A program made the translations under genes and the position numbers. A stretch of DNA of 64,000 nucleotides from Steroidobacteraceae bacterium. Its GTDB lineage: Bacteria; Pseudomonadota; Gammaproteobacteria; Steroidobacterales; Steroidobacteraceae. Under the pieces are notes generated by a model. The model made no database searches and was not told where the DNA came from. It saw only the letters and a list, made by a program, of their open reading frames with translations. Each line of letters begins with the position of its first letter. Within the stretch, counting starts at the first letter, position 1. The stretch spans positions 36,727 to 100,726 of the forward strand of contig JBILMF010000001.1 of assembly GCA_044375655.1 (NCBI GenBank). The letters run 5' to 3'. Positions 1 through 64,000 of the stretch are shown here, in pieces.

Positions 1-2
1 CA

Positions 3-1274
3 CGCAGCGGTAATCGTTCCGGCGCAATCACGCAGCTCGCCGAAGCGCGCCGCCTGCTGCTCTCCCTTGGCGCGCAGAACCCTGAAAATGTAGTCGACGC
101 TGCCGAACTCGTGCGCACCAACTGGCTCTATGGCGAGGTGCTGCGCAATGCGGGGCAGACAACCGAGGCGCTGCCTCTGCTGCGCGAGGCCGTGGTGATC
201 GCCGATGGCATCCTTGCGCGCAATCCCGCCCACCGACCGGTGCTGCGTGCCAAGGCCACGGCACTGAGCCAGCTCTCGCAAGTGGAAGCCGACCGGCTGC
301 GATACGCGGCTGCACTCGACATCGCCAGAGAGGCGACGCGTATCAACGAATCGATCTCGACGCTGGAGCCCAAAGAATCACGCAACAACCTGCGCGTCAC
401 AAGGGGATACGAGGCCACGGCACTGTCTGAACTCGGTCGCGTGGCCGAAGCGGCCAAGGCGTCCGCAGCAGCCATCGAATTCCGCGCGGGCGAGTCGATA
501 GGCGGGTTCGCGTTGTTCAACATGGCGCGCGGCTTGAGCGAGCGGGCTGTCATCGCCGCAATCGAGGGCAAGGACGACGACGCCAGATCTCTTCTTGCAC
601 GCGCCAGGGACGCCGCCGCGGAGCATGCCAAGGTCAACCCGAACAAAATCGATAACGGCTTGTTGAGGGCGGGTTATTCGCTGACGCTTGCGCAGATCCA
701 GCTGCTGCGGCGCGATACAGCGGGTGTCGAGGCGGCAATGGCGGAGCCGATCGCGGCAGTCGATGCGTTGCGGCAAGACGATCCAGCCAGCAACCAGCAG
801 TCTTTCGGCTTGCTGACCTCGGCGCTCGCAACGGCAGCTGAGGCTGCGGCGTTGCAAGGCGCCCATGCGCGGGCGGAGCAGCACGCCCGTGCGGAGCTGC
901 AGGAATGGCGTCGCGACAAGAATCCTTCGCTCTTCGACCAGCGCGCCGCCCACGGCGCGCGCGTCCGTCTCGCGCTGGCGCTTGCCCGACAGGGCAAACT
1001 CGCCGAAGCGAATGCCACGCTGCGGCCGGTACTCGACTTCTTCGCGCTGCCGGCGGTCCGCGCCAGCGACTCCGTGTTGCTCAACGCCGAGCATGCGCGG
1101 GCGCTGCTCGCCGCGGCGCTCGCCAATCCGTCACGGCGCAGCGAACTGCTCGCCGAGTCGAAGCGCCGCTTCGACTCGATGCCGCTGGCCGTGCGACGAC
1201 TCGGCAACCTCGCGCTGACCAGCGAAGAGATCGAGCGGGAGATTCGCCGCGGTCCGACAGCCACGAGGAACTGA
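3..1274 (+). CDS. All-alpha TPR-like repeat protein, 5'-truncated by the window edge
   Basis: The frame of track ORF 111..1274 stays open back to nt 3, so the GTG at 111 is probably internal. The sequence is Ala/Leu/Arg-rich helical repeat with no TM segment. Stop TGA 1272-1274 overlaps the ATG at 1274 of the next gene (TGATG). Confidence 0.6.
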   Translation, partial: RSGNRSGAITQLAEARRLLLSLGAQNPENVVDAAELVRTNWLYGEVLRNAGQTTEALPLLREAVVIADGILARNPAHRPVLRAKATALSQLSQVEADRLRYAAALDIAREATRINESISTLEPKESRNNLRVTRGYEATALSELGRVAEAAKASAAAIEFRAGESIGGFALFNMARGLSERAVIAAIEGKDDDARSLLARARDAAAEHAKVNPNKIDNGLLRAGYSLTLAQIQLLRRDTAGVEAAMAEPIAAVDALRQDDPASNQQSFGLLTSALATAAEAAALQGAHARAEQHARAELQEWRRDKNPSLFDQRAAHGARVRLALALARQGKLAEANATLRPVLDFFALPAVRASDSVLLNAEHARALLAAALANPSRRSELLAESKRRFDSMPLAVRRLGNLALTSEEIEREIRRGPTATRN

Positions 1275-3544
1275 TGCCCGACATCTTCCTCTCCTATTCG
1301 CGTGACGATCAGGCGCGGGCGAAGCTCTTCGCCGAGGCCTTTGCGCGCGAGGGTTTCGAGGTGTGGTGGGACGTCGGCCTGCGGGCCGGGGAGGCCTACG
1401 ACGCGGTCACCGAGCAGGCGCTGCGCGATGCCAAAGCCGTGGTCGTGCTCTGGTCACGGCGCTCGGTAGCGAGCCGCTGGGTCCGTGCCGAAGCCACCAT
1501 CGCGCTGCGCAGCAATACTTTGGTGCCGGTGACCATCGAGCCCTGCGAGCGACCGATCATGTTCGAGCTCACGCATACCGCGGAGCTCACTCACTGGACG
1601 GGTGATGCGGCAGACCCCGCCTTCCGCAGTTTCATCGACGGTCTGCGTGGTTTCGTCGCACACGGCACAGCCACGAAGGCAACGACGTCAGCGGCAGCCA
1701 GCGGCGGCGATAACGTGTCGAGTTCGAGGTTGGCCGCAGGTCTCAAAGGTCTGTCGCGGCGACAGGTACGCCTGCCAATTTTGGTCGCGCTGATCGGCGC
1801 GGTCGGTCTCGCCGCGCTCGGCTTTGCGATCTCGCGGACGCTGCAACCGACCACCGGGAGCGCCACCACTCGCGTCGCACAGGTCGACATCAACCTACCC
1901 GCCGGCTATGTGATCGGCCCAGGCCTGCTCGAGCCGGTGGCGATCTCCCACGACGGCACCCGCCTCGCCTTCGTCGCCCTCAAGGACGACAAGTCGGCGC
2001 TCTTCGTACGCGCGCTCGACGAACCCGACGCCAAGCGACTCGACGGCACCGACGGCGCGGACGCGCCGTTCTTCTCGCCCGACGATCGCTGGATCGGGTT
2101 CTTCGCCGGCGGCAAGTTGCGCAAAGTACCGGTCGGTGGGGGTGCCGCGCAGGTACTGGCCGACGCCAACTTCCCCCGCGGCGGCGACTGGAGCGATGAC
2201 GGCTACATCTATTTCGCACCGACCAACTCCGGCAGCATCTGGCGCATCCCGGAGGCCGGCGGCACACCGACCGAGGTCACCCAGCTCGACGCCGGCAAGG
2301 GCGAGGTCTCGCATCGTTGGCCGCACCGCATCCGCGGTACCGACACCCTGCTCTTCTCAGCCTGGACGGGACCGGGCGATGACGAGGCTCGGCTAGCGGT
2401 GCAGTCGGTCGGGACGGCGGGGCACCGCTGGCTCGTCGAGGGCAACCGACCGCGCTATGACGCCCGTGCCGAAGTTCTGGCGTACCGGTACGGCAGCCAG
2501 TTTCTCACCGTGCCGTGGAATCCGTCGCAAGCGGATTTCGGCAAAGCGGCTCCGACGCAGGCGGCAGTTCAGCCTACCGACGGCGGGCGCAACGAGGGCA
2601 CAGGCAACTTTGCGTTCGCCGAGAACGGCACGCTCGTCTATCTGCGCACCGCCGAATCCCTGAGTGCCGCCCAGTTGAGCTGGGTCGACCGCGCGGGCAA
2701 GTCCACGCCCCTGCCGCTGCCACAACGCAAGTACGAGAACGTGGCGGTGTCACCCGACGGGTCCCGGGCTGTCTTGCAGATTCGCGAGGGCACGACCCGG
2801 CTGTGGGTCTACGATTTCGTACGCAGCACACTAACCCCGTTGCCCACCGGACCGGGCTCCAGCCAGGCACCGGTATGGAGCGCCGACAGCAGGCATATCT
2901 TTTATCGCGGTACGCGGCAGGGAACACGCAACCTCTACCGTATCGCTGCTGACGGCTCCGGCGAGGAAGAGCGGCTGACCTCAAAGCCTGGTGTCGTCCA
3001 GACCCCCATCTCGGTATCTAAAGATGGTCAAATCCTTCTCTACAACGAAAATGGGCCGACAGAACGGTTTGAAGCAGGTGCGTGGATGCTGCCGCTCGCG
3101 GCCAATCAGCAAGCGCGTCGACTGTTCCCGGCAGCGGTCGATGCCGCCAATGCCCATCTGTCACCCGATGGTCGTTGGGTGGCCTACGAAGCGAGGGTGG
3201 CTTCGCGGGCGGAAATCTTTGTCGCCCCGTTTGGTGGTGATGGCGAGCGACGGCTCATCTCGACCGATGGCGGCGAGCAGCCACTCTGGTCACGCGACGG
3301 TCGCGAGCTGTTCTTCAATTCGCCGCGAGGCCTGATGGTCGTCGACATCGGAGTAGCCGGGAAATTGGCCCCGAGCTCCCCGCGACTCCTGCTGGCCGGC
3401 CCGTTCACCATCCGCCAGGTCAATAACAACACCATGTACGGCATCGCGCCCGACGGCAGCCGCTTCCTGCGTATCCAGTCGGTGGCGCAGAACCAGAACA
3501 TCCGGGACATCGAACTGGTCTTCAACTGGCTCGAGGCACGCTGA
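1274..3544 (+). CDS. Membrane-anchored TIR protein A: TIR domain, single TM, periplasmic TolB/PD40-like beta-propeller
   Basis: In-frame ATG at 1274 inside track ORF 905..3544. The N-terminus MPDIFLSYSRDDQ...AVVVLWS...SRWVRAE carries TIR_2-type motifs. One hydrophobic helix (LPILVALIGAVGLAALGFAI) follows an SRRQVR cluster. The C-terminal ~550 aa has repeated PD40-like motifs: FFSPDDRWIGF, VSPDGSRAV, WSADSRHIFY, LSPDGRWVAY, WSRDGRELFF. Confidence 0.85.
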   Translation: MPDIFLSYSRDDQARAKLFAEAFAREGFEVWWDVGLRAGEAYDAVTEQALRDAKAVVVLWSRRSVASRWVRAEATIALRSNTLVPVTIEPCERPIMFELTHTAELTHWTGDAADPAFRSFIDGLRGFVAHGTATKATTSAAASGGDNVSSSRLAAGLKGLSRRQVRLPILVALIGAVGLAALGFAISRTLQPTTGSATTRVAQVDINLPAGYVIGPGLLEPVAISHDGTRLAFVALKDDKSALFVRALDEPDAKRLDGTDGADAPFFSPDDRWIGFFAGGKLRKVPVGGGAAQVLADANFPRGGDWSDDGYIYFAPTNSGSIWRIPEAGGTPTEVTQLDAGKGEVSHRWPHRIRGTDTLLFSAWTGPGDDEARLAVQSVGTAGHRWLVEGNRPRYDARAEVLAYRYGSQFLTVPWNPSQADFGKAAPTQAAVQPTDGGRNEGTGNFAFAENGTLVYLRTAESLSAAQLSWVDRAGKSTPLPLPQRKYENVAVSPDGSRAVLQIREGTTRLWVYDFVRSTLTPLPTGPGSSQAPVWSADSRHIFYRGTRQGTRNLYRIAADGSGEEERLTSKPGVVQTPISVSKDGQILLYNENGPTERFEAGAWMLPLAANQQARRLFPAAVDAANAHLSPDGRWVAYEARVASRAEIFVAPFGGDGERRLISTDGGEQPLWSRDGRELFFNSPRGLMVVDIGVAGKLAPSSPRLLLAGPFTIRQVNNNTMYGIAPDGSRFLRIQSVAQNQNIRDIELVFNWLEAR

Positions 3545-3548
3545 TGTT

Positions 3549-3577
3549 TTGACATCTGATGCGCTGAAAAATAACAT
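3549..3577 (+). promoter_or_regulatory. Sigma70-type promoter of vapBC with overlapping inverted repeat; predicts a leaderless or near-leaderless transcript
   Basis: TTGACA at 3549-3554, 17-nt spacer, TAACAT at 3572-3577. The vapB ATG at 3586 lies only 8 nt after the -10 box and has no SD. Inverted repeat TGATGCG (3557-3563) / CGCATCA (3580-3586) brackets the -10 box. Confidence 0.45.
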
Positions 3578-3585
3578 CACGCATC

Positions 3586-3873
3586 ATGCGCACGACGATT
3601 GATATCGACGACCCCATCCTCAAGAAACTCAAGGCTATCCAGGCGCGCGACGGTCGCTCCCTCGGTCGACTGGTGTCAGACCTCCTCGCGCAGGCGCTCG
3701 CCAGCAATGTGAAAGAGGTCGCGCCGCAGTACTTCGTGTGGGCTACCAGCCCCGGGCCGCTGCGGGTAGACCTGGCCGACAAAGATGCCGTTTATGCGGC
3801 GCTCGATGAGACGCAAGACGATCCCCGCGACAGCGCGCGCGACGACGCCCCACTGAAGCCGCCGCGCGCATGA
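3586..3873 (+). CDS. vapB: Type II antitoxin, VapB family (MRTTIDIDD-type)
   Basis: The N-terminus MRTTIDIDDPILKKLKAIQARDG is typical of VapB/Rv0623-like antitoxins. It is small (95 aa), and its stop overlaps the start of a PIN gene (ATGA at 3870-3873). Confidence 0.7.
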   Translation: MRTTIDIDDPILKKLKAIQARDGRSLGRLVSDLLAQALASNVKEVAPQYFVWATSPGPLRVDLADKDAVYAALDETQDDPRDSARDDAPLKPPRA

Positions 3874-4304
3874 GCTTTGCAATCGACGTCAATCTCCTCG
3901 TCTACGCCTCCGCGAAAGGCGCCCCGCAGCATGCGGCAGCTGATGCCTTTCTGCGCGACTGTGTGCGCGGCCCGGAGGTGTTTTATGTCGCGTGGCTGAG
4001 TCTCATGAGCTATGTACGTCTCGTGACCCATCCAAAGATTCTGCGCAACCCGCTCACCTCCGCGCAGGCGCAGCGCAACATCGAAGCGCTGCTCCGCGTG
4101 CCTCACTGCCGGACGCTCACGGAGCAGGAGGGATTCTGGTCGGTGTATCTCGAGTGCACGCAGGGTCAGCCGGTCCGCGGCAATGACGTACCCGATACCC
4201 ACCTCGCGGCGATCCTCAAGCAGAACGGCGTGACGCGGCTCTACACCGCCGATCGCGACTTCCGCCGCTTCGATTTCCTGAAGGTCATCGATCCGATCGG
4301 CTAA
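3870..4304 (+). CDS. vapC: Type II toxin, PIN-domain ribonuclease VapC
   Basis: Acidic PIN residues sit in IDVNLLVYA, NDVPDTHLAAI and YTADRDFRRF. It is 144 aa and translationally coupled to vapB. Confidence 0.8.
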   Translation: MSFAIDVNLLVYASAKGAPQHAAADAFLRDCVRGPEVFYVAWLSLMSYVRLVTHPKILRNPLTSAQAQRNIEALLRVPHCRTLTEQEGFWSVYLECTQGQPVRGNDVPDTHLAAILKQNGVTRLYTADRDFRRFDFLKVIDPIG

Positions 4305-4345
4305 GCGTCCGGCGCCCATCGGCGGTCGCCTGCGAGTCGACAGTT

Positions 4346-6373
4346 TCAGTCGGGTTTGCGCACCAACTGCTCGTCGGCCAGCCCTACTGAGCGCAGGAAG
4401 GTGGCCCAGCGTGGGTGGGTATACAAGGGACGGAAGAGATAGTTGATCTTCATCCAACCGATACCCGGGTCGCGCACGTCGCGCATTGTCTCGACCTGGA
4501 TCATGGCGCCGTCGAAGTCCCCCGCAGCGGCGAGCAGCGCGCCGAGATAGGCAGGGTAGTCGCCCAGTTTCTCGAGATTGGCGCTTTTCGATTTTGTTTC
4601 CGAGATGATCTCGCGCAGTCGGCGCTGGTCGCCGCGACCTGCCGCAACGAGTCCCTGGACGAACAGTCTCGTGAGCAGGTCGGGCTCATCGAGGCCGAAC
4701 TGCTCCGCTTCGTCGAGCCGACCGAGCTCTACGAGCACGAGCCCCATGAAGCCTCGGTACCGCTGCCCCTGCGGCGAAAGCTCGAGCGCACGACGGAACC
4801 GGGTTTGCGCATCGATAAACTGATCGCTGAAGCGATAGATGAGTCCCAGGTCGAACTGCGTGGCCGGGTTGAGCGGATCGAGTCCCAGCGCTCGTCCAGC
4901 GAGATCCAGAGCCTCCGCCTTGCGACCGATCCCGACCTTGAGCACGGCAGTCGAGACGAGCACGTCCGTGTCGCTCGGCCGCTGCGCGAGGGCGCGATCG
5001 AAGGCCCGCTCGGCCTCGAGCCACTTCCAGTCCGCGGTTCGCAACATCCAGCCGTGAGCGACCAGCACCTCGGGGCTGTCGGGCTCCGCAGCCAGCGCCG
5101 GTGCGAGCGCCGCCTTCGCGGCCGCCCACGCATCCCTCGGCACCATGCCGCCCCAGCGGCCGAGCTGGACATAGGCCCGCGCCTGCTGGACGCGAGCGGG
5201 TACGAAGTCAGGATCGCGTTCGAGTGCACGCTCGAAGAGCGTGAGCGACTGCTTCAGGTTGTCGATCCCTGCGCGGCTCGCGAGCGCGCGGCCCTCGAGG
5301 TAAAGCCGGAACGCTTCGGGCTCTACCTGCCGGGCGGTAGCGGTCGCCGCCTGCGTGAGCTGCGGCGAGATATTCCGGGCGACAAGTCCCGCGATCTCGT
5401 CCTGTACCGCAAAGATATCCTTGAGATCTCGGGTAAAGCTGTCGCTCCATACCTGGAAGCCGTCGGTCGCCTGCACGAGCTGCACGCTGATACGCACCTT
5501 GTCGTCCGAGCGGCGCACGCTGCCCTCGACGATGTAGGCGACGCCCAGCTGACGGGCGATCTCAGGGATTGGCACCTCCTTGCCCTTGAAGGAAAAGGCC
5601 GAAGTCCTGGCCGTGACCTTGAGATTCGGGATCCTCGCCAGAACATTGATCAGCTCCTCGCTGATCCCTTCGGAGAAGAACTCGTTATCGGTCTCGTCCG
5701 AAAGATTGGCGAAGGCGAGCACGGCGACCGAGTTGTTGGTGATCGCCCGCTGCGCTGAAGCGGTCGACGTCGGCGAGGAAGATACCGTGGGCGATGATGA
5801 TCGCCAGCCCATCACACCCACCGCAGTGGCGAGTAGTGCGAGTACGCCGACGACTGCGGCGATGAGGGTACGACGCGAGAGGCCGGCGCCCGGTCCGGAA
5901 GTGGGGGGTGCCGATGCAGGTGCCGGAAACGCCTTGGGGGCCATGCTGGCCGCAGTCGTCGCGGTTCCGGTCGCGGACTTCTCGCGCGCGACGAAGCCGC
6001 GCAGGTCCTCGATGAAGCTGCGGAACGCCGGGTCTGTCGCATCGCCCGTCCAGTGCGTGAGCTCCGCGGTATGCGTGAGCTCAAACATGATCGGCCGCTC
6101 GCAGGGCTCGATGCTCACGGGCACGAGCGTGTTGCTGCGCAGCGCCAGCGTTGCCTCGGCCCGCACCCAGCGGCTCGTCACCGAGCGCTGCGACCAGAGC
6201 ACGACCACGGCCTTCGCGTCGCGCAGCGCCTGCTCGGTGACCGCGTCGTACGCCTCCCCGGCACGCAGACCGACATCCCACCAGACCTCGAACCCCTCGC
6301 GCGCAAAGGCCTCGGCGAAGAGCTTCGCCCGCGCCTGATCGTCACGCGAATAAGAGAGGAAGATGTCGGGCAT
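4346..6373 (-). CDS. Membrane-anchored TIR protein B: TIR domain, single TM, TolB-N/FlgO-like module, TPR repeats
   Basis: I chose the ATG at 6373 because it matches the start of paralog A; the TTG at 6421 would overlap the upstream gene. The TIR region differs from protein A at about 7 of the first ~131 residues. TM helix LIAAVVGVLALLATAVGVMGW follows LSRRT. Next comes SVAVLAFANLSD...YIVEGSVRR...VRISVQLV, then several TPR-like repeats (ALERDPDFVPARVQQARAYVQLGRW, ALGLDPLNPATQFDLGLIY, ALELSPQGQRYRGFMGLVLVELGR). Confidence 0.85.
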   Translation of the reverse strand: MPDIFLSYSRDDQARAKLFAEAFAREGFEVWWDVGLRAGEAYDAVTEQALRDAKAVVVLWSQRSVTSRWVRAEATLALRSNTLVPVSIEPCERPIMFELTHTAELTHWTGDATDPAFRSFIEDLRGFVAREKSATGTATTAASMAPKAFPAPASAPPTSGPGAGLSRRTLIAAVVGVLALLATAVGVMGWRSSSPTVSSSPTSTASAQRAITNNSVAVLAFANLSDETDNEFFSEGISEELINVLARIPNLKVTARTSAFSFKGKEVPIPEIARQLGVAYIVEGSVRRSDDKVRISVQLVQATDGFQVWSDSFTRDLKDIFAVQDEIAGLVARNISPQLTQAATATARQVEPEAFRLYLEGRALASRAGIDNLKQSLTLFERALERDPDFVPARVQQARAYVQLGRWGGMVPRDAWAAAKAALAPALAAEPDSPEVLVAHGWMLRTADWKWLEAERAFDRALAQRPSDTDVLVSTAVLKVGIGRKAEALDLAGRALGLDPLNPATQFDLGLIYRFSDQFIDAQTRFRRALELSPQGQRYRGFMGLVLVELGRLDEAEQFGLDEPDLLTRLFVQGLVAAGRGDQRRLREIISETKSKSANLEKLGDYPAYLGALLAAAGDFDGAMIQVETMRDVRDPGIGWMKINYLFRPLYTHPRWATFLRSVGLADEQLVRKPD

Positions 6374-6384
6374 ACGTCGTCTGC

Positions 6385-8712
6385 TCAATCGTCTTTGGGT
6401 TGCTCGAGCAATGTCGGCCAATTGGTCACGAGGCGGAAGCCGAAGGTCGAGGACGGGATAGTCGGGACATTGAGCAGCAGGCGCTCGCCGTCCGCCGTAA
6501 CGTCTTCAAAGATCGGTCGGTCCGTCTCGGGTTGTTCCGGCAGGCGGAAGAGGAGTGTCGGCGCGGGAGGTCGGAAATCGGCGTCCTCGGCGACCTGTAC
6601 CGACATCAGATCGCCACTCGGAGCGGCAAACAGCAGTTCGCGGCCGCCACGCGTCCAGCGCGGTCGGAACCCGCCAGCGCTCGACACCTGCCACTGCTGG
6701 GCGGCGCCTGAGGTCGGCCGGACGTAGACCTCGCGATTGCCGGATTCGTCCGACACGTAAGCAACCCAACGGCCGTCCGGAGAGACATCGACGTGGTCCT
6801 GAGAGCCTGCCGCCTTCAGGATGATCGTCGGGCTGGGTTTTGGCGCGGCGAGATCGATCCGCATGATGTCGTAGTCGCTGCCCGGAAACTGTTCGGCGTA
6901 GAACAGAGTACGGCCGTCCGCGAGGACACGCCCCGGATCCTTCCAGCCGCCAGACGAATGGATCACCTGCATGTCCGCACCGTCATCCAGCGACTTGATG
7001 CAGAGATCGCCCACATCCTCGATGCGACATCCGAACACAATCCGTTTCGAGTCGTTGAGCCACGCGGGCGAATTGTATCCGCGGGCATCACGGGACAACC
7101 GCAGGCGTCGCCCTTCGCGAACGTCAGTTAACCACAGGCTTGATTCTCCGTAGAACTCGCCGACGACGGTAGCGATCTTGCTGCCGTCCGGCGAGAGCCG
7201 TGGCCAAAAATACCGGTCCACCGGACCCACGCTCCCCTGAAGGTTGCCGCGGCGGTCCACCCACAGCAGTCGGGATTCGCGCTCCAGGATCGAACTCGGC
7301 AGGAACAGCAAGGCACCCGAATCGGAGGCCGAGAAACCCATGAACCCTCGCGCCGGGTACCCGGCGATCTGGCCGACCGGAACGGGCATGGGCTCCCCGA
7401 CGATTTCGAGTCGATCCATGTCGAGACGTACCGCGAGCAGGTCCGCCTTGCGCCCGAAGAGCAGGTAACCGGGGTCGACGTACTGGGGATTGGACGCGCC
7501 GCTGAGCAGCAGACGCGGCGCATCACCCTGCAGATTGGCCAACATGAGACGCGCCGTTTCGGGCGTGTCCATCGATCCCGAAACCATCGCCAGAAAGACA
7601 AAATGCTGTCCATCGGGCAGGAACGCAGGCCAGCGGTAGGAATCCGGCGCCTTGGCACGCGCCACTTCGCGCGTTGGCCCCCCGGAGGCGGACACCGCGT
7701 GCAAGCCGGAGGCGATATCGCGCGAAAACAGGATCACATCGTCGCGGTTCCACGTGCCCCCGCGCCCCTGCGGCGCATCGGCCAGCACCTGCGCTGCGCT
7801 GCCGCGCAAATCCAGCTTCTTGAGCTTGCCGTCCGCGAAGAAACCGACCTGCAGGCCGTCGGGTGACCAGAACGGGTAGTAGCCACCCGTTGTTCCCGGC
7901 AATGCGCGCGGCGTCGCGGAGGATAAATCGCGCACGAACAACTGGCGCTCGCCGCTTCTGGTCCGGGCTGAGAACACGGCCTTGCGTCCATCCGGCGACA
8001 GGGCCGCGCCGAGTTCGAACGAACGAAGCAGCGTTGCATCCGCCGGCGGATCGAGGCTCGCGATGATGGGTTCCCGGAGTGGCGGATTACCCGGTCGCCA
8101 ACCGGTGAGCAGCGCTGTGAGCGCTCCGACCGCCAGCAGCGCGCAGCCCGTGGCGACAGCCCAAGCCACGCGCTCACGGCGCGAGCTGAGGGTGCGCAGT
8201 TTGGGTTTCAGCGCGGCGGGCGGTTCGGTCTTTGTCGTCGCGACCGCGCCGTCCTCGGCGGGTAGGGCGGCGATGGCCCGGGCCAACTCCTCGACCCGGT
8301 CCTCGATCCGGCCGCTGAAGCCGTCCGTCCAGTGATGCCTCGCGAGATAGAGTTCGAGCGAGCGGCCGGGCTGCACATCCTCGACCCGAAAGGTCAGGAT
8401 CGGCTTGCCGAGCGTGAAGGCGCGGTTTACCTCGTTCTTGACGAACGGCGCCTTGTTCGCGGCCGAGGAAAGAACGAGCAGAAAGACCGAGGTCGAGTCG
8501 ATGGCGTCGAGGATTGCCTCGTCCCACACTTTGCCGGGCACCACATCGCGCGGACCGATCCAGCAGGGCAGGCCGCGCGCCTCCAGCAGCGCACAGACTT
8601 CCATCGCGAGCGCGTGGTCGTTGTTCGAGTGGGAGATGAAAATGCGGGCCGGTTGTCGGACGTCGCTCAAGGAGCCCCCATCACTTTGCTTGCCGGAGTA
8701 TCTTGCGGACAT
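6385..8712 (-). CDS. Membrane-anchored TIR protein C: divergent TIR domain, single TM, TolB/PD40-like beta-propeller
   Basis: TIR_2 motifs: RIFISHSNNDH, VWDEAILDAI, VFLLVLSS, PFVKNEV. TM helix VAWAVATGCALLAVGALTALLTGW follows SSRRER. PD40-like motifs: LSPDGRKAVF, FWSPDGLQVGFF, LSPDGSKIA, VSPDGRWVAY, WTRGGRELLF. The stop lies 11 nt before the start of gene B. Confidence 0.85.
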   Translation of the reverse strand: MSARYSGKQSDGGSLSDVRQPARIFISHSNNDHALAMEVCALLEARGLPCWIGPRDVVPGKVWDEAILDAIDSTSVFLLVLSSAANKAPFVKNEVNRAFTLGKPILTFRVEDVQPGRSLELYLARHHWTDGFSGRIEDRVEELARAIAALPAEDGAVATTKTEPPAALKPKLRTLSSRRERVAWAVATGCALLAVGALTALLTGWRPGNPPLREPIIASLDPPADATLLRSFELGAALSPDGRKAVFSARTRSGERQLFVRDLSSATPRALPGTTGGYYPFWSPDGLQVGFFADGKLKKLDLRGSAAQVLADAPQGRGGTWNRDDVILFSRDIASGLHAVSASGGPTREVARAKAPDSYRWPAFLPDGQHFVFLAMVSGSMDTPETARLMLANLQGDAPRLLLSGASNPQYVDPGYLLFGRKADLLAVRLDMDRLEIVGEPMPVPVGQIAGYPARGFMGFSASDSGALLFLPSSILERESRLLWVDRRGNLQGSVGPVDRYFWPRLSPDGSKIATVVGEFYGESSLWLTDVREGRRLRLSRDARGYNSPAWLNDSKRIVFGCRIEDVGDLCIKSLDDGADMQVIHSSGGWKDPGRVLADGRTLFYAEQFPGSDYDIMRIDLAAPKPSPTIILKAAGSQDHVDVSPDGRWVAYVSDESGNREVYVRPTSGAAQQWQVSSAGGFRPRWTRGGRELLFAAPSGDLMSVQVAEDADFRPPAPTLLFRLPEQPETDRPIFEDVTADGERLLLNVPTIPSSTFGFRLVTNWPTLLEQPKDD

Positions 8713-8798
8713 CTTTTGGCGGATGCACGGACTATCTCCAGCCCACTGGAACGATGCCGGTGGGCAACCCTATCTGGAATTTTCGTCCGTTGACCGCC

Positions 8799-10826
8799 TC
8801 AAGCCGGCACGGTGATCTGCTTCGCCTCGAACACCGCCTGCCAGCTTTCGATCTCGCTCACCACAATGTCGTCGGCGGCGTGCGCGAGCTCCGCGACCGA
8901 GCCGTAATCGAGCGCGGAGTCCGGCGCGCGCAGGATGAGCGCAATACGCGCATCCACCGCCTCGAGCTTGCCCGCCGTCACCCGCGAGATCGCCGCAAAG
9001 CGCTCGAAATCGCCGAAGAAACGGATGCCGGACAGCGCGCCGCCGAAGGTCGGCAGCGCCACGCCGAGAAAAGTGAATACTTTGGTCAGGCTCTTGAAGA
9101 GCTCCTGATCGAGGAGCCCGACCCAGCTGGTCGCTGCCAGAACGAGGTACAGCGCCGCCGCGGCCACCGCGAGCTGGAAGGAGCGCTCGGACAGGTGGTC
9201 GAGATTGTGGTGCACGGCGGTCAGGCGTCGCGCCTTCTGTGCGTGGTAGCCGCACTGCGAGGAAACATGCGGTGCGATCAACTCGACCAGTACGGCGCGC
9301 AGGTATTCCGGGGTGATGCGTACGTGGGGCAGACCGATTTCGCGTAGCGCATGGCGTGCATAGTGTTCGGGCCAGGCGGTGTCGGATCCACGCGGCCAGC
9401 GGCCGGTGGCGCGTGCTGCGCCGAGCGACAGCAGCAACGGTGAGTGGCGCAGGTATTCGGCGACGCGGCGTGTCTCGAACCAGCGGCCATGCCAGCGGCG
9501 TCCCTGGCCAACGAAGGTGATGGCAAGGATGGCGCCGAGCAGCACGAGTTCGAAGGCCGCGAACGGCCACTTCCAGGAACTGTCCACGACCGGCAGGTAG
9601 GCGACGCCGCTGATCACCGCCAACGCCGACAACACGAAGTTGACGACCATGCTGCCACGATAGGTGTCGGATAAATGCGCAGCGATGCCGTCTGACCAGG
9701 CAAAGCGACCGAGTACACCCTCGACCACGCGCTCGGCAAAGGGTCGGTCGGCCGACGGCAGGTTCGCGAGCGCCGAGGCCACGCCTGCGCCTGACCCGGT
9801 GGCGATCTCGTCGGGCGTCTCATAGGTCTGGGTCAGCGAGCGGCGCGGACGCGGACGCTTCTGCCCGTCGAAGCTGCGCTCTACCCAGCGGTACGCATGC
9901 CACAGCGGATTGCTGCGCGCGCGCCAGTTGCCGGCCGAGATCGCCGCGACCCCGAGATCGCGGGCGGGCGGCACAGCCGCCACGCCGACAACGCCCGGCA
10001 GCAGCGACGACAGCAAGATCTGTCGCAGCAGCGTTTCGCGGTCGGCGAGCGCGGAGTCCTCGTGGAGCAGTGCAAGCGACTCCGGTGCACCGAGGATGCG
10101 CCACGCATCGGGTACGGCGGGGTCGATCCAGAGTACGGGCGTACCCATGTCGAGGGCGGCGGCAACGGTATGGCCCGTGCCGCCGACGAGGCTGGTGCGG
10201 GCACCGTCCCAGACAGCGATCACCAGATCGGAATGCTCGATCATCACCCGCCCGGCGAGCGCCACGCGCACCGAGCTGTCGGCGCGAAACACATCCGAGC
10301 GGCCCACGTCTTCCGGGCGATCGTGCATGGCGAGGAGGTGTTCGGTGATCGCCGCATCGGCGTCGGCGAGCTCGAAGACCTGCGCCTGAGTGGTGATGGA
10401 TCGCAGCGCCGCAGCACGGCGCTGCACGTCAGCGTCGGCCGGTTCACGGCCGGCGAGCAGCGCGCGGGCGTCCTCAGCCGTGCGCGGGCCGGCGTTGATG
10501 GCGCAGTTGAGCGACTGTCCGAACGGCAGCAGAGCGATGAGATCCCAGCCGCGACCGAGGGCCGCATGCGCCGCCATCTGATCGGTGCCATCCGCCATGA
10601 GCGACTGCATGCGGATCGGCGCAAAGGGCTCGCCGAAGGGTGGGGTCAAGGAGCCGACGATGGCGACGATCTCGTCGAGCACGCGACCCATGGCGGACTC
10701 GATGGCCGCCGCACGCGGTGCGTAGGACGGATGGTCGGCTCGATGTCCCGTAACGCCGAGGGACAGACGCACGCGCGGCGCGCGCGGCGGAGTGACAGGT
10801 CGGGCGGCGTCGGTCGGTTCGCGCAC
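8799..10826 (-). CDS. SLOG (DprA/LOG-like Rossmann) domain fused to two SLATT/DUF4231-like 2TM modules
   Basis: N-terminal Rossmann-like pattern: LSLGVTGHR, SLMADGTDQMAAHAAL (compare DprA GxxxGID..AH..AL), DLVIAVWDG...LVGGTGHTVAAAL (LOG/DprA GGxG-type loop). Residues ~390-460 give TM (VVNFVLSALAVISGVAYLPVV), TM (WPFAAFELVLLGAILAITFVG), then RRWHGRWFETRRVAEYLR. Residues ~525-625 give GYHAQKARRL, then TM (FQLAVAAAALYLVLAATSWVGLL), TM (VFTFLGVALPTFGGALSGI) and an amphipathic helix. The GTG start is 9 nt after the eptA stop. Confidence 0.6.
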   Translation of the reverse strand: MREPTDAARPVTPPRAPRVRLSLGVTGHRADHPSYAPRAAAIESAMGRVLDEIVAIVGSLTPPFGEPFAPIRMQSLMADGTDQMAAHAALGRGWDLIALLPFGQSLNCAINAGPRTAEDARALLAGREPADADVQRRAAALRSITTQAQVFELADADAAITEHLLAMHDRPEDVGRSDVFRADSSVRVALAGRVMIEHSDLVIAVWDGARTSLVGGTGHTVAAALDMGTPVLWIDPAVPDAWRILGAPESLALLHEDSALADRETLLRQILLSSLLPGVVGVAAVPPARDLGVAAISAGNWRARSNPLWHAYRWVERSFDGQKRPRPRRSLTQTYETPDEIATGSGAGVASALANLPSADRPFAERVVEGVLGRFAWSDGIAAHLSDTYRGSMVVNFVLSALAVISGVAYLPVVDSSWKWPFAAFELVLLGAILAITFVGQGRRWHGRWFETRRVAEYLRHSPLLLSLGAARATGRWPRGSDTAWPEHYARHALREIGLPHVRITPEYLRAVLVELIAPHVSSQCGYHAQKARRLTAVHHNLDHLSERSFQLAVAAAALYLVLAATSWVGLLDQELFKSLTKVFTFLGVALPTFGGALSGIRFFGDFERFAAISRVTAGKLEAVDARIALILRAPDSALDYGSVAELAHAADDIVVSEIESWQAVFEAKQITVPA

Positions 10827-10835
10827 CGGCGAAGT

Positions 10836-12518
10836 TTAGCCGAGATCCCGTGGCCGGCATTCCGTAAACATGTCGAGCGCGCGATTGCGTGCGGCTGTAT
10901 CGACCTGCAGCAGGCCGAGTACGGTGTGGAAGATGTTGTCGTGCGACAGTTCGCGCTTGCGGCCGCGCTCGACGCAGGCCATGTCGAGGCCCATGCGGCG
11001 CGCGTACCCCTCCGAGGCCCAGAAGACCATCGGCACCCGGGTCTGCTGGTCCGGGGCGATCGCGTACGGCAGCGCGTGCAGGAAGACGCCGCTCTCGCCC
11101 AGCGACTCGCCGTGATCGGAGACGTAGAGCAGCGCCGTGTCCGCACGGTCGGCGATTGCCGCCAGCGAGCGGATCGCACCGGCAAGCAGGTGATCGGTAT
11201 AAAGGATGGTGTCGTCGTAAGCGTTGACGATTTCCTCGACCTGGCACTTGGAGAAATCCGTCTCGCGGCAGACCGGGGTGAACTGCTCGAACTGCCGTGG
11301 ATAGCGCAGGTGATAGCCGGGTCCGTGGCTGCCGAGCATGTGCAGCACGGCCAGGCGTCGACCCGCAGGCTGCGCCAGAGATTTTTCGAAGAGGTCGAAC
11401 ATCGCGCCGTCCATGCAGGGGCCATCGCCCACGCAAAGCTGCGGATAGTCCTCGCGCGCGGCCCGGATCTCGGGAAGGCCGCGACAGACGCCCTTGCAGT
11501 GGGTGTTGTTGCCGAACCATTGGACCGTGAAGCCCGCCTTGCCCACGATATCGACGAGGTTGTCGCGGGCCTTGGCCTTCTCCGCCGAGAAACCGGCGCG
11601 GCCGAGATCCGAGAACATGCAGGGGACGGAGATGGCGGTGGAGGTGCCGCAGGACGACACGGCAGTGAAGTTGATCAGACCCGGCGTCGCGGCAAGTTGC
11701 GGCGTGGTCTGCCGCCGGTACCCGTCCAGCCCAAAGTCTGCTGCGCGTGCGGTTTCGCCAACCACCAGTACGACGATGAGGGGACGCACGGCGTCCGCGG
11801 CCTGCCACAGCTTGCCGGGTCGTGCATCGCTGCCGATCGGTTCATAAGGCAAGTCGGGTTTCGTCACCTCGGCGACATAGCTGCCGGCACCCGCTAGGTA
11901 GTTGACCGGCACGAGCAGGTGGCGCAGTTCACGGTTGTTGCGCAGCGTCGCAGCATGGTCCTGGTAGTAGAGCGCGGCGATCGCCCCGATGCCGAGTGCC
12001 GTGAGCCCCAGTGCGAGGCCACGGTGCGCCAACTCAACTCGCCACGTCGCGAGGACGAGACGCGTGCGCATCACCAGCACGGCGGGCAGCACGCCGAGCA
12101 GGCCGACGTAGAGGATCAGACTGAGATTGATGAGCTCCCCCGCCTCGAGGCCGTCGGTCTCGAAGACATTGCGGATCATCACCCGGTCGATGCGCACGCC
12201 GTAGGCCTGCACGAAGTAGGACGCGAGGGCGGCGAGCAGCAACACGACCGCCAGCAGCGGGCGGGCGAGCGGCCGGATCAGCGTGAACACCAGCAGAAAC
12301 AGGTTGATCAGCAGAAAGGCGAGCAGCGCGAACGAGATCAGGTAGAAGACATCGTCCGCCGAAGCGGGCGGCCGGATCTCGAACACCCGCGACCAGAAAG
12401 GCAGGTTGAGTGCGAGCAGGCACCAGAGCGACGCGCAGGCCGTGAGCGCCGTGGTGCTGATCTGCCATCGGGGGAGTTGCAGTTTCATGGAGATATCGTG
12501 CCCGGAGTGCGGCCGCAT
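10836..12518 (-). CDS. eptA: Phosphoethanolamine-lipid A transferase (EptA/MCR family)
   Basis: Five N-terminal TM helices plus a sulfatase-like domain with VVGETARAADFGLDGY, SSCGTSTAISVPCMFS (nucleophilic Thr context as in EptA/MCR-1), HMLGSHGPGYHLRYP and YVSDHGESLGE. An alternative internal start ATG at 12488 (MKLQLPRW) is possible; GC3 of the intervening 10 codons favours 12518. Confidence 0.9.
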   Translation of the reverse strand: MRPHSGHDISMKLQLPRWQISTTALTACASLWCLLALNLPFWSRVFEIRPPASADDVFYLISFALLAFLLINLFLLVFTLIRPLARPLLAVVLLLAALASYFVQAYGVRIDRVMIRNVFETDGLEAGELINLSLILYVGLLGVLPAVLVMRTRLVLATWRVELAHRGLALGLTALGIGAIAALYYQDHAATLRNNRELRHLLVPVNYLAGAGSYVAEVTKPDLPYEPIGSDARPGKLWQAADAVRPLIVVLVVGETARAADFGLDGYRRQTTPQLAATPGLINFTAVSSCGTSTAISVPCMFSDLGRAGFSAEKAKARDNLVDIVGKAGFTVQWFGNNTHCKGVCRGLPEIRAAREDYPQLCVGDGPCMDGAMFDLFEKSLAQPAGRRLAVLHMLGSHGPGYHLRYPRQFEQFTPVCRETDFSKCQVEEIVNAYDDTILYTDHLLAGAIRSLAAIADRADTALLYVSDHGESLGESGVFLHALPYAIAPDQQTRVPMVFWASEGYARRMGLDMACVERGRKRELSHDNIFHTVLGLLQVDTAARNRALDMFTECRPRDLG

Positions 12519-12526
12519 GCGGCCGT

Positions 12527-14239
12527 TCAGAAGCTGCGCTTGGTCTCGACGGTCACCTGCATGCTCTTCAGCGACTTGTCACCGCCTACCGGAAAAGCGA
12601 GGTCGATATGCAGCACGTTGCCGAGCGCCGAGCGGCTGTTGCCGAGGCGCAAGCCGACACCGACGTCACCGAGCACCTCCTGCGTGCCGCTCGCAAACGG
12701 GTCACGACCCCAGGTGCCACCGACGTCGAGGAAGGCGGCGCCGCCGACATGCACCAGCCGGAAGGGATACCAGTCGGTGAAGGCCCGCTGTTCGAGGGTC
12801 AGCAGCCAGCGACCCTGCCCGCCCTGATAGCGCAGCGGATAACCGCGCAACCCCGTATCGCCGCCCAGCATCAGCTCGCGATCGGCATCCAGCTTCTCAC
12901 CGCTGTCGACCGCCAGACTGGCAAAGAAAAGCCGCCTCTCGGACTGCCGGTGATAGTAGCGCGCCGAGGCGCTGAGCAGCGTATCGGCGAACGCACCGTG
13001 CTCATGGCGGCCGTCCAGCGAGGCGGCGAGCAGCAGGCTGCGCTTGCCGCTCAATTCGTAGCCCTTGCTGAGTTGTGAGGTGAAGATCACCGCGTTACGG
13101 TCGGCATCGAGACCCTTGGTCGAGTAGCCGATCCGTATGCCGGCGCGCCAGCCGTACTGGAAGTCCTCGGTGCGCTCGATCTGGTCGAGGTTGCGCAGCG
13201 CGCGAAAATCATCCTCCACGAACTCGACCGCCGCCCACGGATAGACCAGCTTGCGATCCGCAGGCGCCGCCGCGCGAAAGCGGCTGCCCGCCACCGGGTC
13301 GAACACCCGCTCGTCGTCCGTGAGACCGACCGACCAGCGTGTGACGAAGCGCCCCTGCAGGCCGCGCGACCAGCCGACCCAGGCGCTGCGGAAGCGGCGA
13401 TCGACGAGATACTCGGCAACCGGCTCGCCGCGGTCGTAGCGCGTGTCGATGCGATTCGTCTTGAACGAGGAAAAACCGCCCGCACGGCGGGTATCGAGGG
13501 CGTAGAAAGGCTGCTCGAGCAGCAGCCGCTTGGCGCCACCGTCGCTGAAGTCGGAGTGCTCGAGCTCGAGCGCCCACCAGGTGCTGCCGAGTTGGCGGTC
13601 GACATAGCGGAAGGAGGTGATGTCGCGATCGACTTCGTTCAGCTGCTTGAAGTTGAGCTGCGAGCCCTGCCCGAAAAGATTGAGCTCCTCGAGTTCGAAG
13701 CCTGAGGTGCTCTTGCCGCCCGAGCGGCCGAAAGAGATGCCGGGATTGAGCGTCCAGACATCACGCGTCACCACCTCGATGTCCACCACCCCGTCGACGT
13801 AGCGCACCGGACGCACTGCGGCATCGTAGAGATAGCGGGTATCGCGCAGCAGCCGCTCGCTCTCCTCGAGCAGTCGCCCCTTGTAGGGATCGCCCGCGCG
13901 GAACAGCAGCCGGTCGACGATGGTCGTTTCACGACTGTTGACGTGCAGGCGATTGGCCGTACGGAACAGCCAGGTGTTCTCATCTGGACGGCTGGTGTCG
14001 AAGACGTCGAGCGCACGGATGGTCACCGTGCCGATGCGTGCGCCCGCCGCCTCGAGTGTGGCGTCATCCGGTACCTCGGCCGGGCGTTTGCGTTCCACCG
14101 GGTCGGTACGGGCCGCCACCAGCGGCCTGCCAGCGGGGGGCTCGGCCGCAGACAGCCACGCGCAGAACAAAGCAACGCCTCCAAAGACTGTTACCGCGAC
14201 AAGTCGATCAAGCGGCTCTAGACATCGGCGATGGTTCAT
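12527..14239 (-). CDS. Omp85/BamA-family outer-membrane protein (POTRA plus beta-barrel)
   Basis: ATG at 14239 (MNHRRCL...) gives a signal peptide ending in WLSAAEP. A POTRA-like region (IGTVTIRALDVFD...) precedes long alternating beta-strand sequence that ends in the aromatic terminus VETKRSF. Confidence 0.8.
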   Translation of the reverse strand: MNHRRCLEPLDRLVAVTVFGGVALFCAWLSAAEPPAGRPLVAARTDPVERKRPAEVPDDATLEAAGARIGTVTIRALDVFDTSRPDENTWLFRTANRLHVNSRETTIVDRLLFRAGDPYKGRLLEESERLLRDTRYLYDAAVRPVRYVDGVVDIEVVTRDVWTLNPGISFGRSGGKSTSGFELEELNLFGQGSQLNFKQLNEVDRDITSFRYVDRQLGSTWWALELEHSDFSDGGAKRLLLEQPFYALDTRRAGGFSSFKTNRIDTRYDRGEPVAEYLVDRRFRSAWVGWSRGLQGRFVTRWSVGLTDDERVFDPVAGSRFRAAAPADRKLVYPWAAVEFVEDDFRALRNLDQIERTEDFQYGWRAGIRIGYSTKGLDADRNAVIFTSQLSKGYELSGKRSLLLAASLDGRHEHGAFADTLLSASARYYHRQSERRLFFASLAVDSGEKLDADRELMLGGDTGLRGYPLRYQGGQGRWLLTLEQRAFTDWYPFRLVHVGGAAFLDVGGTWGRDPFASGTQEVLGDVGVGLRLGNSRSALGNVLHIDLAFPVGGDKSLKSMQVTVETKRSF

Positions 14240-14610
14240 TCGGTGAACAGCAACGCGCCCGTCACCAGAGGCAGCGCCAGGTGGACACGCAGGAAACCGG
14301 GACTGAGGCGGCGGAGCGACAAGGTTGTGAGGTGGCTTGTGGCAAGGCTCCCGGGACGATCGGAGACGACCGAGGAGGCCCTGCGCGGCTTCAAGGAGAC
14401 CTTGAAATCCGTCGCAAGTTCCCGAAGTTATTGACGTTTCGGACAACCCCCGGGCGCAAGTGTGACGCAGGGCAGGTACGGTGGCCAGCCTTTACCCGCC
14501 GCGCGGCCTGCCGCATCATCCATGGCCCGCTCTACCTCGCGCCAGCGCACCGCACCCGATCCTGCCGACTGCGCACCCCGGGAACAGCGGCCATCCTCTG
14601 AGGGTCGACC

Positions 14611-15135
14611 ATGAAAAAACTGCTCGCGCTCGTTCTGTTCGCCATCGCAGCGCCGCTCGGCCTCGCCGCCGCCGAAGTCGGCAAGCCAGCGCCGGATTTC
14701 CGGCTGCAGGACCAGACCGGCGCGTGGCGCTCGCTGGCCGATTACCGGGGCAAGTGGGTAGTGCTCTATTTCTACCCCAAGGACAACACCCCGGGCTGCA
14801 CCACTCAGGCCTGCGAGTTCCGCGACGAGATCTTCGCCTTCCGCAGGGCCAACGCGGTGATCCTCGGCGTGAGCGTCGACAAGGTCGACTCCAAGGAAGC
14901 CTTCGCCAAGGAGCACAGCCTGCCGTTCCCGGTGCTGGCGGACGCCGATACCGCCACCACCCGCGCCTACGGCTCGCTCACCAGCTACCCGCAGTTCAAG
15001 CTCTTCAATATCGCCCGCCGCGACACTTTCATCATCGACCCCGAGGGTCGGGTGGCGAGGCGCTTCGACAACGTCAATCCCAACGGGCACTCGAAGATGG
15101 TGCTCGCCGAGCTGACCGCCCTGCAGGCCCGCTGA
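14611..15135 (+). CDS. bcp: Secreted peroxiredoxin, Bcp/PrxQ type
   Basis: Signal peptide MKKLLALVLFAIAAPLGLAAA; peroxidatic Cys motif YFYPKDNTPGCTTQACEF. Confidence 0.9.
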   Translation: MKKLLALVLFAIAAPLGLAAAEVGKPAPDFRLQDQTGAWRSLADYRGKWVVLYFYPKDNTPGCTTQACEFRDEIFAFRRANAVILGVSVDKVDSKEAFAKEHSLPFPVLADADTATTRAYGSLTSYPQFKLFNIARRDTFIIDPEGRVARRFDNVNPNGHSKMVLAELTALQAR

Positions 15136-15192
15136 ACCCGGGCGTCACGGCCGCGCGACGAACTGCGACGGACTACCCGTTTTGGCTAACCG

Positions 15193-15966
15193 ATGACCGT
15201 CAAATCCTCCCGCCCGGGTCCGTTAAAGACAGCGAAGGCTCCTGCGGAGCCGAGACGCCATCGCCCGGAGCTGGATATGTTCGACCTGCCACAATTTGCC
15301 ATCAGCGATCGCCACGCCCGGGGCCTGCGACGGCATATCGAGCGGCGGATCCGGGACCGGCAGCAGAACCTGAAGGTCAGCCGCAACCCGCAGAAGTTCG
15401 GTCCGCGGGTGCGCATGGTGCACGACCTGCTGGTGGCGGCGCTCGGCCCCGGCAGGGTGATGATGGTCGAGGACAGCAAGAAGCTCGCCATGTGGACCTG
15501 CTGCGAGCTGAACGCGGACGGGATGTACCAGTTGCGCGGCGAATCGCTGCGCAAGCGCAGCGGCGACATCCTCAGCGAGGTGCAGGAATACCCGCTGCTC
15601 GCGACGCCACATTTCTTCGAGCGGCTCATTCAGGGCTTCAGGCTCGAGGGGCACACCCTGATCACCACCATGATCGACGTGATCCGTCTGCTCATGGACG
15701 AAGTGGGCATCGACGAGACGGCTTCCGAGGGTCGCTGGCCGACCTGGCGCGTGCACGGCAACGCCTGGTTCGCGCTCGAGTATGGTCTCGCTGCAGGCGA
15801 CGTACCGCAGTACGGCGAGGTGGTGCTGCGCACCATCATCCCGGTGGCCAGCCTGCACCCCGCGCGGCGCGAGGCCTGGGAGGCCATGCGCAGCGCGGGC
15901 CGCCCGGTGTCCGTTTCAAAGGCCAATCGCAGCGCGCTGTCGCTCGAAACCGAGCAGGCTCAATAG
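15193..15966 (+). CDS. Hypothetical protein (no recognisable motif)
   Basis: Long ORF with GC3 bias in a gap not explained by other genes. The start is uncertain (ATG 15193 or ATG 15277, MFDLPQF). Confidence 0.5.
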   Translation: MTVKSSRPGPLKTAKAPAEPRRHRPELDMFDLPQFAISDRHARGLRRHIERRIRDRQQNLKVSRNPQKFGPRVRMVHDLLVAALGPGRVMMVEDSKKLAMWTCCELNADGMYQLRGESLRKRSGDILSEVQEYPLLATPHFFERLIQGFRLEGHTLITTMIDVIRLLMDEVGIDETASEGRWPTWRVHGNAWFALEYGLAAGDVPQYGEVVLRTIIPVASLHPARREAWEAMRSAGRPVSVSKANRSALSLETEQAQ

Positions 15967-16040
15967 CTGACCCGCCGCGCCGCCTATAATCGGCGCCGTG
16001 CCGACCCGCTCGGCTTGTTGGCTGTCGCCACCGGTAATCC

Positions 16041-17408
16041 ATGCTCCGCATCTGCCCGCCCTGCGCCCACCTGTCCCGCATTCACCTACCCGTCGCCCGC
16101 CCCGCGCACACCGGTCTGCCGCCGTTGGTGCTGCTGGCCGCTCTTGTCATCAGCGCCTGCGCGGGGTTAGCCGGCGCCGACACGCCGGCGCAGAACGCCT
16201 TCACCGAGGCGAACCGCTACACCGTCAAGATCAACGCCTCGACCGAATACTCCTTCATCGAGCGCGAGTCGGGCGCCTGGACAGGCGCCGGGTTCCTCGT
16301 CGACCGGCAGCGCCGCTGGGTGCTCACCAACGCGCACGTCGCCGGCTACGTGCAGACCACACTGCAGGCGAACTTCAAGGGTGAGCCCAGCCGCCCCGCG
16401 CGCGCGCTGTTCGTCGACAATCTCCTCGACGTCGCGGTGATCGAACTCGCCGCGGGAGCCGTTCCCGCCGAGGCCACCGAGGCCCGGCTGGCCTGCGAGC
16501 GCCTGCCTCCGGTGGGATCCGACCTCGGCGCCTTCGGTCACCCGCTCGGGTACGCCTTCACTGCGACCCGCGGCATCATGGCCGGCATCACCTATTCAGA
16601 GGGCTATCCGATGATCCAGACGGATACGCCGATCAGCCCCGGCAACTCGGGCGGGCCGCTGATTGACCTCGCGAGTGGTGAGGTGGTGGGCATCAACACC
16701 GCCTCGGTGGGCGACAAGCGCGCGCAGAACATGAACTTCGCAGTGATGATTCCGCACGCCTGCCGGATCCTCGAGCTGCTGCGCGCGGGCCAGCCGGCGA
16801 CTATTCCGCGCATCACCACCGACTTCGCGGCCGACGAGGACGACGTGCTCACCCTGACGGTGGCGCGCACGCCCACGCAGGCGGACGGCTTCGGACTCGA
16901 GGCCGGCGACACCGTGCTCGGCATCCGCGGCGATCCGCGCCAGTTCGCGAGCGCCGACGATCTGCTGCTCGCGCTGCGCGGCCGCTACGGCGATGTGCCG
17001 CTGCAGGTGCTGCGTGGCGGGCGGGAGATCACGCTGAGCACGGCCCTGAAGCCGAGCCTGCAGCATGTCGGCCGCAAGGGTCTGGCCGTCAGCGGCGTGG
17101 TATTTGCGCCGCGGCTGCTGGTGGAGGTTGCGAACGCCGACGAAGCGGGTGTGCTCATCGTCCATCAGGTCGAGCCGGGCTCGATCGGCGACCTGCACCA
17201 GATCGACTATGGGCCGGAGGTCATCTCGGTCGACGGGCAGCGTATAGGCAGCTTGCGCCAACTTCGCGAACTCGCCGAACAGGCAAAGCGCGAGCAGCGC
17301 GAGTTGCGCCTGATGCTGCGCGCGGTCACCGATGGCAGCGTGGCCATGGAGTTGTTCCACGTGCGCGACCTGCCGGTCGACACCATCGAGGTTTATCCCC
17401 CCGAGTAA
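16041..17408 (+). CDS. Trypsin-like (S1C/DegP-related) serine protease lipoprotein with C-terminal PDZ-like region
   Basis: Lipobox LVISAC. Catalytic triad contexts WVLTNAHV, LDVAVIEL and PGNSGGPLID. Confidence 0.8.
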   Translation: MLRICPPCAHLSRIHLPVARPAHTGLPPLVLLAALVISACAGLAGADTPAQNAFTEANRYTVKINASTEYSFIERESGAWTGAGFLVDRQRRWVLTNAHVAGYVQTTLQANFKGEPSRPARALFVDNLLDVAVIELAAGAVPAEATEARLACERLPPVGSDLGAFGHPLGYAFTATRGIMAGITYSEGYPMIQTDTPISPGNSGGPLIDLASGEVVGINTASVGDKRAQNMNFAVMIPHACRILELLRAGQPATIPRITTDFAADEDDVLTLTVARTPTQADGFGLEAGDTVLGIRGDPRQFASADDLLLALRGRYGDVPLQVLRGGREITLSTALKPSLQHVGRKGLAVSGVVFAPRLLVEVANADEAGVLIVHQVEPGSIGDLHQIDYGPEVISVDGQRIGSLRQLRELAEQAKREQRELRLMLRAVTDGSVAMELFHVRDLPVDTIEVYPPE

Positions 17409-17416
17409 GGCGGACC

Positions 17417-19402
17417 ATGCCCATCCCGTACCGGCCAGCCGTGACCAGTAGCAGGCGCCATGCCGCGCTCCTCGGCGTTGTCATGGCGGTCGCGGCGGTG
17501 TTGCCGGCCGTCGCCGTCGAGCGGCTGACGCTCAGCGTCGAGCGTATCGACACCAGGATCGACAGCCGCATCGGCAAGGAACGGCGCCGCGTGCCGATCC
17601 AGCTTTCAGAGGCCAGGCTCGAGATCGAACTCGGCAGCGGCGGACAGTCGACGCGCGGCCGCCTGCAAATCGGTGCATCGCCGCTCGGTCAACTCGACCT
17701 GCCGCTGCGGCTCACCCCGCGCGGCAACGGCCAGCAACTTGCCCTCGGCCCGCTGCAGCTACGCTCCGCCTCGATCCTCGATGTCGGCCGGCAGTTCTTC
17801 GAGCTGCCTGCGGACCTCGCCGTGCAGGGCAGTGTCAGCGTGTCCGCAGAGCTGGCAAACGTCGGCGGCAGTGGGCTGCCGGCGGCAGCCGTCGTCCGTC
17901 TCGCCGGCGCAGACCTCGGCTTTTCGAACGGCAGCGGCACTTACGCCGCGGAGGACATCTCCTTCGACGCCGACCTGACGCTGCAGGCCGGCGGCGACGC
18001 GCCGGGATCAGACCTCGCCTTCGCAGCCCATCTCGACAGCGCGCGCGGCGAGATGCTGCTCGGCAGCGCCTACCTGAAGCTCGGCACCCATCCCTCGCGC
18101 CTCGAGCTACTCGGGAAGATCAGCGGTGAGGACTTGGAGTTGACCTCGCTCGCGATCGAGCAACGGGGTCTGCTGCAGGCGAGCGGCAGCGCGCGCCTGC
18201 GGCTCGGCGCTGCTGCCGAGCCGCGTGACTGGCTGCAGTCGGCATCCCTCGAGCTGCAGGACCTGCAAGTGCCGGCAGCCTACGCCACCTACCTGCAGAC
18301 CGCGCTCGCCGGCACGGCGCTCGATACGCTCGAGTCGGCCGGCAGCCTGTCCGGCCGGCTCGAGATGCGCGCAGGCGAACCGTGGTCCGCGGCGCTGACA
18401 CTGCAGGACATCTCGCTGCGCGATGCGCGCGGCATCTTCTACATCCACGGCCTGCGCGGACAGGTCAACTGGACTGCGGCCGATGCAGAGCTGGCGGCCG
18501 AACCCTCGCTGGTCGCGTGGGATGCCGGCGGTACCTATGACATCGGCGGTGGCGCCGCCTCGATGCAACTACGACTGCGCGGACGAAGCCTGACGCTGCT
18601 CGAACCTGCACGGCTGCCGGTGTTCGACGGCGCGGTCAACGTGCAGCAGCTCGGTATCCGCGACCTTGGTCTGCCCTCCGTGCAGTTCGACTTCGCCGGC
18701 GGCATCGAGCCGATCAGTCTCGGCGAGATCAGCAAGGCCTTCGGCTGGCCGGCCTTCGGCGGCGTGCTGCGCGGCCGCATCCCGGCAGTCGGTTATCACG
18801 ACGGCGTGCTGCGTTTCGACGGCGACCTCGAGGCAGAAATCTTTGATGGCCGCATCCGCGGCAGCAACATCCGGCTTGCCGAACCCTTTGGGCGATGGCC
18901 GCGGCTGACCGCCGACGTGACACTCGAAAATCTCGACCTCGAGACGATGACCTCCGCCTTCGAGTTCGGCAGGATCACCGGCCGTCTCGAGGGACGCATC
19001 GACCGGCTGGAGCTGTTCGACTGGAAACCGGTGTCCTTCGACGCCTGGCTGCGCACGCCGCCCGACGACCGCAGCCGCAAGCACATCAGCGTCGATGCCA
19101 TCAACAGCATCGCCAATGTCGGCGGCACCGCCGGCAGCGGTGTCTCCACGGCGCTGCGCAGCGGGGCGCTGCGCCTGTTCTCGCGCTATCACTATCGCCA
19201 GCTGGCCGTGCGCTGCATCCTCGAAGATGACGTCTGTCGCCTCTCCGGCGCGCCGCTCGCCGGCGATCGCTACTATCTGCTGCAGGGCGCAGGCATCCCG
19301 CGGGTCAACATCATCGGCTACAGTGGACGCGTGCAGTGGTCGCAGCTCATCGACCAGATCTCCTGGCAGATCATGACCGGCGGCACGTTCCGCATCGAGT
19401 GA
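17417..19402 (+). CDS. YdbH-like (AsmA-like superfamily) intermembrane transport protein
   Basis: N-terminal anchor LLGVVMAVAAVLPAVAV, a long beta-rich body, and a C-terminal segment (ISVDAINSIANVGG...YYLLQGAGIPRVNIIGYSGRVQW) resembling the YdbH C-terminus. A DUF1318/YdbL-type gene follows, as in E. coli ydbH-ynbE-ydbL. Confidence 0.6.
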   Translation: MPIPYRPAVTSSRRHAALLGVVMAVAAVLPAVAVERLTLSVERIDTRIDSRIGKERRRVPIQLSEARLEIELGSGGQSTRGRLQIGASPLGQLDLPLRLTPRGNGQQLALGPLQLRSASILDVGRQFFELPADLAVQGSVSVSAELANVGGSGLPAAAVVRLAGADLGFSNGSGTYAAEDISFDADLTLQAGGDAPGSDLAFAAHLDSARGEMLLGSAYLKLGTHPSRLELLGKISGEDLELTSLAIEQRGLLQASGSARLRLGAAAEPRDWLQSASLELQDLQVPAAYATYLQTALAGTALDTLESAGSLSGRLEMRAGEPWSAALTLQDISLRDARGIFYIHGLRGQVNWTAADAELAAEPSLVAWDAGGTYDIGGGAASMQLRLRGRSLTLLEPARLPVFDGAVNVQQLGIRDLGLPSVQFDFAGGIEPISLGEISKAFGWPAFGGVLRGRIPAVGYHDGVLRFDGDLEAEIFDGRIRGSNIRLAEPFGRWPRLTADVTLENLDLETMTSAFEFGRITGRLEGRIDRLELFDWKPVSFDAWLRTPPDDRSRKHISVDAINSIANVGGTAGSGVSTALRSGALRLFSRYHYRQLAVRCILEDDVCRLSGAPLAGDRYYLLQGAGIPRVNIIGYSGRVQWSQLIDQISWQIMTGGTFRIE

Positions 19403-19482
19403 GGTGCATCGCGAACCGGCTCATGCGCAGCGGCGGCGAAGCGCCTAAACTCACCCTCATGATCCACCGCCGGGGTGCCACC

Positions 19483-20196
19483 ATGAATCACTTCCTCAAG
19501 TTGAATGCGCTCCTCGCCTCGCTGCTGCTCACGGCCTGCGTCACCATCAACGTCTACTTCCCGGCAGGCGCCGCCGAGCGGGCCGCCGACCAGATCATCG
19601 ACTCGGTGATCAAGGGTGCCGGCGTGGTACAACCCGGCACGGCTGCGCCGCCCGCCACCGTCCCGCCACCGCGCACGCCCGCGGGCACACCCACCGGCAC
19701 ACCATCGACCACAGCGCCCGGCTCGGCGCTGACCGCCGCCGGCCCGACCATGGTGCTGTCGACCGACGGCGCGGCGATCATGCGCACGCTCGTCGGGCGC
19801 CTGCTGGAGCTCGCCGTGCCGGTAGCCCACGCGCAGCCGCAGGCGAATATCGACGTGTCTTCGGCCGAGATCCGCGCGATCACGGCCTCGATGCAGTCGC
19901 GGTTCGCGCAGCTTGAGCGCTTCTTCGACGGCGGCGTTGTAGGTCTCACCGCCGAAGGGCTCATCGACGTGCGCGACATCGGCAGCGCTTCGCTCCCGGA
20001 CCGGGCGCTCGTCAAGCGCCTGGTGGCCGAAGACAACCGCGATCGCGACGCGCTCTACGACGCGATCGCCCGCGAGAACGGCCGGCCGGAGTGGGAACCC
20101 GACATCCGCCGTATCTTCGCGCAGCGCTGGGTAGAGCGCGGCGCCAAGCCGGGCTGGTACTTCCGCGATCTCGAAGGGAACTGGAAGCAGCGCTGA
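19483..20196 (+). CDS. YdbL-like (DUF1318) lipoprotein
   Basis: Internal ATG at 19483 gives MNHFLKLNALLASLLLTAC (lipobox). The C-terminus NRDRDALYDAIARENG...IFAQRWVERGAKPGWYFRD resembles DUF1318. Confidence 0.6.
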   Translation: MNHFLKLNALLASLLLTACVTINVYFPAGAAERAADQIIDSVIKGAGVVQPGTAAPPATVPPPRTPAGTPTGTPSTTAPGSALTAAGPTMVLSTDGAAIMRTLVGRLLELAVPVAHAQPQANIDVSSAEIRAITASMQSRFAQLERFFDGGVVGLTAEGLIDVRDIGSASLPDRALVKRLVAEDNRDRDALYDAIARENGRPEWEPDIRRIFAQRWVERGAKPGWYFRDLEGNWKQR

Positions 20197-20204
20197 CGTC
20201 CGGC

Positions 20205-21491
20205 ATGCGGTGGCGGCCGCTTGCGCTGATCGGTCTGCTGCCCGCACTGCTTGCGGCCCTGTTGCTTGCGGGGTTGCTGGCCCTGCTGCTGTTCCGCGAC
20301 CCGCTCGTCAACTCGGCGCCGGTCCGGGTGGAGATCGCGCAGCAACTGAAGCGGCTCACCGGCCGTGACGTCGCCGTAGAAGGCGACATCGACATCGACG
20401 AGTTTCCGTGGATCAGCGTGGTGGTCGGTGCCGGCAGTTTCGGCAATCCGCAGGGTTTCGTCGGCCCGCCGTTGTTCACCTGGCGGCAGATCCGCCTGCG
20501 GATCCATTACAGCTCGCTGTTTGCCGAGACGCTGCGCCTCGAGCGCATCGTGATCAGCGGACTGGTCGCCGACCTGCGCCGCAACGCTGACGGCCTCGCC
20601 AATTGGACCGACATCGGGCCGCTGGAGCCGCTTGGCCCGCCGACCGCGATCCTCGCGATCCCGGAGATCGCGCTGGAAGACGCGCGCGTCCGCTACACCG
20701 ATGAAGCCATCTCGCCGCGACCGCTGGCCGAGCTCGATGCTCTCGGAGTCGTGCTGCGCGACGTCACCCGCGGCAGCGGCCCCGTGGAGCGACTGCACTG
20801 GTTCGCGACGACAATGACGCTCGCTGGCGCGGCGCAGCTTGGCCCGCCCGCCGGGGCGCGCACGGCGGCGCACACCGGGCCGTCGGCCGGAGCGTGGGCG
20901 GGGGCGCTAGCCGGGCCGCTGTCGCTGCGGGCGGAGGGCCTCGATCTGAGATTGCCGCCGACCGCACCGGCGTTCACCACGCGCAGCCTGCAGCTGCAGC
21001 ACGGGGCGCTGCGCGCCGGCATCGAGGATCTCGCTCTGCAGCCCTCCGGGATCAGCGCCGCGGTGCGGCTCGAGCCGCTGCCGCTCGCGGACCTGCTGCG
21101 CCTCACCGGCGTGGACCCGCCACCCGACGCCGCGGCGGCGCCGCAGCTGCGCGGGTTGACGGCGAAGCTGCGGTACGCAGGCGGGACGCTGCGTGCCGAG
21201 GCTCTCGACACCCGTATCGACGACACGCGGATCCGCGGCAGTATCGAGTTCGGCTCACCCGTCCGGGTGCAACTCACGGCCGACACGCTCGATCTCGGTC
21301 GATACGCCGGCCTCTTCGGGGAGCAGACAGGCGGGCAGCCGACAGCTCTGGCGTTCCCTGAAGAGCTGCTGCGCGACCTGCCGCTCGACGGCCGCATCCG
21401 CATCGGCCGGGTAAGGGCCGGGGACACCACCTTCAGCGGGGTGACCCTGCGGCTGCAGTCCCGGGGCAGGGGTGCGGCAGGCCCCCGGTAA
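20205..21491 (+). CDS. AsmA-family protein
   Basis: ATG at 20205 gives MRWRPLALIGLLPALLAALLLAGLL (TM), followed by an AsmA-like N-domain (VEIAQQLKRLTGRDVAVEGDIDIDEFPWISV). Confidence 0.65.
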   Translation: MRWRPLALIGLLPALLAALLLAGLLALLLFRDPLVNSAPVRVEIAQQLKRLTGRDVAVEGDIDIDEFPWISVVVGAGSFGNPQGFVGPPLFTWRQIRLRIHYSSLFAETLRLERIVISGLVADLRRNADGLANWTDIGPLEPLGPPTAILAIPEIALEDARVRYTDEAISPRPLAELDALGVVLRDVTRGSGPVERLHWFATTMTLAGAAQLGPPAGARTAAHTGPSAGAWAGALAGPLSLRAEGLDLRLPPTAPAFTTRSLQLQHGALRAGIEDLALQPSGISAAVRLEPLPLADLLRLTGVDPPPDAAAAPQLRGLTAKLRYAGGTLRAEALDTRIDDTRIRGSIEFGSPVRVQLTADTLDLGRYAGLFGEQTGGQPTALAFPEELLRDLPLDGRIRIGRVRAGDTTFSGVTLRLQSRGRGAAGPR

Positions 21492-21538
21492 CGGATATAC
21501 TCGCGCGCCAATTCCCACCCCGTTTCCCGGATGTCACC

Positions 21539-22051
21539 GTGAGCAATCAGGACTCCAAGTTCTTCAATATCTTCAGTCTGGTACTCGGCATCCTCATCGT
21601 GATCTCGATCCTGCTGTTCGCGCTGGCGCGGTCCGTCGGCCAGAACACCCAGTCGACCCACCTGCGCACCGACCCGAAGTACGTCGCGGAGGTCGCCGAA
21701 AACCTGACCACCGGTCGTGTGGCGGTCGCGGGCCGTGACAACTCGGCGCTTGCCATCGTACCGCCCGCCGGGGCGGTCGTTGCCGAGCTCGCCGTGCCCA
21801 CCGACGGGCCCGGGGTCTACGAGCAGGTCTGTGGCGCCTGCCATATCAACGGGATCGCCGGTGCACCGCGCTCGGATGACCGCGCTGCCTGGGCAGCACG
21901 CATCGCGCAGGGTCAGGCGACGCTCTACAAGCACGCCATCGAGGGCTACACGGGCAAGAACGGCGTCATGCCCGCCAAGGGTGGCCGTGTCGACCTGTCG
22001 GATGATCTGGTCAAGGCCGCCGTTGACTATATGGTGAGCAAGAACCAGTAA
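21539..22051 (+). CDS. Membrane-anchored cytochrome c5-type monoheme cytochrome
   Basis: N-terminal TM helix, a single CGACH heme motif, and downstream GVMPAKGG (Met ligand). Confidence 0.85.
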   Translation: MSNQDSKFFNIFSLVLGILIVISILLFALARSVGQNTQSTHLRTDPKYVAEVAENLTTGRVAVAGRDNSALAIVPPAGAVVAELAVPTDGPGVYEQVCGACHINGIAGAPRSDDRAAWAARIAQGQATLYKHAIEGYTGKNGVMPAKGGRVDLSDDLVKAAVDYMVSKNQ

Positions 22052-22129
22052 GGGTCCGGCCGGCGGACCAGCAACCCGCCAACCCGGCTCTGGCCGAGAC
22101 GCCGCGGCGCTGCCGCGGGGCGGTGGACC

Positions 22130-23650
22130 TCAGGAGAGGGCCCGCCGCAGCGACGCCGCGTCGGCGACGTCCTGCTCGCTGACCGCCGTGTTGCCCCGCA
22201 GGTCGGCGAGGGTTCTGGCCACCCTCACCAGCCGGTCATGAGCACGCAGGCTGGTACCGTGCGCCTCCCTCGTGCGCAGCAAGGCGCGCTCCGCGGCATC
22301 GCCGATGTTGGCCGCAGCAATCAGTCGGGGACCGCTCAGCGCGGCATTCAGGCAACCCTGCCGGTCGCGTTGCCGGACACGCGCAGCGAGCACACGCTCA
22401 CGGATCTCGTGGTCGCCTGCGCAGGCGCGAGCCCGCGTGGCGGCACGTCGATGCTCGGCAAGGTCGGCATTGCTGACGACATCGAGCTCCACGCGCAGGT
22501 CGAGACGGTCCAGCAGCGGACCCGAGAGGCGCGCCCGGTAGCGCTCGACCACGGCGGCCTTGCACTGGCAGCGCCGCACCAGCGAGCCGCTGAATCCGCA
22601 GGGGCAGGGATTCATCGCAGCCACCAGCTGGAAACCCGCCGGATAGTCCGCCTGCGCGCCAACCCGCGCGATCGCCACCCGCCCCGTCTCGAGCGGCTCG
22701 CGCAGCGACTCCAGCACACGCCGGTCGAACTCCGGAAGCTCGTCCAGAAACAGGATGCCGCGGTGCGCAAGCGTGACCTCGCCGGGACCCGCACCGGGAC
22801 CACCGCCGATGATGGCGTTGGCCGATGCCGTGTGATGCGGCGCACGGAACGGACGACCGGCGACGACGCCGACGGCGGGGGCGGTCAGCGAGGCGATCAT
22901 GGCGACTTCCTGTGCCTCCGCAGGCTCAAGCGGCGGCAGCAGGCTACGCAGCCGCTCGGCGAGCATGGTCTTGCCGCATCCCGGCGGCCCGATGAGCAGC
23001 AGGCTGTGGCCGCCCGCTGCCGCCACCTCCAAGGCAAGCTTGCCCCGCGGCTGGCCGCAGACGTCGGCGAGTTGCGGTTGCGGGCTCTCGGCGCCGGCGG
23101 CCGACGGTTCGAAGCCGACCTCGACGGCGGCGGTATCGTGCCCGCCCAGCCAGCCGCAGACGGCGAGCAGGTCGGCTGCCGCGGTGGCCGCGAACGCCGG
23201 GAACCAGCGCAGATCGCCGGCGTTGGCGACCGGCAGTACGACGCGGTGACCGAGGGCCGCCGCGGCGGCGGCGGCCGGTAGCGCGCCCCTTACGGCCCGC
23301 AGCTCCCCCGAGAGCCCGAGCTCGCCAAGGAACTCCAGCCCGGCCAGCTCGCGCCGCGGTACCAGCTGACCACTGGCGACCAGGATGCCGATCGCGATGG
23401 CGAGGTCGAAGCGTCCGCCATCTTTCGGCAAATCAGCCGGCGCGAGGTTGACGGTGATGCGGCCGGCTGGAAACTCGAACCCTGAATTGACCAGCGCGGC
23501 ACGCACCCGCTCCTTGCTTTCTTTGACCTCGGTGGCCGGCAGGCCGACGATGTTGAAGCACGGCAGTCCGGCGCCGAGGTGGACTTCGGTGTCGACGCGG
23601 GGAGCCGCAAGGCCGACCTGCGCGCGACAGAGGATGCGCGCGACCGACAT
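22130..23650 (-). CDS. yifB: YifB/ComM-family Mg-chelatase-like AAA+ ATPase
   Basis: ATG at 23650 (MSVARILCRAQVG). Lon-like N-domain (FNIVGLPATEVKESKERVRAAL), Walker A GPPGCGKTM, FLDELPEF. The upstream part of the 721-aa track ORF is a non-coding extension. Confidence 0.9.
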   Translation of the reverse strand: MSVARILCRAQVGLAAPRVDTEVHLGAGLPCFNIVGLPATEVKESKERVRAALVNSGFEFPAGRITVNLAPADLPKDGGRFDLAIAIGILVASGQLVPRRELAGLEFLGELGLSGELRAVRGALPAAAAAAALGHRVVLPVANAGDLRWFPAFAATAAADLLAVCGWLGGHDTAAVEVGFEPSAAGAESPQPQLADVCGQPRGKLALEVAAAGGHSLLLIGPPGCGKTMLAERLRSLLPPLEPAEAQEVAMIASLTAPAVGVVAGRPFRAPHHTASANAIIGGGPGAGPGEVTLAHRGILFLDELPEFDRRVLESLREPLETGRVAIARVGAQADYPAGFQLVAAMNPCPCGFSGSLVRRCQCKAAVVERYRARLSGPLLDRLDLRVELDVVSNADLAEHRRAATRARACAGDHEIRERVLAARVRQRDRQGCLNAALSGPRLIAAANIGDAAERALLRTREAHGTSLRAHDRLVRVARTLADLRGNTAVSEQDVADAASLRRALS

Positions 23651-23660
23651 GACGCGATGG

Positions 23661-23948
23661 TCAGCGGTTCGCGATGTCCGGGCTGCTGCCCGGAGCGGCA
23701 GGGGCGCCGGCTGCCAGCCGGGCCTCGAGCTCGGCGAGACGCCGCTCGAGGACTTCGAGCCGCGCGCGGGTGCGCTCGAGGACCTTGGTCTGGGCGGTGA
23801 ATTCGTCGCGCGAGAGCAGGTCGAGTCCGGCGAGGTTGGCGCGCAGCACGGCGCGGAAGTTGTCCTCGAGATCGTGACGCAGGTTGCGCACGGCCGGGGG
23901 AACGCTCTCGAAGAGCCGGCGGGCGAGATCGTCGATGCGGAAATCCAT
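23661..23948 (-). CDS. ubiK: UbiK/YqiC (BMFP) family accessory protein
   Basis: A 95-aa coiled-coil protein (LSRDEFTAQTKVLERTRARLEVLERRLAELEARL), located next to yifB as in many proteobacteria. Confidence 0.7.
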   Translation of the reverse strand: MDFRIDDLARRLFESVPPAVRNLRHDLEDNFRAVLRANLAGLDLLSRDEFTAQTKVLERTRARLEVLERRLAELEARLAAGAPAAPGSSPDIANR

Positions 23949-23994
23949 GGTTTGCCTCCGTTGCCCTCAATTGACGCAGGCCATCGGGCGCGAA

Positions 23995-24009
23995 GCGCCA
24001 AAACGGTGC
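23995..24009 (+). promoter_or_regulatory. Candidate NtrC upstream activator site
   Basis: GCGCC-AAAAC-GGTGC matches 9/10 of the GCACC-N5-GGTGC core. It lies about 75 nt upstream of the sigma54 element. Confidence 0.3.
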
Positions 24010-24071
24010 GCTGCGAACACATGAACCTGCGAAAAAAGCCCTGAACTGCCCTGTTTGGCGCGCGGCCGGGG

Positions 24072-24087
24072 TGGCATGGAATCTGCA
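24072..24087 (+). promoter_or_regulatory. Sigma54 (-24/-12) promoter of glnK-amtB
   Basis: TGGCAT-ggaat-CTGCA has the correct GG/GC spacing against the consensus TGGCAC-N5-TTGCA. It lies 117 nt upstream of the glnK ATG. Confidence 0.55.
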
Positions 24088-24203
24088 AAACCCGTCCGTG
24101 ACCCGTAGCGTCGCGAAGGATAACGCGATGCGCGGCGAGGCGCCGAGCCGCAATTGCGGCCGGAACGTTCGGATAGCGCGGCCGGCCAAGGATGGGCGTG
24201 GCG

Positions 24204-24542
24204 ATGAAGATGATCACCGCAGTCATCCGGCCCTTCAAGCTGGACGATCTGGAGTTGGCGGTCGCGCAACTGGGCGTGCAGGGCATGACGGTCACCGAAG
24301 TGCAGGGCTACGGAGCCGGTCATGGACACTCGGAGGTCTATCGCGGTGCGGAGTACCGGATCGACTTCGTGCCGCGTACGCAGGTGCAGATTGCGGTCGA
24401 CGACAGCATCGTCGAACCGGTGGTCGAGGCGATCGCCAACGTGGCGAGGACGGGCAAGGTGGGGGACGGCAGGATTTTCGTAACCGATATCGAGCAGGCC
24501 GTCCGCATACGCACCGGCGAGACCGGTACGGCCGCAACCTGA
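24204..24542 (+). CDS. glnK: PII nitrogen regulatory protein (GlnK-type, divergent T-loop base)
   Basis: MKMITAVIRPFKLDD...MTVTEVQG...YRGAEY...GDGRIFV...RIRTGE, directly upstream of amtB. Start chosen at ATG 24204 by comparison with the canonical PII N-terminus. Confidence 0.9.
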   Translation: MKMITAVIRPFKLDDLELAVAQLGVQGMTVTEVQGYGAGHGHSEVYRGAEYRIDFVPRTQVQIAVDDSIVEPVVEAIANVARTGKVGDGRIFVTDIEQAVRIRTGETGTAAT

Positions 24543-24568
24543 ATTTCACGGCGAGCAGGGAGACTCAC

Positions 24569-26035
24569 ATGAAGACGCTGGATCGATTCCTACAACCCGC
24601 CAAGCTTTCGGGCGACGTCGTCGCTGGCTGGCGTCGCAGGCTGAACGTCGCGGCCACGCTCGCGGTCGCAGCCATGGGTCCGGCGCTCGCGCTGGCACAG
24701 GACGCACCGGTGCCCGAGAAGGGTGACACGGCATGGATGCTCACGGCCACCCTGCTCGTGATCCTGATGACCATCCCGGGACTCGCCCTGTTCTACGGCG
24801 GTCTGGTGCGCGCGAAGAACATCCTCTCGGTGCTGATGCAGGTGATGGTGGGCTTCTCGCTGATCGTCGTGCTGTGGTGCATCTACGGCTACTCATTCGC
24901 CTTCACCGAAGGCAACGCCTTCATCGGTGGCACCGCACGGCTGTTCCTCAACGGTGTCTGGGACCCGGCTGCGGGCACCTTCGCGTACGCCGCGACCTTC
25001 AGCAAAGGCGTAGTGATCCCGGAGATCGTCTTCGTGGCCTTCCAGGCGACGTTCGCGGGCATCACCTGCGCGCTCATCGTCGGCGCCTTCGCCGAGCGCA
25101 TGAAGTTCGCAGCGGTGCTCATCTTCATGGTGATCTGGTTCACGATCTGCTATTTGCCGATCGCGCACATGGTCTGGTTCTGGATGGGTCCCGACGCCTA
25201 CACCGACGCCAGCGTGGTCGACGCCATGAACGCCAAGGCGGGTCTGCTCTGGCAGTGGGGCGCGCTCGACTTCGCGGGCGGCACGGTGGTGCACATCAAT
25301 GCGGGCGTGGCGGGTCTCGTCGGTGCCTACATGGTGGGCAAGCGCGTGGGCTACGGTCGCGAGCCGATGCCGCCGCACAACCTCGTGCACACCATGGTGG
25401 GTGCTGCCCTGCTGTGGGTGGGCTGGTTCGGTTTCAACGCGGGCTCGGCGCTCGAGGCCGGCAACTTCGCCGCCCTCGCCTTCCTCAACACGCTGCTGGC
25501 GACGGCTGCGGCAGTGGTGGCCTGGTCGTTCGCCGAGTGGGCGCTCAAGGGTCACGCCTCGATGCTCGGCGCGGCCTCGGGCGCGGTCGCCGGACTCGTG
25601 GCGATCACGCCGGCAGCGGGCAACGTCGGCATGATGGGCGCGCTCGCGATCGGCATCGCCTCGGGTCTCGTCTGCCTGTGGGGTGTGACCGGCCTCAAGA
25701 AGCTGCTCAAGGCCGACGACTCGCTCGACGTATTCGGCGTGCACGGCATCGGCGGCATCCTCGGCGCACTGCTCACCGGCGTGTTCAACAGCCATTCGCT
25801 CGGCGGCCCCGGGCTGGTCACCGACTGGGTGACGGCGTCCGTCGGCACCAACCCGATCGCCGTGCAGGTGCTCACCCAGGCGAAGGCGGTAGGCGTGACG
25901 ATCGTCTGGTCGGCGGTGGCGGCGTACATCGCCTTCAAGATCGCGGATCTCACGGTCGGGCTGCGCGTGACCGAGGAAGCCGAGCGCGAAGGTCTCGACA
26001 CCAACGAACACAACGAGCGGGCTTACTACAACTAA
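24569..26035 (+). CDS. amtB: Ammonium transporter
   Basis: ATG at 24569 gives a signal peptide. Amt motifs: AWMLTATLLVILMTIPGLALFYGG, DFAGGTVVHINAG, VHGIGGILGALLTGVF. Confidence 0.9.
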   Translation: MKTLDRFLQPAKLSGDVVAGWRRRLNVAATLAVAAMGPALALAQDAPVPEKGDTAWMLTATLLVILMTIPGLALFYGGLVRAKNILSVLMQVMVGFSLIVVLWCIYGYSFAFTEGNAFIGGTARLFLNGVWDPAAGTFAYAATFSKGVVIPEIVFVAFQATFAGITCALIVGAFAERMKFAAVLIFMVIWFTICYLPIAHMVWFWMGPDAYTDASVVDAMNAKAGLLWQWGALDFAGGTVVHINAGVAGLVGAYMVGKRVGYGREPMPPHNLVHTMVGAALLWVGWFGFNAGSALEAGNFAALAFLNTLLATAAAVVAWSFAEWALKGHASMLGAASGAVAGLVAITPAAGNVGMMGALAIGIASGLVCLWGVTGLKKLLKADDSLDVFGVHGIGGILGALLTGVFNSHSLGGPGLVTDWVTASVGTNPIAVQVLTQAKAVGVTIVWSAVAAYIAFKIADLTVGLRVTEEAEREGLDTNEHNERAYYN

Positions 26036-26078
26036 CCCGCACGTACACCGATTTACAGTTGTCCCCTGTAAACCCTCG

Positions 26079-26111
26079 GGGCGGCGGTCGCAAGGCTGCC
26101 GCCCTTTTTTT
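26079..26111 (+). terminator. Rho-independent terminator after amtB
   Basis: An 11-bp stem GGGCGGCGGTC / GGCTGCCGCCC (two G-U wobbles) with a GCAA tetraloop, followed by T7 (26105-26111). Confidence 0.65.
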
Positions 26112-26177
26112 CGCCCGCGGGTTTTCGTCCCCGCGGCGTGATCCGGTGCCAGCGCGGCGGCCTGTTAAGATTGCCGT

Positions 26178-27488
26178 ATGCGGGCTGGCTTCCTCGGACT
26201 CGGCGCAATGGGCGCCCACATGGCGCGCAACCTGCACAAGGCCGGGTTGCTCGGCGGTGTCTGGAACCGCACCCCAGCCAAGGCGGCGGCGCTCGCCGCG
26301 CAGGTCGGTTGCGATGCCGCCGCCGATCCCGCCGACCTCGCGCAGCGCTGTGACTCTCTGGTTCTCTGCGTGTCGGCCGATGCCGACGTCCTCGAGGTGG
26401 TGCGTGCGCTGCTGCCCGCCATCCGGCCGGGCACGCTGGTCATCGACTGCTCCACGGTGAGCGCCGATACCGCGCGCAGCGCGGCGGCCATGCTGGCGGC
26501 GCGCGGCGCCGCATTCCTCGACTGCCCGGTGAGCGGCGGCGTGGAGGGCGCCGAGCGCGGCACGCTCGCCATCATGTGCGGTGGCCCGGAGGCCGACTTC
26601 GAGCGTGCACGTCCGCTGCTTCAGGCCATGGGCCGGACCGTGAGCCTGTTCGGCGCGCACGGCGCAGGTCAGGCTGCCAAGGCGACCAACCAGATCATGT
26701 GCGCGGGCATCATCCGCACCGTCGCCGAAGCGATGGCCTTCGCGCGCGCGCAGCGTTTGCCGCTCACGCAGGTGGTGGAGACCCTTGGTCAGGGCGCAGG
26801 CTCTTCCTGGTACTTCGTGCACCGTGCGCCGAACATGATCCGCGGCACTTATCCGCCGGGGTTCCGCGTCCGCCTGCACGAGAAAGACCTGCGCATCTGT
26901 CGCGACATGGCGGCGGCCAGCGGTGTATCGCTGCCCGTGGTCGAGGACATGCTGCGCGAATACGGCGAACTGATCCGCCGCGGCTTCGGCGACGAGGATA
27001 TCTCGGCGATCTACCGCCTGAAGCAGGAACTGTTCGACAACGCCCCCTTCCGCAATCCGCCGCTCGAAGAAATCCTTGGCCTGCTGGGCCGCGTTCGCAC
27101 CATCGCCATGGTCGGCCTCAGTGCCGATCCCTCGCGGCCCAGCCACGGCGTGGCGCGCGGGTTGCAGCGCCACGGTTGGCGCGTGATCCCGGTGACACCG
27201 GCCGGCGGGGAAATCCTCGGCGAACGCTGCGTGGCCACACTGGACGAGGTCGGCTCGGTGCTCGGCAGCGGCGAGCGCATCGACCTGGTCGACGTCTTCC
27301 GGCGTCCCGAGCACGTCGCCGGTATCGTCGACGACTGCATCAGGCTCGGACTGCCAGCGCTCTGGCTGCAGGACGGCGTGATCGACGAGGCTGCAGCGCG
27401 CCGGGCGCGCGGCGCCGGCATCTTCACCGTCATGGACCGCTGCACGCTCCGCGACTGCGCGCTGCTCGAGCGAACGCCGCCGCCTTGA
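26178..27488 (+). CDS. Fusion protein: 3-hydroxyisobutyrate/6-phosphogluconate dehydrogenase-like NAD(P) oxidoreductase plus C-terminal CoA-binding (YccU-like) domain
   Basis: N-terminal GFLGLGAMGAHMARNL dinucleotide fold. The C-terminal ~135 aa (IAMVGLSADPSRPSHGVARGLQRHGWRVIPV...VDVFRRPE...WLQDG) resembles stand-alone CoA-binding proteins. Confidence 0.75.
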   Translation: MRAGFLGLGAMGAHMARNLHKAGLLGGVWNRTPAKAAALAAQVGCDAAADPADLAQRCDSLVLCVSADADVLEVVRALLPAIRPGTLVIDCSTVSADTARSAAAMLAARGAAFLDCPVSGGVEGAERGTLAIMCGGPEADFERARPLLQAMGRTVSLFGAHGAGQAAKATNQIMCAGIIRTVAEAMAFARAQRLPLTQVVETLGQGAGSSWYFVHRAPNMIRGTYPPGFRVRLHEKDLRICRDMAAASGVSLPVVEDMLREYGELIRRGFGDEDISAIYRLKQELFDNAPFRNPPLEEILGLLGRVRTIAMVGLSADPSRPSHGVARGLQRHGWRVIPVTPAGGEILGERCVATLDEVGSVLGSGERIDLVDVFRRPEHVAGIVDDCIRLGLPALWLQDGVIDEAAARRARGAGIFTVMDRCTLRDCALLERTPPP

Positions 27489-28339
27489 ACCTGCGCTTCA
27501 CCAAGATGCACGGCCTCGGCAACGACTTCATCGTCGTGGCCGCCGACAACGAGGATGCGCTGCCCGACGCGGCGGGTTGGCGTGCCCTCGCCGATCGGCA
27601 CACCGGCGTCGGCTTCGATCAGGCGCTCGTGGTACTGCCGCCGCGGCGCGCAGATGCCGCAGCCTTCTACCGCATCTACAACGCCGACGGCAGCGAGGTC
27701 GAGCAATGCGGCAACGGTGCGCGCTGCGTTGCCGAATGGCTGCGGCTCGCGGGCCGCGCTGCAGCGCCCGACGCCGGCGCAGGCACAGGTGCAGCAGCCG
27801 GCGGCACGCTGCGCATGGACAGCCTCGGCGGCCGGGTCGAGGCGCGCTTCGTCGCTCCCGGTCTCGTGTCGGTCAACATGGGGGTACCGCGCTTCGCGGA
27901 GCCCGGGGAGTCGACACTGGAGCTCGATGGCCGCCGGCTTTTGTTCACGGAAGTGTCGATGGGCAATCCGCACATAGTCCTGCGGGTGGCGGATGCCGCC
28001 ACCGCACCCGTGGATGACCTCGGCCGTACACTCGAGTCACATCCGCGTTTCCCGCAGCGTACCAACGTCGGTTTCCTGCAGATCATCGACGAGGGCCATG
28101 CACGCCTGCGCGTATACGAGCGCGGGGTCGGCGAAACGCTGGCCTGTGGCACCGGCGCCTGTGCGGCGATGGCGGTCGGCCACCGGCTCGGCCTGCTGGC
28201 GGATGCGGTCGAGATCCGTCTGCCCGGCGGTTCGCTGCAGTTGCAGTGGCGCGGTGAGGGAGCGGATATCTGGATGACGGGGCCCGCAGTCGTCGCCTTC
28301 CGCGGCGAGACGGGTTCCGGGAGCGTCACACCATGCTGA
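27485..28339 (+). CDS. dapF: Diaminopimelate epimerase
   Basis: LNLRFTKMHGLGNDFIVV, QCGNGARC, ACGTGACA. TTG start at 27485 overlaps the upstream stop; the alternative is ATG 27506. Confidence 0.85.
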   Translation: MNLRFTKMHGLGNDFIVVAADNEDALPDAAGWRALADRHTGVGFDQALVVLPPRRADAAAFYRIYNADGSEVEQCGNGARCVAEWLRLAGRAAAPDAGAGTGAAAGGTLRMDSLGGRVEARFVAPGLVSVNMGVPRFAEPGESTLELDGRRLLFTEVSMGNPHIVLRVADAATAPVDDLGRTLESHPRFPQRTNVGFLQIIDEGHARLRVYERGVGETLACGTGACAAMAVGHRLGLLADAVEIRLPGGSLQLQWRGEGADIWMTGPAVVAFRGETGSGSVTPC

Positions 28340-28956
28340 GCGCGGAGGAAGTGCTGCGGTTCCTGCAAGAGCACCCCGATTTCTTCGAGCAGCACCCAGG
28401 GCTGCTCGAGCAGCTGCGGCTGCCCCACGGCAGCGACGGCGCGATCTCGCTGGTCGAACGTCAGATCAGGGTGTTGCGCGAACGGCAGGCGGCGAGCCGC
28501 GAACGCCTCGCCGAACTCATCCGCGTGGCGCGCGGCAACGACCTGCTCGCGGCGCGCATGCACCAGCTTGCGCTGCGGCTGCTGCATGCGCGGACGGCCG
28601 CGGAGGTGCATGCTCAGGTGGAGACCTCGATGCGCGAGGACTTCGAGGTATCGCCCGCACGCCTGCTGCTCGACGGTCCGCTGCTGCAGACGCTGGAGTC
28701 GCTGCTGTCGGCGGGTCGTCCGCGTTGCGGGCACTTCGCCGAGGAACAGCGTACGGCGGTGTTCGGCGACTTCGGATCCTCGATCGGATCGATGGCCATC
28801 GTGCCGGTGGGCAGCGGCGCGAACCGCGGCGCGCTGGTGCTCGGCAGCGAGGACCCGCAGCGCTTCAATCCGGCCATCAGCACCGACTTTCTGGCGCGCA
28901 TCGGCGAGATGATTGCCGCCGCACTCGCACGCTGCGGCATCGACCCGCGGCTGTGA
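28333..28956 (+). CDS. DUF484-family protein
   Basis: MLSAEEVLRFLQEHPDFFEQHPGLL, in the conserved position between dapF and xerC. Confidence 0.8.
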   Translation: MLSAEEVLRFLQEHPDFFEQHPGLLEQLRLPHGSDGAISLVERQIRVLRERQAASRERLAELIRVARGNDLLAARMHQLALRLLHARTAAEVHAQVETSMREDFEVSPARLLLDGPLLQTLESLLSAGRPRCGHFAEEQRTAVFGDFGSSIGSMAIVPVGSGANRGALVLGSEDPQRFNPAISTDFLARIGEMIAAALARCGIDPRL

Positions 28957-29855
28957 CGCCTGCAGCGCGGCAGTGGCGCGAACGCTTCGGTGCGCACCTC
29001 GGCACCGAGCGCCGGCTCTCGGCCCACACCGCGGCCGGCTACCTGCGCGAAATCGATGCGTTGATCAGCTGGTGCGCCGGCAATGGGGTGCTTTCGTGGG
29101 AGACGCTGGACGCGCAGCACCTGCGCCTGTTTGCGGCGCGCTCGCATGCCGGCGGTCTGGCACCACGCAGCGTGCAGCGGCGTCTGTCGGCCGTGCGCAC
29201 ATTCCTGCGCTTCCTGCGGCGCGAGCGCGTGATCGCCGGCGATCCGGCGACCGAGGTACGCGCACCGCAGGCACGTCGCCGGCTGCCGGAGACGCTCGAC
29301 GTCGATCAGATGGGGCGGCTGCTCGAGATCCCCGGCGACGACCCCCTCGCGGTGCGCGACCGCGCCATCATGGAGCTCTTCTACTCCTCGGGCCTGCGGC
29401 TCGCGGAGCTCGTCAGCCTCGATCTGCCCGCCCTCGACCTGGCCGACCGTACGGTGCGGGTACTCGGCAAGGGCAATAAGGCTCGCATCCTGCCGGTGGG
29501 GCGCAAGGCGGTATCCGCCCTGCAGGACTGGCTGGCGGCGCGCCGCGAACTCGCGCCCCCCGAGGAGACCGCCCTCTTCCTCGGCCGCAACGGCCGTCGG
29601 GTCGGACAGCGCGCGGTACAGGCCCGGGTAGCACGCTGGGCGCGGCTGCAGGGTCTGCCCATGCGGGTCCACCCGCACCTCTTCCGCCACTCGTTCGCCT
29701 CGCATCTGCTCGAGTCCAGCCAGGACCTTCGCGGTGTGCAGGAACTGCTCGGACACGCCGACATCGCGACCACCCAGGTCTACACCCACCTTGATTTCCA
29801 GCACCTGGCCCGCATCTATGACAACTCACACCCGCGGGCGAGGAAGAAGACATGA
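28953..29855 (+). CDS. xerC: Tyrosine recombinase XerC
   Basis: GTG at 28953 overlaps the DUF484 stop. Catalytic contexts [25 protein letters not shown] and [14 protein letters not shown]. Confidence 0.85.
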
Positions 29856-30397
29856 GCACTGCGTTCAACCCCCACGGCACGACCATCCTGGGCGTGCGCC
29901 GCCATGGTGTCGTCGCCATCGGTGGTGACGGCCAGGTGACGCTCGGCAGTACCGTCATGAAGGGCAACGCTCGCAAGGTTCGCACTCTGGGGCAGGGCAA
30001 GGTGCTCGGCGGTTTCGCCGGCGGCACCGCCGATGCGTTCACGCTGTTCGAGCGCTTCGAAGGCAAGCTCGACAAGTTCGGCAACCTGACGCGTGCAGCC
30101 ATCGAGCTCGCCAAGGACTGGCGGGCAGACCGCTACCTGCGCCGCCTGGAGGCGCTGCTGCTGGTCGGCGATCCGCAGAAACTGTTCGTGATCTCCGGCA
30201 ATGGCGATGTGATCGAACCCGAGCACGACGTGGTGGCCATCGGTTCGGGCGGTGCCTATGCGCAGGCCGCGGCCCGCGCCCTGCTCGAGAACACCGATCT
30301 GCCCGCGCGCCAGATCGTCGAACGCTCGTTGAACATCGCCGCGGATATCTGCATCTACACCAATCGCAGCCTCGTGATCGAGGAGTTGCACTCGTGA
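29852..30397 (+). CDS. hslV: ATP-dependent protease subunit HslV
   Basis: [25 protein letters not shown] with a short propeptide, as in other betaproteobacteria. Confidence 0.95.
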
Positions 30398-31743
30398 GCG
30401 ACACCGCCAACGCCCTCAAGCCGCGCCAGATCGTCAGCGAGCTCGACAAGCACATCGTGGGTCAGGACGCCGCCAAGCGCGCAGTGGCCATCGCGCTGCG
30501 CAACCGCTGGCGCCGCATGCAGGTCGAGGAGCGCCTGCGGCCGGAGATCACACCAAAAAACATCCTGATGATCGGTCCCACCGGCTGCGGCAAGACCGAG
30601 ATCGCGCGCCGCCTCGCCAAGCTGGCCAACGCGCCCTTCGTGAAGGTCGAGGCCACCAAGTTCACGGAGGTCGGCTATGTCGGCCGCGACGTCGACTCGA
30701 TCGTCAAGGAACTGGTCGATGCAGCGGTCAAGATCACGCGCGAGGCGGAGATGGCGCGCGTGCGCGACCGCGCAGCCGATGCAGCCGAGGAGCGCGTGCT
30801 CGACGCCCTGCTGCCCAAGCCGAAACTGATGGGCTTCTCCACCGACGAGCCAGTGCAGCCGCGGGATGCGGATACACGGCAGAAGTTTCGCAAGATGCTG
30901 CGCGAGGGCAGCCTCGACGAGCGCGAGATCGAAGTCGAGCTGCGCGGCATGGGAGCGGGCATGGAAATCGTCGCTCCGCCCGGCATGGAAGAGATGCAGC
31001 AGCAGCTGCAGGCCATGTTCCAGAATCTCGGCGCCGGCAAGAGCCGCCCAAAGAAAATGAAGGTCCGCGACGCCATTAAACTGCTCGCCGACGAGGAAGC
31101 TGCCAAGCTGCTCAACGAAGACGAGCTGCGTGCCGCGGCGGTGCGCAATGCGGAGCAGAACGGCATCGTTTTCATCGACGAGGTAGACAAGATCTGCCGC
31201 CGCCAGGACACCTATGGCGCGGATGTCTCCCGCGAGGGCGTGCAGCGAGACCTGCTGCCGCTCGTAGAGGGTTGTACGGTGACCACCAAGTACGGTCCGA
31301 TCAAGACCGATCACGTGTTGTTCATCGCCTCCGGCGCTTTCCATGTTGCCAAGCCTTCCGACCTGATCCCGGAGCTGCAGGGACGTTTCCCGATCCGTGT
31401 CGAGCTCGAACCGCTCAAGGTCGAGGACTTCGTGCGTATCCTCACCGAACCGGATGCGTCGCTGACCACCCAATATGCGGCGCTGCTGCGCACCGAGGGG
31501 GTCAGCGTCGAGTTCACCGCCGAGGGCGTGCGCCGGCTCGCCGAGATCGCCTTCCACGTCAACGAACGTACCGAGAATATCGGGGCACGGCGGCTGCATA
31601 CCGTGATGGAGCGTTTGCTCGAGGAGGTCTCCTATGACGCGAGCGAACGCGCGGGCAGCACGCTGCGCGTCGACGCGCCCTACGTGGACGGGAGTCTCGG
31701 CAAGCTCTCGCAGGACGAGGATCTCAGCCGGTTCATTCTTTGA
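30394..31743 (+). CDS. hslU: ATP-dependent protease ATPase subunit HslU
   Basis: [32 protein letters not shown]; Walker [16 protein letters not shown]. Confidence 0.95.
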
Positions 31744-32396
31744 GCGATCTCGCGCTCGGCATCATCGTGCTGGTATTCGCGGCGGTGCCGGCCTCACTGC
31801 TTCTGCTTGCGCTGGCCGATGGGGTGCGGCTCGAGGGCGAGGGTCGCAAGCGCCGCTGGATCCGCAATTGCCTGTGGGCGCTCGCGCTGCCGGCATCAGT
31901 ACCGCTGGGTCTCGGCGCCTGGAGCGCAGCCGGCGCCGCGCACCTCGAGCCGCTCTGCCATGCCTACGCGACCCCGGAGTTTCGCGCGCTCCGCGCAGCC
32001 ACGGACCCCGTGCTGCGGCTCGATCTGCCGCCGGGCGCGGCAACGCCCGCGTGGGTCGCGGAGCTGAAGGCGCGCTTCCCGGGCCGGGTGATCCTCGCCA
32101 CGGACAATACGCCGGTCGCGCGGAGCACCCATGTACTCGAGGTACGCGAGGTCACGCACCACCGCAACCTCTGGTTCACCGTGCAAATGACGCGCTTCCG
32201 CCTGCTAGAGAGCGACTTCGGCTCAGTGCTCGCCGAGGGCGATGAGCTGCAGATCGAGGCTGGCCGCGGCCGCCATCACTGCGGAATCGGCAGCGGGCCG
32301 CTGCCGGTCGCGGCATCGAGGACCAGTTGGCCGGGCGGCGACGGTGTCGCCCGCTTCGTCGAGCGCGGGCTGCAGCCGGCGCCGCTCAGACCATGA
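31740..32396 (+). CDS. Hypothetical membrane protein
   Basis: TTG start overlaps the hslU stop. Two N-terminal hydrophobic helices; no recognisable family. Confidence 0.4.
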
Positions 32397-33789
32397 AGCC
32401 GAGATTGCGGACGGCGAAGTTGCCGATGTTGGGCGCGATCCTCGCGAGGTCGCGGTCCTGCACGCCGAACCAGCCCGCAAGCGTAGCTGCATACTGGTCG
32501 GCGGAGATCCCGGGAATGATGCGACCGCCGCCGACGTCGGCGGCGCCGCCGATTTCGAGCAACGGATAGCTGCCAAAGAAACGACCGCCGCGCACCGCAC
32601 CACCGACGACGAACTGCAGTCCGCCCCAGGCGTGGTCGGAGCCGTCGCCGTTGGAGGTCAGGGTACGACCGAAGTCCGAATGGGTGAACAGCGTGACGCT
32701 GTTGTCCATGCCGATCTCGCGCATCGCATCGTCGAACGACTTGATGGAGGTGCTGACGTTGGCGAGCAGGCCGGGTTGGTCGCGCACTAGATCGTCGTGC
32801 TGGTCGAAGCCGCCCGTGGAGACGAAGAAAATCTGCCGAGACAGGCCAAGGCTCTGGCGCGAGGCGATGATCTTGGCCACGGTGCGCAGCTGCTGCTGGA
32901 GCGGTGACAGCGTGCCGCTGTTGGGCAGCGCCGCGAAGTTGTAACTGCCTGCTACCGCTGCGCTCACCCGGTCGGCGAACTGGATCGCGCGCTGCTGCAC
33001 GCCGGCGTAGGCGCGCTCGTAGAGGGTGTTGGTCGACGAGCTGAGCGCACTGCCCAACATCGACTCATAGGCGGCACGCCGCGCCGGACCTGCGCCGGTG
33101 GCAGGCAGCGCGGTGAACTGCACCGGGCCGTTGGCGCCCATGACGTAGGGCTTGGCGATGTCACTCGCCTGGAAGTAGGTCTGCCCGGCAAGGGACACGT
33201 TGACCGACAGGGACTGGTTGCCGACCTGCGCATTGAGCACGTCCGCGACTCGTCCCGCCCACCCGCTCTTCAGTGCGGTCCTGCCCCGCAGGCTGTGCCA
33301 CTGATCCTGCTGGTCGTTGTGGGAGAACAGCTGCGGCGGCAGCTGGTGCCCGGTGCGCGAAGCGGTCTGGTACTCGGCTTTGGTGGTCGGCCGCAGCAGC
33401 GGGCCGACGTTTGCCATGACGGCCAGTCGGCCGGCCGCGAACAGATCCCGCGCCCCGGTCATGCTCGGGTGGAAGCCGTAAGTCGGATCACCGGGCAGCT
33501 GGTTGGCGAGCGTCACCGGCAGCAGGCTTGAGCGATCGATGGCGAGGCTTGAGGCCGTGCCGCCGCCGCGCGAACGCGAGTAGGCGTTGTACTCGGCGGT
33601 GCCCGTCGGCACCAGCATGTTCCAGGAGTCGTTGCCGCCGAACAGAAACAGGCAGACGAGCGCCTTGTAGTCGCCGAAGCCGCCGGTGCCGCTCATCTGT
33701 GCATGCACGGTGCCGGCGGTGCGGCCGAAGGCATAGGCAACACCACCGGCAGCCGCGGCCTTGATGAACTTGCGTCGCAGGCGATCCAT
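32386..33789 (-). CDS. DUF1501-family (sulfatase-like) Tat-exported protein
   Basis: Twin-arginine signal MDRLRRKFIKAAAAGG. Motifs LFGGNDSWN, STGGFDQHDD, SDFGRT and GSDHAWGG. Confidence 0.8.
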   Translation of the reverse strand: MDRLRRKFIKAAAAGGVAYAFGRTAGTVHAQMSGTGGFGDYKALVCLFLFGGNDSWNMLVPTGTAEYNAYSRSRGGGTASSLAIDRSSLLPVTLANQLPGDPTYGFHPSMTGARDLFAAGRLAVMANVGPLLRPTTKAEYQTASRTGHQLPPQLFSHNDQQDQWHSLRGRTALKSGWAGRVADVLNAQVGNQSLSVNVSLAGQTYFQASDIAKPYVMGANGPVQFTALPATGAGPARRAAYESMLGSALSSSTNTLYERAYAGVQQRAIQFADRVSAAVAGSYNFAALPNSGTLSPLQQQLRTVAKIIASRQSLGLSRQIFFVSTGGFDQHDDLVRDQPGLLANVSTSIKSFDDAMREIGMDNSVTLFTHSDFGRTLTSNGDGSDHAWGGLQFVVGGAVRGGRFFGSYPLLEIGGAADVGGGRIIPGISADQYAATLAGWFGVQDRDLARIAPNIGNFAVRNLGFMV

Positions 33790-33800
33790 GGTGGTTTCCC

Positions 33801-35594
33801 TCAGCGCTGCAGCGCGAACTCCGGCGAGGTGACGACGAAGAAGATCGCATCGGCGGTGCGCGTGTTGAGCGCCGTCGTCGGATTGGCCGCAGGGACGGTC
33901 GTGCGCTCGATCTGTGCCTTGGCCTGCGCCTTGAGTGCCGCGGAAATCTGCGCGGAACCCCCGAGCAGACGCTCGGCCACGCGGTTGATCAGCGCCTCGC
34001 TGTCGTTGGCTATCGCGAGTTCCTCGGTGGTGTTGATGTACATCAGGTCGACACCGGGATTGGTGGCGGTCTGGTTGCGCGACAGCGCCTGCGTCCAGAA
34101 GAAGTTCGCCATCTGCGTGTTCAGGTACTCGGTGGCAAGTTGCATCTCGGGGGATACCCGCCCGCTGTCGGCGATCTCCCCGGGCGGCGCATAGAACGGG
34201 CTGAAGAAGTTGAACACCGACGGTGAACCGCCCTGCGCCTGTCCGAAGACGCCGACCGCGCCGCCGGAGAAGTTGCCCGCCACGCCGAACCGGCCGGAGG
34301 CCGCCCTGGCGTCGTAGGCGCGCCAGAACTGCGTGAGCCGCAGCAGGGGTTCCTTGAGTTTGCCGGCCGCTGCAGCGGCTGTGCCGGCTGGCGGGTTGCG
34401 TGCCTCGGTGTCGAGCAGGATGCCCCTGACCACCGCCTCGAGGTTGCCACGGCGTCCGCTGCCGTCGTTGTTGAACTTCTCGGCGACACGCTGCACGTAG
34501 GCCGGCGAGGGGTTACTCGCAACCAGCCGCTGGATGAGCTGCTTGGCGATGAAGGGCCCCACGTTCGGATGGTTGAAGACGTTGTCGAGTGCATCCTTGA
34601 GGTCCTGCGCGCCGCTCTGACCTGCGGGGATGGTGGCGTTGACGAGGCTCACACCCGGGTAATCGAGGAGGCGCTTGCTGCCCGTCTCATGCTGATCCGC
34701 GAACAGCCGCATCGGCTTCACCTGGTTGTATCCGGGAACCGGCGCGAGCTGCGGTCGCGTGTTGGCGAAGGTGCAGTTGGGCGCGGTGGTGGGGCAGTCC
34801 CACTTCCAGCCGGTGAAGACGCGGGCATAGCCCTCTATCTCCTCCTGACCGTAGGTCGGGATGGGCTGACCTGTGGAGTCGGTGCGGACCGTGCCGTCGG
34901 GATTGAGCTGCACGAGACCGATGCTGAAGAGCTGCATCATCTCGCGGGCGTAGTTCTCGTCGGGGCGCAGGTTGGTGTTGGCGACCGCTTTCTGGTTACC
35001 GAGCATCGAGAGGTAAACACCCATCGCCGGATGCAGGGTGACGCTCTCCAGCAGATTGCGGAAATTGCCGAAGGCGTTGCGCGCCAGCATGTCGTGAAAG
35101 TCCGCCGTGGCGTTCGGCAGGTTGGCGAGTGCACCCAACTGCGAGACGACGAAGATCTCGGAGAGCGCGAAGGCGACGCGCTGGCGCAGCTGGTCATCGC
35201 CGCGCAGCACGTTTGCGAACCACTGCTCGAGCCGGGTGGCGTTGAGCGAGGCGATGTTGAAGTTCATCGGCAACGGGTCGGGGTAGGCCGCCTCCACAGC
35301 CGGCAACAGCAGCGAGGGTTCGCGCGCGATCTGCGCGTCGATCCAGCGGGTGTATCCGGTAGCGGAATCGCCGAGGGCGATCAGCCGGTTGGCTTCGGCC
35401 TCGGTGGCGCCGAAAGTCGTCTGGTTGAGGAAGCGGAAGGCTTCGACCTTGGTGATCGGCGGAGCTGCGGGCGCCGCGCTGAGCGGACCGGCGCCGCCGC
35501 TACCGCCGCCACCGCCGCAGGCAGCCACGACCAGCGCCGTCCCAGCGACCAGTGCGAGCCGCAGAGAGGTGCGAAGTCGGTCGGGTGTCCCCAT
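33801..35594 (-). CDS. DUF1800-family protein (usual partner of DUF1501)
   Basis: Lipoprotein-like signal (LVVAACGGGG), about 600 aa, located immediately upstream of the DUF1501 gene. Confidence 0.7.
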   Translation of the reverse strand: MGTPDRLRTSLRLALVAGTALVVAACGGGGGSGGAGPLSAAPAAPPITKVEAFRFLNQTTFGATEAEANRLIALGDSATGYTRWIDAQIAREPSLLLPAVEAAYPDPLPMNFNIASLNATRLEQWFANVLRGDDQLRQRVAFALSEIFVVSQLGALANLPNATADFHDMLARNAFGNFRNLLESVTLHPAMGVYLSMLGNQKAVANTNLRPDENYAREMMQLFSIGLVQLNPDGTVRTDSTGQPIPTYGQEEIEGYARVFTGWKWDCPTTAPNCTFANTRPQLAPVPGYNQVKPMRLFADQHETGSKRLLDYPGVSLVNATIPAGQSGAQDLKDALDNVFNHPNVGPFIAKQLIQRLVASNPSPAYVQRVAEKFNNDGSGRRGNLEAVVRGILLDTEARNPPAGTAAAAAGKLKEPLLRLTQFWRAYDARAASGRFGVAGNFSGGAVGVFGQAQGGSPSVFNFFSPFYAPPGEIADSGRVSPEMQLATEYLNTQMANFFWTQALSRNQTATNPGVDLMYINTTEELAIANDSEALINRVAERLLGGSAQISAALKAQAKAQIERTTVPAANPTTALNTRTADAIFFVVTSPEFALQR

Positions 35595-35682
35595 GATTCT
35601 ACTGTAGCGCGGATGCCGCCCGAAGCAATGTCAGGGGCGGGAAAGGATCGCGGATCGTGATGCAGGTCCGCCCTGCGGTGGC

Positions 35683-36621
35683 TCAGGAGTAGTGCTGTGC
35701 CGCGAGCAGATCCAGACGCTGCTCGAAGTCGCTGCCGCTCGGCAGCAGCACGCAGCCGACCGGCAACTCGTCGGCGGTGACCATGCGCGCGGCAAAGCCG
35801 CCGACCCAGACCTCGCAGCGGCCGCTGAGCCCGCCGGCGAGTTCGTGTAACTGGGCGAGCGCGGGGACTTCGTTCTCGGGCATCACCAACGACACCAGCA
35901 CCGCGCGCGCCTCGACCTCGAGCGCAAAGCGCGCGATCTCGCCCGGCGGCACGTCGACCCCGAGGTAGTGGGTACGGAAACGGCGCGTTGCCGCCAGCCA
36001 GCTGCACATCAGGATGCCGAGCTCGTGGCGCTCGCCGGACAGCGTGGCGAGGACCATGCAAGGCCCGCTGTCCGAGCGCAGGTAACCCCGTGACACGCTG
36101 ATGATGAGCCGGCGCACGATGTCGGTGACCATGTGCTCCTGGGCGATCGAGACCTCGCCACGGTGCCAGCGTTCACCTACCTCGCGCACCAGCGGCACGA
36201 GCACGGTATTCACCACCTCGTTGGGCGGCAGCAGCGCCACCGCCGAGGTCAGCACCTCCTCGACGCCCGAGGGGTCGCTGTGCAGCGTGGCGTCCACCGC
36301 GCGCTCGACATAGGACTGGCCGCGGGTAGGGCCGGGCCGCGCCTGACCGCCGGAGTCGGCGACCAGCTTGGCCAGCTCGTCCGCGGACAGGTCGGCGAGA
36401 CGGCTGATGGTATGGCCGAGTTCGGTGGCGGTGCGCAGCAAGCGCAGCCGGGCCACATCGGCGGCGGAGTACGTGCGCCGTCCGGAGGTGTCGCGGGAGG
36501 GTCTGACGACTTCGTAGCGACGCTCCCAGGCGCGCAGAGTCTCTACCGAGAGGCCGGTCGCCTGGGCCACCGCCTTGATGGTGAATTGGCCGGAAGCCGA
36601 ACTTGTAGCGAGCCTGTTCAT
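35683..36621 (-). CDS. MerR-family regulator with B12-binding domain (CarH/LitR-like photoreceptor candidate)
   Basis: MerR HTH (FTIKAVAQATGLSVETLRAWERRY). W-x9-EH motif in WHRGEVSIAQEH. E-x-H-x2-G lower-ligand motif in GERHELG. VWVGG near the C-terminus. Confidence 0.75.
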   Translation of the reverse strand: MNRLATSSASGQFTIKAVAQATGLSVETLRAWERRYEVVRPSRDTSGRRTYSAADVARLRLLRTATELGHTISRLADLSADELAKLVADSGGQARPGPTRGQSYVERAVDATLHSDPSGVEEVLTSAVALLPPNEVVNTVLVPLVREVGERWHRGEVSIAQEHMVTDIVRRLIISVSRGYLRSDSGPCMVLATLSGERHELGILMCSWLAATRRFRTHYLGVDVPPGEIARFALEVEARAVLVSLVMPENEVPALAQLHELAGGLSGRCEVWVGGFAARMVTADELPVGCVLLPSGSDFEQRLDLLAAQHYS

Positions 36622-36636
36622 GTTTTGTTCAGCTTC

Positions 36637-36668
36637 TGTACAGCGTTAACCTGTACAACATCTTGACA
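36637..36668 (+). promoter_or_regulatory. Candidate operator/promoter in the carH-like/fasciclin divergent region
   Basis: Two CTGTACA elements (TGTACA at 36637-36642 and 36652-36657) 15 bp apart, directly abutting a consensus TTGACA (36663-36668) oriented toward the fasciclin gene. Confidence 0.3.
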
Positions 36669-36759
36669 GATCAATCCCACCCTGTCATCCTCTCGCTCAT
36701 AGATTTTTCGCGTACGCAGGATCGCGGTACGCCCCCCAGCCAACCCACGGAGTACTGCC

Positions 36760-37248
36760 ATGATTCGCTTCAACGCCAAGGCCCTCGTTGCCGCCGCCCT
36801 GATCGGCGCCGGAACCCTCGCCGCCCACGCCACGGGCGCCCCCACCGTTCTCGACGTCGCCAAAGAGAAGGGTAACTTCAACACCCTCGCCAAGGCGATC
36901 GAAGTCGCCGGACTGCAGGACGCGCTGACCGGCAACGGTCCGGTGACCATCTTCGCGCCCACGGACGAGGCGTTCGCCAAGCTGCCGCCGGCCCAGCTCG
37001 AGGCGCTGCTGCGTCCCGAGAACAAGGATCAGCTGGTCAAGATCCTGACCAACCACGTCGTGCCGGGAAAGGCCCTCGAGACCGACGACATGAAGCGCAC
37101 CCGCAGCGCGAAAACGGTCGCCGGTGAGGACGTGAAGTTCGAACTCGTCCGCGGTCGCCTGCGTGTCGACGGTGCCCGCGTAACGGGCGACTACAACGCC
37201 GCCAACGGCGTGGTCGTGGCCGTCGACAGCGTCCTGCTGCCGAACTGA
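36760..37248 (+). CDS. Secreted fasciclin (FAS1) domain protein
   Basis: Signal peptide; FAS1 motifs TIFAPTDEAFAKLP and GVVVAVDSVLLP. Confidence 0.85.
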   Translation: MIRFNAKALVAAALIGAGTLAAHATGAPTVLDVAKEKGNFNTLAKAIEVAGLQDALTGNGPVTIFAPTDEAFAKLPPAQLEALLRPENKDQLVKILTNHVVPGKALETDDMKRTRSAKTVAGEDVKFELVRGRLRVDGARVTGDYNAANGVVVAVDSVLLPN

Positions 37249-37429
37249 GCGCTGACCCTGAAAGTTTGACCGAAGGACACGGTGCATCCCTGCGATGCGC
37301 CGACCCGGACACGGAAGTCCGGAGGCAAGGATAGCCCCCGTCCAAGGATGAGCCGGGAGGGGTGGACCGCCAAGGTCCGCCCCTCCCCGGACAATCGCTC
37401 CCCACGCACCGTGCGGTTAATATGCCGCG

Positions 37430-38461
37430 GTGTTTCCCACGACGACCGTCGGCAGCCTGCCGAAGCCAGATTGGCTAGCCGAACCGGAAAAGCTTTGGCC
37501 GCAGTGGCGTCTGCAGGGCGCGGCACTCCAGCAGGGCAAACAGCGTGCCGCCCTCGAGTGGCTGCGCGAGCAGGAAGCCGCCGGCATCGACATCGTCGGT
37601 GACGGTGAGCAGTTCCGCATCCACTTCGTCCATGGCTTCCTCGAGCAACTCACCGGCATCGACTGGAACCGCAAGACGCGGATGGGCATCCGCAACAACC
37701 GCTACGAGGCGGAGGTGCCAACGGTCACCGGACCGCTGGCGCGCCCGCGGTTGGTCCATGCCGCCGACGCGGCCTTCCTGCGTGGCCAGACCACGCACCG
37801 ACTGAAAGTCACCCTCCCCGGTCCGATGACCATTTGCGACACGCTGGCCGACGGCTACTACGGCCGGCGCGCGGACATGGCGATGCGTTTCGCCGAGCTG
37901 CTCAATGCCGAGGCCCGCGAACTCGAGGCCTCCGGCGCCGATGTCATCCAGTTCGATGAACCAGCCTTCAACGTGTTTCTGGAGGAAGTCCGCGAGTGGG
38001 GGCTGCCGGCTCTCGAGCGCGCGCTGCAGGGCCTGCGGGCAACGACCGTGGTGCACATCTGTTACGGCTACGGCATCGAGGCGAACATCCGCTGGAAGGA
38101 GTCGCTGGGCAGCGAGTGGCGACAGTACGAGCAGATCTTTCCATGGATCAATGCGAGCAGCGTACAGCAGGTGTCGCTGGAGTTCGCGGGGTCGCGAGTG
38201 CCGCATTCGGTGCTGCGGCTGCTGCCCGACAAAGAATTGCTGGTCGGCGCAATCGGGGTGCTGCCCGGCCGGCTGGAGACGGCCGAGGAAGTCGCCGACA
38301 ACATCCTCGAGGCCTCGCGCCATGTCGACAGCACGCGGCTGCTCGCCTGCACCAATTGCGGCATGGCGCCGCTGTCCGCCAGCCTCGCACGCGGCAAGCT
38401 GCAGGCACTCGGCGCCGGAGCGGTACTCGCCCGCCGCCGGGTCGCCCGTGGCGGCGGCTGA
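37430..38461 (+). CDS. Cobalamin-independent methionine synthase-like protein (MetE C-terminal domain family)
   Basis: PTTTVGSLPKP N-terminus; IQFDEPAF; HICYGY and CTNCGM (His/Cys Zn-ligand contexts). Confidence 0.75.
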   Translation: MFPTTTVGSLPKPDWLAEPEKLWPQWRLQGAALQQGKQRAALEWLREQEAAGIDIVGDGEQFRIHFVHGFLEQLTGIDWNRKTRMGIRNNRYEAEVPTVTGPLARPRLVHAADAAFLRGQTTHRLKVTLPGPMTICDTLADGYYGRRADMAMRFAELLNAEARELEASGADVIQFDEPAFNVFLEEVREWGLPALERALQGLRATTVVHICYGYGIEANIRWKESLGSEWRQYEQIFPWINASSVQQVSLEFAGSRVPHSVLRLLPDKELLVGAIGVLPGRLETAEEVADNILEASRHVDSTRLLACTNCGMAPLSASLARGKLQALGAGAVLARRRVARGGG

Positions 38462-38489
38462 GCGGGCTGCGGCGCGGCGGGCAACGTCC

Positions 38490-39275
38490 GTGGATCTGCA
38501 ACTCGCCAACCAGCGCGTCGTACTCTGCGGAGCCGCCGGCGTACTCGGCCGGGCGATCGCGCAGACGCTAGCCGCCGAAGGCGCACGGCTCGCGCTGCTC
38601 GGCCGCAACCCGGCCGCGCTCGATGAGCTCGCGCAGTCGCTGCCCGCCGGCCGCAATCCGCACCTCGCGCTCGCCTGCGACCTGAGCCTTGCCGCGGCGA
38701 CCGATGCGGCCATCGAGGCTGCTGCCCGCGGACTTGGCGACATCGACGTGTTGATCAGCGCGGCTGGTGCCGCGCAGGGTGGAGTCTTCTGGGAGATCGA
38801 CGATGCGGCCTGGCGCAGCAACCTCGAGGTCAAGCTGTTCGGCAACATCCGCGCACTGCGCGCCGTCGCGCCGCGGATGGTCGCCAACGGTCGCGGACGC
38901 ATCGTGCTGGTGGTCGGCAATTCGGCGCGGCAGCCCGAACCGCGCATGCTCCCCGGGGCGGCAGCCAACGCGGCGCTGCTCGCCATCGTCCGCGGTCTCG
39001 CCGAGGAACTCGGCCCGCACGGCGTCGCCATCAACGCGGTCAATCCAGGCCCGGTGCGCTCGGCGCGCTGGGACCGCCTGATGCAGGCGGCGGCAGCGCG
39101 CGACGGCGTTGAGGTGGCCGTGGCGGAAGCCCGGTTCCTGGAGAAAACCGCACTGCGGCGGCTGGCCACGCCGCAGGAGGTGGCAACGCACGTCGCCTTC
39201 CTCGCTTCGCCGGCTGCCGCACACCTCAGCGGTACCTCGCTCACCGTCGACGGCGGCAGCACGAAATCCCCATGA
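38490..39275 (+). CDS. SDR-fold protein with apparently degenerate YxxxK site
   Basis: GTG at 38490 gives MDLQLANQRVVLCGAAGVLGRAIA (Rossmann motif). NAVNPGPV and TSLTVDGG are SDR-like. At the expected Y-x3-K position the sequence is G-AAA-N (eye alignment). Confidence 0.7.
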   Translation: MDLQLANQRVVLCGAAGVLGRAIAQTLAAEGARLALLGRNPAALDELAQSLPAGRNPHLALACDLSLAAATDAAIEAAARGLGDIDVLISAAGAAQGGVFWEIDDAAWRSNLEVKLFGNIRALRAVAPRMVANGRGRIVLVVGNSARQPEPRMLPGAAANAALLAIVRGLAEELGPHGVAINAVNPGPVRSARWDRLMQAAAARDGVEVAVAEARFLEKTALRRLATPQEVATHVAFLASPAAAHLSGTSLTVDGGSTKSP

Positions 39276-40015
39276 CCGATCAGCTCGGACATCGCGCGCG
39301 TATCGCCATAGTCGTTCCCTCGACCAACACGAGCTGCCAGCCCGAGTCGGAGCTGCTGCGCCTGCCCGGCGTCACCAACCACATCGCGCGTATCAGCATC
39401 CGCGAGCGGCCGCTCACCACCGAGCAGGCATTCATGGAGCACGTGCAGGCGATGCGCGACGGCATGGGCAGCGCCATCGAACAGGTGATGACCTGCCAGC
39501 CGACGCACGTGATCATGGGCGTCGCTCTCGAGGCCTTCTGGGGCGGGGTCGCGGCCGCAGATGCCCTGCAGCGGGAGCTCGCTGCCCGCGCTGGCGTCGG
39601 CGTGTCGATGGGCTCGACCGCCATGGTCGCGGCGCTGCGGCGCCATGGCGCGCGCTCGATCGCCGTGCTGACGCCGCACCAGCCGCGCGGCGACGAACAG
39701 GTACGCCGCTACTTCGAGGAGGCCGGCTTCGGCATCCCGCGCCTGCTCGGCCTGAAGTGCCCCTCGCCGGTGCAGATCGCGCACGTCACCCGCCGGCAGC
39801 TGATCGACGCGCTGCGCGCCATCGACGGCGATGACGTCGATGCCATCGTGCAGGTGGGCACCAACCTCGCGGCGATCAGGACCTGCGCCGAAGCGGAGCG
39901 CTGGCTGGGCAAACCCGTACTCGCCATCAATGCCATCACCTACTGGGATGCGCTGCGCCGCGCGGGCATCGCCGAGCCGCTCGCCGGCTGCGGGCGGACG
40001 CTGGAGATGTTCTGA
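39272..40015 (+). CDS. Asp/Glu racemase superfamily protein (maleate isomerase/arylmalonate decarboxylase-like)
   Basis: ARIAIVVPSTNT, SIAVLTPH and AIVQVGTNL fit the two-lobed racemase-like fold. ATGA overlap with the SDR gene. Confidence 0.6.
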   Translation: MTDQLGHRARIAIVVPSTNTSCQPESELLRLPGVTNHIARISIRERPLTTEQAFMEHVQAMRDGMGSAIEQVMTCQPTHVIMGVALEAFWGGVAAADALQRELAARAGVGVSMGSTAMVAALRRHGARSIAVLTPHQPRGDEQVRRYFEEAGFGIPRLLGLKCPSPVQIAHVTRRQLIDALRAIDGDDVDAIVQVGTNLAAIRTCAEAERWLGKPVLAINAITYWDALRRAGIAEPLAGCGRTLEMF

Positions 40016-40139
40016 GAGCGGCGGACTGTGGTCGACGGGCCCGCGACCGGGGTACGCGCAGGCTACAATCGCCGCCGCCGCCACTCAGCGTCGCTGACCT
40101 CGGCGGCAGCCGCGGAAACATCGAGGGGGCGTTGGCCCG

Positions 40140-41192
40140 GTGAAGCGCAGACTCAAGGCGGTGCTGATTGTCATTGCGACCGGCGTGGTCGTGCTTGCCG
40201 CCTTCACCCTCGAGTTCCTCGCCTTCGGCGGGCAGTTCCGCGCGCTCGAGCCGCGCACGCCCGGCGAGTGCAGCAGCCTCGCGCTGACGGCGAGCGCGGA
40301 GGACATCCAGATCGATCGCAACCGCAGCGTCGCCTATCTGTCCTCGCTCGATCGGCGTGGCCTCGTCGAGGGCCGCGACGTGCGCGGCACGGTGCTGCAG
40401 ATCGATCTGACAGTCGAGCCGTTGCGCGCGCTACCCGCGCTGGCCTCGGCGCCGCCCGACTTCCGGCCTCATGGCATGTCGCTCTACCGGATGGGTGATG
40501 GCAAGCAGCGCCTTTTCGTCATCAGCCACCCGGCCGACGGCACGCACAGCGTCGAAATCTTCGAGCAGCAGGCCGACGGGCGCTTCGCGCATATCGGGAC
40601 CGTGCGCGATCCGCTGCTGCTGTCGCCGAACGCGATCGTCGCGGTGGGACCACAGCAGTTCTACGTCGCCAACGACAAGGGCGCGACCCATTTCTTCGAT
40701 CGCATGCGCGAGTTCGTCTTTCGCAGCGGTCTGTCGACAGTCGTGTATTTCGACGGCTCGGCGATGCAGGTCGCCGCTGACGGCCTGAAGAGCGCCGTAG
40801 GCATGGGTCTGTCTTCGGATGGACTCAGGCTGTACGTGGCCGAGACCCTCGGCAGGCGTGTCTCGGTGTTCACGCGCAACCCCGGCTCGGGCGAGTTGCG
40901 CCTGAACGGGCGCATCGCGCTCGACGGGGCACCCGACAACGTCAACATCGACGGCGAGGGCACGGTCTGGATCGCCATGCATGCGCGGCTGCTCGATCTG
41001 ATCCGCCATTTCGGCGATCCACAGCGCCCGGCGCCAACCAGCATCCTGCGTTACGCCGGCGGCCGTACCGAGGCCGTGTACGTCGACCCGGGCAGCGGGA
41101 TCGCCGCCGGCAGCGTCGGTGCCGCCTTCGATGGCCGTCTGTACATCGGCTCGATCACCGATCCACGGTTGCGGATCTGCCGCCTGCGCTGA
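40140..41192 (+). CDS. Membrane-anchored six-bladed beta-propeller hydrolase (paraoxonase/arylesterase or SMP-30-like)
   Basis: N-terminal TM helix. PHGMSLY, FYVANDKG, NVNIDGEGTVWIA and a C-terminal LYIGS resemble the PON/strictosidine-synthase-like family. Confidence 0.5.
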   Translation: MKRRLKAVLIVIATGVVVLAAFTLEFLAFGGQFRALEPRTPGECSSLALTASAEDIQIDRNRSVAYLSSLDRRGLVEGRDVRGTVLQIDLTVEPLRALPALASAPPDFRPHGMSLYRMGDGKQRLFVISHPADGTHSVEIFEQQADGRFAHIGTVRDPLLLSPNAIVAVGPQQFYVANDKGATHFFDRMREFVFRSGLSTVVYFDGSAMQVAADGLKSAVGMGLSSDGLRLYVAETLGRRVSVFTRNPGSGELRLNGRIALDGAPDNVNIDGEGTVWIAMHARLLDLIRHFGDPQRPAPTSILRYAGGRTEAVYVDPGSGIAAGSVGAAFDGRLYIGSITDPRLRICRLR

Positions 41193-41304
41193 GCGCGACG
41201 CCGGCGGCCCACGATCGGGCATGCCGGCCGCGGTGTGGGCGCCCGGGGGTTTGAAGCCGCCCGCCGGGCGGGGTAAAAACGTCGATGAACCGGGGGTAAA
41301 CCAC

Positions 41305-42849
41305 ATGGCCATGAACCGTCGCGAATTCGTCGTCTCCACCGCCGTGTCCGCCGCCATGGCCGGACTTTCCTCGACTGCCTACACCGCCGCCGCGGGCGAT
41401 CCGGACGTGATCGTCATCGGCGCCGGCCTGGCGGGACTCGAGGCCGCACTCACGCTCGAAGAAAACGGTCTGAGCGTGCGCGTGCTCGAGGGCCGTAACC
41501 GCGTCGGCGGTCGGGTGTACACGCTGTTCGATGTGCCAGGTCATCCCGAGGTCGGCGGTAACACGATCGCCAATGCCTACGGCCGCTGCATCGCAGCGGC
41601 AGCCCGCAACGGCATCGAGATCGTCAACCTCGCGCCGCGGCTGTTCGCCAATCGCGCCGGGCAGGCGTTGTTCATCGGCAGAGAACACATCCCGCTCAAA
41701 GATTGGCCGACGCATCCCCGCAACCCGTTTGCCGGCGAGCGGCGCAAGCTCTCGCCCTGGGCCTGGGCGGATGCGATCTTCAACGAAAAGATGCCGTTCC
41801 GCGATCTCGAGAACTGGCACGATCCCGCAAACGCCAAGTACGACATCTCGGTGCACGAATTCCTCACTGCGCAGGGTGCGACCGACGAGATGATCCGACT
41901 CGGGTTCGACACCAACATCGCCTATGGCACCACGGCACACGACGTGTCGCTGCTGCAGCAGGCGTTCGCCGACTACTGGCAGAACGTCAACCGCGGCGCG
42001 GTGTCGGCGTTCTCGCGCACCGGCGCGGCGAATGCGCCGGCGCCGGCCGCACCTGGCGTCGCACCTGGCGTCGCACCTAGCGCCGCGCCGCCGGCGGTGC
42101 CGCCCGGACTCCTGGTCGGGGCCTTCAAGGGCGGCAACCAGAACCTGCCCATCGCGATGGCGAAGCGGCTCAAGGGCGACGTGCTGCTCGAGCGGAGCGT
42201 CGCCGCCATCGAGGTGGACGACGCCGGTGCCCGGGTCACCTGCAGCGACGGCAGCGTCCACCGCGCGAAGGCAGTGGTCTGCTCGATGCCCTTCTCGACG
42301 CTGCGCCACGTGGCCATCGATCCGTTGCCCGACCCGCTGCAGCACAAAGCCATCCAGACCCTCGGCTACATCCCGATCACGCAGTTCCATCTGGTTGCAA
42401 AGCGGCCGTTCTGGCTGGACGACGGCCTGTCGCCCTCGATGTGGACCGATGGTCCGCTCGGGCTCGTGCTGGCGCAGCGTTTCGGCAGGACCGACGATGA
42501 AGTGACCAGCCTCACCGTCTGGGCACGCGGTCTGAACGCGCAATTCATCGACCGTCTCGGTCCGGAAGAAGGCAAGCGGCTGATCATCGCCGAGTTTGAA
42601 CGGCTGCGGCCGGCGTCAAAAGGCCAGCTCACCGTGGCCGGCATGCACTCCTGGGCCGCAGACCCGTTCGCGGCGGGCGACTGGGCGATCTTTCAGCCGG
42701 GACAGGTGCGGGAACTGCGCGCGACCATGGCCAAACCCCACAAGCGGCTGTTCTTCTGCGGCGAGCATACGGCCGTGGGCAGTCGCGGCATGGAAGGCGC
42801 GTTCGAGTCCGCCGAGCGGGTGTCGCTCGAGGTGCTGGCTGCGGTCTGA
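41305..42849 (+). CDS. Tat-exported flavin-containing amine oxidase
   Basis: MAMNRREFVV twin-arginine signal; FAD fold DVIVIGAGLAGLEAAL...VLEGRNRVGGRV; C-terminal FFCGEHT. Confidence 0.8.
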   Translation: MAMNRREFVVSTAVSAAMAGLSSTAYTAAAGDPDVIVIGAGLAGLEAALTLEENGLSVRVLEGRNRVGGRVYTLFDVPGHPEVGGNTIANAYGRCIAAAARNGIEIVNLAPRLFANRAGQALFIGREHIPLKDWPTHPRNPFAGERRKLSPWAWADAIFNEKMPFRDLENWHDPANAKYDISVHEFLTAQGATDEMIRLGFDTNIAYGTTAHDVSLLQQAFADYWQNVNRGAVSAFSRTGAANAPAPAAPGVAPGVAPSAAPPAVPPGLLVGAFKGGNQNLPIAMAKRLKGDVLLERSVAAIEVDDAGARVTCSDGSVHRAKAVVCSMPFSTLRHVAIDPLPDPLQHKAIQTLGYIPITQFHLVAKRPFWLDDGLSPSMWTDGPLGLVLAQRFGRTDDEVTSLTVWARGLNAQFIDRLGPEEGKRLIIAEFERLRPASKGQLTVAGMHSWAADPFAAGDWAIFQPGQVRELRATMAKPHKRLFFCGEHTAVGSRGMEGAFESAERVSLEVLAAV

Positions 42850-42906
42850 GGTGCGGGCTGCGGTCTGAGGTGCGGGCTGCAGTCTGCGGTGCTGGCTGCG
42901 GTCTAG
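42831..42906. repeat. 4 x 19-nt tandem repeat spanning two convergent stop codons
   Basis: Units GGTGCTGGCTGCGGTCTGA / GGTGCGGGCTGCGGTCTGA / GGTGCGGGCTGCAGTCTGC / GGTGCTGGCTGCGGTCTAG. Unit 1 holds the amine oxidase stop (42847-42849) and unit 4 holds the stop of the minus-strand gene (42903-42905). Confidence 0.9.
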
Positions 42907-43400
42907 CGCGCGCCGCGCAGGCGCGGCGTCGCCGCGTTGCGTCCGCGCCAGACGATCAGCCACCAGAAGCCGAAGAACGACAGCGTCATCCAGCAGAACT
43001 CGTGCATGCCCCAGTGCTCGACCCCGCGCCGCGCGAGTTGCTCGAAGAGGATGAAGACCACCGTGTAGGCCGCTGCACCGAGCAGGGCGCCGATCCGCCA
43101 GCCGATGGAACGGCCGCGACCGCGGATACCGATGATCCACCAAGCGACCAGATAGAACACGGTGTAGGCGTTTATCAGGACCAGCCACACCGGCGAGGGC
43201 GCATTGAGCCAGTAATGGTTCACCCAGAAAGCGCCAGCACCGAAAAACGTGAGCAGCACGTAGCGCCACTCCTCCAGAGGCTCGCCGAGCACCTTCTGCC
43301 ACAGCCAGACGAGAAACACGTAAGCGGTCCAGGTGCCGAAGATGAGTTCGTAGAACTCGACCCTGCCCTGCCAGGCGTCATCCAGCGGCGGCATCCACAT
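42903..43400 (-). CDS. Trp-rich integral membrane protein, unknown function
   Basis: ATG at 43400 (MWMPPLDDAW). About five hydrophobic helices rich in W, F and Y. The upstream part of the track ORF is Arg/Pro-rich and unlikely to be coding. Confidence 0.55.
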   Translation of the reverse strand: MWMPPLDDAWQGRVEFYELIFGTWTAYVFLVWLWQKVLGEPLEEWRYVLLTFFGAGAFWVNHYWLNAPSPVWLVLINAYTVFYLVAWWIIGIRGRGRSIGWRIGALLGAAAYTVVFILFEQLARRGVEHWGMHEFCWMTLSFFGFWWLIVWRGRNAATPRLRGAR

Positions 43401-43541
43401 GAGCTTGCATCCCCGTCGGTTGCGACACGTCGGCCGGCACGATAACCGTCGACGCCGTGCGCCGACCGCAAACTTCGCGGAGCCCGGCCGACTGACGGAA
43501 TGGGCAAAGCCGGGTATCCTCGTGCGGATCGGGGGATAACC

Positions 43542-44624
43542 ATGCGGAACGCGAGCATCACGGGCTGGGGCAAATGCCTGCCACCAGCCGTTCTTTCCAA
43601 CGCCGACATAGCGACCTTTCTCGAGACTTCGGACGACTGGATCCTCAGCCGTACCGGGATCGCCGAGCGGCGCATCTCCCACGTGTCGGTCGGCGAGATG
43701 GCATATGTCGCTTCGGCCCGCGCCCTCGCCTGCGCCGGGATTGCAGCCAAGGACCTAGACCTGATCGTCTTCGGCACCACGACCCACGACGATCAGTGCC
43801 CGAACACGGCCTCGGGCCTGCAGCGGCGGCTTGGTGCCGAGGGCTGCGCAGCCATGGACGTGAATACGGCCTGCACCAGCTTCCTCTACGGCCTGTCGAC
43901 CGCGGCGGCAATGATCAAGAGCGGCGTGATCCGGACGGCGCTGGTGGTGGGCGGCGAGCTGATCTCGCCTTACATGGACTGGAACGACCGCAACGTCGCG
44001 GTGCTGTTCGGCGACGGCGTGGCGGCCGTGGTGCTGCAGGACACCGGACGCGATGGGGAGGGGCTGCTCCTCGAGAAGCTCGGCTGCTACGGCGAATCGC
44101 GCGAGATCCTGCGCATCCACGGCATCGGCGGCGCCTATGTGCACCAGGGACGGCTGCTCGGCGCCACCCAGTGGCAGTTCGAGGGCCAGGAGATCTTCAA
44201 GAAAGCGGTCACGGGCATGGGCTCCGCCAGCGAGGACGTGCTGCGACGCGCCGGGCTGCGTCCCGATGACATCGATCTCGTGGTACCGCATCAGGCGAAC
44301 CTGCGCATCATCGAGGCCGTAGCCAAGCGGGCCGGTGTTTCCATGGACCGGGTGCATGTCAACGTCGGCCGCTACGGCAACATGTCGGCAGCCACGGTGC
44401 CGGTCGCACTCTGCGAGGCTCTCGAGCAAGGCAGGGTGAAGCCCGGCTCGCTGCTGCTCATGCCCGCATTCGGCGGCGGGCTCACCTTCTGCGCGCACCT
44501 GCTCCGCTGGGGGGAGCGCACCACGCCTCTGGCAGTCAGTGATGTCGAGCTGCCGCCGACCGAGCGCAGCGCGCTCGAGATGGTGCTGCGGATCCGCCAG
44601 GCGCGCGGCGCACCCCTCGCGTGA
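43542..44624 (+). CDS. Beta-ketoacyl-ACP synthase III-like condensing enzyme
   Basis: Cys-His-Asn triad contexts NTACTSFLYG, VPHQANLRII and GNMSAATVP. Confidence 0.85.
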   Translation: MRNASITGWGKCLPPAVLSNADIATFLETSDDWILSRTGIAERRISHVSVGEMAYVASARALACAGIAAKDLDLIVFGTTTHDDQCPNTASGLQRRLGAEGCAAMDVNTACTSFLYGLSTAAAMIKSGVIRTALVVGGELISPYMDWNDRNVAVLFGDGVAAVVLQDTGRDGEGLLLEKLGCYGESREILRIHGIGGAYVHQGRLLGATQWQFEGQEIFKKAVTGMGSASEDVLRRAGLRPDDIDLVVPHQANLRIIEAVAKRAGVSMDRVHVNVGRYGNMSAATVPVALCEALEQGRVKPGSLLLMPAFGGGLTFCAHLLRWGERTTPLAVSDVELPPTERSALEMVLRIRQARGAPLA

Positions 44625-45844
44625 ACGCACCGGCCGATCCGCGGCGGCGCATGCTGCCCGTCGTCGCGATGGCCCTTTTCATCGACTCGCTCGGCATCGG
44701 CATCATCATCCCGGTCGCGCCGCAGCTCGTCATGGAGCTGTCGGGGCTAGGCCTCGCCGCTGCCGCACCGCTCGCCGGCTGGCTGACCTTTGCCTACGCC
44801 TCGATGCAGTTCATCTTCTCGCCGATCCTCGGCAACCTGAGCGATCGTCTGGGCCGCAAGCCCATACTGCTCGCATCGCTCGCGGCGCTGGCCGTGGACT
44901 ACGTCCTGATGGGTCTCGCTCCGAGCCTGTTCTGGCTGTTCATCGGTCGCATCATCGCCGGCATCGCCGGTGCGACCTTCGCCACCGCCAATGCGGTGGT
45001 CGCCGACATCATTCCGCCGGAGCAACGTGCCAAGTACTTCGGGCTGAACGGCGCCGCCTGGGGTATGGGCTTCATCGTCGGCCCGGTGGTCGGTGGCCTG
45101 CTGGGCCAATACGGGCCGCGGGTTCCGTTCTTCGCAGCGGCCGCCTTCACCGCACTCAACTTCCTCATCGCGCTCGCAGTGCTGCGCGAGACGCTGCCGG
45201 AGGGCGAGCGCCGCGCCTTCTCGGCACGGCGGGCGAACGTTCTCGGTGCGCTGCGCTCGATGCGCGCCATTCCGGGCGCGCTGCTGCTGCTGTGCGTGCT
45301 GTTCATGTACCAGATCGGCCACGATACGCTGCCGTCGACCTGGGCATGGATGACGATGGAGAAGTTCGGCTGGGGCGAGCGTGACGTCGGCATCTCGCTG
45401 GCCGTGCTCGGGCTCGGCACGGCGGTGGTACAGGGCGGGCTAGTGGGTCTGTTCACCCGCCGACTCGGCGAGCACCGCTCGGCACTCATCGGCCTTGCGG
45501 GCGGAGCAGCGGGATTCCTCGGCTACGCCCTCGCGACGACGCCGTGGATGCTGTTCGCGAGCGTGCCCCTCGCCTGTCTTATCGGCCTCACCATGCCGTC
45601 GATCCGCGCGATCCTGTCGCGGCAGGTGCCGGCGAACGCCCAAGGAGAGCTGCAGGGGGCAATCGCCGGCATCGTGAGCTTCACCGCGATCGTGACGCCC
45701 TTCACGATGACGCACCTGTTCAGCATCGCCACCGACACCTTGCACTTCCCGGGGGCGCCCTTCCTGGCCGCAGCGGTGTCGCTGCTCATCGGCGCCGCGC
45801 TGTTCGCGCGCCTGCGTCCGCAGGACACAACCGCCGCGGGATAG
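44621..45844 (+). CDS. MFS transporter, TetA/TCR-like
   Basis: Motif A GNLSDRLGRKP; 12 predicted TM helices. The GTG start overlaps the KAS III stop (GTGA). Confidence 0.85.
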   Translation: MNAPADPRRRMLPVVAMALFIDSLGIGIIIPVAPQLVMELSGLGLAAAAPLAGWLTFAYASMQFIFSPILGNLSDRLGRKPILLASLAALAVDYVLMGLAPSLFWLFIGRIIAGIAGATFATANAVVADIIPPEQRAKYFGLNGAAWGMGFIVGPVVGGLLGQYGPRVPFFAAAAFTALNFLIALAVLRETLPEGERRAFSARRANVLGALRSMRAIPGALLLLCVLFMYQIGHDTLPSTWAWMTMEKFGWGERDVGISLAVLGLGTAVVQGGLVGLFTRRLGEHRSALIGLAGGAAGFLGYALATTPWMLFASVPLACLIGLTMPSIRAILSRQVPANAQGELQGAIAGIVSFTAIVTPFTMTHLFSIATDTLHFPGAPFLAAAVSLLIGAALFARLRPQDTTAAG

Positions 45845-45857
45845 GCACGCCGCCTGT

Positions 45858-47138
45858 CTATCGTGCCCGTACCCAGGCGGCAAAGACGAGCAGCAGCACG
45901 TTGGCGCCAGCCATGATGATGAAAGGCGAGCCGGGCCGCCATTCGTCGAAGGTGATGCCGCCGATCTTGGAGATCGCGAGGATACCGAGCGCCCCAAAGA
46001 AACCCACCATACCGATCACGGCGCCGCGGATCGCACTCGGCGCCTCCTGCGCAATCAGCACCTGCGAAGCGAGGATGCCGCTCGCCTGACCTACCCCGAG
46101 CATCGCCGCCGCGCCGAACGCCGCGCCGCCGACCGCCGGATCCGGAGTGAAGCCCATCCAGCCATAGCCGACGATCGACAGCAGCGTGGCGATGATGACC
46201 AGAGTCACGCGATCGACCTTGTCCGCCATCCAGCCGAAGATGGGTGCCCAGAGCATGGCGCAGCCCTGCACGATGCCGAACAAAGCACCCTGGCGCGAGG
46301 ACGCCTCGGCGGCCGTGGCTCCGTCGGCGATGGCGGCGGTCTGCACCCACAGCGAGAGGAACAGCGCGACGATGACGAGATCGGCGCGGGCCGCGAACGA
46401 CGCCGCATAGGCGAGCGCGATGCGCGGCTCGCGGCCGGCAGCGAGTCCCTGCGCCAGCAGCGTGCGCAATGGCAGGCGCTCGGTGACCTGATCGGGCCGT
46501 CCGGGCTTGAGCCCGAGCATGACGAGGGCGCTGAACACGCAGACCGCGGCAATCGTCAGGTAGGCGAAGCGCCCCGCCTGCGTCTCGGTGGCGCCGAACC
46601 CCTGGTACATCTCCGGCAGGCGCGTCAGCACCGCGAAGAAAATCAACGCGCCTACGGCATTGAGGAAGAAGGAAATGCCGGTGAGTTTGCCGCGGTCGGC
46701 ATCGACGGGATAGTCGGCGAGCACGGTGGCGAGCATGCCGCCGAGCGCGGCGACGCCGACCGCATAGATGATGCGGTAGATCAGCAGCTGGCCGACATCG
46801 TCGGCGAACGGGTAGGCGGCGTAGGCAAGGCCGGTGATGAGGAAGCCGGCGATGTAAACCACGCGGCGGCCGACGCGGTCGGACATGGCACCGAACAGGC
46901 CGACGAAGAGCAGCGTGACGATCTCCTGCCAGAACTGCAGGTCACCGGAGACGGAACCGCGCTCCGCCACCGGCACACCGATGTTCACCTCGAGCAGGTA
47001 GGGCTGCAACGCGGTGATGTAGGTAAAGATGCCGATGCTGACAAAGGCCGCCCAAAGATAGGCGGCAACATGGCCTCGGGTGACCCCCGGCATCAGGCGG
47101 ACCGGACCGAACTTCAGGCCGGACGTGGCGTCGCTCAT
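45858..47138 (-). CDS. MFS transporter
   Basis: GAMSDRVGRRVV motif; about 12 hydrophobic helices. Confidence 0.85.
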   Translation of the reverse strand: MSDATSGLKFGPVRLMPGVTRGHVAAYLWAAFVSIGIFTYITALQPYLLEVNIGVPVAERGSVSGDLQFWQEIVTLLFVGLFGAMSDRVGRRVVYIAGFLITGLAYAAYPFADDVGQLLIYRIIYAVGVAALGGMLATVLADYPVDADRGKLTGISFFLNAVGALIFFAVLTRLPEMYQGFGATETQAGRFAYLTIAAVCVFSALVMLGLKPGRPDQVTERLPLRTLLAQGLAAGREPRIALAYAASFAARADLVIVALFLSLWVQTAAIADGATAAEASSRQGALFGIVQGCAMLWAPIFGWMADKVDRVTLVIIATLLSIVGYGWMGFTPDPAVGGAAFGAAAMLGVGQASGILASQVLIAQEAPSAIRGAVIGMVGFFGALGILAISKIGGITFDEWRPGSPFIIMAGANVLLLVFAAWVRAR

Positions 47139-47164
47139 GGCAGCTCTCCTGGCGGGCGGTTTTC

Positions 47165-47635
47165 TCAGCGGAACAGCCAGAAGGTCGGGTAGCGCGCATG
47201 CATGCGCGCGTCGAGTCCGTGCCAGTGGCCGGTCGGCCAGATCACGAAGGGCAGGAACATGAGCCCCAGCACGATCAGCGACGCATCATAGTAACCGCCG
47301 ATGGCAAAAGAAAACATCATGAGCATCGCACCGACGGCAGCGCCGCGCGTCATGAAGCCGAACAGCAGTCCGAGGCCGATGAAGGTCTCGCCGAGGCAGA
47401 CCATCCAGGCGAGCGGTTGGTAGTAGGGCAGGCCGATGTTCTCGATGAACCACGCACCGAAGGACTCGGGATCGATCTCTTCCAGCCGCTCGGTGAAGAT
47501 GCGCGCGAGGCGGTCGCTGCCGATGTACTGCTGCGTCCACTTGTTGGCGGCCGCGCCGATGAAGAACAGCGCCAGCAGGTAGCGCAGCGCAATCGCGGCG
47601 ATGCGTCCCGCACCGAGACGACGTCCGCCGCTCAC
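47165..47635 (-). CDS. DoxX-family membrane protein
   Basis: GTG at 47635 overlaps the upstream stop (GTGA). Four hydrophobic helices: LRYLLALFFIGAAANKW, ETFIGLGLLFG, AVGAMLMMFSFAIGG. Confidence 0.55.
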   Translation of the reverse strand: MSGGRRLGAGRIAAIALRYLLALFFIGAAANKWTQQYIGSDRLARIFTERLEEIDPESFGAWFIENIGLPYYQPLAWMVCLGETFIGLGLLFGFMTRGAAVGAMLMMFSFAIGGYYDASLIVLGLMFLPFVIWPTGHWHGLDARMHARYPTFWLFR

Positions 47636-48195
47636 CGCGGCGGTCCCGCCGGCAGCTCGCGGCCGAGCAGGCCACGCAGCCACGCATAGCCCTCGCGGCG
47701 CTTGAGGGTGGCGCACTGTCCCTGCAGCGTACCGTCGCGGCTCCGCCACCCGCCGTTGCGCATATCGATGCTGGCGTCCGGCAGGCTGATCAGGCCTGTC
47801 GCCGCATCTACCCGAGCCCGACCCTCCGCGAGCAGGACGCGTCGCGCGCCACCGTCATTTTCGTAGATGGTGAGCGGTCGGGTATCGGCGGTCTTGCGGC
47901 GCAGCCACTGCAGCAGATAGTCCCGGATGGTGGCCACCTGCGCCCAGAAGCTCTTTTCGCGAAGCCGATAAAGGACGTAACGCTCGCCTCCCGCTGAGGC
48001 GCTGCGCTCGCAGCGCAGGAAGTCGTCGCAGGTGCTGCACAGCAGGTTGATGCGGATCTGCAGTGACTCCGGCGGCAGCGGCACCGCTGCCGGCCCGCAG
48101 CCGCCGAGCGCGAGCAGACAGGTGAGGACCAGCGCCGCGGCCCGTCCACCCGGACGCCGACCCGTGGAGACACGAAGCTGCGGCATCTTTCCCAT
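47632..48195 (-). CDS. Lipoprotein of unknown function
   Basis: Lipobox LLALGGC, plus a CxxC and additional Cys residues (LLCSTCDDFLRC). Confidence 0.5.
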   Translation of the reverse strand: MGKMPQLRVSTGRRPGGRAAALVLTCLLALGGCGPAAVPLPPESLQIRINLLCSTCDDFLRCERSASAGGERYVLYRLREKSFWAQVATIRDYLLQWLRRKTADTRPLTIYENDGGARRVLLAEGRARVDAATGLISLPDASIDMRNGGWRSRDGTLQGQCATLKRREGYAWLRGLLGRELPAGPPR

Positions 48196-48297
48196 GCGCG
48201 GATTTCCCCGTGCGCCAACGGTGAAGTCAACCCGGGGGCCGGGCCGCGTGTACCTTGCGGACAGCGCCCTCGCAGGCAGCGGGCCGCAAGGCGCGGC

Positions 48298-49653
48298 TCA
48301 ACGCATGGTGACGAATTCTTCGGCGCTGGTGGGGTGGATGGCGACCGTCTCGTCGAAGTCGCGCTTGGTGGCACCCATCTTCACGGCGACGGCGAAGCCC
48401 TGCAGCATCTCGTCCGCGCCAGCGCCGATGACGTGGCAACCGACGATGCGCTGCTCGGCACCGACCGTCACGAGCTTCATCTCTGCCCGCGGCTTGCGCG
48501 GCGTCAGCGCGTGGTACATGGGCACGAACCCGGAGGTATAGACCTTGACGTCGGCCGCTCCATGGCGGTCCCGGGCTTCCTGCTCGCTCAGCCCCACGGT
48601 ACCGATGGGCGGGTGGCTGAAGACCACGGTCGGAATGTTCGAGTAGTCGAGACGACGCTCGGTCATGCCGCCGAACAGTCGATCGGCGAGGCGGCGGCCA
48701 GCGGCTATCGCCACCGGCGTCAGCAGCGCGCGGCCGGTCACATCACCGATGGCATGGATGCCGGCCACGTTGGTGCGCTGGAAGGGGTCGACGGCGATGT
48801 GGCCGGACTCGTCCAGGCTGACGCCGGCACGATCCAGACCGAGCTCGTCGACGAGCGGCTCGCGACCGATCGCCCAGATCACGCAGTCCCAGGGGCCGAG
48901 CGTGCGTCCATCGGCCGTCAGCAACCGCAGACTGCCGTCGACGTCGCGCTCGAGGGCGCGCGGTAGCGCATGCGTGACGAGGTCCATGCCGTCGTCACGC
49001 ATGATCTTCATGAGCGTATCGCCGAGCATCGCATCGAAGTGCCGCAGCACGCGATCACGGCGCAACACCAGGGACACCGCACTGCCGAGCGCCGCAAACA
49101 CCCCGGCGAGCTCGACGGCGATGTAGCCGCTGCCGACGACCGCGACGCGCGCAGGCCGCGACTCGAGGGCGAAGAAGCCGTCGGAGGTGATACCGAAGTG
49201 GGCGCCCGGAATCGCCGGTACCAGCGGCCGCCCGCCGGTGGCGATCACCACCTGCGGAGCCTCGAGGGTACAGTCGCCGACGCGCACCTCGCCGACGGCG
49301 GTGAAGCGGCCGTGGCCGCGCACCAGTTCGACCTTGCGGTTGGCGAGATTGCGTTCGTAGATGCCGTTCAGCCTCTGGATGTAGGCATCGCGGGCAGCGC
49401 GCAATGCACCCCAGTCGTGACCGGCCAGCGAGAGGTCGAAGCCGTAGTGCGGCGCATCGTGGGCCGCGTGGGCAATCTGCGCGGCATTCCACATCACCTT
49501 CTTGGGTACGCAGCCGACGTTGACACAGGTGCCACCGAGCCGCGCCGACTCGACGAGCGCGACTTTCGCGCCGTACTCCACGGCCCGCTGCGCGCAGGCG
49601 AGCCCGCCGCTGCCGCCACCGATCACCACCAGGTCGAAAGTTCGCGTCGTCAT
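48298..49653 (-). CDS. gor: Glutathione-disulfide reductase
   Basis: ATG at 49653. [11 protein letters not shown], redox centre [14 protein letters not shown]-terminus [13 protein letters not shown]. Confidence 0.9.
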
Positions 49654-49744
49654 GCGCGCATCGTACCTCGCCATCGGGCAGGTTGCCGCCGACCACGCCG
49701 ACCTGCGAACCTGCGGGCATATCGCCCAGCACGGACCCGTCGCC

Positions 49745-50524
49745 ATGCCCAAGACCACGATCGCTACCTGGAACGTCAATTCGCTGCGGGTACGTCTGCC
49801 GCAACTGTCCGAATGGGCGGCAGCAGCCCGGCCGGATATCCTCGCGCTGCAGGAAACCAAGCTGCCGGATGCGGACTTTCCCGCCGCGGACATCGCCGCG
49901 CTCGGCTATCAGGCCCTCTGGAGCGGCCAACGCACCTACAACGGCGTCGCGGTGCTGGCACGCGGGCCACTGCGCCTGCTGGCCACCGACATCCCCGGAT
50001 TCACCGACGAGCAGCGGCGTGTGCTCGCCGTCGAGACTGACGGCCTGCTGATCCTCGACCTGTACGTGCCGAACGGCCAACAGCCTGGCTCCGACAAATA
50101 CGATTACAAGCTGCGCTGGCTGGATGCGCTCGAGCGCTGGCTGCGCGACACCCTGTTGCCCGGCCGCGAGGCGATCGTGCTCGGCGACTTCAACATCGCG
50201 CCGGAGGATCGGGACGTCCACGATCCAGCGGCGTGGGAGGGCAGCGTCCACGTCAGCGCGCCGGAGCGCGCGGCATACCGCAGGTTGCTCGACGTCGGGC
50301 TCGTCGACGTGTTCCGGCAGTTCGAGCAGCCGGCGCAGTCTTTCAGCTGGTGGGACTACCGCGCCGGCGCCTTTCGTCGCAATCACGGTCTGCGCATCGA
50401 CCTCATACTCGCGACCCCGGGGCTCGCGCAACGCTGCGCCGCCTGTCGCATCGACCGGGAGCCGCGGCGTGCCGAGCGGCCGTCAGACCACGCTCCGGTG
50501 ATCGCGGAGTTCGAACGCGAGTGA
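49745..50524 (+). CDS. xthA: Exodeoxyribonuclease III
   Basis: ATG at 49745. [38 protein letters not shown]. Confidence 0.9.
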
Positions 50525-51223
50525 CTGCGGCGGCGGCGGATCGACGCCGGCGACGAAGCGCTGGTGCAGCGCCGGAAGTCGGGACAGCACCACCTCGCGG
50601 CCCTCGAGCGGCGCGGTGGCGAGCGCGCTCTGCAGCAGTTGCGGACTGAGTCGCTGCAGGCACTCGGCCGCCAGCGGCGCAAAACTCAGGTGCCAGGGCT
50701 CCGGGCTCACACCGGCCCCTGCAGTCGCGTAGGGCCGATAGAAGCCGAAGCGCTGCATGTTGTCGTCCAGCCAGGCGGTCAGCCGCGCAAACGGTCCGCC
50801 TGCGGCGTACTCCTGCGGGACCAGCTGCAGCATCGACGGATCGGCGAGCGCGGCACCGTCGAACACATCGAGGTCGCTGCCCCAGTGATGCCGGCTGGCA
50901 CCGGGAAGCGCCGACCAGAACAGGATCGCCTCGATCCTCGCTGGCGGCGGCAACGATCCCGCCGCGAGCAGCCGGCCATCGCGGTCGTGGAGCGCTCGCG
51001 CGCCAAGGAACTTCGCGTTCCAGATCGCCAGCTGCCGATCGAAGTCGCGGAAGGACGAGGCCGCGCGCAAGTCCAGGCCGGCGTCGCGAGCGGCGTCGCG
51101 CATGGCGAGAAAGGCGTCCAGCGCTGCGCGGTGCAACACGCATGGAGGCTCGGCGCCCTCGACGACGTGGCTGCGGCGGCGCCCGGTCAGCTCGAAATCA
51201 TCGAGCGGGCGCAGCAAGCTCAT
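50483..51223 (-). CDS. M15-family (VanY/LAS-type) D-Ala-D-Ala carboxypeptidase
   Basis: [19 protein letters not shown] and EPWH are Zn-ligand and catalytic motifs. Confidence 0.75.
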
Positions 51224-51836
51224 CGATCACCTGCAGGAACAGCGCGAGCGGCTGTGCACCGGAGAATCCGCGGCGACGGTCGAATACGAACGTCGGCACG
51301 CCGCTGATCTGCGAGCGCTGCGCGAGCGCCTCAAGCTGCTCGATCGCCGCGTGCCGCTGCGGATCGTCGAGGGCGGCGGCGATCAGCGCGTCGTCCATGC
51401 CAGCGGCGATACCGATGGCCCGCAGCACATCGGGATCGCCGATATCCCGACCCTCGGTGAAGTAGGCGGCGAACAGCCGCCGGACCACCTCGCCCTGCAG
51501 CACCGCGGAATGGTCACCCGCCACCGCCGTCAGCGCGTGCGCACGGCGCGTGTTGGGTGCCCGCTCGATCGCATCGAAACGGAAATCGATACCAAGCTCC
51601 GCACCGATCGCGAGCAGTTGTCGCTGGCCGTCGGCGAACGGATCGGGTCGGCCGAACCGCTCGATGAGGTACTCGCGGCGGTTGCGCCCGGCGAGCGGCA
51701 TCGATGAGTTGAGTTCGAAAGGCAGCCAGACGACCTGCAGGCCGCACCCGCTGCGCGCCGCCAGCGCCTGCTGCAGCCTTGCCAGCCCGACGTAGCACCA
51801 GGGGCAGATGAAATCCGCGAACACTTCGATCCGCAT
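51198..51836 (-). CDS. DsbA-family (FrnE/HCCA isomerase-like) thiol oxidoreductase
   Basis: MRIEVFADFICPWCYVG (CPWC active site). Confidence 0.8.
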   Translation of the reverse strand: MRIEVFADFICPWCYVGLARLQQALAARSGCGLQVVWLPFELNSSMPLAGRNRREYLIERFGRPDPFADGQRQLLAIGAELGIDFRFDAIERAPNTRRAHALTAVAGDHSAVLQGEVVRRLFAAYFTEGRDIGDPDVLRAIGIAAGMDDALIAAALDDPQRHAAIEQLEALAQRSQISGVPTFVFDRRRGFSGAQPLALFLQVIDELAAPAR

Positions 51837-51953
51837 GGGCGGCGAGCATACACGCCCGCATCGCTCCGGCGCCGCGGCAACGCCGTTCCGTCATCCCGCA
51901 TTGCCGCTCGTGGAACCGTGTGCGCGGGCCTCCGAGGCCATAGAATCGCGGCC

Positions 51954-53954
51954 GTGATCCACCTGCGCGAACTGCGGCTGCGGCGCGGCCCTGAAGTACT
52001 CATCGACGGCGCCACGCTGAGCATTCTGCGCGGCGAGAAGGTCGGCATCGTCGGCCGCAACGGCTGCGGCAAGTCATCGCTGCTCGCGCTGCTGCAGGGA
52101 ACGATGGCGGCGGACCTAGGCCAGTTCGAGTTCCCGGCGAATCTCGCGGTCGCCACCGTGGCGCAGGAGTTGCCGCACTCGCAGCAACCGGTGGTCGAGC
52201 ACGTCATCGACGGCGATGCGGCGCTGCGGCGCTGCGAACGCGAGCTCGCTGCGGCCGAGGCAGCCGGCGACGGGGTGGCGCAGGCACATTGGCTCGGCGA
52301 GTTCGAGTCCTGCGGCGGCTACACGGCCCGCGCGCGCGCCGCGGCGCTCCTCGACGGGTTGGGTTTCGACCCGGCTGCGATCGACCAGCCCATCGCCGCG
52401 TTCTCCGGCGGTCTGCGCATGCGCGCCAATCTCGCGCGTGCGCTGATGTGTCCGTCGGATGTGCTGCTGCTCGACGAACCCACCAATCACCTGGACCTCG
52501 ACGCGGTGCTGTGGCTCGAGGGCTGGCTCCGTGCCTACCCCGGGACGCTGCTCGTGGTCTCGCACGATCGCGACTTTCTCGATGCGGTGATCGACCGCGT
52601 GCTGCACATCGTCGGCCGGCGCATCGACAGCTATTCGGGCAACTTCACCGGCTTCGAGAGCCAGCGCGCCGCGCGTGCGGCGCAGCTGCAAGCGGCAAAC
52701 GAGAAATTGCGGCGCGAGGCCGAGCACGTCCGCAGCTTCATCGAGCGCTTCCGCGCCAAAGCCAGCAAGGCACGGCAGGCACAAAGCCGCATCAAGTGGC
52801 TGGAGCGATTGCCCGCCATCGTCACGCAACGCGCGCAGATCACGCACGACTGGCAGTTCGCCCCGCCGCGCAAGCTGCCCTCGCCGCTGGTGGTGCTGGA
52901 GGACCTGGATGCCGGCTACGGCACGCGTGACGGTACCGGGGACGGCGCGCGTACCGTGATCGCCGCGGTGAGGCTGTCGATCGCCCCCGGGGCGCGGCTT
53001 GGCATCCTCGGCCGGAACGGCGCCGGTAAATCCACGCTGATGAAGTCGATCGCCGGTGAGCTGGCACCGCTGTCGGGTACGCGCACCGCAGCGGCCGATC
53101 TCGAGACCGGTTTCTTCGCCCAGCTGGAGGTCGACCAGCTCGATACCGGAGGCACGGCGCTGCTCGAACTCACGCGTCGCGGCGGTCCAGAGGCAGCCGC
53201 GTGGAGCGAGCAGCAAAAACGGGATCATCTGGGACGGTTCGGATTCGGCGGCGAGCGGGTGTTCGAGCCGGTGGCCAACTTCTCCGGCGGCGAGCGGGCC
53301 AGGCTGTCGCTCGCCATCCTGGTGGCGCGCCGCCCCAACCTGCTGCTGCTCGACGAACCGACCAATCACCTCGACATGGAGGCGCGCGACACGCTGCTGC
53401 TCGCCCTGCAGGAGTTTCCGGGCGCCGTGGTGCTCGTCTCGCACGACCGGGGACTGCTCGGCAGTGTCTGCGACGAATTCGTGCTGGTAGGTCAGGGCCG
53501 GGTCGCGCCGTTCGATGGCGACCTCGCCGACTATGCCGACTGGCTAGCGAAGCAGTCGCGAGAGTCGCGCAAGGGTGCGGCGGGCGCGACGCGCTCGACG
53601 GCGACGGGGGCTGCAGGGCCGACCGGCAGCGCGGGAGACACGGGCAGCGGTGCCGGGGCGACGGGCGCGGCTGACCCGCGACGCGAACGCCGGCGGCTCG
53701 AAGCACAAGCACGCCAGGAGCTCGCGCCACTGCGCGCCCAGTTGCGACAACTCGAGCAGGAGCTGGACTCGCTGGGCAAGTCGCGGGTGGCGATGGAGGC
53801 GAAGCTCGCGGATCCAGCCTTCTACGCGTCGAACGATGCGGCGCTGAGAACGCTGCCGCTGGAGCACGCCACTCTGTTGCAAAGGATCGATGCGCTGGAG
53901 AGCCGCTGGCTGGAACTCGGCAGCGAACTCGAGCAGCTCACGGCGAGCCGATAA
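51954..53954 (+). CDS. ABC-F family ATPase (two ABC cassettes, no TM domain)
   Basis: GTG at 51954. Walker A GRNGCGKSS and GRNGAGKST; signatures FSGGLRMR and FSGGERARL; C-terminal coiled coil. Confidence 0.85.
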   Translation: MIHLRELRLRRGPEVLIDGATLSILRGEKVGIVGRNGCGKSSLLALLQGTMAADLGQFEFPANLAVATVAQELPHSQQPVVEHVIDGDAALRRCERELAAAEAAGDGVAQAHWLGEFESCGGYTARARAAALLDGLGFDPAAIDQPIAAFSGGLRMRANLARALMCPSDVLLLDEPTNHLDLDAVLWLEGWLRAYPGTLLVVSHDRDFLDAVIDRVLHIVGRRIDSYSGNFTGFESQRAARAAQLQAANEKLRREAEHVRSFIERFRAKASKARQAQSRIKWLERLPAIVTQRAQITHDWQFAPPRKLPSPLVVLEDLDAGYGTRDGTGDGARTVIAAVRLSIAPGARLGILGRNGAGKSTLMKSIAGELAPLSGTRTAAADLETGFFAQLEVDQLDTGGTALLELTRRGGPEAAAWSEQQKRDHLGRFGFGGERVFEPVANFSGGERARLSLAILVARRPNLLLLDEPTNHLDMEARDTLLLALQEFPGAVVLVSHDRGLLGSVCDEFVLVGQGRVAPFDGDLADYADWLAKQSRESRKGAAGATRSTATGAAGPTGSAGDTGSGAGATGAADPRRERRRLEAQARQELAPLRAQLRQLEQELDSLGKSRVAMEAKLADPAFYASNDAALRTLPLEHATLLQRIDALESRWLELGSELEQLTASR

Positions 53955-54020
53955 GGCGCCGAGGCGCTGACTTCGCGGTGCAGCCCCTCGCAAAGACGGG
54001 GGCTCGCAAAGACGGGAGGT

Positions 54021-54055
54021 GGAAAAGAAAAAAGGGCGGATCTTGCGATCCGCCC
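54021..54055 (-). terminator. Rho-independent terminator of the MCE/Mla-type operon
   Basis: Perfect 9-bp stem GGGCGGATC/GATCCGCCC (54034-54042 / 54047-54055) with a 4-nt loop. On the minus strand it is followed by TTTTTTCTTTTC. Confidence 0.65.
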
Positions 54056-54191
54056 GAACGGGGGTCACTCGTCAGAAGGGACGGTTGACGAGCGACAGTC
54101 TACCGGCTCGCTTTGAGTTGTCAAGCATTTGTTCTATACAAATGCTGGACAGAAGGGTGGGACGACCCGGAACCGCAGACTTGAGCGGAGG

Positions 54192-54866
54192 TTAGAGCCC
54201 GCCTGTTGCCGTTCCATGACCATCAGCGGACGTTTCGATGACTTGTTTTGTCCGTTCTGCGGTCACGGTCAGAACCTCTCCGGCAGCGCGCTCGAATGCT
54301 TCGACGATCGCCGACATGCGGTTGGCACCGGCCGACACCGTCGCCTCGGCGACGAAGTTGCCGAGCACGTGGCGGTCACGCCGCCGCACCACCGACCCGT
54401 CGATGATGATGCGGACGAGCGGCGCCACGCCCTCGCGCCGATACTCGGCGTCGAAGCGCCGAACGCTGAGCCGCAGCATGTAGGTCGCAGCGACCGGCGC
54501 GGCGGCATCGTAAACCTCTAGCCGGGCTACGCCGCGCAACGCACCGAGAGCGAGTTCGCCGACGACCTGTGGCAGCTCGTCGGGCCAGCGGCTAGCCGCG
54601 AACACATCCAGCCGGCGATCGGGGCGGGTGACTAGCAGCGCGGCGGTGGCATAGCCAGGGGCGACTACGACGGGCGCCAGCTGCAGCACCGCTGCCGCAG
54701 CGCCACGCGTAGCCGCAGGATCGCCCTGCAGCGTGGTCTGCGGCATTGGCACGAAGTCGGGACGCAGCACGTAGGTCACGGGTGCCGGATTGCGGTCGGT
54801 GAATAGGCCGCCGCAGGCCGTGAGCGCGAGCGACAGCGCCAGCAGCGCGAGGGTACGGTAGGTCAT
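54192..54866 (-). CDS. ABC-transport auxiliary lipoprotein (PqiC/DUF330-like)
   Basis: Lipobox LSLALTAC. About 220 aa, immediately after the MlaD-like gene with a 4-nt overlap. Confidence 0.7.
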   Translation of the reverse strand: MTYRTLALLALSLALTACGGLFTDRNPAPVTYVLRPDFVPMPQTTLQGDPAATRGAAAAVLQLAPVVVAPGYATAALLVTRPDRRLDVFAASRWPDELPQVVGELALGALRGVARLEVYDAAAPVAATYMLRLSVRRFDAEYRREGVAPLVRIIIDGSVVRRRDRHVLGNFVAEATVSAGANRMSAIVEAFERAAGEVLTVTAERTKQVIETSADGHGTATGGL

Positions 54867-55798
54867 CGCGGCACCTCGATGCCCCGTGGCGGCGGCGAAT
54901 AGATGAGGCGCGAAGGCTCCTCGCGCAGTGTACGGCCCAGGGCCTCGAGTTCGGCCGCCGCATCGCTGCCCTCGCGCATCAGGCGTTCGACTTCGGGCAG
55001 ACCATGCTGTGCGAAGTCGTCGATGCTGGCGGCGTTGTCCTTCACGAGTTCATCGAGGCGCGCGCTGGTGCTCGCGAGATGGTCGGCAACCACGCCGATG
55101 CGGTCGACGGCGCGGCGGATCGCCGGCGTCGTCTCCACGGTGGCGGCCTGCAGCGTCTGCGTCATCAGCGAAAAGTCCCGCGAGATGCCGCGCAGGTCGC
55201 GCACCAGCAGGTCGAACTCCTTCATGGTCGAAGGCAGTTCACGGCTCGCGCGATCGATGCTGGCGACAGTCCGCGACAGCGCATCGATGTTGTCGTCCGA
55301 CAGCAGGCGGCTCGCGCGCTGCGCGACCTCCGAGATCCGGCCCATCACTTCGGGCACGCCGGAGAGGATCACGTCGAAACCGGACCGCACCGAACGGATA
55401 ACCGGGTAGCGCTCGCTCTCTACCGGTGGCACGAGCCGCTTGCTGCCGGCGTCACCGAGCAGATCGACGTACAGGAGTCCGGTCACGCCGAGGAGCGACA
55501 ACTCGGCGACGGTCTTCGTGGAAACCGGAGCTGCCGCATCGATGTCGACAATCACCTGGACACGCTCCGCGGAGCGCCGGTCGATGTTCAGCGCGACCAC
55601 ACGACCGACATCGACACCGAGGTAGCGCACGGTGCTGCCGACGCTCAACCCAGAGACCGAGCCCTCGAAATAGATCTCGTGCCGCTGATAGGACCGCGCT
55701 TCGCGCGCATCCGAGTACCAGTACACGAACGCCACCGCCATGGCGAACACCAGGAGCACGAACGCACCGACGGCGGCATAGTTGGCCTCACGTTCCAT
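54863..55798 (-). CDS. MlaD/MCE-domain substrate-binding protein
   Basis: N-terminal TM helix (NYAAVGAFVLLVFAMAVAFVYW), then the MCE domain (YFEGSVSGLSVGSTVRYLGVDVGRV). Confidence 0.85.
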   Translation of the reverse strand: MEREANYAAVGAFVLLVFAMAVAFVYWYSDAREARSYQRHEIYFEGSVSGLSVGSTVRYLGVDVGRVVALNIDRRSAERVQVIVDIDAAAPVSTKTVAELSLLGVTGLLYVDLLGDAGSKRLVPPVESERYPVIRSVRSGFDVILSGVPEVMGRISEVAQRASRLLSDDNIDALSRTVASIDRASRELPSTMKEFDLLVRDLRGISRDFSLMTQTLQAATVETTPAIRRAVDRIGVVADHLASTSARLDELVKDNAASIDDFAQHGLPEVERLMREGSDAAAELEALGRTLREEPSRLIYSPPPRGIEVPR

Positions 55799-56558
55799 GG
55801 ACTGCTCCGAAACGGCGCGCCCGATCGCCGTGGAAGTACGCCTGGATCCACGGATGGGGGTGGGCGGCGATCGCCGCCAGATCCCCAGACACCATTTTGC
55901 GGTCGACGATCACACCGACACGATTGCAGGTCCGGAAAATGCTGTCCAGATCGTGGGTGATCATGACCACCGTGAGCGCGAGCTCGCGCTGCAGGCCCAC
56001 CAGCAGTTCATCGAAGGCGGCGGCGCCGATCGGATCGAGACCCGACGTCGGTTCGTCGAGGAACAGCAGCAGCGGATCCAGAGCGAGCGCCCGCGCCAGC
56101 GCGGCACGCTTGATCATGCCGCCCGAGAGTTGTGCCGGATACTTCCACGCCGCCTCCGGCGGCAAGCCGACGAGCCGCACCTTGAGCATCGCCAGCTCCT
56201 CGAGTGCGCGCGGACTGAGCTCGAGGTGCTCGAGCATCGGCAGCTGCACGTTCTGCAGCACCGTCAGCGAGCTGAACAGCGCACCTGCCTGGAAGGTCAC
56301 GCCATATACGGTCTTCAGCTCGCGCAGCGCCGCGTCGTCGAGCCGGGTGATGTCGGTACCCTGGATGCGCACCATGCCTGCCTGCGGCCGGCGCAGACCG
56401 AGGATGGTGTTGAGCAGCACACTCTTGCCCGATCCCGAGCCGCCGACGATGCCGAAGATCTCGCCCGCCATGACTTCCAGATCCAGATCGTCGTGCACCA
56501 GCTGCGCGCCGAAGCGGTTGACGATGCCGCGCGCCTCGATGAGCGGTTCGACGCTCAC
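55788..56558 (-). CDS. MlaF-like ABC transporter ATP-binding protein
   Basis: Walker A GGSGSGKSV, signature LSGGMIKR, Walker B LLFLDEPTSGLD. GTG start at 56558. Confidence 0.9.
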   Translation of the reverse strand: MSVEPLIEARGIVNRFGAQLVHDDLDLEVMAGEIFGIVGGSGSGKSVLLNTILGLRRPQAGMVRIQGTDITRLDDAALRELKTVYGVTFQAGALFSSLTVLQNVQLPMLEHLELSPRALEELAMLKVRLVGLPPEAAWKYPAQLSGGMIKRAALARALALDPLLLFLDEPTSGLDPIGAAAFDELLVGLQRELALTVVMITHDLDSIFRTCNRVGVIVDRKMVSGDLAAIAAHPHPWIQAYFHGDRARRFGAVHGT

Positions 56559-56631
56559 GTACCTACTGCCCGCATACGCCCTGCCCGCGTACGCACTGTC
56601 CGTGTACGCACTGTCCGCGCACGCGGCACGC
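56559..56631. repeat. About 5 x 15-nt degenerate tandem repeat filling the mlaE-mlaF intergenic spacer
   Basis: GTACCTACTGCCCGC / ATACGCCCTGCCCGC / GTACGCACTGTCCGT / GTACGCACTGTCCGC / GCACGCGGCACGC. Confidence 0.8.
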
Positions 56632-57744
56632 TCATATGCCCATCTCCATGAACAGTACGGCGAACAAGGCGTCGGCGAGGATCACGAGGAATATCGATTG
56701 CACGACCGCCACCGTGGTCAGGCGTCCGAGCTCGCGCGAGGAGCCTCGCACCTGCAGGCCGCGGTAGGTACCCGAAGCGGCGATCAGCAGCGCGAACACC
56801 GGCGCCTTGACGATGCCGGCCCAGAAGGTGAAGCCGGCGATCGACTCCTCCACGCGCTGGAAGTACTGCACCAGCGGCATGTCGAGCAGCGCATGGCAGA
56901 GCAGCGCGCCGCCGGCGATACCCACGGCGTCGGCGATCACCGTGAGCAGCGGCAGCGCGATCACGAGTCCGATCCAGCGTGGGAGGATCAGCACCTCGAT
57001 CGGTTCGACGCCCGTGGCCTTCAGCGCATCAACCTCCTGGTTGAGGCGCATGGCGCCGATCTCGGCGGCGAAGGCACTGCCCGAGCGGCCGGCGACGATG
57101 ATCGCCGTGAGCAGCACGCCGAGCTCGCGCAGCACGCCGACCGTGACCAGATCGACGACGAAGATGTCGGCGCCGAACTTCTGCAGCTGCTGTGCGCCCA
57201 TGTAGGCGATGATCACGCTGATCAGAAAGGCAATCAGCGCAACGATCGGAATCGCGTTGACGCCGGTCTCGTACACATGGCGCGCGATGGAGATCGGTCG
57301 CCATACCCGCGGATCGAAAAAGCCCCTCGCGAAACGCAGCGCCGCCTCACCGATGAAGGCGAGACCGGCAAGCGTTGCATGCCAGCGGTCGACGACGCTG
57401 CGGCCGAGCGCGGTGACGGGCTGCAGGTGGCGCGGCAGTCGCGCGAATGCGGGACCACTCTCCGAGGCGAGGGTGTGCTCGACGAGACGCACCGTGGCCG
57501 GAACCTCGCCGGCGTAGCCCACAGCGACTCCGGCGGCGGCAGCACGCCGGCTCAGATCGTGGATCAGCCAGGCACCGGAGAGATCGATGCGCTGTGCCGC
57601 GGAGCAGTCGATCTCGAGTTGCTGCACTCCGGAGAGTTGCAGCGCGAGCAGCGCGGGCTCGAGTTCGCCCACGCGACGCGCGGTCCACGCGCCCTCCAGG
57701 GAAAGGCGCAGCGCCGTGTCGCGCCGGGCCTCCCGGAATGACAT
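56632..57744 (-). CDS. MlaE-like ABC permease with N-terminal STAS (MlaB-like) domain
   Basis: ATG at 57744 (MSFREARR). STAS-like region LRLSLEGAWT...LEIDCSAAQRIDLSGAWLI, then the MlaE core (GVNAIPIVALIAFLISVIIAY, EIGAMRLNQEVDALK). Confidence 0.85.
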   Translation of the reverse strand: MSFREARRDTALRLSLEGAWTARRVGELEPALLALQLSGVQQLEIDCSAAQRIDLSGAWLIHDLSRRAAAAGVAVGYAGEVPATVRLVEHTLASESGPAFARLPRHLQPVTALGRSVVDRWHATLAGLAFIGEAALRFARGFFDPRVWRPISIARHVYETGVNAIPIVALIAFLISVIIAYMGAQQLQKFGADIFVVDLVTVGVLRELGVLLTAIIVAGRSGSAFAAEIGAMRLNQEVDALKATGVEPIEVLILPRWIGLVIALPLLTVIADAVGIAGGALLCHALLDMPLVQYFQRVEESIAGFTFWAGIVKAPVFALLIAASGTYRGLQVRGSSRELGRLTTVAVVQSIFLVILADALFAVLFMEMGI

Positions 57745-57986
57745 CAGCCGAGGTTCTTGTGCGATCCGTCGCACAACGGCGGCTTGGCGCTGTGCTTGCA
57801 GCCGCAGAACCAGATCTTGCCGGTCTTGTCCGCTTCGTACTTCTGCGGCGTGAACTCCGTACCCTTGTGCGAGCCGTCGCAGAAAGGCTGCTTCGCGGAC
57901 TTGCCGCAACTGCACCACCAATAGGCCTTGCCGGCCTCGACGTCGACGGGGATGGGGGTCTTGCTGGCGATTACGGGTGCGGACAT
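57744..57986 (-). CDS. CDGSH-type iron-sulfur domain protein (two CDGSH motifs)
   Basis: ATG at 57986 with GGAGG 9 nt upstream. WWCSCGKSAKQPFCDGSHK and WFCGCKHSAKPPLCDGSHK. The stop overlaps the mlaE ATG by 1 nt (TGATG). Confidence 0.85.
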   Translation of the reverse strand: MSAPVIASKTPIPVDVEAGKAYWWCSCGKSAKQPFCDGSHKGTEFTPQKYEADKTGKIWFCGCKHSAKPPLCDGSHKNLG

Positions 57987-58088
57987 GGCGGGAAACCTCC
58001 GGCGGAGTGACGGACACAGTCTACCGCGGAGCCCGCCACAGCGACCATCGTCCACCGGTCAGGGCGGCAGGCCAGCGGACGGGTGTGC

Positions 58089-58571
58089 TCAGCTCGTCGC
58101 CTGCAGGTGGGCCTCGACGAACCAGAGGTCCTTGTCGAGGGCCCCGGTGATTTCATTGAAGAGATCGGCGGTAACCTCATCGTCGAGATCATCCGCGATT
58201 TCTATCGCCTCGCGGCTCGCCCGGGCAGCGGCCGCAAGGGCATCGGCGAGGGCGTTCAGGTGCTGCGTGCCCGCATGGATGCCCTCGGGATACGGCTTCA
58301 GCGAACTGCCCGCGGCCACCGCGCGCACGGTGCCGAGGGCGGTTCCGCCGAGCGCGGTGACACGCTCGGCGATCGCGTCCGCGTGTGCGCCGGCCCGCGT
58401 GGCGATCTGGTCGAAAAGTTCGTGCAGAGCGACGAACGAGGGTCCCTTGACGTTCCAGTGGGCCTGCTTGGCCTGCAAAGAGAGGTTGATTGAATCAGCC
58501 AGTCGCGCATTGAGGAGTTCGACCACCTTCTTGCGGGTCTTGGCAGGGATGTCGTTGCGTGTCTTGTGCAT
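58089..58571 (-). CDS. dps: Dps-family DNA-protecting ferritin-like protein
   Basis: ATG at 58571 with a GGAGAGGAG RBS. QAKQAHWNVKGPSFVALHELFD, LDKDLWFVEAHL. Confidence 0.9.
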   Translation of the reverse strand: MHKTRNDIPAKTRKKVVELLNARLADSINLSLQAKQAHWNVKGPSFVALHELFDQIATRAGAHADAIAERVTALGGTALGTVRAVAAGSSLKPYPEGIHAGTQHLNALADALAAAARASREAIEIADDLDDEVTADLFNEITGALDKDLWFVEAHLQATS

Positions 58572-58700
58572 GGCTCCTCTCCGCGGGTGAATGCCGATGT
58601 TCGGGGCGGGAGCATAGATCCTGCCCGCCCGCCCTGCCATTCGGCAGATTTGATCTATCCCATGGACGGTATCTATCGACCTTCCCCGGCCCGCAGCGGA

Positions 58701-59630
58701 TCAGCTGTCATCGCGCCAGCGGCGCAGGCGGATCGCCGCGAACAGCAGCACCGCCGCGACCACGAGGCCGACGTAGAGGCCGGGGTCGGCGAGCAGCGGC
58801 GCGGCGCTGATGCTCTCGTAGGCACTGCGGATCGAGCCGAGCGCTTCTTCGGTCGTTGCGTCGTCGGCGAGCGTGACGCTCGTGCCGATGGCCTCGAAGT
58901 AACCGACGAGACGATTGGCGAGCAGCTGACCGACGTATCCGGTATCGAAAGTGGTCCGCTCGAGCAGGGCAAGCAGCGCCGGGGGCACCACGGCCCAGAG
59001 AAATGGCGAACGCTTCGCCCAGGCGGAAACCAGCAGCAGCCAGGCAGCGACCGGCGCGTACCAGAGCGAGGCGATCAGCATGTTCACGAGCAGCGTCAGC
59101 TGCAGCACGGCCCAGGTGAGCACATGGAACTGGCCGAGCGGCGCAAGCGGTGTTCCCGACACCTTGAGGGCCACCGCGGCGAACACCAGCAGTCCGGTAA
59201 CGAGCGACAGCGCCCAGACCCACAGCGGCAGCATTACCAGCGCGGTGACGACCTTGGAGACCACGGTCGCTGCGTCCGAGACGGGGAGGGACTTCCAGAA
59301 GAGGATGCTGCGGTCCTTGCGTTCGACGTAGAGCGCATCGAGCAGGTAGAACACGACCGTGACGAGGCCGACGAGCAGCACCGGCAACACCAGCGAGCTC
59401 ATCCAGATGCCGAAGATATTGCGTTGGGACTCGAGATCGCTGGAGAGCTGGCCAAAGAAATCGATGCCGTCGCGGCCGATCCGGATGTCGACGCTGCCGC
59501 CAATGTTGGCGGAAAAGAGCGAACTGACCACGGCGCCGAGCACAATGAGGCCGGCGGTGACGAGCGGCGCCCAGACGAGGCTGCGGTGCTCCCAGGTCTC
59601 CCGCTTGAGAAGGGTGAGGAAGGCGGTCAT
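58701..59630 (-). CDS. ABC-2-type membrane permease
   Basis: ATG at 59630 overlaps the ATPase stop (ATGA). About six hydrophobic helices. Confidence 0.7.
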   Translation of the reverse strand: MTAFLTLLKRETWEHRSLVWAPLVTAGLIVLGAVVSSLFSANIGGSVDIRIGRDGIDFFGQLSSDLESQRNIFGIWMSSLVLPVLLVGLVTVVFYLLDALYVERKDRSILFWKSLPVSDAATVVSKVVTALVMLPLWVWALSLVTGLLVFAAVALKVSGTPLAPLGQFHVLTWAVLQLTLLVNMLIASLWYAPVAAWLLLVSAWAKRSPFLWAVVPPALLALLERTTFDTGYVGQLLANRLVGYFEAIGTSVTLADDATTEEALGSIRSAYESISAAPLLADPGLYVGLVVAAVLLFAAIRLRRWRDDS

Positions 59631-60490
59631 GCGGTCCTCCCGGACATCTTGGCAACGAAAAGGTCGGCAATCGACGGAGTGCGCAGTTCGCCGAGCCCCT
59701 GCAGTTCGGCGGGGGCGCGCCCCTCGAAAACGAACACGGTGCGGCCGAACACCTCGCGCTCGTGGATCGGATCGAGCCGGCGTGCAGCCTCGACCTGCTC
59801 GCCGCTCGCGAGCAATTGCGCGTAGCGGTTCGGCAGTTCGTCGACCGGCGAGTCGAGCACGATGCGGCCGTGGTTGATCAGCAGCACATCGGTCAGCAGG
59901 TGCTCGACTTCTTCCACCTGGTGCGTAGTGACGAGGATGGTGCGCTCGTGGTCGAAGTAGTCGTTGAGCAGCATCTCGTAGAAGTTGCGTCGGTACAGCA
60001 GGTCGAGGCCGAGCGTCGGCTCGTCGAGCACGAGCAGGCGCGCATCGATCGCCATGATCAGCGCGAGGTGCAACTGCGTGATCATGCCCTTGGACAGTTC
60101 GCCGACGCGGCTGCGCTGGCGAATCTCGGTCTTCGCCAGCACCGCCTCGGCGCGCGCGCGATCGAAGCGCGGGTGCACGCCCTCGACGTAGTCGAGCGCG
60201 GCGCCGACGCGCAGCCACTTCGGCAGGACCGCCACATCGGCGATGAAGCAGACCTCCTGCATCAGGGCGTCGCGCTCGCTGCGCGGGTCGCGGCCCAGCA
60301 CCGTCAGCTCGCCCTCGAAGGGTGTCAGGCCGAGGATGGCCTTGAGCGCCGTGGTCTTGCCGGCGCCGTTCGGGCCCATCAGGCCGACGATGCGGCCGGG
60401 TGCCACCGAGAAGCTGACGCCGTCCAGCGCGGTCACGCTCTTGCCGTAATGCTTGCGCAGGCCGTTGGCGACGATCATGGGTGTGCTCAT
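59627..60490 (-). CDS. ABC transporter ATP-binding protein
   Basis: ATG at 60490. Walker A GPNGAGKTT, signature LSKGMITQ, Walker B LLVLDEPTLGLD. Confidence 0.9.
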   Translation of the reverse strand: MSTPMIVANGLRKHYGKSVTALDGVSFSVAPGRIVGLMGPNGAGKTTALKAILGLTPFEGELTVLGRDPRSERDALMQEVCFIADVAVLPKWLRVGAALDYVEGVHPRFDRARAEAVLAKTEIRQRSRVGELSKGMITQLHLALIMAIDARLLVLDEPTLGLDLLYRRNFYEMLLNDYFDHERTILVTTHQVEEVEHLLTDVLLINHGRIVLDSPVDELPNRYAQLLASGEQVEAARRLDPIHEREVFGRTVFVFEGRAPAELQGLGELRTPSIADLFVAKMSGRTA

Positions 60491-60849
60491 TTCTTTGCTT
60501 CCGTCTTGGGGAGCAGTTCCTCGAGCGTGAAGCCGAGGCGCTCGATGGTTGCGCGGGTGCGTGGCCACTCGTCGCGCAGGAAGCGGCTGCGCTCGTCTTT
60601 CAGCAGAGCGACGCGGGCGCCCGCGTTGACGAACATGCCGCGGCCGCGCCGTTTTTCAACGAGGCTCTCGTCGGCAAGCTCCTGATAGGCCTTCAGGACC
60701 GTCAGCGGGTTGATGCGGAACTCCGCGGCGACGTTGCGCACGGACGGCAGCGGATCGCCCTCCTTGAGGACTCCCTCGAGAATCATCGCCACGACCCGGT
60801 CCCGCAGTTGGCGGTAGATCGGGGCGTTGTCGGTCCACTGCTGGTCCAT
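60487..60849 (-). CDS. GntR-family transcriptional regulator, YtrA subfamily
   Basis: A 120-aa protein: PIYRQLRDRVVAMILEGVLKEGDPLPSVRNVAAEFRINPLTVLKAYQEL. ATGA overlap with the ABC ATPase gene. Confidence 0.85.
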   Translation of the reverse strand: MDQQWTDNAPIYRQLRDRVVAMILEGVLKEGDPLPSVRNVAAEFRINPLTVLKAYQELADESLVEKRRGRGMFVNAGARVALLKDERSRFLRDEWPRTRATIERLGFTLEELLPKTEAKK

Positions 60850-60888
60850 GCTCTCAGCCCTCCGCGGTCAGGCGGGTTAGGTTGGATG

Positions 60889-61065
60889 TCAGGCGGTCGT
60901 GCTGGCCACGGCGCCCGCCGCCGTTCCGACCCGCGCCGCCGGCAGGTGCTGCGTCGACTGGGCAAGAGCCCAGAAGAACAGCAGCGTCAGGCCGAGCGCG
61001 GCGATGGCGGCGGTGAGCATCGAGGTGGGGGCGGCGTTGGTCTGGTTGTGGTTCCACTTGGTCAC
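60889..61065 (-). CDS. Candidate 58-aa single-TM peptide leading the ytrA-ABC operon (not in the ORF track)
   Basis: GTG at 61065 is preceded by GGAGA at a 7-nt spacing. My hand translation is MTKWNHNQTNAAPTSMLTAAIAALGLTLLFFWALAQSTQHLPAARVGTAAGAVASTTA, with one clear hydrophobic helix. It is below the 60-aa cutoff of the track. Confidence 0.35.
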   Translation of the reverse strand: MTKWNHNQTNAAPTSMLTAAIAALGLTLLFFWALAQSTQHLPAARVGTAAGAVASTTA

Positions 61066-61094
61066 GGTACTGTCTCCTGCGAAAAGAATCTACT

Positions 61095-61128
61095 GTTATA
61101 TATAACTACAACACCAATACGCAGTCAA
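61095..61128 (-). promoter_or_regulatory. Candidate promoter plus GntR-type palindromic operator
   Basis: Perfect 12-bp palindrome GTTATATATAAC (61095-61106) fits the GntR GT-N-AC type. On the minus strand, TTGACT (61123-61128) is followed 17-18 nt later by a TATATA -10 box that lies inside the palindrome. Confidence 0.45.
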
Positions 61129-61196
61129 GGGGGGGGATGATCACGTAGAATCCGCGCGCGAAAAATCCGCTCCCTGACCCCTTCGGAGACTCCTGC

Positions 61197-62177
61197 ATGA
61201 AGCAGCCCCTGAACGTCGCGATCACCGGTGCCGCCGGGCAGATCGGCTACGCCCTCGCCTTCCGCGTCGCCTCGGGCGCCATGCTCGGCCCCGACCAGCC
61301 AGTCAACCTGCACCTGCTCGAAATCACCCCGGCGCTGCCGGCGCTGCAGGGCGTCGTCATGGAGCTCAACGATTGCGCGTTCCCTACGCTCAACAGGGTG
61401 GTGGCAACCGACGACGCGCGCGTTGCCTTCAAGGATTGCCACGCGGGACTGCTGGTGGGAGCGCGGCCGCGCGGACCGGGCATGGAGCGCAAGGACCTGC
61501 TGCTCGCCAACGCGCAGATCTTCTCCGCGCAGGGTAAGGCGCTGAACGATGTGGCGGCACGTGACGTGCGCGTGCTGGTGGTCGGCAACCCGGCGAACAC
61601 CAATGCGCTGATCGCCATGAAGAACGCGCCGTCGCTGAAGCCGCAGAGTTTCACGGCGATGACCCGCCTCGACCACAACCGCGCGCTGTCGCAGCTTGCG
61701 GAGAAGACCGGTGCGCACGTCAACGACATCCAGAAGATGATCATCTGGGGCAACCACTCGGCGACCCAGTACCCGGACATCAACCACTGCCTCGTCAAGG
61801 GCCAGCCGGCGCGCTCGCTGGTCGATGCGGAGTGGATCGAGAAGACCTTCATCCCGACGGTGCAGCAGCGTGGCGCCGCCATCATCAAGGCACGTGGCGC
61901 CTCCTCGGCGGCATCGGCCGGGTCAGCGGCCATCGACCACGTGCGCGACTGGTTCCGCGGTTCGCCGCAGGGCGACTGGCTGTCGATGGGCATCCCGTCG
62001 GATGGCAGCTACGGCATCCCCGAGGGGGTCATCTACTCCTACCCCGTGGTCTGCCGCGGCGGACACTTCGAGATCGTGCAGGGGCTCGCCATCGACGAGT
62101 TCAGCCGCCAGCGCATGGATGCCACCCATCGGGAGCTGCTCGAGGAGCGGGATGGGGTGAAAGACCTGCTCGGCTGA
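61197..62177 (+). CDS. mdh: Malate dehydrogenase
   Basis: [14 protein letters not shown]; the family-typical LLEI...[14 protein letters not shown]; [12 protein letters not shown]. Confidence 0.95.
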
Positions 62178-62211
62178 GGCCGGGCGGACCGCCTGAGGCC
62201 GGGCGGACCGC
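62174..62211. repeat. Perfect 2 x 19-nt tandem duplication that includes the mdh stop codon
   Basis: CTGAGGCCGGGCGGACCGC occurs at 62174-62192 and again at 62193-62211. Confidence 0.9.
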
Positions 62212-62302
62212 GATTGCGCCGCGCGGGAGGCGGGGTACGCCCCCGCCACCGCGCGGCCCGATACCCTTTTTCAATGGCGCCGCCTTCCATTAGGCTGTTG
62301 CC

Positions 62303-64000
62303 ATGACCCATCTCATCGCAGCCCTCATCCTCCTCGGCCTGACTATCTGGGCCCTGACGCTCAAGGGCGGCGTCATCGCGATCCTCTTTGTCGCGGCCCT
62401 GCTCTATCTGGCCTACAAGCGCCTGAGCCTGCTCGCCTACACGGCCACCTTCGGCGTCCTGCTGCTTGCCTACTCGGCGATCGGCGAGCCGGCGGGACTG
62501 TGGAAGGGATTTCTTTGGATGCTGTTCGCGGCGCTGGTGCTGCTCAACGTGGTGCCCTTGCGGCAGGCGCTGGTATCGCGACCCTTCATGCGCATCTACC
62601 GGCGCATGCTGCCCGCGATGTCCTCCACCGAGCGCGAGGCGCTCGAGGCCGGCACCGTCTGGTGGGACGGCGAACTCTTCACCGGCAAGCCCGACTGGTC
62701 GAAGCTGCTGGGCGCCAAGGCTCCGCAACTGACCGCCGAGGAACAGGCCTTCCTCGACGGTCCCTGCGAGGAGCTTTGCCGGATGATCGACGACTTCGAC
62801 ATCACGCACCGCCGCGGCGACATGCCGCCGGAGGTGTGGGACTTCCTCAAGCGCAAGGGCTTCTTCTCGATGATCATCCAGAAGAAGTACGGCGGGCTCG
62901 AATTCTCGGCCTATGCCCACTCCTGCGTGCTCGCCAAGCTGTCGAGCCGCAGCACCACGGTGTCCTCGACCGTGGCGGTACCGAACTCGCTGGGCCCCGG
63001 CGAGCTGCTGCAGCACTACGGCACGGAGGAGCAGAAGAACCACTACCTGCCGCGGCTTGCGCGCGGCGAGGACATTCCCTGCTTCGCGCTTACCGGTCCG
63101 CGCGCCGGGTCCGACGCCGCCTCGCTGCCCGACACCGGTGTCGTCTGCCGCGGCCAGTGGGAGGGCCGCGAGATCATCGGCCTGCGGCTCAACTTCTCCA
63201 AGCGCTACATCACGCTGGCGCCGGTGGCGACCGTGATCGGCCTCGCCTTCCGCATGTTCGATCCCGAGCGCCTGCTCGGCGGCGAAGCGGACCTCGGCAT
63301 CACTTGTGCCCTGATCCCCCGCGGCACGCCAGGCATCAGCATCGGACGCCGCCACTTTCCGCTCAACATCCCGTTCCAGAACGGCCCCATCGCCGGCAAG
63401 GATGTGTTCGTGCCGCTCGACTTCATCATCGGCGGACCGAACATGGCGGGTCAGGGCTGGCGCATGCTAGTAGAGCAGCTGTCGGTAGGCCGCTGCATCT
63501 CGCTGCCCTCGAGCAGCACCGGCGGCGCCAAGGCCGCGGTCTTCGCCACCGGTGCCTATGCGCGCATCCGCCGCCAGTTCAACATGCCGATCGGCCAGTT
63601 TGAGGGCATCGAGAGCGTGATCGCGCGCATGGTGGGACTCACCTACACCATGGACGCGGCCCGTTCGGTGACTGCCGGCGCCATCGACGGTGGCGAGAAG
63701 CCCTCGGTGCCGTCGGCGATGCTCAAGTACCACGTCACCGAGATGGGCAGGCAGATCGCCAACGACACCATGGACGTGCACGGCGGCAAGGGCATCTGCC
63801 TCGGCCCGCGCAACTATCTCGGTCGCGGCTATCAGGTCGTGCCGGTGGCGATCACCGTCGAGGGCGCGAACATCCTCACCCGCAGCCTGATCATCTTTGG
63901 CCAGGGCGCGATCCGCTGCCATCCGTATGTCCTCAAGGAAATGGAAGCGGCCCGCAACCCGGACCGTCGCCAAGGCATCCGCGAATTCGACAGCGCGCTG
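62303..64000 (+). CDS. fadE: FadE-type acyl-CoA dehydrogenase, 3'-truncated by the window edge
   Basis: Absent from the ORF track because it has no stop in the window. Translation from ATG 62303 gives [18 protein letters not shown]... (N-terminal TM helices typical of FadE), then [29 protein letters not shown] and HGGKGI. The frame stays open to nt 64000. Confidence 0.85.

Follow-up and report, generated by a model that had tools for sequence, protein, structure and literature searches.

The window analysed here, by which we mean the whole 64-kb stretch of DNA, contains four ORFs, encoding TIR-A, TIR-B, TIR-C and a membrane protein called P4, all of which were verified at their coordinates. 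TIR-A (756 aa, nt 1274..3544, plus strand) consists of a TIR_2 domain, a TM helix and a PD40 region. The same arrangement is found in TIR-C (775 aa, 6385..8712, minus strand), and in TIR-B (675 aa, 4346..6373, minus strand) the domain and the helix are followed by TPR repeats. P4 (675 aa, 8799..10826, minus strand) is an inner-membrane protein for which AlphaFold, Foldseek and profile searches indicate a SLOG-like domain, a SLATT module and a second 2TM module.

The first-pass annotation had treated these genes as one cluster. This holds for P4, TIR-C and TIR-B, which are co-directional: the end of P4 lies 86 nt upstream of the start of TIR-C on the common strand, as had been stated, and no terminator-like site was found between the three genes. 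TIR-A, however, closes an operon of its own, which begins with a truncated gene for an nSTAND1-type STAND NTPase (3..1274, plus strand); the stop codon of this gene overlaps the start codon of TIR-A. The C-terminal 423 aa of this NTPase, helical or TPR-like, are present, and its 5' part is cut by the ends of the window and of the source contig, which lies 346 nt further to the left. Across 417 aa, the fragment shares 52% identity with the C-terminal part of a 1078-aa nSTAND1 protein whose gene precedes a TIR-A homologue at another locus, L092. Between TIR-A and TIR-B there are two overlapping ORFs (3586..4304, plus strand), one DUF6364-like (95 aa, 3586-3873; Pfam DUF6364 3.5e-3) and one with a PIN domain (144 aa, 3870-4304; Pfam PIN 1.3e-5). 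The pair, for which the source contig carries identical gene calls, looks like a VapBC-type toxin-antitoxin system as judged from its domains. Genes for EptA and an Omp85-like protein are located upstream of P4 with gaps of 8-9 nt, and together with AsmA-like and DegP-like protease genes they make up a wider neighbourhood of envelope housekeeping functions.

The three TIR assignments were confirmed, with Pfam TIR_2 E-values of 5e-20 for TIR-A, 3e-20 for TIR-B and 4e-19 for TIR-C, and the motifs quoted for them (FLSYSRDD, FISHSNND, VVLWS, LLVLSS, SRWVRAE and PFVKNEV) are all found in these ORFs. The cytoplasmic domain covers aa 1-125 in both TIR-A (nt 1274-1648) and TIR-B (nt 5999-6373), the two being 94.5% identical, and a more divergent one covers aa 20-147 of TIR-C (nt 8272-8655). 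In the alignment, the retained Glu, that of SRWVRAE, falls on the catalytic Glu of the known NADases RUN1, RPP1, RPV1 and AbTir, and it is invariant across 49 TIRs neighbouring P4 homologues. As had also been noted, a single hydrophobic helix and a large ectodomain come after each TIR domain; the helix is strongly hydrophobic and has Arg residues before it. The helix is located at aa 169-187 in TIR-A (nt 1778-1834), aa 170-188 in TIR-B (nt 5810-5866) and aa 185-203 in TIR-C (nt 8104-8160). The predicted periplasmic parts are a PD40/Tricorn-like beta-propeller sensor in TIR-A (nt ~1871-3541; PD40 E-value 4e-17), an alpha/beta module with TPR repeats in TIR-B (nt 4349-5761; TPR_19, 2e-13) and a PD40 propeller in TIR-C (nt 6388-8070; PD40, 3e-20).

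The TM helix and the ~570-aa sensor of TIR-A were found to be 50-59% identical to those of hundreds of Pkinase-TM-PD40 proteins, that is, receptor Ser/Thr kinases of Acidobacteriota and Gemmatimonadota. This means that the TIR stands in the place of the kinase domain, a swap that occurs in 4 of the best 120 clusters matching the sensor. For TIR-B, the region aa 166-524 gives weak matches to CadC/HilA-type regulators, and for TIR-C an orthologue that is 80% identical lies after the TIR-A homologue at L092. By analogy only, the animal Toll/TLR/IL-1R receptors have the same layout, with extracytoplasmic repeats as sensor, one membrane-spanning helix and the TIR on the cytoplasmic side. The ectodomains have no homology, however, and while animal receptor TIRs are scaffolds, TIR-A, TIR-B and TIR-C retain the catalytic Glu that characterises enzymatic TIRs.

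The four TM helices of P4 are arranged as two pairs and are preceded by a cytoplasmic Rossmannoid domain that contains a helical insert (aa ~18-275, nt 10002-10775). The AlphaFold models have pLDDT values of 90 and 93, the latter for the N-domain, and at a Foldseek probability of ~1.0 this domain matches only DprA, ShosA and the LOG-like TM1055, all of the SLOG superfamily, with modest scores (E 2e-3 to 3e-2, TM-score 0.33-0.52). The motifs GVTGHR, DGxDQ and GGTGH are invariant in the family, as are polar residues including H28, R72, D82, E197, D200 and H219. The DprA/LOG-like character suggested earlier is thus supported at the level of predicted fold and motifs, but no significant sequence-family match was obtained for the N-domain, current Pfam and NCBIfam SLOG models included; YpsA-SLOG HMM matches recur in divergent family members, all of them sub-threshold. 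The LOG motif is 'PGGxGTxxE', and from our reading of the alignments, Ala222 of P4 occupies its Glu position, which is variable in relatives.

Two 2TM modules, read as SLATT, had been proposed to follow. The first (aa ~361-472, nt 9411-9746) is, by its profile matches, clearly assigned to SLATT/DUF4231: scanned alone it reaches 27.7 bits with DUF4231, over the gathering score, SLATT_1 is detected in 37 of 42 family members, and SLATT/DUF4231 is also found in distant relatives. In the second (aa ~506-667, nt 8826-9311), also 2TM and helical, only a weak SLATT_4 match is seen (E 3e-3). Placement of the N-domain in the SLOG/LOG/DprA fold and of the TM region in SLATT had been set beforehand as a test, and it was found for the N-domain and for module 1. 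No defence-system sequence model of PADLOC recognises P4. The identity between Alpha- and Gammaproteobacteria is 50-60%, a conservation that is unusually high for a defence effector.

Relatives of P4 are present in 395 of about 185,000 species. We have considered a sample of 80 species-level loci, 46 of which have full flanks. A TIR gene is found within 6 kb of the P4 homologue in about 60% of the loci (50/80) and directly adjoins it in 31; the adjacent genes are often on the same strand and overlap or are separated by less than 30 nt, across varied contexts. Among the fully flanked loci a TIR is present in 30 and absent within 6 kb in 16, and in metagenomic contexts it is adjacent in 5 of 6. 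A distant member of the P4 family adjoins a TIR-STAND gene, and no nucleotide-related family other than TIR is enriched next to P4. The linkage is real, and the co-conservation that had been proposed is borne out.

It is important to point out that what is conserved is the TIR domain (60-77% identity to TIR-A/B) and not the sensor attached to it, which may be TM plus TPR, soluble TPR, WD40 or STAND. TPR repeats occur in 33 of 49 P4-linked TIR proteins, and the TIR-B architecture is the commonest. About one third, the soluble TPR or STAND forms, have no TM helix. At L026, L035, L058, L067 and L086 there are 2-3 TIR genes per P4, which parallels the multiple ThsB genes per effector in Thoeris. 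The TIRs accompanying P4 in other genomes are of the TIR-B/TIR-A type, and none in the 80 other loci is a counterpart of TIR-C, the gene next to P4 here. Likewise, PD40-type receptors with the architecture of TIR-A and TIR-C were not found beside P4 elsewhere (80 loci; L092-L094), and P4 is absent from the available DNA of L092-L094, the loci of the TIR-PD40 homologues. The trans-envelope element of the first-pass annotation therefore applies to TIR-A, TIR-B and TIR-C but is not general. Apart from TIR and P4, the gene neighbourhoods show no conservation; in Sphingomonadales and relatives the module comes with secreted S1 proteases (23/80 loci) and a K+-channel-like gene (11/80).

The flank of L092 holds a SIR2-TIR, an nSTAND1, a TIR-A-like and a TIR-C-like gene, and at the same flank L008 carries P4 and a TIR-STAND instead. 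The syntenic site thus exchanges TIR cargo in relatives, as in defence islands. Given this swapping at one site, the SIR2-TIR of the syntenic relative, the nSTAND1 and the VapBC-like pair, the context points to a conflict or immune island rather than an envelope-stress circuit.

As to known systems, SLATT stands for 'SMODS and SLOG-associating 2TM', a name derived from SLOG-SLATT fusions, which Burroughs et al. reportedly predicted in 2015 in NAR. P4 differs from these in that current SLOG models miss its N-domain. The predictions have been taken up in later papers (PMC9503650, PMC7159879), and TIR-SLATT neighbourhoods have been reported (PMC9503650). The closest validated case is Thoeris type VII, composed of the TIR protein ThsB and the SLATT effector ThsH, with canonical cADPR as signal (Yirmiya et al., bioRxiv 10.64898/2025.12.03.692087). 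There too a TIR gene adjoins a SLATT 2TM membrane protein, and the predicted logic, in which a TIR-made ADPR derivative leads to a membrane breach, is alike. P4, however, adds a SLOG-like sensor of ~280 aa and a second 2TM (ThsH was compared by its SLATT annotation only) and has no PADLOC match, and the fusion partners of the present TIRs are TM helices with periplasmic sensors, or STAND, whereas the preprint describes two-gene operons of TIR plus effector.

The same preprint (bioRxiv 10.64898/2025.12.03.692087, Tables S1-S2) lists '4TM SLOG' or 'SLOG and 4TM' as a putative Thoeris configuration, with examples from Streptomyces sp. GKU 895 and Ca. Nitrospira nitrosa; in E. coli the tested operons did not protect against phage, and they stand as unvalidated. 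They resemble our locus in having SLOG and four TM helices beside a TIR gene, the effectors being likened to P4 by description only, but the sequences of the TIR domains listed there are far from those of TIR-A/B/C. Type I pairs ThsB with the SIR2-SLOG protein ThsA, in which SLOG is the signal receptor, and type III has several TIRs and a SLOG effector (bioRxiv 10.64898/2025.12.03.692087). The use of a SLOG-class domain as receptor for the TIR product (predicted for P4) and of several TIR genes with one effector is shared with these types. In place of a SIR2 NADase, the output here would be a membrane module of 4TM SLATT type, and the ThsB and ThcB4 models match TIR-A/B/C far below threshold. 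The combination had been thought uncharacterised; TIR with SLATT has in fact been validated, and the form with SLOG and four TM helices is already on record as putative.

Taken together, we consider it somewhat probable that the region is a TIR-centred conflict island of immune type, Thoeris-like, with sensor-fused TIR proteins. The results above show the identity of the domains, the logic of the membrane topology, the presence of the catalytic Glu and the conserved linkage of TIR and P4. The fold of the P4 domains and the co-location of TIR and P4 make the producer/receptor/effector circuit proposed earlier a reasonable Thoeris-like model, from which we infer TIR activity, signal identity, P4 binding, pore formation or gating, and the nature of the stimulus. 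The three inner-membrane proteins would be the receptors, their TIR domains lying in the cytoplasm and joined through one TM helix to a beta-propeller or TPR sensor in the periplasm, and one receptor (TIR-A) would be co-transcribed with the nSTAND1 NTPase. A stimulus at the sensor domain would cluster the receptors, and their TIR domains would form an active oligomer that cleaves or cyclises NAD+. The ADP-ribose-derived product would diffuse through the cytoplasm and bind the SLOG-type nucleotide-binding domain of P4, presumably the sole conserved inner-membrane effector. The two 2TM modules of P4, of which one or both are SLATT, would then open or oligomerise, permeabilising the inner membrane and causing growth arrest or abortive infection. 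If this is true, the island is a Thoeris-type module with outward-facing sensors. The circuit is supported in part only, since its biochemistry is inferred, the trans-envelope element is not general, the context is that of a conflict island and a TIR+SLATT precedent is published. Against the island reading stand the missing PADLOC recognition of P4, the sub-threshold ThsB-type matches, the modest SLOG scores, P4 loci without TIR, TIR-PD40 without P4, TIR-C being unlinked elsewhere, the high conservation of P4, the envelope housekeeping neighbours and the lack of defence from 'SLOG and 4TM' operons.

Several of these points would fit a non-immune trans-envelope second-messenger pathway, which we regard as unlikely, though the best of the alternatives. 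Here, the TIRs would sense periplasmic or environmental cues such as envelope damage, peptides or cell-wall fragments, as for the homologous receptor kinases, and would make a nucleotide messenger under whose control P4 would be a gated channel for physiological adaptation that does not kill the cell. The TIR-A sensor with TIR as swapped output domain, the CadC/HilA-type matches of TIR-B, the conservation of P4, the envelope-biogenesis neighbours and the S1 protease and K+-channel-like genes all agree with this. However, neighbourhoods beyond TIR and P4 are variable, one third of the partner TIRs have no TM helix, the patchy spread over species fits mobile accessory modules, and STAND NTPases, SIR2-TIR, toxin-antitoxin genes and cargo swapping are hallmarks of conflict systems.

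Less probable still is that the TIRs are self-contained NAD+-depleting effectors in the style of Avs/TIR-STAND or TIR-pAgo, P4 being an independent resident of the island that receives no signal from them. TIR-STAND proteins are found among the neighbours of P4 in several cases; in this architecture the TIR is usually an NADase effector, and Yirmiya et al. left such TIRs out of the signalling systems (bioRxiv 10.64898/2025.12.03.692087). In addition, TIR-A is coupled with nSTAND1, TIR-PD40 genes are found without P4, and about a third of the P4 loci lack a TIR. What speaks against this is the adjacency in the 31 loci, often tight and on the same strand, and the single TIR clade kept across differing sensors. 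Moreover, the fold class that acts as receptor for TIR products in Thoeris type I is represented in P4, and no other partner family accounts for the nucleotide-binding-type domain of P4.

We have also considered direct membrane contact between TIR and P4, for instance a Rossmannoid TIR-SLOG hetero-assembly, or a SLOG domain that acts on the TIR product as an enzyme, processing or degrading it instead of sensing it. TIR and P4 both have inner-membrane anchors, and the conservation of the TIR domains would suit an interaction surface too. Enzymes are known in the SLOG superfamily, LOG among them, and P4 is rich in invariant polar residues. Nevertheless, the invariant catalytic Glu, the pairing of P4 with soluble and STAND-fused TIRs as well, and Ala222 at the non-conserved position of the LOG-motif Glu make this quite improbable.

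Finally, a chance juxtaposition of unrelated genes is hardly credible. In its favour, the EptA and Omp85-like genes are equally tight upstream of P4 and yet are not conserved partners, and TIR-C lies beside P4 in this lineage only, but the neighbourhood statistics count strongly against it, with linkage in 50 of 80 independent loci and beside the distant family member, and with all three TIR matches of the 64-kb window less than 10 kb from P4.

The four open reading frames that the first-pass annotation had singled out are all present as described. Three of them start with a TIR domain and are here called TIR-A (1274-3544, + strand), TIR-B (4346-6373, − strand) and TIR-C (6385-8712, − strand), while the fourth, P4 (8799-10826, − strand), encodes a 675-aa protein with an N-terminal domain and two 2TM modules. 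The proposed TIR_2 type is borne out by Pfam, with E-values of 5e-20, 3e-20 and 4e-19 for TIR-A, TIR-B and TIR-C, respectively (PF13676, 70-73 bits compared to a gathering score of 28). The glutamate suggested to be catalytic is indeed retained: that of SRWVRAE aligns with the catalytic position of the plant and bacterial TIR NADases RUN1, RPP1, RPV1 and AbTir, and TIR-C keeps its counterpart in FVKNE. The pattern S..S.WV..E, including this residue, is invariant among 49 TIR proteins encoded near P4 homologues in other loci. The three proteins are assigned to TIR_2, the enzymatic TIR class, and are predicted to hydrolyse or cyclise NAD+. The matches to the PADLOC models of ThsB are weak (E 1e-3 to 7e-3), and the NCBIfam model ThcB4 does not recognise the proteins (29-30 bits, cut-off 220).

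Every TIR domain is followed by a single strongly hydrophobic helix and a large ectodomain, as had been noted. Arg residues in front of the helix put the N-terminus on the inside, and the ectodomain consists of PD40 repeats in TIR-A and TIR-C and of TPR repeats in TIR-B. TIR-A and TIR-B are related through a 429-nt inverted repeat (1274-1702 / 5945-6373), which corresponds to their TIR-coding 5' ends. Its two copies are 86% identical as DNA and 94.5% identical as protein, indicating purifying selection on the duplicated TIR domain, and this domain sits on unrelated ectodomains, PD40 in one case and TPR in the other.

The TIR-A ectodomain together with the TM helix makes up ca 75% of the protein, and this part is 50-59% identical to Pkinase-TM-PD40 receptor kinases, of which there are hundreds in Acidobacteriota and Gemmatimonadota. 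A TIR_2 domain in place of the kinase was found in only 4 of the best 120 clusters matching this part. The high identity argues that TIR-A is a receptor-kinase chassis on which a TIR domain took the place of the kinase. The TIR-B ectodomain bears a weak likeness to those of CadC/HilA-type regulators. We also observed that TIR-TPR proteins lacking a TM helix, encoded near P4 homologues at L023, L026, L035, L040, L041, L066, L067, L082, L086 and L087, share with TIR-B an alpha/beta module ('AVLPFxNxSGD...') and TPRs. The same sensor module thus appears, as judged from sequence, to function on the cytoplasmic as well as the periplasmic side.

We now turn to P4. Its homologues are ca 670 aa long, are all annotated as hypothetical, and fall into more than 1,282 clusters at 90% identity; a profile of the N-domain matches 4,124 clusters at 50% identity with E<1e-3, and 1,445 with E<1e-10. 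The AlphaFold model (pLDDT 90) has an N-terminal alpha/beta domain with a helical insert, followed by two helical hairpin modules that amount to four TM helices. With the full-length model, the Foldseek results are dominated by long-helix noise (ABC transporters and pore-forming toxins), and the search was interpretable only with the N-domain modelled separately (pLDDT 93). At probabilities of 0.98-1.00 this domain matches in the PDB only DprA (3uqz and 5mll), the DprA-like defence protein ShosA (8zva) and TM1055 (1rcu), which is LOG-like. The E-values of these SLOG-superfamily matches are modest (2e-3 to 3e-2), and all remaining matches have probabilities of at most 0.2.

The motifs point in the same direction as the fold. 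GVTGHR (24-29), DGxDQxxAxxAL (79-90) and GGTGH (215-219) show no or almost no variation in 42 close P4 members, and their core positions are kept in 21 divergent ones. The reference motifs of the superfamily are GSR and G-x-D-x-x-A-H in DprA and a GGxGT-type motif in LOG, and those of P4 are shaped like these glycine-rich loops. The curated sequence models, on the other hand, do not reach the domain. No SLOG model of Pfam or NCBIfam matches it above threshold, and Pfam scans of the N-domains at E up to 10 return only sub-threshold YpsA, YAcAr and Nuc_deoxyrib_tr matches. Among the 21 divergent members, YpsA is weakly matched in four (best E 0.013; P0215 E 0.0036) and YAcAr in two. Profile searches against PDB chains, using either the full-length family profile or that of the divergent N-domains, give no sequence link to SLOG structures and return only spurious weak matches, such as antibody light chains and sugar-binding proteins. 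The DprA/LOG-like character proposed for the N-domain is consequently upheld by fold and motifs but not by sequence statistics.

The proposal of two SLATT 2TM modules clearly holds for one of them. Module 1 (aa ~374-472) matches DUF4231 with 27.7 bits (gathering score 24.7) when scanned alone, and it matches SLATT_1 with an E-value of 1e-6. SLATT_1 is matched in 37 of 42 family members, and distant relatives keep the module, as seen from DUF4231 or SLATT_1 matches. By these profiles, module 1 is assigned to SLATT. Module 2, in turn, yields only a weak SLATT_4 match (E 3e-3), seen in three of the 42 members, and in one distant relative the corresponding segment matches SLATT_1 with less than the gathering score. 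An hhalign comparison of the two modules, which could have revealed an internal SLATT duplication, was not significant (Neff 1.9). A SLOG-like sensor followed by SLATT and a second 2TM module is therefore a fair description of P4, its first part resting on the modelled fold and the motifs.

P4 ends 86 nt upstream of TIR-C, which is separated from TIR-B by 11 nt, and no terminator-like sites were found between the three genes. That TIR and SLOG-SLATT genes are neighbours also elsewhere, a point that the first-pass annotation had proposed to check, is confirmed. A TIR_2 gene adjoins the P4 homologue in five of six distinct metagenomic contexts (59-87% identity, with differing C-terminal parts). 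P4 relatives occur in 395 species in a scan of one genome per species, and the carriers include Novosphingobium kunmingense CGMCC 1.12274 (L076), Qipengyuania xiamenensis 1XM1-15A (L052), Sphingomonas sp. LaA6.9 (L041) and Aquidulcibacter paucihalophilus TH1-2 (L061). For the 80 loci listed out of these, a HMM built from the TIR domains finds a TIR gene no more than 6 kb from P4 in 50. It is directly adjacent (<400 nt) in 31, in 25 of these on the same strand. Where at least 3 kb is available on both sides, a TIR gene is present in 30 of 46 loci. Pfam TIR_2 is passed by 48 of the 49 partner proteins, and clustering of the neighbouring ORFs in the 80 loci leaves TIR as the sole widely shared partner (48 loci). 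Several loci have two or three TIR genes per P4, and a distant family member (N-domain match E ~1e-23) also lies beside a TIR-STAND gene. The linkage between TIR and P4 genes is real.

The partner TIR domains belong mainly to one clade, 60-77% identical to TIR-A/B irrespective of the sensor; further groups are a Sphingomonad one (38-50% identical to TIR-A/B) and a separate 'L006-type'. The sensors of the 49 proteins are TPR in ca 33, WD40 in three and STAND modules in others.

It is important to point out that the linkage has limits. A TIR gene within 6 kb is missing at 16 of the 46 fully flanked loci. No counterpart of TIR-C was found beside P4 among the partner TIRs of the 80 loci, and on three further contigs that encode homologues of the TIR-PD40 receptors, the available DNA contains no P4. 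The first-pass annotation considered the TIR proteins to be trans-envelope receptors, and this agrees with the TM helix in TIR-A, TIR-B and TIR-C. However, about one third of the partner TIR proteins are soluble TPR or STAND forms devoid of a TM helix, so the trans-envelope feature is common rather than defining.

Next in frequency among the neighbours of P4 are two genes that are not encoded in the window and are hence not parts of its system. Secreted chymotrypsin-fold S1 proteases (TAAHC ... GDSGGP) are encoded in 23 of the 80 loci, either between P4 and the TIR-TM-TPR gene or next to them (L018, L024, L027, L028, L030, L032, L043, L047-L051, L055, L056, L061, L063-L065, L068, L072, L074, L084; for example, L027 8494-10506 and L024 10508-11638). 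They frequently come in two copies, and some are extended N-terminally by ~300 aa. The proximity of a periplasmic protease to a TIR receptor is reminiscent, by analogy, of the activation of Toll by a protease cascade. The second gene, immediately beside P4 in 11 of the 80 loci, mostly of Sphingomonadales, encodes a ~145-aa two-TM protein with the K+-channel-type selectivity motif TTLGIGD (L024 5559-6023; L027 8002-8493; ~5520-5957 or equivalent in L047, L048, L050, L051 and L055). Since TIR combined with an ion channel constitutes Thoeris type X (Yirmiya et al., bioRxiv 10.64898/2025.12.03.692087), such loci may, by analogy, have two effectors.

The same preprint bears on P4 itself. TIR with SLATT is there the validated Thoeris type VII, whose signal is canonical cADPR, and 'SLOG and 4TM' beside TIR is a type listed as putative, which did not confer defence in E. 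coli. TIR-SLATT neighbourhoods have also been described by Aravind and colleagues, who predicted SLATT to be a nucleotide-gated pore (PMC9503650, PMC7159879). The P4 family, likened by description, may be the 'SLOG and 4TM' candidate (IMG 2862473379, 2691454910). A search with the Nitrospira TIR of the preprint found only 55-64% relatives, in a different gene context; on L089, the one contig examined among these, the TIR gene adjoins a UDPGP gene. If the two families are the same, the failure in E. coli could be explained by cognate sensors that may need their native envelope cue.

As in Thoeris, a TIR gene is here coupled to an effector gene with a predicted signal-binding domain, and the PADLOC models of ThsA and ThsB give no match on P4. 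The producer/receptor/effector circuit of the first-pass annotation is sustained in part, namely in its domains and in the TIR-P4 linkage, whereas all of its biochemical steps are what we infer from these. With moderate confidence, we read the cluster as a Thoeris-like conflict module, in which the enzymatic TIRs with their fused sensors would produce a signal derived from ADPR and P4, as a conserved SLOG-SLATT effector of the inner membrane, would read it out. Two things are distinctive, the outward-facing, receptor-type sensors on the TIRs and a large family of effectors that escapes current models. The conserved TIR clade carries a propeller ectodomain common to receptor kinases, TPR ectodomains, WD40 or STAND NTPases, and is genomically tied to one effector, P4. 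TIR receptors that are TM-anchored, have PD40 or TPR ectodomains and are linked to a SLOG-SLATT effector were not found in the literature covered, which is incomplete. The module could help to answer how TIR proteins of Thoeris-type systems sense what triggers them. The analysis also defines a large unannotated family (SLOG-like, SLATT, 2TM), whose sensor domain is missed by Pfam, NCBIfam and PADLOC. The module offers a system with separable parts, in which one can ask whether a stimulus outside the cytoplasm is able to drive bacterial TIR signalling, and which ligand does so.

A more far-reaching version, which we put forward only tentatively, is that these proteins are bacterial Toll-like receptors in layout and logic, where a periplasmic sensor would activate an enzymatic TIR whose nucleotide product would gate a SLOG-SLATT channel. 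In that case, the sensor would be interchangeable with that of receptor Ser/Thr kinases, and TIR would rank with GGDEF or cyclase domains as an output domain of general use in trans-membrane second-messenger signalling. What it reports would be extracytoplasmic events, for instance adsorption or injection by a phage, damage to the envelope or, in view of the S1 proteases, secreted-protease cascades. This would be unlike Thoeris, for which the known phage sensing is cytoplasmic; we know of no ThsB protein that is not cytoplasmic.

The main rival of the conflict module is a non-immune trans-envelope second-messenger pathway, which we consider unlikely, and the genomic setting has features of both kinds. 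The window has a GC content of ~67%, and its nearest relatives are Acidibacter/Steroidobacteraceae MAGs. Signs of a defence island are an nSTAND1 gene, a SIR2-TIR gene in a related locus, a VapBC-like pair and the exchange of cargo at a common site. Against this, the remaining window near the cluster has envelope housekeeping functions. The nSTAND1 gene is the truncated C-terminus of a STAND NTPase (3-1274, + strand), 52% identical to a protein of L092, and its stop codon overlaps the start codon of TIR-A. In the L092 operon, SIR2_2-TIR_2 is followed by nSTAND1, then by a TIR-A-like gene and by an orthologue of TIR-C (80% identity). The joined fragment and this operon establish that the left boundary of the cluster cuts through a system larger than first noted, which continues beyond the window and the contig; the end of the contig is 346 nt left of the window.

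L092 (1-13736) and L008 (1-16000) share a flank of S41 peptidase, S8 peptidase, YhhN and class-A beta-lactamase. After this flank, L008 has P4 and a TIR-AAA_16-HTH_77 (TIR-STAND) gene, and L092 has SIR2-TIR, nSTAND1 and two TIR-PD40 genes. A constant site with varying content is what one would expect of a defence-type hot spot, and this one has the look of a chromosomal hot spot at which TIR cargo can be exchanged.

On the other side of the cluster, P4 is directly preceded, on its own strand and with gaps of 8-9 nt, by a gene for an EptA-type phosphoethanolamine-lipid A transferase (NCBIfam 553 bits) and by an ORF with a weak likeness to Omp85 (10836-14446, − strand). They were not retained as members of the system, as this spacing is not kept in other P4 loci; EptA is 5 kb from P4 and on its other side in L008, and is missing from other loci. 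Further on are a secreted Trypsin_2 (DegP-like) protease (16041-17408, + strand), a 661-aa protein matching no family (17417-19402, + strand) and an AsmA-family protein (20091-21491, + strand), so that the TIR island is adjoined, at 16041-21491, by a neighbourhood of envelope biogenesis. The protease is of a different family than the S1 proteases of other P4 loci and lies among envelope genes. The ~1.5 kb between the Omp85-like and protease genes has no convincing gene call; the ORF at 14481-15989 (+ strand) is probably not a gene, since its translation matches no family and is rich in Arg and Pro, as is usual when high-GC DNA is read in the wrong frame.

Finally, between the divergent TIR-A and TIR-B there are a 95-aa DUF6364-like ORF and an overlapping 144-aa PIN-domain ORF (3586-4304, + strand), a gene pair that resembles, by its domains, a toxin-antitoxin system of the VapBC type. 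A sigma-70-like promoter match is found at 3549-3577.

Follow-up and report, generated by a model that had tools for sequence, protein, structure and literature searches.

The window, a 64,000-nucleotide stretch of DNA from a Steroidobacteraceae bacterium, carries in its first 11 kb three TIR-sensor genes (A, B and C), which lie beside an nSTAND1-type gene, a toxin-antitoxin pair and a partner gene with SLOG-like and SLATT regions:

3..1274, plus strand: nSTAND1-type NTPase homologue gene, 3' part; no stop codon from position 3
1274..3544, plus strand: gene A (756 aa); TIR_2 (aa 4-108, nt 1283-1597), linker, Arg cluster and transmembrane (TM) segment (aa ~166-188, nt ~1769-1837), PD40/Tricorn-like double propeller (aa ~200-756)
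3586-3873, plus strand: VapB-like antitoxin, between A and B
3870-4304, plus strand: VapC PIN toxin (TIGR00028 VapC family, 1.8e-34; Pfam PIN, 1e-5)
4346..6373, minus strand: gene B (675 aa); TIR_2 (aa 3-107, nt 6367-6053), Arg cluster and TM segment (aa ~167-190, nt ~5875-5804), a sensor made of a CadC/HilA-type alpha/beta module (aa ~205-345) and a TPR array up to aa 675
6385..8712, minus strand: gene C (775 aa); TIR_2 from another subfamily (aa 24-143, nt 8643-8284), Arg cluster and TM segment (aa ~183-205, nt ~8166-8098), PD40 propeller region (aa ~215-775)
8799..10826, minus strand: partner gene (675 aa); N-terminal SLOG-like Rossmannoid domain and C-terminal SLATT region

Open reading frames, Pfam matches and hydropathy agree on the three proteins described by the original prediction, each with a TIR domain, one TM segment and a PD40 or TPR sensor. 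The Pfam TIR_2 matches have E-values of 5e-20 (A), 3e-20 (B) and 4e-19 (C), and profile matches assign PD40 to A and C and TPR families to B. A protein identical to A (P0001) is encoded on a metagenome contig of 74,487 bp. The frame of the upstream gene runs on past the window start, and the source contig stops some 350 nt beyond; with the N-terminal part outside both, only the C-terminal alpha-helical/TPR-like region of the product is left. Over 417 aa, this region shares 52% identity with residues 656-1072 of a 1078-aa protein that is encoded 5' of an A homologue in a syntenic locus (L001) and has a Pfam nSTAND1 match (1e-33) and one TM segment (aa 449-473). A SIR2-TIR gene heads the operon of the A homologue in L001. 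The stop codon of the nSTAND1-type gene overlaps the ATG of A (TGATG), and A is translationally coupled to it. On the opposite strand, C and B are spaced by 11 nt and the partner gene lies 86 nt upstream of C; a terminator scan found no terminator-like site between partner gene and C. The original prediction had missed two neighbours, the conserved SLOG-like/SLATT gene (8799-10826) and, 5' of A, the nSTAND1-type gene; A, B and C are thus probably not stand-alone receptors.

The placement of the TIR domains in the cytoplasm and of the sensors in the periplasm had been proposed from an Arg cluster preceding each TM segment, and these clusters are present as GLSRRQVRLPILVALIGAVGLAALGFAISR in A, GLSRRTLIAAVVGVLALLATAVGVMGWRS in B and LSSRRERVAWAVATGCALLAVGALTALLTGWRP in C. 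Kyte-Doolittle hydropathy shows a single strong peak per protein (19-residue mean of 2.47 in A, 2.64 in B and 1.99 in C; second-best peak below 1.6), the hydrophobic segments span 22-25 residues, and the K+R count is higher in the N-terminal than in the C-terminal flank. None of the three has an N-terminal signal peptide, since the TIR domain begins at residues 1-24. In relatives that possess a hydrophobic segment, the K+R count of the N-terminal side exceeds that of the C-terminal side in 38 of the 48 B-type TIR proteins (lower in 1), in 5 of the 8 PD40-type TIR proteins (lower in 2) and in 68 of the 92 kinase-linked propeller homologues (lower in 4), a charge bias that in these sequences is beyond chance at the family level. 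With one hydrophobic segment, no signal peptide and a positive-inside bias that runs through the family, the three proteins are predicted to be single-pass inner-membrane proteins in N-in/C-out orientation, with a cytoplasmic TIR domain and a periplasmic sensor, and the proposed topology thus holds in silico.

The hydrophobic segment is present in all 8 PD40-type relatives and in 92 of the 102 kinase homologues. Among the B-type TIR relatives, 49 of 101 have no TM segment, as is also the case for a rhizobial cyclase and an HTH protein; in these TM-less relatives the segment is wholly absent rather than weaker, and the sensor module begins about 40 residues earlier. As about half of the TIR relatives carry the CadC/HilA-like and TPR module without a TM segment, this module does not belong to the periplasm by nature. 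In related loci, trypsin/caspase-like proteases that have a signal peptide were found in 24 of 31 cases with TM-type TIR proteins versus 0 of 16 with soluble forms only (Fisher p = 1.6e-7), and this co-occurrence supports an extracytoplasmic role of the TM forms.

The TIR heads carry a glutamate (E73) that is invariant in 150 relatives and in the alignment of A- and C-type domains, and whose counterpart in RUN1, RPP1 and AbTir, by alignment, is the catalytic Glu. Inspection of the sequence around it for the context S-x-W-x-x-x-E gave SRWVRAE in A and B and FVKNE in C. As the residue at the catalytic position of these enzymes is invariant in all 150 relatives, enzymatic signalling by the TIR domains, which had also been suggested originally, is likely. 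The heads of A and B are 95% identical, though their sensors are unrelated, and the TIR codons of the two genes differ by 31 synonymous versus 8 non-synonymous changes. Within related loci, the TIR heads of paralogues are mostly 77-95% identical and the sensors mostly 24-40%; sensor identity reaches 48-73% in a few recently duplicated pairs, and head identity falls to 34-37% in pairs with a different TIR type. Judged by sequence comparison, A, B and C are members of a large family in which a conserved TIR head is joined to a swappable sensor.

Exchange of the output domain behind a common sensor can be observed directly. Two proteins (P0003 and P0004) have a propeller 80% identical to that of A, but a C-type TIR domain that is 28% identical to the TIR domain of A. 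Among the best 120 matches to A, 116 have the Pkinase-TM-PD40 architecture or are fragments of it (propeller identity 45-61%) and four are TIR versions, and of 94 propeller ORFs in 80 metagenome loci 74 come with a kinase and 0 with a TIR domain. The propeller of C is more distant from the kinase-linked ones (34% identity, versus 60% for A). No Pkinase domain occurs in A, B or C, so that the propeller alone is common to them and the kinase receptors. B matches the HilA/EilA model over aa 189-524 and the CadC model over aa 166-401, and its residues 215-582 are 31-35% identical to rhizobial proteins annotated as 'adenylate/guanylate cyclase domain-containing'. The propeller of A being about 60% identical to kinase-linked propellers and 80% to one with a different TIR domain, the outputs have been swapped, and the claim that TIR replaced other outputs is borne out by P0003 and P0004 and by the A/B-type TIR on unrelated sensors. 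The related claim, that the same periplasmic modules sit behind other outputs, stands as far as kinase, CadC/HilA and cyclase relatives are concerned, but not in treating the CadC/HilA-like and TPR module as periplasmic by nature.

The partner protein combines an N-terminal SLOG-like Rossmannoid domain (aa ~18-275) with a SLATT region containing two 2-TM hairpins (aa 391-442 and 549-601), and its charge distribution predicts a cytoplasmic SLOG-like domain. The SLATT_1 match (1e-6) scores 28.7 bits, below the curated cut-off of 41, and DUF4231 scores 23.9 bits, under its cut-off of 24.7; in the partner family (n=71), SLATT_1 matches 65 members (best 2.5e-11), DUF4231 49 and SLATT_3 42. The AF2 model reaches a pLDDT of 90.6 overall and of 93.6 in the N-domain, whose high-probability Foldseek matches are solely DprA (3uqz, probability 1.0), TM1055 (1rcu, 0.99; E of 0.01-0.03 for these two), LOG (5its) and TT1465 (1wek), the latter two lower. 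Structural similarity to SLOG members is modest (TM-score 0.41-0.50, Foldseek E 0.01-0.4), the SLOG domain of ThsA is not among the top Foldseek matches, a profile search of PDB sequences with the N-domain gave no match, and the Pfam match to Nuc_deoxyrib_tr is weak. The domain contains the motifs GVTGHR and an invariant GGTGH. We describe the partner as a putative nucleotide-binding-type, SLOG-like domain joined to a SLATT pore-type domain, the SLOG assignment resting on this modest similarity.

Of 80 genome loci that carry a partner-family gene, 54 also have a TIR gene of the A/B subfamily (hmmsearch E-values from 1e-29 to 1e-72), compared with 0 of 80 control loci. In the 39 complete loci, defined as those from other genomes with at least 5 kb on either side of the partner gene, it is present in 29, and within 3.5 kb in 25; the nearest TIR gene lies less than 300 nt from the partner gene in 26 loci. 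Each locus has one to five tandem TIR-sensor paralogues. The linked loci, whose identity to the query is 50-91%, belong chiefly to Sphingomonadales, Caulobacterales, Hyphomonadaceae and Steroidobacteraceae. The linkage also occurs in the isolate Novosphingobium sp. RL4, and on a Caballeronia plasmid it is kept at 26% identity, in the order DUF4231, TIR, nSTAND1-WD40. In the vicinity of the partner gene, the TIR head is fused to soluble TPR, TM-TPR, TM-FGE-sulfatase and NB-ARC/nSTAND1-TPR sensors, among others. Beyond the Acidibacter-like lineage, the TIR proteins encoded with the SLOG/SLATT gene are of the TPR type and in many cases soluble, and PD40-type TIR proteins such as A and C are linked to it only here and in one other locus (L013). 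Partner-family loci lacking any TIR also occur (L009-L011, and 9 of the 39 complete loci). Neither PADLOC nor NCBIfam matched the system; PADLOC 2.0 returned only generic TIR-level matches for A, B and C and none for the partner.

Since three TIR-sensor genes lie beside a conserved gene for a pore-type partner, the locus resembles a signalling or immune system. With its domain content, predicted topology, swapped heads, gene linkage and conserved heads on divergent sensors, it probably encodes a Thoeris-like (type VII-like) TIR signalling system, composed of receptor-type, partly transmembrane TIR proteins and a SLOG-like/SLATT partner, and the original interpretation, all of whose testable elements held in silico, is supported. 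An extracytoplasmic cue would engage or cluster the sensor, whereupon the cytoplasmic TIR heads could meet and cleave NAD+ to an ADP-ribose-derived messenger, as the invariant Glu and known TIR enzymes suggest. Binding of this messenger to the SLOG-like domain of the partner, for which the conserved gene linkage and the Thoeris precedent argue, may cause the SLATT region to permeabilise or gate the membrane and lead to growth arrest or death. The purpose would most likely be defence against phages or other invaders. Several sensors of different specificity would feed one effector, like the multiple ThsB proteins in Thoeris, and A is coupled in addition to the nSTAND1-type NTPase gene.

The TIR proteins might instead act as autonomous, SARM1-like suicide receptors that deplete NAD+ upon sensor engagement, with no messenger or partner, the SLOG/SLATT gene being an independent neighbour or regulator. 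The conserved catalytic Glu, the known NAD+-depleting effector role of many bacterial TIR domains and the occurrence of A and C homologues in L001 and L004-L008, on (short) contigs that carry no SLOG/SLATT gene, are all compatible with this, but we regard it as unlikely in view of the strong and taxonomically wide linkage to the SLOG/SLATT gene (29 of 39 complete loci, down to 26% identity). The near-identical TIR heads among paralogues of one locus also speak against autonomy, because a shared downstream receptor would select for such heads and an autonomous NADase would not need them to be alike. Homotypic recruitment of TIR proteins such as the SIR2-TIR protein, with no small molecule involved, as in the scaffold-type TIR domains of animal TLR/MyD88, would fit the SIR2-TIR gene in L001 and the adjacent encoding of several TIR proteins. 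Such a scaffold is highly improbable: the Glu at the catalytic position is invariant, no conserved adaptor-like partner accompanies the genes, and the partner that is conserved has a nucleotide-binding-type fold and not a TIR domain.

Even less probable is that the hydrophobic segment does not span the membrane and all domains are cytoplasmic. The TM-less forms of the same sensor module (49 of 101 B-type relatives, the rhizobial cyclase and the HTH protein) give this idea some footing, but the segments of A, B and C are 22-25 residues long, hydrophobic (2.0-2.6) and flanked by Arg clusters, the TM-less relatives miss the segment altogether and start their sensor earlier, PD40-type relatives and most kinase homologues keep it, and secreted proteases accompany the TM class only. 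Where the membrane topology is accepted, a TIR-made nucleotide messenger could still gate the SLATT channel on envelope or nutrient cues, not invaders. Across classes, the TIR head and the partner retain 50-90% identity, unusually high for defence genes, and uniform lengths; together with the ordinary-looking chromosome that makes up the window beyond 1-11 kb and the lack of a tRNA or integrase near the locus, this makes a housekeeping signalling role possible, and the same sensors also occur in kinases, cyclases and transcription factors. Against it stand neighbours of the conflict type (nSTAND1 NTPases, the SIR2-TIR gene of L001, VapBC and caspase/trypsin-like proteases), the copy number of 1 to 5 with fast sensor divergence, and the fact that all characterised TIR+SLATT or TIR+SLOG pairs are anti-phage; we consider a non-immune role doubtful.

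Extending the Thoeris-like reading, we tentatively propose a bacterial 'outside-in' TIR pathway, in which transmembrane TIR receptors would read periplasmic events and signal through a cytoplasmic NAD+-derived messenger to a SLOG-gated SLATT pore, possibly assisted by secreted trypsin/caspase-like proteases as in the Toll/Spaetzle cascade. If this is true, a TIR enzyme would for the first time be the direct output of an extracytoplasmic receptor in a bacterial immune or signalling system, and these sensors would provide a natural case of modular exchange between kinase, cyclase, wHTH and TIR outputs.

Type VII Thoeris consists of a TIR protein (ThsB) and the SLATT effector ThsH, with canonical cADPR as the signal (Yirmiya et al., bioRxiv 2025, 10.64898/2025.12.03.692087). 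As in that system, TIR genes here adjoin a gene for a SLATT-domain membrane protein and the catalytic Glu is present, and by analogy the expected logic would run from TIR through an ADPR-derived signal to SLATT-mediated membrane disruption. In contrast, the TIR proteins here are 675-775 aa long with large sensors, three of them behind a TM segment, whereas described ThsB proteins have not been reported with periplasmic sensors; the effector, compared with ThsH by description, adds the N-terminal SLOG-like domain and a second 2-TM hairpin. With type I Thoeris (a SIR2-SLOG ThsA and one or more ThsB) the locus shares a SLOG-type domain as presumed receptor of the TIR-made signal and multiple TIR paralogues of different specificity for one effector. 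It differs in that the effector output is SLATT rather than SIR2, that the sensors are fused to TIR, and that the fold search places the SLOG-like domain nearer to DprA/LOG-type members than to ThsA.

The likeness to animal TLR/IL-1 receptors, drawn in the original prediction, is retained in the predicted single TM segment with TIR inside and a repeat-built domain outside, and in the diversified sensor repertoire, but not in the chain order, which is reversed, with an N-terminal TIR and a C-terminal sensor (type II, not type I). The ectodomain is moreover PD40 or TPR and not LRR or Ig, and the TIR domain, unlike that of TLRs, has retained the catalytic Glu that characterises enzyme TIRs (SARM1, plant TNLs and bacterial TIRs); the likeness reflects convergence rather than orthology. 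Ser/Thr kinase-TM-PD40 receptors of Acidobacteriota and Gemmatimonadota, which follow the same logic as M. tuberculosis PknD, have a homologous propeller and the same TM position and charge bias, whereas the output here is TIR and such TIR versions are rare. The alpha/beta module and TPR of B are in common with CadC/ToxR-type and HilA-type regulators and rhizobial cyclase-TPR proteins, whose outputs are instead wHTH and cyclase, respectively; since soluble forms include HilA, the cyclases and one half of the TIR relatives, the location of this module depends on the presence of a TM segment. Kiwa KwaA, Zorya ZorAB and SNIPE, reviewed as envelope-sensing phage defences (PMC13434031), are unrelated to A, B and C in proteins and outputs, and none has a TIR domain or nucleotide messenger, but they too are membrane proteins with periplasmic parts for which sensing of phage entry at the envelope has been proposed.

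Genes A, B and C each encode a protein in which an N-terminal TIR_2 domain (the head) is followed by one predicted transmembrane (TM) segment and a C-terminal sensor. The genes lie in ordinary chromosomal surroundings together with a gene for a putative SLOG-like/SLATT membrane protein, which we refer to as the partner, in the following arrangement:

3-1274, forward strand: partial gene for the C-terminal part of an nSTAND1-type NTPase homologue, its stop codon overlapping the start of A (TGATG)
1274-3544, forward strand: gene A, 756 aa, with TIR_2 at aa 4-108 and then a PD40/TolB-like propeller
3586-4304, forward strand: vapBC between A and B, a VapB-like antitoxin and a VapC PIN toxin (TIGR00028, 1.8e-34)
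4346-6373, reverse strand: gene B, 675 aa, with TIR_2 at aa 3-107, an alpha/beta module and TPRs
6385-8712, reverse strand: gene C, 775 aa, with TIR_2 at aa 24-143 (another subfamily) and a PD40/TolB-like propeller
8799-10826, reverse strand: partner gene, 675 aa, SLOG-like/SLATT
10836-14446, reverse strand: EptA-type phosphoethanolamine transferase (annotated on the source contig with EptA_B_N and Sulfatase) and an Omp85-like protein of 639 aa

The N-termini of A and B both read MPDIFLSYSRDDQ, and the TIR of C is 24% identical to that of A. The alpha/beta module of B matches the HilA/EilA model (E 5e-9) and the CadC model (2e-4). The partner gene and C share a strand, the partner being upstream; the 86 nt between them contained no terminator-like site in our scan, and C and B are spaced by 11 nt. 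An identical copy of A is found on a metagenome contig of 74.5 kb, whose end lies about 350 nt past the start of the window. Just 5' of vapBC there is a sigma-70-like promoter match (10/12) at 3549-3577. Directly upstream of the partner sits the EptA-type and Omp85-like pair, which recurs next to the partner in L013, a 92%-identical locus. The forward-strand ORF at 14481-15989 has an Arg/Pro-rich translation without a family match and is probably a non-coding frame in high-GC DNA.

The arginine clusters that the original prediction placed ahead of the TM helix are present in all three proteins, each immediately N-terminal to the sole strongly hydrophobic stretch. The 19-residue hydropathy means of these stretches are 2.47, 2.64 and 1.99 for A, B and C, the next-best segment remains below 1.6, and no signal peptide precedes the TIR in A, B or C. 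Lysine plus arginine content is higher on the N-terminal side of the TM in 38 of 48 TM-bearing B-type TIR relatives (lower in 1), in 5 of 8 PD40-type TIR relatives (lower in 2) and in 68 of 92 kinase-linked propeller homologues (lower in 4). The single hydrophobic stretch, the lack of a signal peptide and the family-wide charge asymmetry together make the predicted N-in/C-out topology of A, B and C as firm as sequence analysis permits, and the cytoplasmic TIR with periplasmic sensor deduced from the positive-inside rule is thus supported as a prediction. An RR pair often precedes the TM (26/65 TIR relatives and 52/92 kinase relatives among the database proteins P0005-P0499); a twin-arginine (Tat) motif was considered and rejected, as these frequencies are no higher than the positive-inside rule accounts for. 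In a Sphingomonadales class of about 635 aa, the TM is Gly/Ala-rich and weakly hydrophobic (RRxLLxGGxAxxAxGGLxxW) and is overlooked by simple hydropathy thresholds.

The description of the sensors as periplasmic modules fits the PD40 type, with a TM in 8/8 TIR relatives, but not in general for the module of B. Among 101 long relatives joining an A/B-type TIR head to this module, a TM is present in 48 (median 672 aa), and 49 are free of any hydrophobic segment (median 559 aa) and carry the module after a short linker behind the TIR. Likewise, neither a Mesorhizobium cyclase-module-TPR protein nor a Chondrinema module-TPR-HTH protein has a TM or signal peptide, and HilA is not known to have either. 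Judging from these TM-less proteins, the module of B serves on both sides of the membrane, and in B itself the predicted TM sets it outside.

That output domains have been exchanged on these sensors can be seen directly in the propeller of A, in natural head swaps and in the heads of A and B. Pkinase-TM-PD40 proteins from Acidobacteriota and Gemmatimonadota have C-terminal halves that share 60% identity with the propeller of A; such proteins or their fragments make up 116 of the best 120 database matches to A, and the other 4 carry a TIR. A metagenome scan aimed at PD40-type TIR loci yielded kinase-linked propellers only (80 loci with A's propeller; kinase on 74 of 94 propeller ORFs, TIR on 0 of 94) and serves here as a control and as a kinase:TIR ratio. 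Among the TIR-bearing relatives, P0002 has both A-type parts, TIR and propeller, and the PD40-type representative P0408 sits on a 2.9-kb contig without neighbouring context. P0003 and P0004 join an A-like propeller (80% identity) to a C-type TIR (79-82% identical to the TIR of C, 28% to that of A). These natural head-swap variants occur in loci L004-L008, and the L004 gene is divergent from a TIR-TPR gene. Within the window, the TIRs of A and B are 95% identical as proteins and 85-95% identical as DNA over nt 1-390, and the DNA similarity (1274-1720 versus 6373-5925) has dropped to the random level by nt ~450, within the linker ahead of the TM, which suggests that the head alone was recently duplicated or gene-converted. 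This collapse in the linker and the head swaps therefore point to recombination joints between head and TM, and the excess of synonymous over non-synonymous codon differences (31 versus 8) indicates purifying selection on the TIR heads.

An earlier word-index search with the TIR alone had given mainly short fragments and missed the parent protein, and an exhaustive search of representatives was used instead. With A TIR aa 1-130 as query it returned 392 clusters (50% identity clustering) at E ≤ 1e-30 and revealed an unusually conserved A/B-type subfamily (60-78% identity). Ten columns are invariant in the alignment of the best 150 of these 392 clusters: S7, Y8, W60, S67, E73, A74, P85, P94, F97 and W108. 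E73 (SRWVRAE) aligns with the catalytic glutamate of RUN1 (SRWCLDE), RPP1 and AbTir and stays invariant once C-type proteins join the alignment. An invariant glutamate at the catalytic position supports the enzymatic signalling originally proposed, and the TIRs of A, B and C are probably enzymes.

Searching the PDB by sequence and by profile with the partner and with its N-domain gave nothing meaningful, and the partner's own SLATT_1/DUF4231 match is below threshold; across 71 homologues, SLATT_1 is matched in 65, SLATT_3 in 42 and DUF4231 in 49. In the AF2 model of the partner (pLDDT 90.6), an alpha/beta domain at the N-terminus is followed by two long 2-TM hairpins (aa 391-442 and 549-601), whose basic residues are on the same side as the N-domain. 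Foldseek with the whole 675-aa model returned long-helix noise (ABC exporters, pore toxins), and the informative search was that with the isolated N-domain (pLDDT 93.6 when modelled alone), for which the only high-probability neighbours were DprA (prob 1.0, TM 0.41), TM1055 (prob 0.99, TM 0.50), LOG and TT1465, with weak E-values. All four are SLOG-superfamily members, and the motifs GVTGHR and the invariant GGTGH are consistent with the SLOG class. We call the partner SLOG-like/SLATT, the SLOG part being probable. Its closest genome match, at 91% identity, is in an uncultured Acidibacter sp. of the Steroidobacteraceae, which is therefore the probable source taxon of the window.

The partner family is present at about 438 loci among species-representative genomes, and the best 80 of these (50-91% identity) were scanned for A/B TIR heads by HMM. 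At least one A/B-type TIR gene was detected in 54/80 partner loci, nearly always with E-values of 1e-29 to 1e-72, compared to 0 of 80 kinase-propeller control loci. Where at least 5 kb was available on both sides of the partner, the figure was 29/39, with 25 within 3.5 kb; the nearest TIR lay no more than 300 nt from the partner in 26 loci, and tandem arrays contain up to five TIR paralogues (e.g., L064). The association is also found in the isolate Novosphingobium sp. RL4, and Caballeronia sp. SBC2 plasmid pSBC2-4 (L095, 20202-33974) encodes, in order, a DUF4231 protein (26% identity to the partner), a TIR protein and an nSTAND1-WD40 protein. For PD40-type TIRs such as A and C, linkage to the partner is seen in this lineage alone, in the window and in L013. 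The TIR sensors near the partner comprise soluble module plus TPR, TM plus module plus TPR, TM plus FGE-sulfatase, and NB-ARC/nSTAND1 plus TPR. The FGE-sulfatase (formylglycine-generating-enzyme-like) form is seen at L039 12036-13427, where an A/B-type head, a TM and this predicted extracytoplasmic sensor adjoin the SLOG/SLATT gene. Paralogues within one locus have mostly 77-95% identical TIR heads and mostly 24-40% identical sensors, as would be expected of multiple receptors that all have to feed a single downstream receptor for one defined signal.

Upstream of A, the product of the partial gene shares 52% identity with the C-terminal region of an nSTAND1 NTPase of 1078 aa (L001 6765-10001), whose gene precedes the homologue of A with the same TGATG overlap, in an operon that begins with a SIR2_2 plus TIR_2 gene and later includes a C-type TIR-PD40 gene. 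As the L001 NTPase and the Caballeronia nSTAND1-WD40 protein each have a single internal TM (aa 449-473 and aa 523-549), their repeat domains may also be extracytoplasmic. Signal-peptide-bearing trypsin-like proteases occur in 24/31 loci with TM-type TIRs versus 0/16 with soluble TIRs only (p = 1.6e-7), which hints that TM-type TIRs do act at the periplasm. Such secreted proteases are encoded next to the SLOG/SLATT and TIR genes or in the space between them (L023, L029, L032, L033, L035, L037, L048, L050, L052, L067, L074, L078, L081, L091 and others), and some, of about 650-700 aa, have a caspase-like N-terminal region (FVGIDxYxFS...GAVNDA). No secreted trypsin-like protease adjoins the system in the window; the Trypsin_2 ORF at 16041-17408 (forward strand), whose product has an N-terminal hydrophobic anchor, was rejected as a counterpart, being of a different, DegP-like family and 5 kb away with unrelated genes between.

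The most economical reading of the locus is a four-step scheme in which engagement of the sensor would lead the TIR heads to assemble and process NAD+, the SLOG-like domain of the partner would read the resulting messenger, and the SLATT part would act on the membrane. In the TM variants A, B and C, sensing would take place on the periplasmic side. A and C may signal either to the partner or to an nSTAND1/SIR2-TIR module. Head and partner are strongly conserved and the surroundings are ordinary chromosome, which leaves room for a physiological role in place of an anti-phage one.

If this reading is true, TIR signalling could report extracytoplasmic events, with one conserved head wired to soluble sensors, STAND NTPases or, via a TM, to propellers, TPR arrays and an FGE-sulfatase, and every sensor variant coupled to a single SLOG/SLATT effector. 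It would also name a candidate effector family (SLOG-like/SLATT, ~438 loci) currently without defence annotation, and offer a tractable system for the triggers of TIR enzymes, for signal-receptor co-evolution and perhaps for a bacterial functional counterpart of the animal receptor-TM-TIR layout.

The logic of TIR with SLATT and of TIR with SLOG is already known, as are kinase-TM-propeller receptors, and TIR-TPR fusions are common in databases. We found no SLOG-like/SLATT effector family paired with sensor-fused TIR arrays, and no one-TM members of the A/B/C TIR family with outer PD40, TPR or FGE-sulfatase domains, in the searchable literature, PADLOC and NCBIfam, nor an earlier description in the literature on TIR plus PD40 and on membrane-anchored or periplasmic TIR sensors. 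To our knowledge, the known bacterial TIR systems (Thoeris, CBASS/Pycsar effectors, Avs, SpbK) detect invaders within the cytoplasm. Known envelope-sensing defences (Kiwa, Zorya, SNIPE) are without TIRs (PMC13434031). The precedent for the four-step scheme is Thoeris, where an effector is switched on by ADPR-derived signals that TIR proteins produce, the type I signal being read by a SLOG domain, and the recently described type VII combines a SLATT effector with a cADPR signal (10.64898/2025.12.03.692087). As for the resemblance to animal TLRs that was originally noted, it stands at the level of the predicted compartments only: A, B and C have the opposite chain order to TLRs and unrelated ectodomains, and their TIR is, by its signature, of the enzyme type.

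Follow-up and report, generated by a model that had tools for sequence, protein, structure and literature searches.

The ORF at 8799..10826 of the window (the whole 64,000-nt stretch of Steroidobacteraceae DNA that was analysed) encodes a 675-aa product, called the target here, and lies directly behind an eptA gene. The earlier note had described it as a SLOG-like sensor fused to two tandem SLATT-like two-helix (2TM) modules and had suggested co-translation with eptA as an envelope-modifying enzyme. The ORF, which begins with a GTG codon, and all of the motifs quoted for it were present in the sequence. The target is an inner-membrane protein without prior characterisation, combining a nucleotide-sensor-like domain with two pore-type helical hairpins. 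The target, its parts and eptA are as follows.

10836..12518, minus strand: EptA-type phosphoethanolamine-lipid A transferase (NCBIfam NF028537, 553 bits against a cut-off of 500).
8799..10826, minus strand: whole target ORF, 675 aa, SLOG-like domain, linker and two SLATT-like 2TM modules (ORF list, family conservation, AF2).
10002..10775, minus strand: N-terminal, cytoplasmic SLOG-fold Rossmannoid as modelled, aa 18-275 (AF2, Foldseek, weak Pfam matches, motif conservation).
9747..10001, minus strand: cytoplasmic linker, aa 276-360, with conserved W301, S305, R313, E316 and F319 and a YETP motif (alignments, AF2).
9417..9746, minus strand: SLATT-like module 1, aa 361-470, a long helix into TM1, then TM2 and an amphipathic helix with the invariant WHGRWFETRRVAEYLRH (Pfam, NCBIfam, TM prediction, AF2).
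9594-9650, minus strand: TM1, aa 393-411 (hydropathy).
9507-9563, minus strand: TM2, aa 422-440 (hydropathy).
8826..9311, minus strand: SLATT-like module 2, aa 506-667, a 63-residue helix into TM3, then TM4, the invariant GIRFFGDFERFAAIS and two more helices (NCBIfam, Pfam, TM prediction, AF2).
9111-9167, minus strand: TM3, aa 554-572 (hydropathy).
9024-9080, minus strand: TM4, aa 583-601 (hydropathy).

The AF2 model of the full-length target reached a pLDDT of 91.2 and a pTM of 0.89, with residues 280-290 disordered, and contained the helix-TM-TM-helix arrangement twice. Paired TM hairpins, the topology that the earlier note had named as a check on its proposal, were compatible with both lines of evidence, as hydropathy and the model each gave two (TM1/TM2 and TM3/TM4). 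The analysis showed that the target has four TM helices in an N-in topology, with the SLOG domain on the cytoplasmic side.

The N-terminal domain, modelled separately (pLDDT 95), formed the three-layer alpha/beta Rossmannoid that characterises the SLOG superfamily, with a helical insert at about aa 104-197. Foldseek searches of this model against BFVD returned 14 matches with E<=1e-3 (best 7.8e-8), of which the named ones were viral YspA/cpYpsA-related SLOG, DprA-like and DUF2493 proteins (E 8e-8 to 1e-3, probability 1.0), and the target-normalised TM-score reached 0.82. Against the PDB, the matches were DprA, LOG-like TM1055 and ShosA (probability 0.97-1.0). At the level of the model, these searches showed a SLOG fold of the YpsA/cpYpsA/DprA-like kind, upholding the SLOG-like domain of the earlier note. 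Foldseek with the full-length model yielded non-significant ABC-transporter, OprM and ClyA/YaxA matches and was uninformative because the long helices dominated, a problem solved by modelling the N-terminal domain alone. The SLOG profile search that had also been put forward turned out less favourably: the window protein stayed below curated cut-offs, and across family members the curated Pfam SLOG models gave scattered sub-threshold matches (best E 0.004), to YAcAr in 3-4 members, DprA in 1-2, Nuc_deoxyrib_tr in 2-5, LDcluster4 in 1 and YpsA in 1. PDB sequence searches with a full-length profile and with a diverse N-terminal profile returned chance matches only, to antibody light chains and phosphofructokinase.

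Motif conservation in the target is far beyond chance. Across 95 homologues, the quoted positions were invariant or nearly so, namely LSLGVTGHR (aa 21-29), SLMADGTDQMAAHAAL (aa 75-90), DLVIAVWDG...LVGGTGHTVAAALDMGTPVLWID (aa 200-235) and W445-x3-W449-x3-R453-x2-A456-E457-x-L459-R460, which lies immediately C-terminal to the second TM helix. Residues kept down to 23% identity included G24, G27, H28, R29, R72, G80, D82, P101 and F102 and likewise D200, W206, D207, G208, G215, G216 and T217 in the SLOG part, as well as W445, H446, R448, W449, R453, E457 and R460. The motifs of the SLOG fold comprised GVTGHR (24-29), ADGTDQ (78-83), LPF (100-102), D200, WDG (206-208) and GGTGHT (215-220). GVTGHR follows the strand at 22-27 and GGTGHT precedes the helix at 217-226, both being (nearly) invariant; this is the two-loop arrangement of SLOG proteins, putatively equivalent to the LOG and ThsA motifs.

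SLATT was reportedly defined by Burroughs et al. in 2015 as the "SMODS and SLOG-associating 2TM effector domain". Two of its hallmarks were found in the target: the TM hairpin with flanking helices occurs twice, and the link to nucleotide-signalling domains is present as a fused SLOG-fold domain and as adjacent TIR genes. In the window protein, module 1 matched Pfam DUF4231 over aa 398-461 (E 6e-5, 23.9 bits, cut-off 24.7) and NCBIfam SLATT_1 over aa 374-472 (E 1e-6, below cut-off). DUF4231 matched module 1 in 30/30 family members, and the relatives P0172 (28.8), P0190 (30.9), P0241 (25.3) and P0179 (24.8) scored above the DUF4231 cut-off. Module 2 matched NCBIfam SLATT_4 over aa 543-640 (E 0.06 for the full protein, 0.003 for the module alone); among diverse members, it matched NCBIfam SLATT_1 in 22/30 and SLATT_4 in 14/30 (best E 7e-6, always below cut-off), and Pfam SLATT_1 in 8/30. 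The assignment of two SLATT-like modules was supported, by near-threshold matches for module 1 and by a recurrent sub-threshold pattern for module 2, with every match of the window protein itself remaining below the cut-offs. Like the SLATT/DUF4231 family (Pfam PF14015, PF18181 and others; NCBIfam NF033634, NF033632), the target has the helix-TM-TM-amphipathic helix unit and an association with SLOG; unlike that family, it carries two units in tandem per chain and scores just below the cut-offs. The further claim that one module duplicates the other did not survive comparison of the sub-alignments by hhalign, in which similarity was not significant (probability about 1%, P 0.045-0.048); the diverse alignment was in register over 95-133 columns, and the closer one covered 12 columns only. 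A tandem duplication of one SLATT unit thus lacked sequence support with either alignment.

The earlier note had also called a pair of 2TM units behind one sensor unusual. On the contrary, a SLOG domain with two 2TM modules is the norm of a very large unnamed family, and a "SLOG and 4TM" class is already in the literature. Clustered at 90% identity, the family contained more than 1282 groups. Its representatives at 50% identity numbered 4901 at an E-value limit of 1e-3, and 935 clusters (50%-identity clusters, about 900 or more) remained at E<=1e-30. Full-length members were 55-92% identical to the target, and the distribution was patchy, with the family found in 395 of 185,579 species genomes. 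Cluster members were annotated as "hypothetical protein" only, while a 26%-identical relative bears the RefSeq name "DUF4231 domain-containing protein". No PADLOC model matched the target, nor did any of the Thoeris models of NCBIfam and PADLOC.

The earlier note missed the informative neighbours, TIR-domain genes immediately downstream. Three TIR genes lie within 7.5 kb of the target in the window.

6385..8712, minus strand: TIR-TM-PD40 beta-propeller protein, 775 aa (Pfam TIR_2 4e-19, PD40 3e-20).
4346..6421, minus strand: TIR-TM-(FlgO/CadC-like)-TPR protein, 691 aa (Pfam TIR_2 3e-20, TPR families).
1274..3544, plus strand: third TIR-TM-PD40 protein, 756 aa (TIR similarity to 4346..6421).

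The 6385..8712 gene is on the same strand as the target, 86 nt downstream, and its product has the TIR at aa 24-143, a TM helix at 185-203, a periplasmic TolB-like propeller and the Glu motif FVKNE. The 4346..6421 product has the TIR at aa 20-124, a TM helix at 186-204 and the Glu motif WVRAE, and the true start of its ORF is likely the ATG at 6373 (MPDIF...). Its TIR was 60-76% identical to the TIR partners of target homologues in other genomes (tblastn on loci). The TIR of 1274..3544 is a near copy of it (429 nt, 86% DNA identity), and the periplasmic domains of the two proteins differ. A PIN toxin-like ORF was also present near the target, and no tRNA genes were found in the window.

Related loci indicated that this linkage is recurrent. 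In the close family, a TIR ORF (E<1e-10) was present in the flanks of 52/80 genome loci, or 29/41 when at least 5 kb was available on both sides, at a median distance of 281 nt from the target homologue and with up to 5 TIR paralogues at some loci. In the distant subfamily, whose metagenome loci were found with an 8-sequence alignment, a TIR ORF occurred at 44/80 loci, and at 32 of the 45 with at least 3 kb upstream. The two subfamilies are mutually about 25-30% identical, and both have 1-5 adjacent TIR genes in about two thirds of loci. Single distant cases included L083 (TIR-PG_binding), a Caballeronia plasmid (TIR with nSTAND1-WD40) and P0085 (TIR-TPR). The catalytic-Glu motif W/F-x3-E was present in 70 of 71 partner TIRs and aligned, at motif level, with the published ThsB TIR motif. 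Sensor parts varied, from a TM helix with periplasmic TPR or PD40 domains to cytoplasmic TPR domains or a STAND NTPase, and about half of the partner TIRs elsewhere had a TM-like segment. The TIR domains themselves were unusually conserved for defence genes, at 60-76% identity across classes. About 30% of loci with full flanks lacked a TIR gene closer than 10 kb; several Novosphingobium loci adjoin cysH/sulfite reductase genes and not TIR genes, and many loci are flanked by housekeeping genes instead of a defence island, with KefB, DsbB and cysH among the neighbours. Distant members adjoin nSTAND1, patatin, SIR2-TIR and transposase genes.

Because the target usually adjoins TIR genes, it is most likely a membrane-damaging, Thoeris-like effector and not a partner of a lipid A-modifying enzyme. 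We put the probability that the target is a membrane effector gated by a TIR signal, within a TIR-based, Thoeris-like signalling module, at roughly 0.55. Bacterial TIRs are expected to be NAD+-processing enzymes, not scaffolds. Triggering of the sensor part of the TIR protein would lead the TIR domains to assemble and to convert NAD+ into an ADP-ribose-derived nucleotide, for example a cADPR isomer. This nucleotide would be bound in the SLOG-like pocket, which is predicted to be lined by the invariant GxxGHR, R72, DGxDQ, D200, WDG and GGT motifs. Binding may then rearrange or oligomerise the long helices that span from the cytoplasmic domain to the membrane, and the four-helix part would open or breach the inner membrane. 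The cell would depolarise and either stop growing or die, an outcome known as abortive infection.

In type I Thoeris, 3'cADPR is bound by SLOG; type III combines several TIRs with a SLOG effector, and type VII is a validated TIR and SLATT system with a cADPR signal (10.64898/2025.12.03.692087). SLATT has been predicted to be a membrane-permeability effector regulated by an ADPr derivative (PMC9503650). As in type VII (ThsB TIR and ThsH SLATT, canonical cADPR; Yirmiya et al. 2025), a TIR gene adjoins a SLATT-type 2TM protein at the target locus, and the predicted logic, in which the TIR product activates a membrane-breaching SLATT assembly, is shared. However, the target also carries a SLOG-fold domain at its N-terminus and a further SLATT-like hairpin, and it often has several TIR partners with large sensors (TM and periplasmic TPR/PD40, or STAND). 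The proposed system would resemble type I, with its ThsA (SIR2-SLOG), and type III in using SLOG as the receiver of a TIR-made nucleotide, with one or several TIRs per effector, whereas its output is a 4TM SLATT-type membrane module and not the SIR2 of ThsA. The marks of a Thoeris-type locus found here were an adjacent TIR gene and, at motif level, a retained catalytic Glu.

Among the putative Thoeris effectors in a 2025 preprint is an unverified "SLOG and 4TM" type, two systems of which gave no defence in E. coli (10.64898/2025.12.03.692087). By description, this "SLOG and 4TM" or "4TM SLOG" class (Yirmiya et al. 2025, Tables S1-S2) has the same stated architecture as the target and an adjacent TIR. 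About five TIRs of a single TIR cluster (2691454909) make up this small class, and its examples are from Streptomyces sp. GKU 895 and Ca. Nitrospira nitrosa COMA1 (effectors IMG 2862473379 and 2691454910; 10.64898/2025.12.03.692087). The window TIRs were only 19-25% identical to four compared TIRs of this class and fall outside cluster 2691454909. A search with the Nitrospira TIR returned only 55-64% relatives on short contigs, one of which was examined and had an uninformative neighbour, and a search with the Streptomyces TIR gave no match.

Several observations speak against the effector reading. The invariant His, Arg and Asp of the SLOG-like pocket are also compatible with catalysis, and the SLOG and SLATT profile matches of the window protein were all below curated cut-offs. 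Neither of the two "SLOG and 4TM" systems, which may or may not be homologues of the target, protected E. coli. The TIR-less loci among those with full flanks (about 30%), the housekeeping neighbours, the lack of a PADLOC match and the high conservation of the TIRs point in the same direction.

The three TIR partners in the window are all membrane-anchored with periplasmic domains, and the trigger here would therefore be an extracytoplasmic or envelope event. A tentative elaboration is a bacterial "Toll-like receptor" pathway encoded in the window, in which three anchored TIRs, each with a different periplasmic repeat domain (two PD40 propellers and one TPR protein, two of the three sharing a near-identical TIR), would gate a SLOG-4TM channel. 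The anchored TIRs would sense extracytoplasmic events such as phage adsorption or injection, or envelope damage, and relay the signal via a nucleotide made by the cytoplasmic TIR. By analogy, animal Toll-like receptors also join extracytoplasmic repeats to a cytoplasmic TIR through a single TM helix. In the window proteins, however, the TIR is at the N-terminus, so that the order is reversed, and homology is implied for the TIR domain only.

Outside-in signalling of this kind could also serve a non-immune purpose, which we regard as unlikely. Anchored TIRs would sense the periplasm or envelope, their TPR, PD40 or PG-binding domains reading peptidoglycan, outer-membrane damage or Tol-Pal-like cues, and the nucleotide would gate the SLOG-4TM protein as a regulated ion or solute channel for envelope-stress adaptation, with no killing. 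The TM helix and periplasmic-type domains in 3/3 window partners fit this explanation, as do the TM-like segments in about half of the partner TIRs elsewhere, but many partner TIRs are without a TM helix or are joined to a STAND NTPase, typical of conflict systems. Housekeeping neighbours such as KefB, DsbB and cysH, the high conservation of both partners (target family and TIR) and one distant locus that pairs TIR-PG_binding_1 with a TrkA_N-RyR protein are likewise in its favour; set against these are the nSTAND1, patatin, SIR2-TIR and transposase genes beside distant members and the patchy distribution (395/185,579 species genomes). In the window, the target appears to share an operon with two kinds of envelope gene, Omp85-like and eptA, and no terminator separates them, but that neighbourhood is unconserved. 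Furthermore, the SLATT proteins characterised to date are cell-killing effectors (10.64898/2025.12.03.692087).

It is improbable that the SLOG-like domain is itself an enzyme, a membrane-tethered N-glycosidase or nucleotide-processing protein (LOG, nucleoside 2-deoxyribosyltransferase or "CMP hydrolase"-like) that would make or degrade an ADP-ribose-derived molecule, with the TIRs as NAD+-depleting effectors or substrate suppliers. The invariant polar residues H28, R29, R72, D82, D200, D207 and H219 could make an active site, there were weak Pfam matches to Nuc_deoxyrib_tr, and LOG-like TM1055 was among the structural matches. Aravind and colleagues note catalysis, or the possible production of ADPr signals, for some SLOG domains (PMC9503650), and type VIII Thoeris has a "CMP hydrolase" effector (10.64898/2025.12.03.692087). 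However, the closest structures were YpsA/cpYpsA- and DprA-like, a clade tied to cADPR sensing and DNA binding and not to LOG enzymes, and a domain fused to SLATT hairpins is what marks a membrane effector gated by a ligand. LOG enzymes carry the motif PGGxGTxxE, which is Glu-terminated, and the target GGTGHT lacks a Glu at that place.

That the target works together with EptA, for example as a translationally coupled regulator or accessory of lipid A phosphoethanolamine modification, is effectively refuted because the adjacency is unconserved: the genes share a strand with no terminator-like site between them and a gap of 9 nt from the eptA stop codon (TAA, 10836-10838) to the GTG start, but eptA was in the flanks of only 1/80 related genome loci, that of a 91%-identical orthologue, where it lies at a distance of 5.5 kb, beyond DUF1838 and Peptidase_M30 genes, and the neighbourhoods inspected around distant members contained none. 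The junction described in the earlier note was real, whereas the functional meaning given to it was not borne out, with eptA missing from the flanks of the other 79 loci. Annotators should be cautious, as a tight eptA junction does not equal a functional link.

If the target is a membrane effector gated by a TIR signal, a large "hypothetical" family with no PADLOC model would gain a function, and Thoeris-type signalling would extend to a SLOG and double-SLATT effector, so far a listed class only. The Thoeris TIRs known to us so far are all cytoplasmic, whereas about half of the partner TIRs, and 3/3 here, combine a TM helix with TPR, PD40 or PG-binding domains on the periplasmic side; sensing for immunity or stress may therefore take place at the envelope. 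If the comparison with Toll-like receptors also holds, it would be the first of the Thoeris-like systems to sense events outside the cytoplasm, built as an array of swappable sensors on one conserved TIR-effector pair. The combination of a conserved TIR domain with interchangeable sensors offers a tractable system for studying bacterial TIR activation.

The ORF at 8799-10826 (the target) and the TIR genes beside it were best explained as a Thoeris-like module, a reading whose function is inferred and to which we assign a probability of about 0.55. The genes concerned were arranged as follows.

1274-3544, plus strand, third TIR gene, TIR-TM-PD40
4346-6421, minus strand, TIR-TM-TPR gene, directly downstream of the target
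6385-8712, minus strand, TIR-TM-PD40 propeller gene, directly downstream of the target
8799-10826, minus strand, target ORF, 675 aa, GTG start
10836-12518, upstream of the target, EptA-type phosphoethanolamine-lipid A transferase (NF028537, 553 bits)

The sequence motifs quoted from the target in the earlier note were all located where it had placed them. Target motifs were invariant or near-invariant among 95 full-length homologues (55-92% identity), and most persisted in an alignment reaching down to 23% identity. The full-length AlphaFold2 model, built from the 95-sequence alignment, was confident (pLDDT 91.2, pTM 0.89) and was divided as follows.

aa 22-275, alpha/beta domain
aa 276-360, partly ordered linker
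aa 361-470, module 1, in which a 48-residue helix (361-408) leads into TM1; a short loop, then TM2 (416-443) and lastly amphipathic helices (445-467) follow
aa 506-667, module 2, set off by a short connector, in which a 63-residue helix (506-568) leads into TM3; TM4 (574-605) and two more helices (607-667) follow

Hydropathy gave four TM helices in two hairpins, 393-411/422-440 and 554-572/583-601, bearing out the paired hairpins proposed earlier; TM and topology calls were made from hydropathy and the AlphaFold2 model, with no dedicated predictor. The positive-inside distribution and the short loops between TM helices suggested that every soluble part of the target is cytoplasmic.

The sensor-like fold that the earlier note had read into the N-terminal half was recovered by structure, while sequence models stayed below threshold. 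No curated sequence model was significant on the N-terminal domain and PDB sequence searches were empty; the scattered sub-threshold Pfam matches (YAcAr/cpYpsA, DprA, Nuc_deoxyrib_tr, LDcluster4 and YpsA) all belonged to the right superfamily. Modelled alone (pLDDT 95), the domain gave 14 matches at E<=1e-3 among viral predicted structures (best 7.8e-8, probability 1.0), the named ones being 'YspA cpYpsA-related SLOG domain-containing protein', 'DprA-like DNA processing chain A', 'DUF2493' and 'Rossmann-fold nucleotide-binding protein'. PDB structures matched with probability >=0.97 were solely SLOG-superfamily or DprA-like, namely DprA (3uqz, 4ljk), the LOG-like TM1055 (1rcu) and ShosA (8zva). 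These structural matches establish a SLOG fold for the domain. Its nearest kin are of the YpsA/cpYpsA/DprA-like kind, and a helical insert occupies roughly aa 104-197. A GVTGHR loop after strand 1 and a GGTGHT loop before helix 217-226 occupy the positions of nucleotide-contacting loops in SLOG domains. The domain is a divergent SLOG lineage that lies outside the reach of current Pfam models.

Over aa 398-461, module 1 scored 23.9 bits with Pfam DUF4231 (E 6e-5; the cut-off is 24.7), and it also matched NCBIfam SLATT_1 (E 1e-6). DUF4231 was matched in 30/30 aligned family members, several relatives of 23-30% identity passed its Pfam cut-off, and a 26%-identical Caballeronia homologue carries the RefSeq name 'DUF4231 domain-containing protein'. 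When module 2 was excised from 30 diverse members, 22 of the excised modules matched NCBIfam SLATT_1 and 14 matched SLATT_4 (best E 7e-6, all below cut-offs), and eight matched Pfam SLATT_1, below the curated cut-off; non-SLATT families each recurred in at most two of the 30. The SLOG and SLATT assignments of the window protein come from structure and family-wide recurrence, not from curated thresholds. The description as two SLATT-like modules is supported by the topology and the independent SLATT matches, in agreement with this part of the earlier proposal. The duplication that it had also assumed is unproven: when the profiles of the two modules were compared, the match was not significant (P ~0.045, probability 1%), and in a more diverse alignment their columns aligned in register (helix-TM-TM-helix), non-significantly.

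A duplicated 2TM unit behind one sensor had been considered unusual, which the size of the family contradicts. Searched with the family profile, a set of 1.84 billion representative proteins yielded 4901 matches at E<=1e-3, of which 935 reached E<=1e-30; among the matches listed, most were 600-680 aa long and aligned across both halves. Relatives were encoded in 395 species genomes, chiefly of Sphingomonadales, Caulobacterales, Hyphomonadaceae and Steroidobacteraceae, the closest being that of an Acidibacter MAG (91% identity). 'Hypothetical protein' was the sole source name seen for the family in the protein collection.

The conserved neighbour of the target family is a TIR-domain gene. As an internal control, a TIR-profile search of all ORFs of the 64-kb window matched the three genes beside the target and no others. 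The TIR domains of 1274-3544 (+) and 4346-6421 (-) shared 86% DNA identity over 429 nt and were followed by unrelated C-terminal domains, a PD40 propeller and a TPR region respectively; near-identical TIR domains joined to unrelated C-termini suggest that the TIR module stayed fixed while domains around it were swapped or gene conversion took place. Between the TIR genes lay a PIN-domain (VapC-like toxin) ORF at 3870-4304 (+; Pfam PIN, 26.2 bits, above cut-off), with a sigma-70-like promoter match upstream at 3549-3577. A 387-aa ORF at 111-1274 (+) ended exactly at the start of the third TIR gene (1274); Pfam gave no match for it, and by eye it was helical-repeat/TPR-like.

In the close family, a TIR ORF (E<1e-10) was present in the flanks of 52/80 genome loci and in 29/41 of those with >=5 kb on both sides, and in the distant subfamily (roughly 25-30% identity with the target) in 44/80 metagenome loci and 32/45 of those with >=3 kb upstream, these being raw counts, with no formal background rate, and lower bounds on short contigs. 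At the 52 close-family loci the median TIR-target distance was 281 nt (same strand in 33, opposite in 19). Some close-family loci held 2-5 tandem TIR paralogues, and many of the TIR domains were 60-76% identical to those of the window. About 30% of full-flank loci had no TIR gene within 10 kb, and several Novosphingobium loci adjoined cysH. At two Caulobacterales/Hyphomonadaceae loci (L012:5233-8115, L013:2852-5830), a protein of ~960-990 aa was encoded directly after the target homologue; it combined a long WD40 stretch with an N-terminal portion of weak TIR-profile similarity (E 5e-6 and 2e-4).

The main neighbour cluster of the distant subfamily was a ~730-aa protein with TIR_2/ThsB_TIR and MalT-like TPR regions, further neighbours being SIR2-TIR, shorter TIR proteins and nSTAND1 NTPases. 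A Caballeronia plasmid locus carried TIR and nSTAND1-WD40, and another distant-relative locus nSTAND1 and patatin. Conserved ORFs of ~180-325 aa stood between the TIR-TPR and SLOG-4TM genes on the same strand (L163:4974-5948, L136:242-805 and others); two clusters of them (11 and 7 of the loci L088-L167) had no Pfam match, and they may be a third system component. A single distant locus (L083) combined a TIR-PG_binding_1 gene with a 774-aa TrkA_N-RyR protein (L083:2098-4422, +) encoded between it and the SLOG-4TM homologue, possibly an additional channel-regulatory or ligand-binding component.

Of 71 partner TIRs, 70 kept the W/F-x3-E motif, in which published ThsB TIRs have their catalytic Glu. 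The region after the partner TIR varied by a rough heuristic, with a TM-like segment in 34, none in 26 and a P-loop NTPase in 6, which suggests that extracytoplasmic sensing is common, extending to all three window TIRs, and not universal. In many partner TIRs (L081:7769-9727; L039, L010, L019, L022, L053) the post-TIR TM was rich in Gly and Ala and had RR(x)(F/L/V)L in front of it, resembling an internally placed twin-arginine signal motif.

Four observations underlie the Thoeris-like reading, namely the folds, the topology, the linkage of the genes and a TIR motif that has been retained. The TIR proteins would act as sensors and signal generators, the SLOG-fold domain would receive the TIR-made signal, and the two SLATT-type hairpins would be the output, damaging or opening the inner membrane; we infer the steps of signal production, binding, oligomerisation and membrane effect. 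Comparable arrangements are the validated type VII Thoeris, which pairs TIR with SLATT and shows a canonical cADPR response, and type III, in which several TIRs serve one SLOG effector; in ThsA, 3'cADPR is bound by SLOG (10.64898/2025.12.03.692087). SLATT has been predicted to be a permeability effector regulated by ADPr derivatives (PMC9503650). The same hairpins and periplasm-facing TIRs could instead belong to a non-lethal envelope-stress signalling channel, which we consider unlikely. That the TIRs are NADase effectors and the SLOG-like domain is itself catalytic is doubtful, and somewhat more so than the channel.

Co-translation with eptA had been suggested in the earlier note, and the 9-nt gap from the eptA TAA stop to the target GTG start is real. 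The adjacency is not conserved: in flanks of up to 10 kb at 80 related genome loci, eptA was found at the Acidibacter locus only, 5.5 kb from the target homologue with DUF1838 and Peptidase_M30 genes intervening, so a functional partnership of the target with eptA is effectively excluded. Upstream of eptA, a 639-aa ORF (12527-14446, -) had a weak Omp85-superfamily match (19.3 bits, below cut-off) and has been kept alongside eptA in the Acidibacter MAG (L001, 80% identity). A 174-aa ORF (14611-15135, +) had a PGCTTQACEF motif and by eye resembled a peroxiredoxin of the Bcp type that carries a signal peptide.

The pairing of a TIR with an effector of SLOG and/or SLATT type is already known as a general kind of system. 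'SLOG and 4TM' has been listed among putative Thoeris effectors, two examples of which gave no defence in E. coli (10.64898/2025.12.03.692087). That class is small, its TIRs are only 19-25% identical to those of the window, and its effectors, which have the stated architecture of the target, may or may not be homologous to it. What is new is the size and conservation of an unnamed family, the evidence for its four TM helices as two SLATT-like units, and, in both subfamilies examined, the linkage to a highly conserved TIR domain with interchangeable sensor domains. Also new are TIR partners in which a TM helix is combined with predicted periplasmic TPR, PD40 or PG-binding domains. The effector assignment is what a specialist would expect; the periplasm-facing TIR arrays merit testing.
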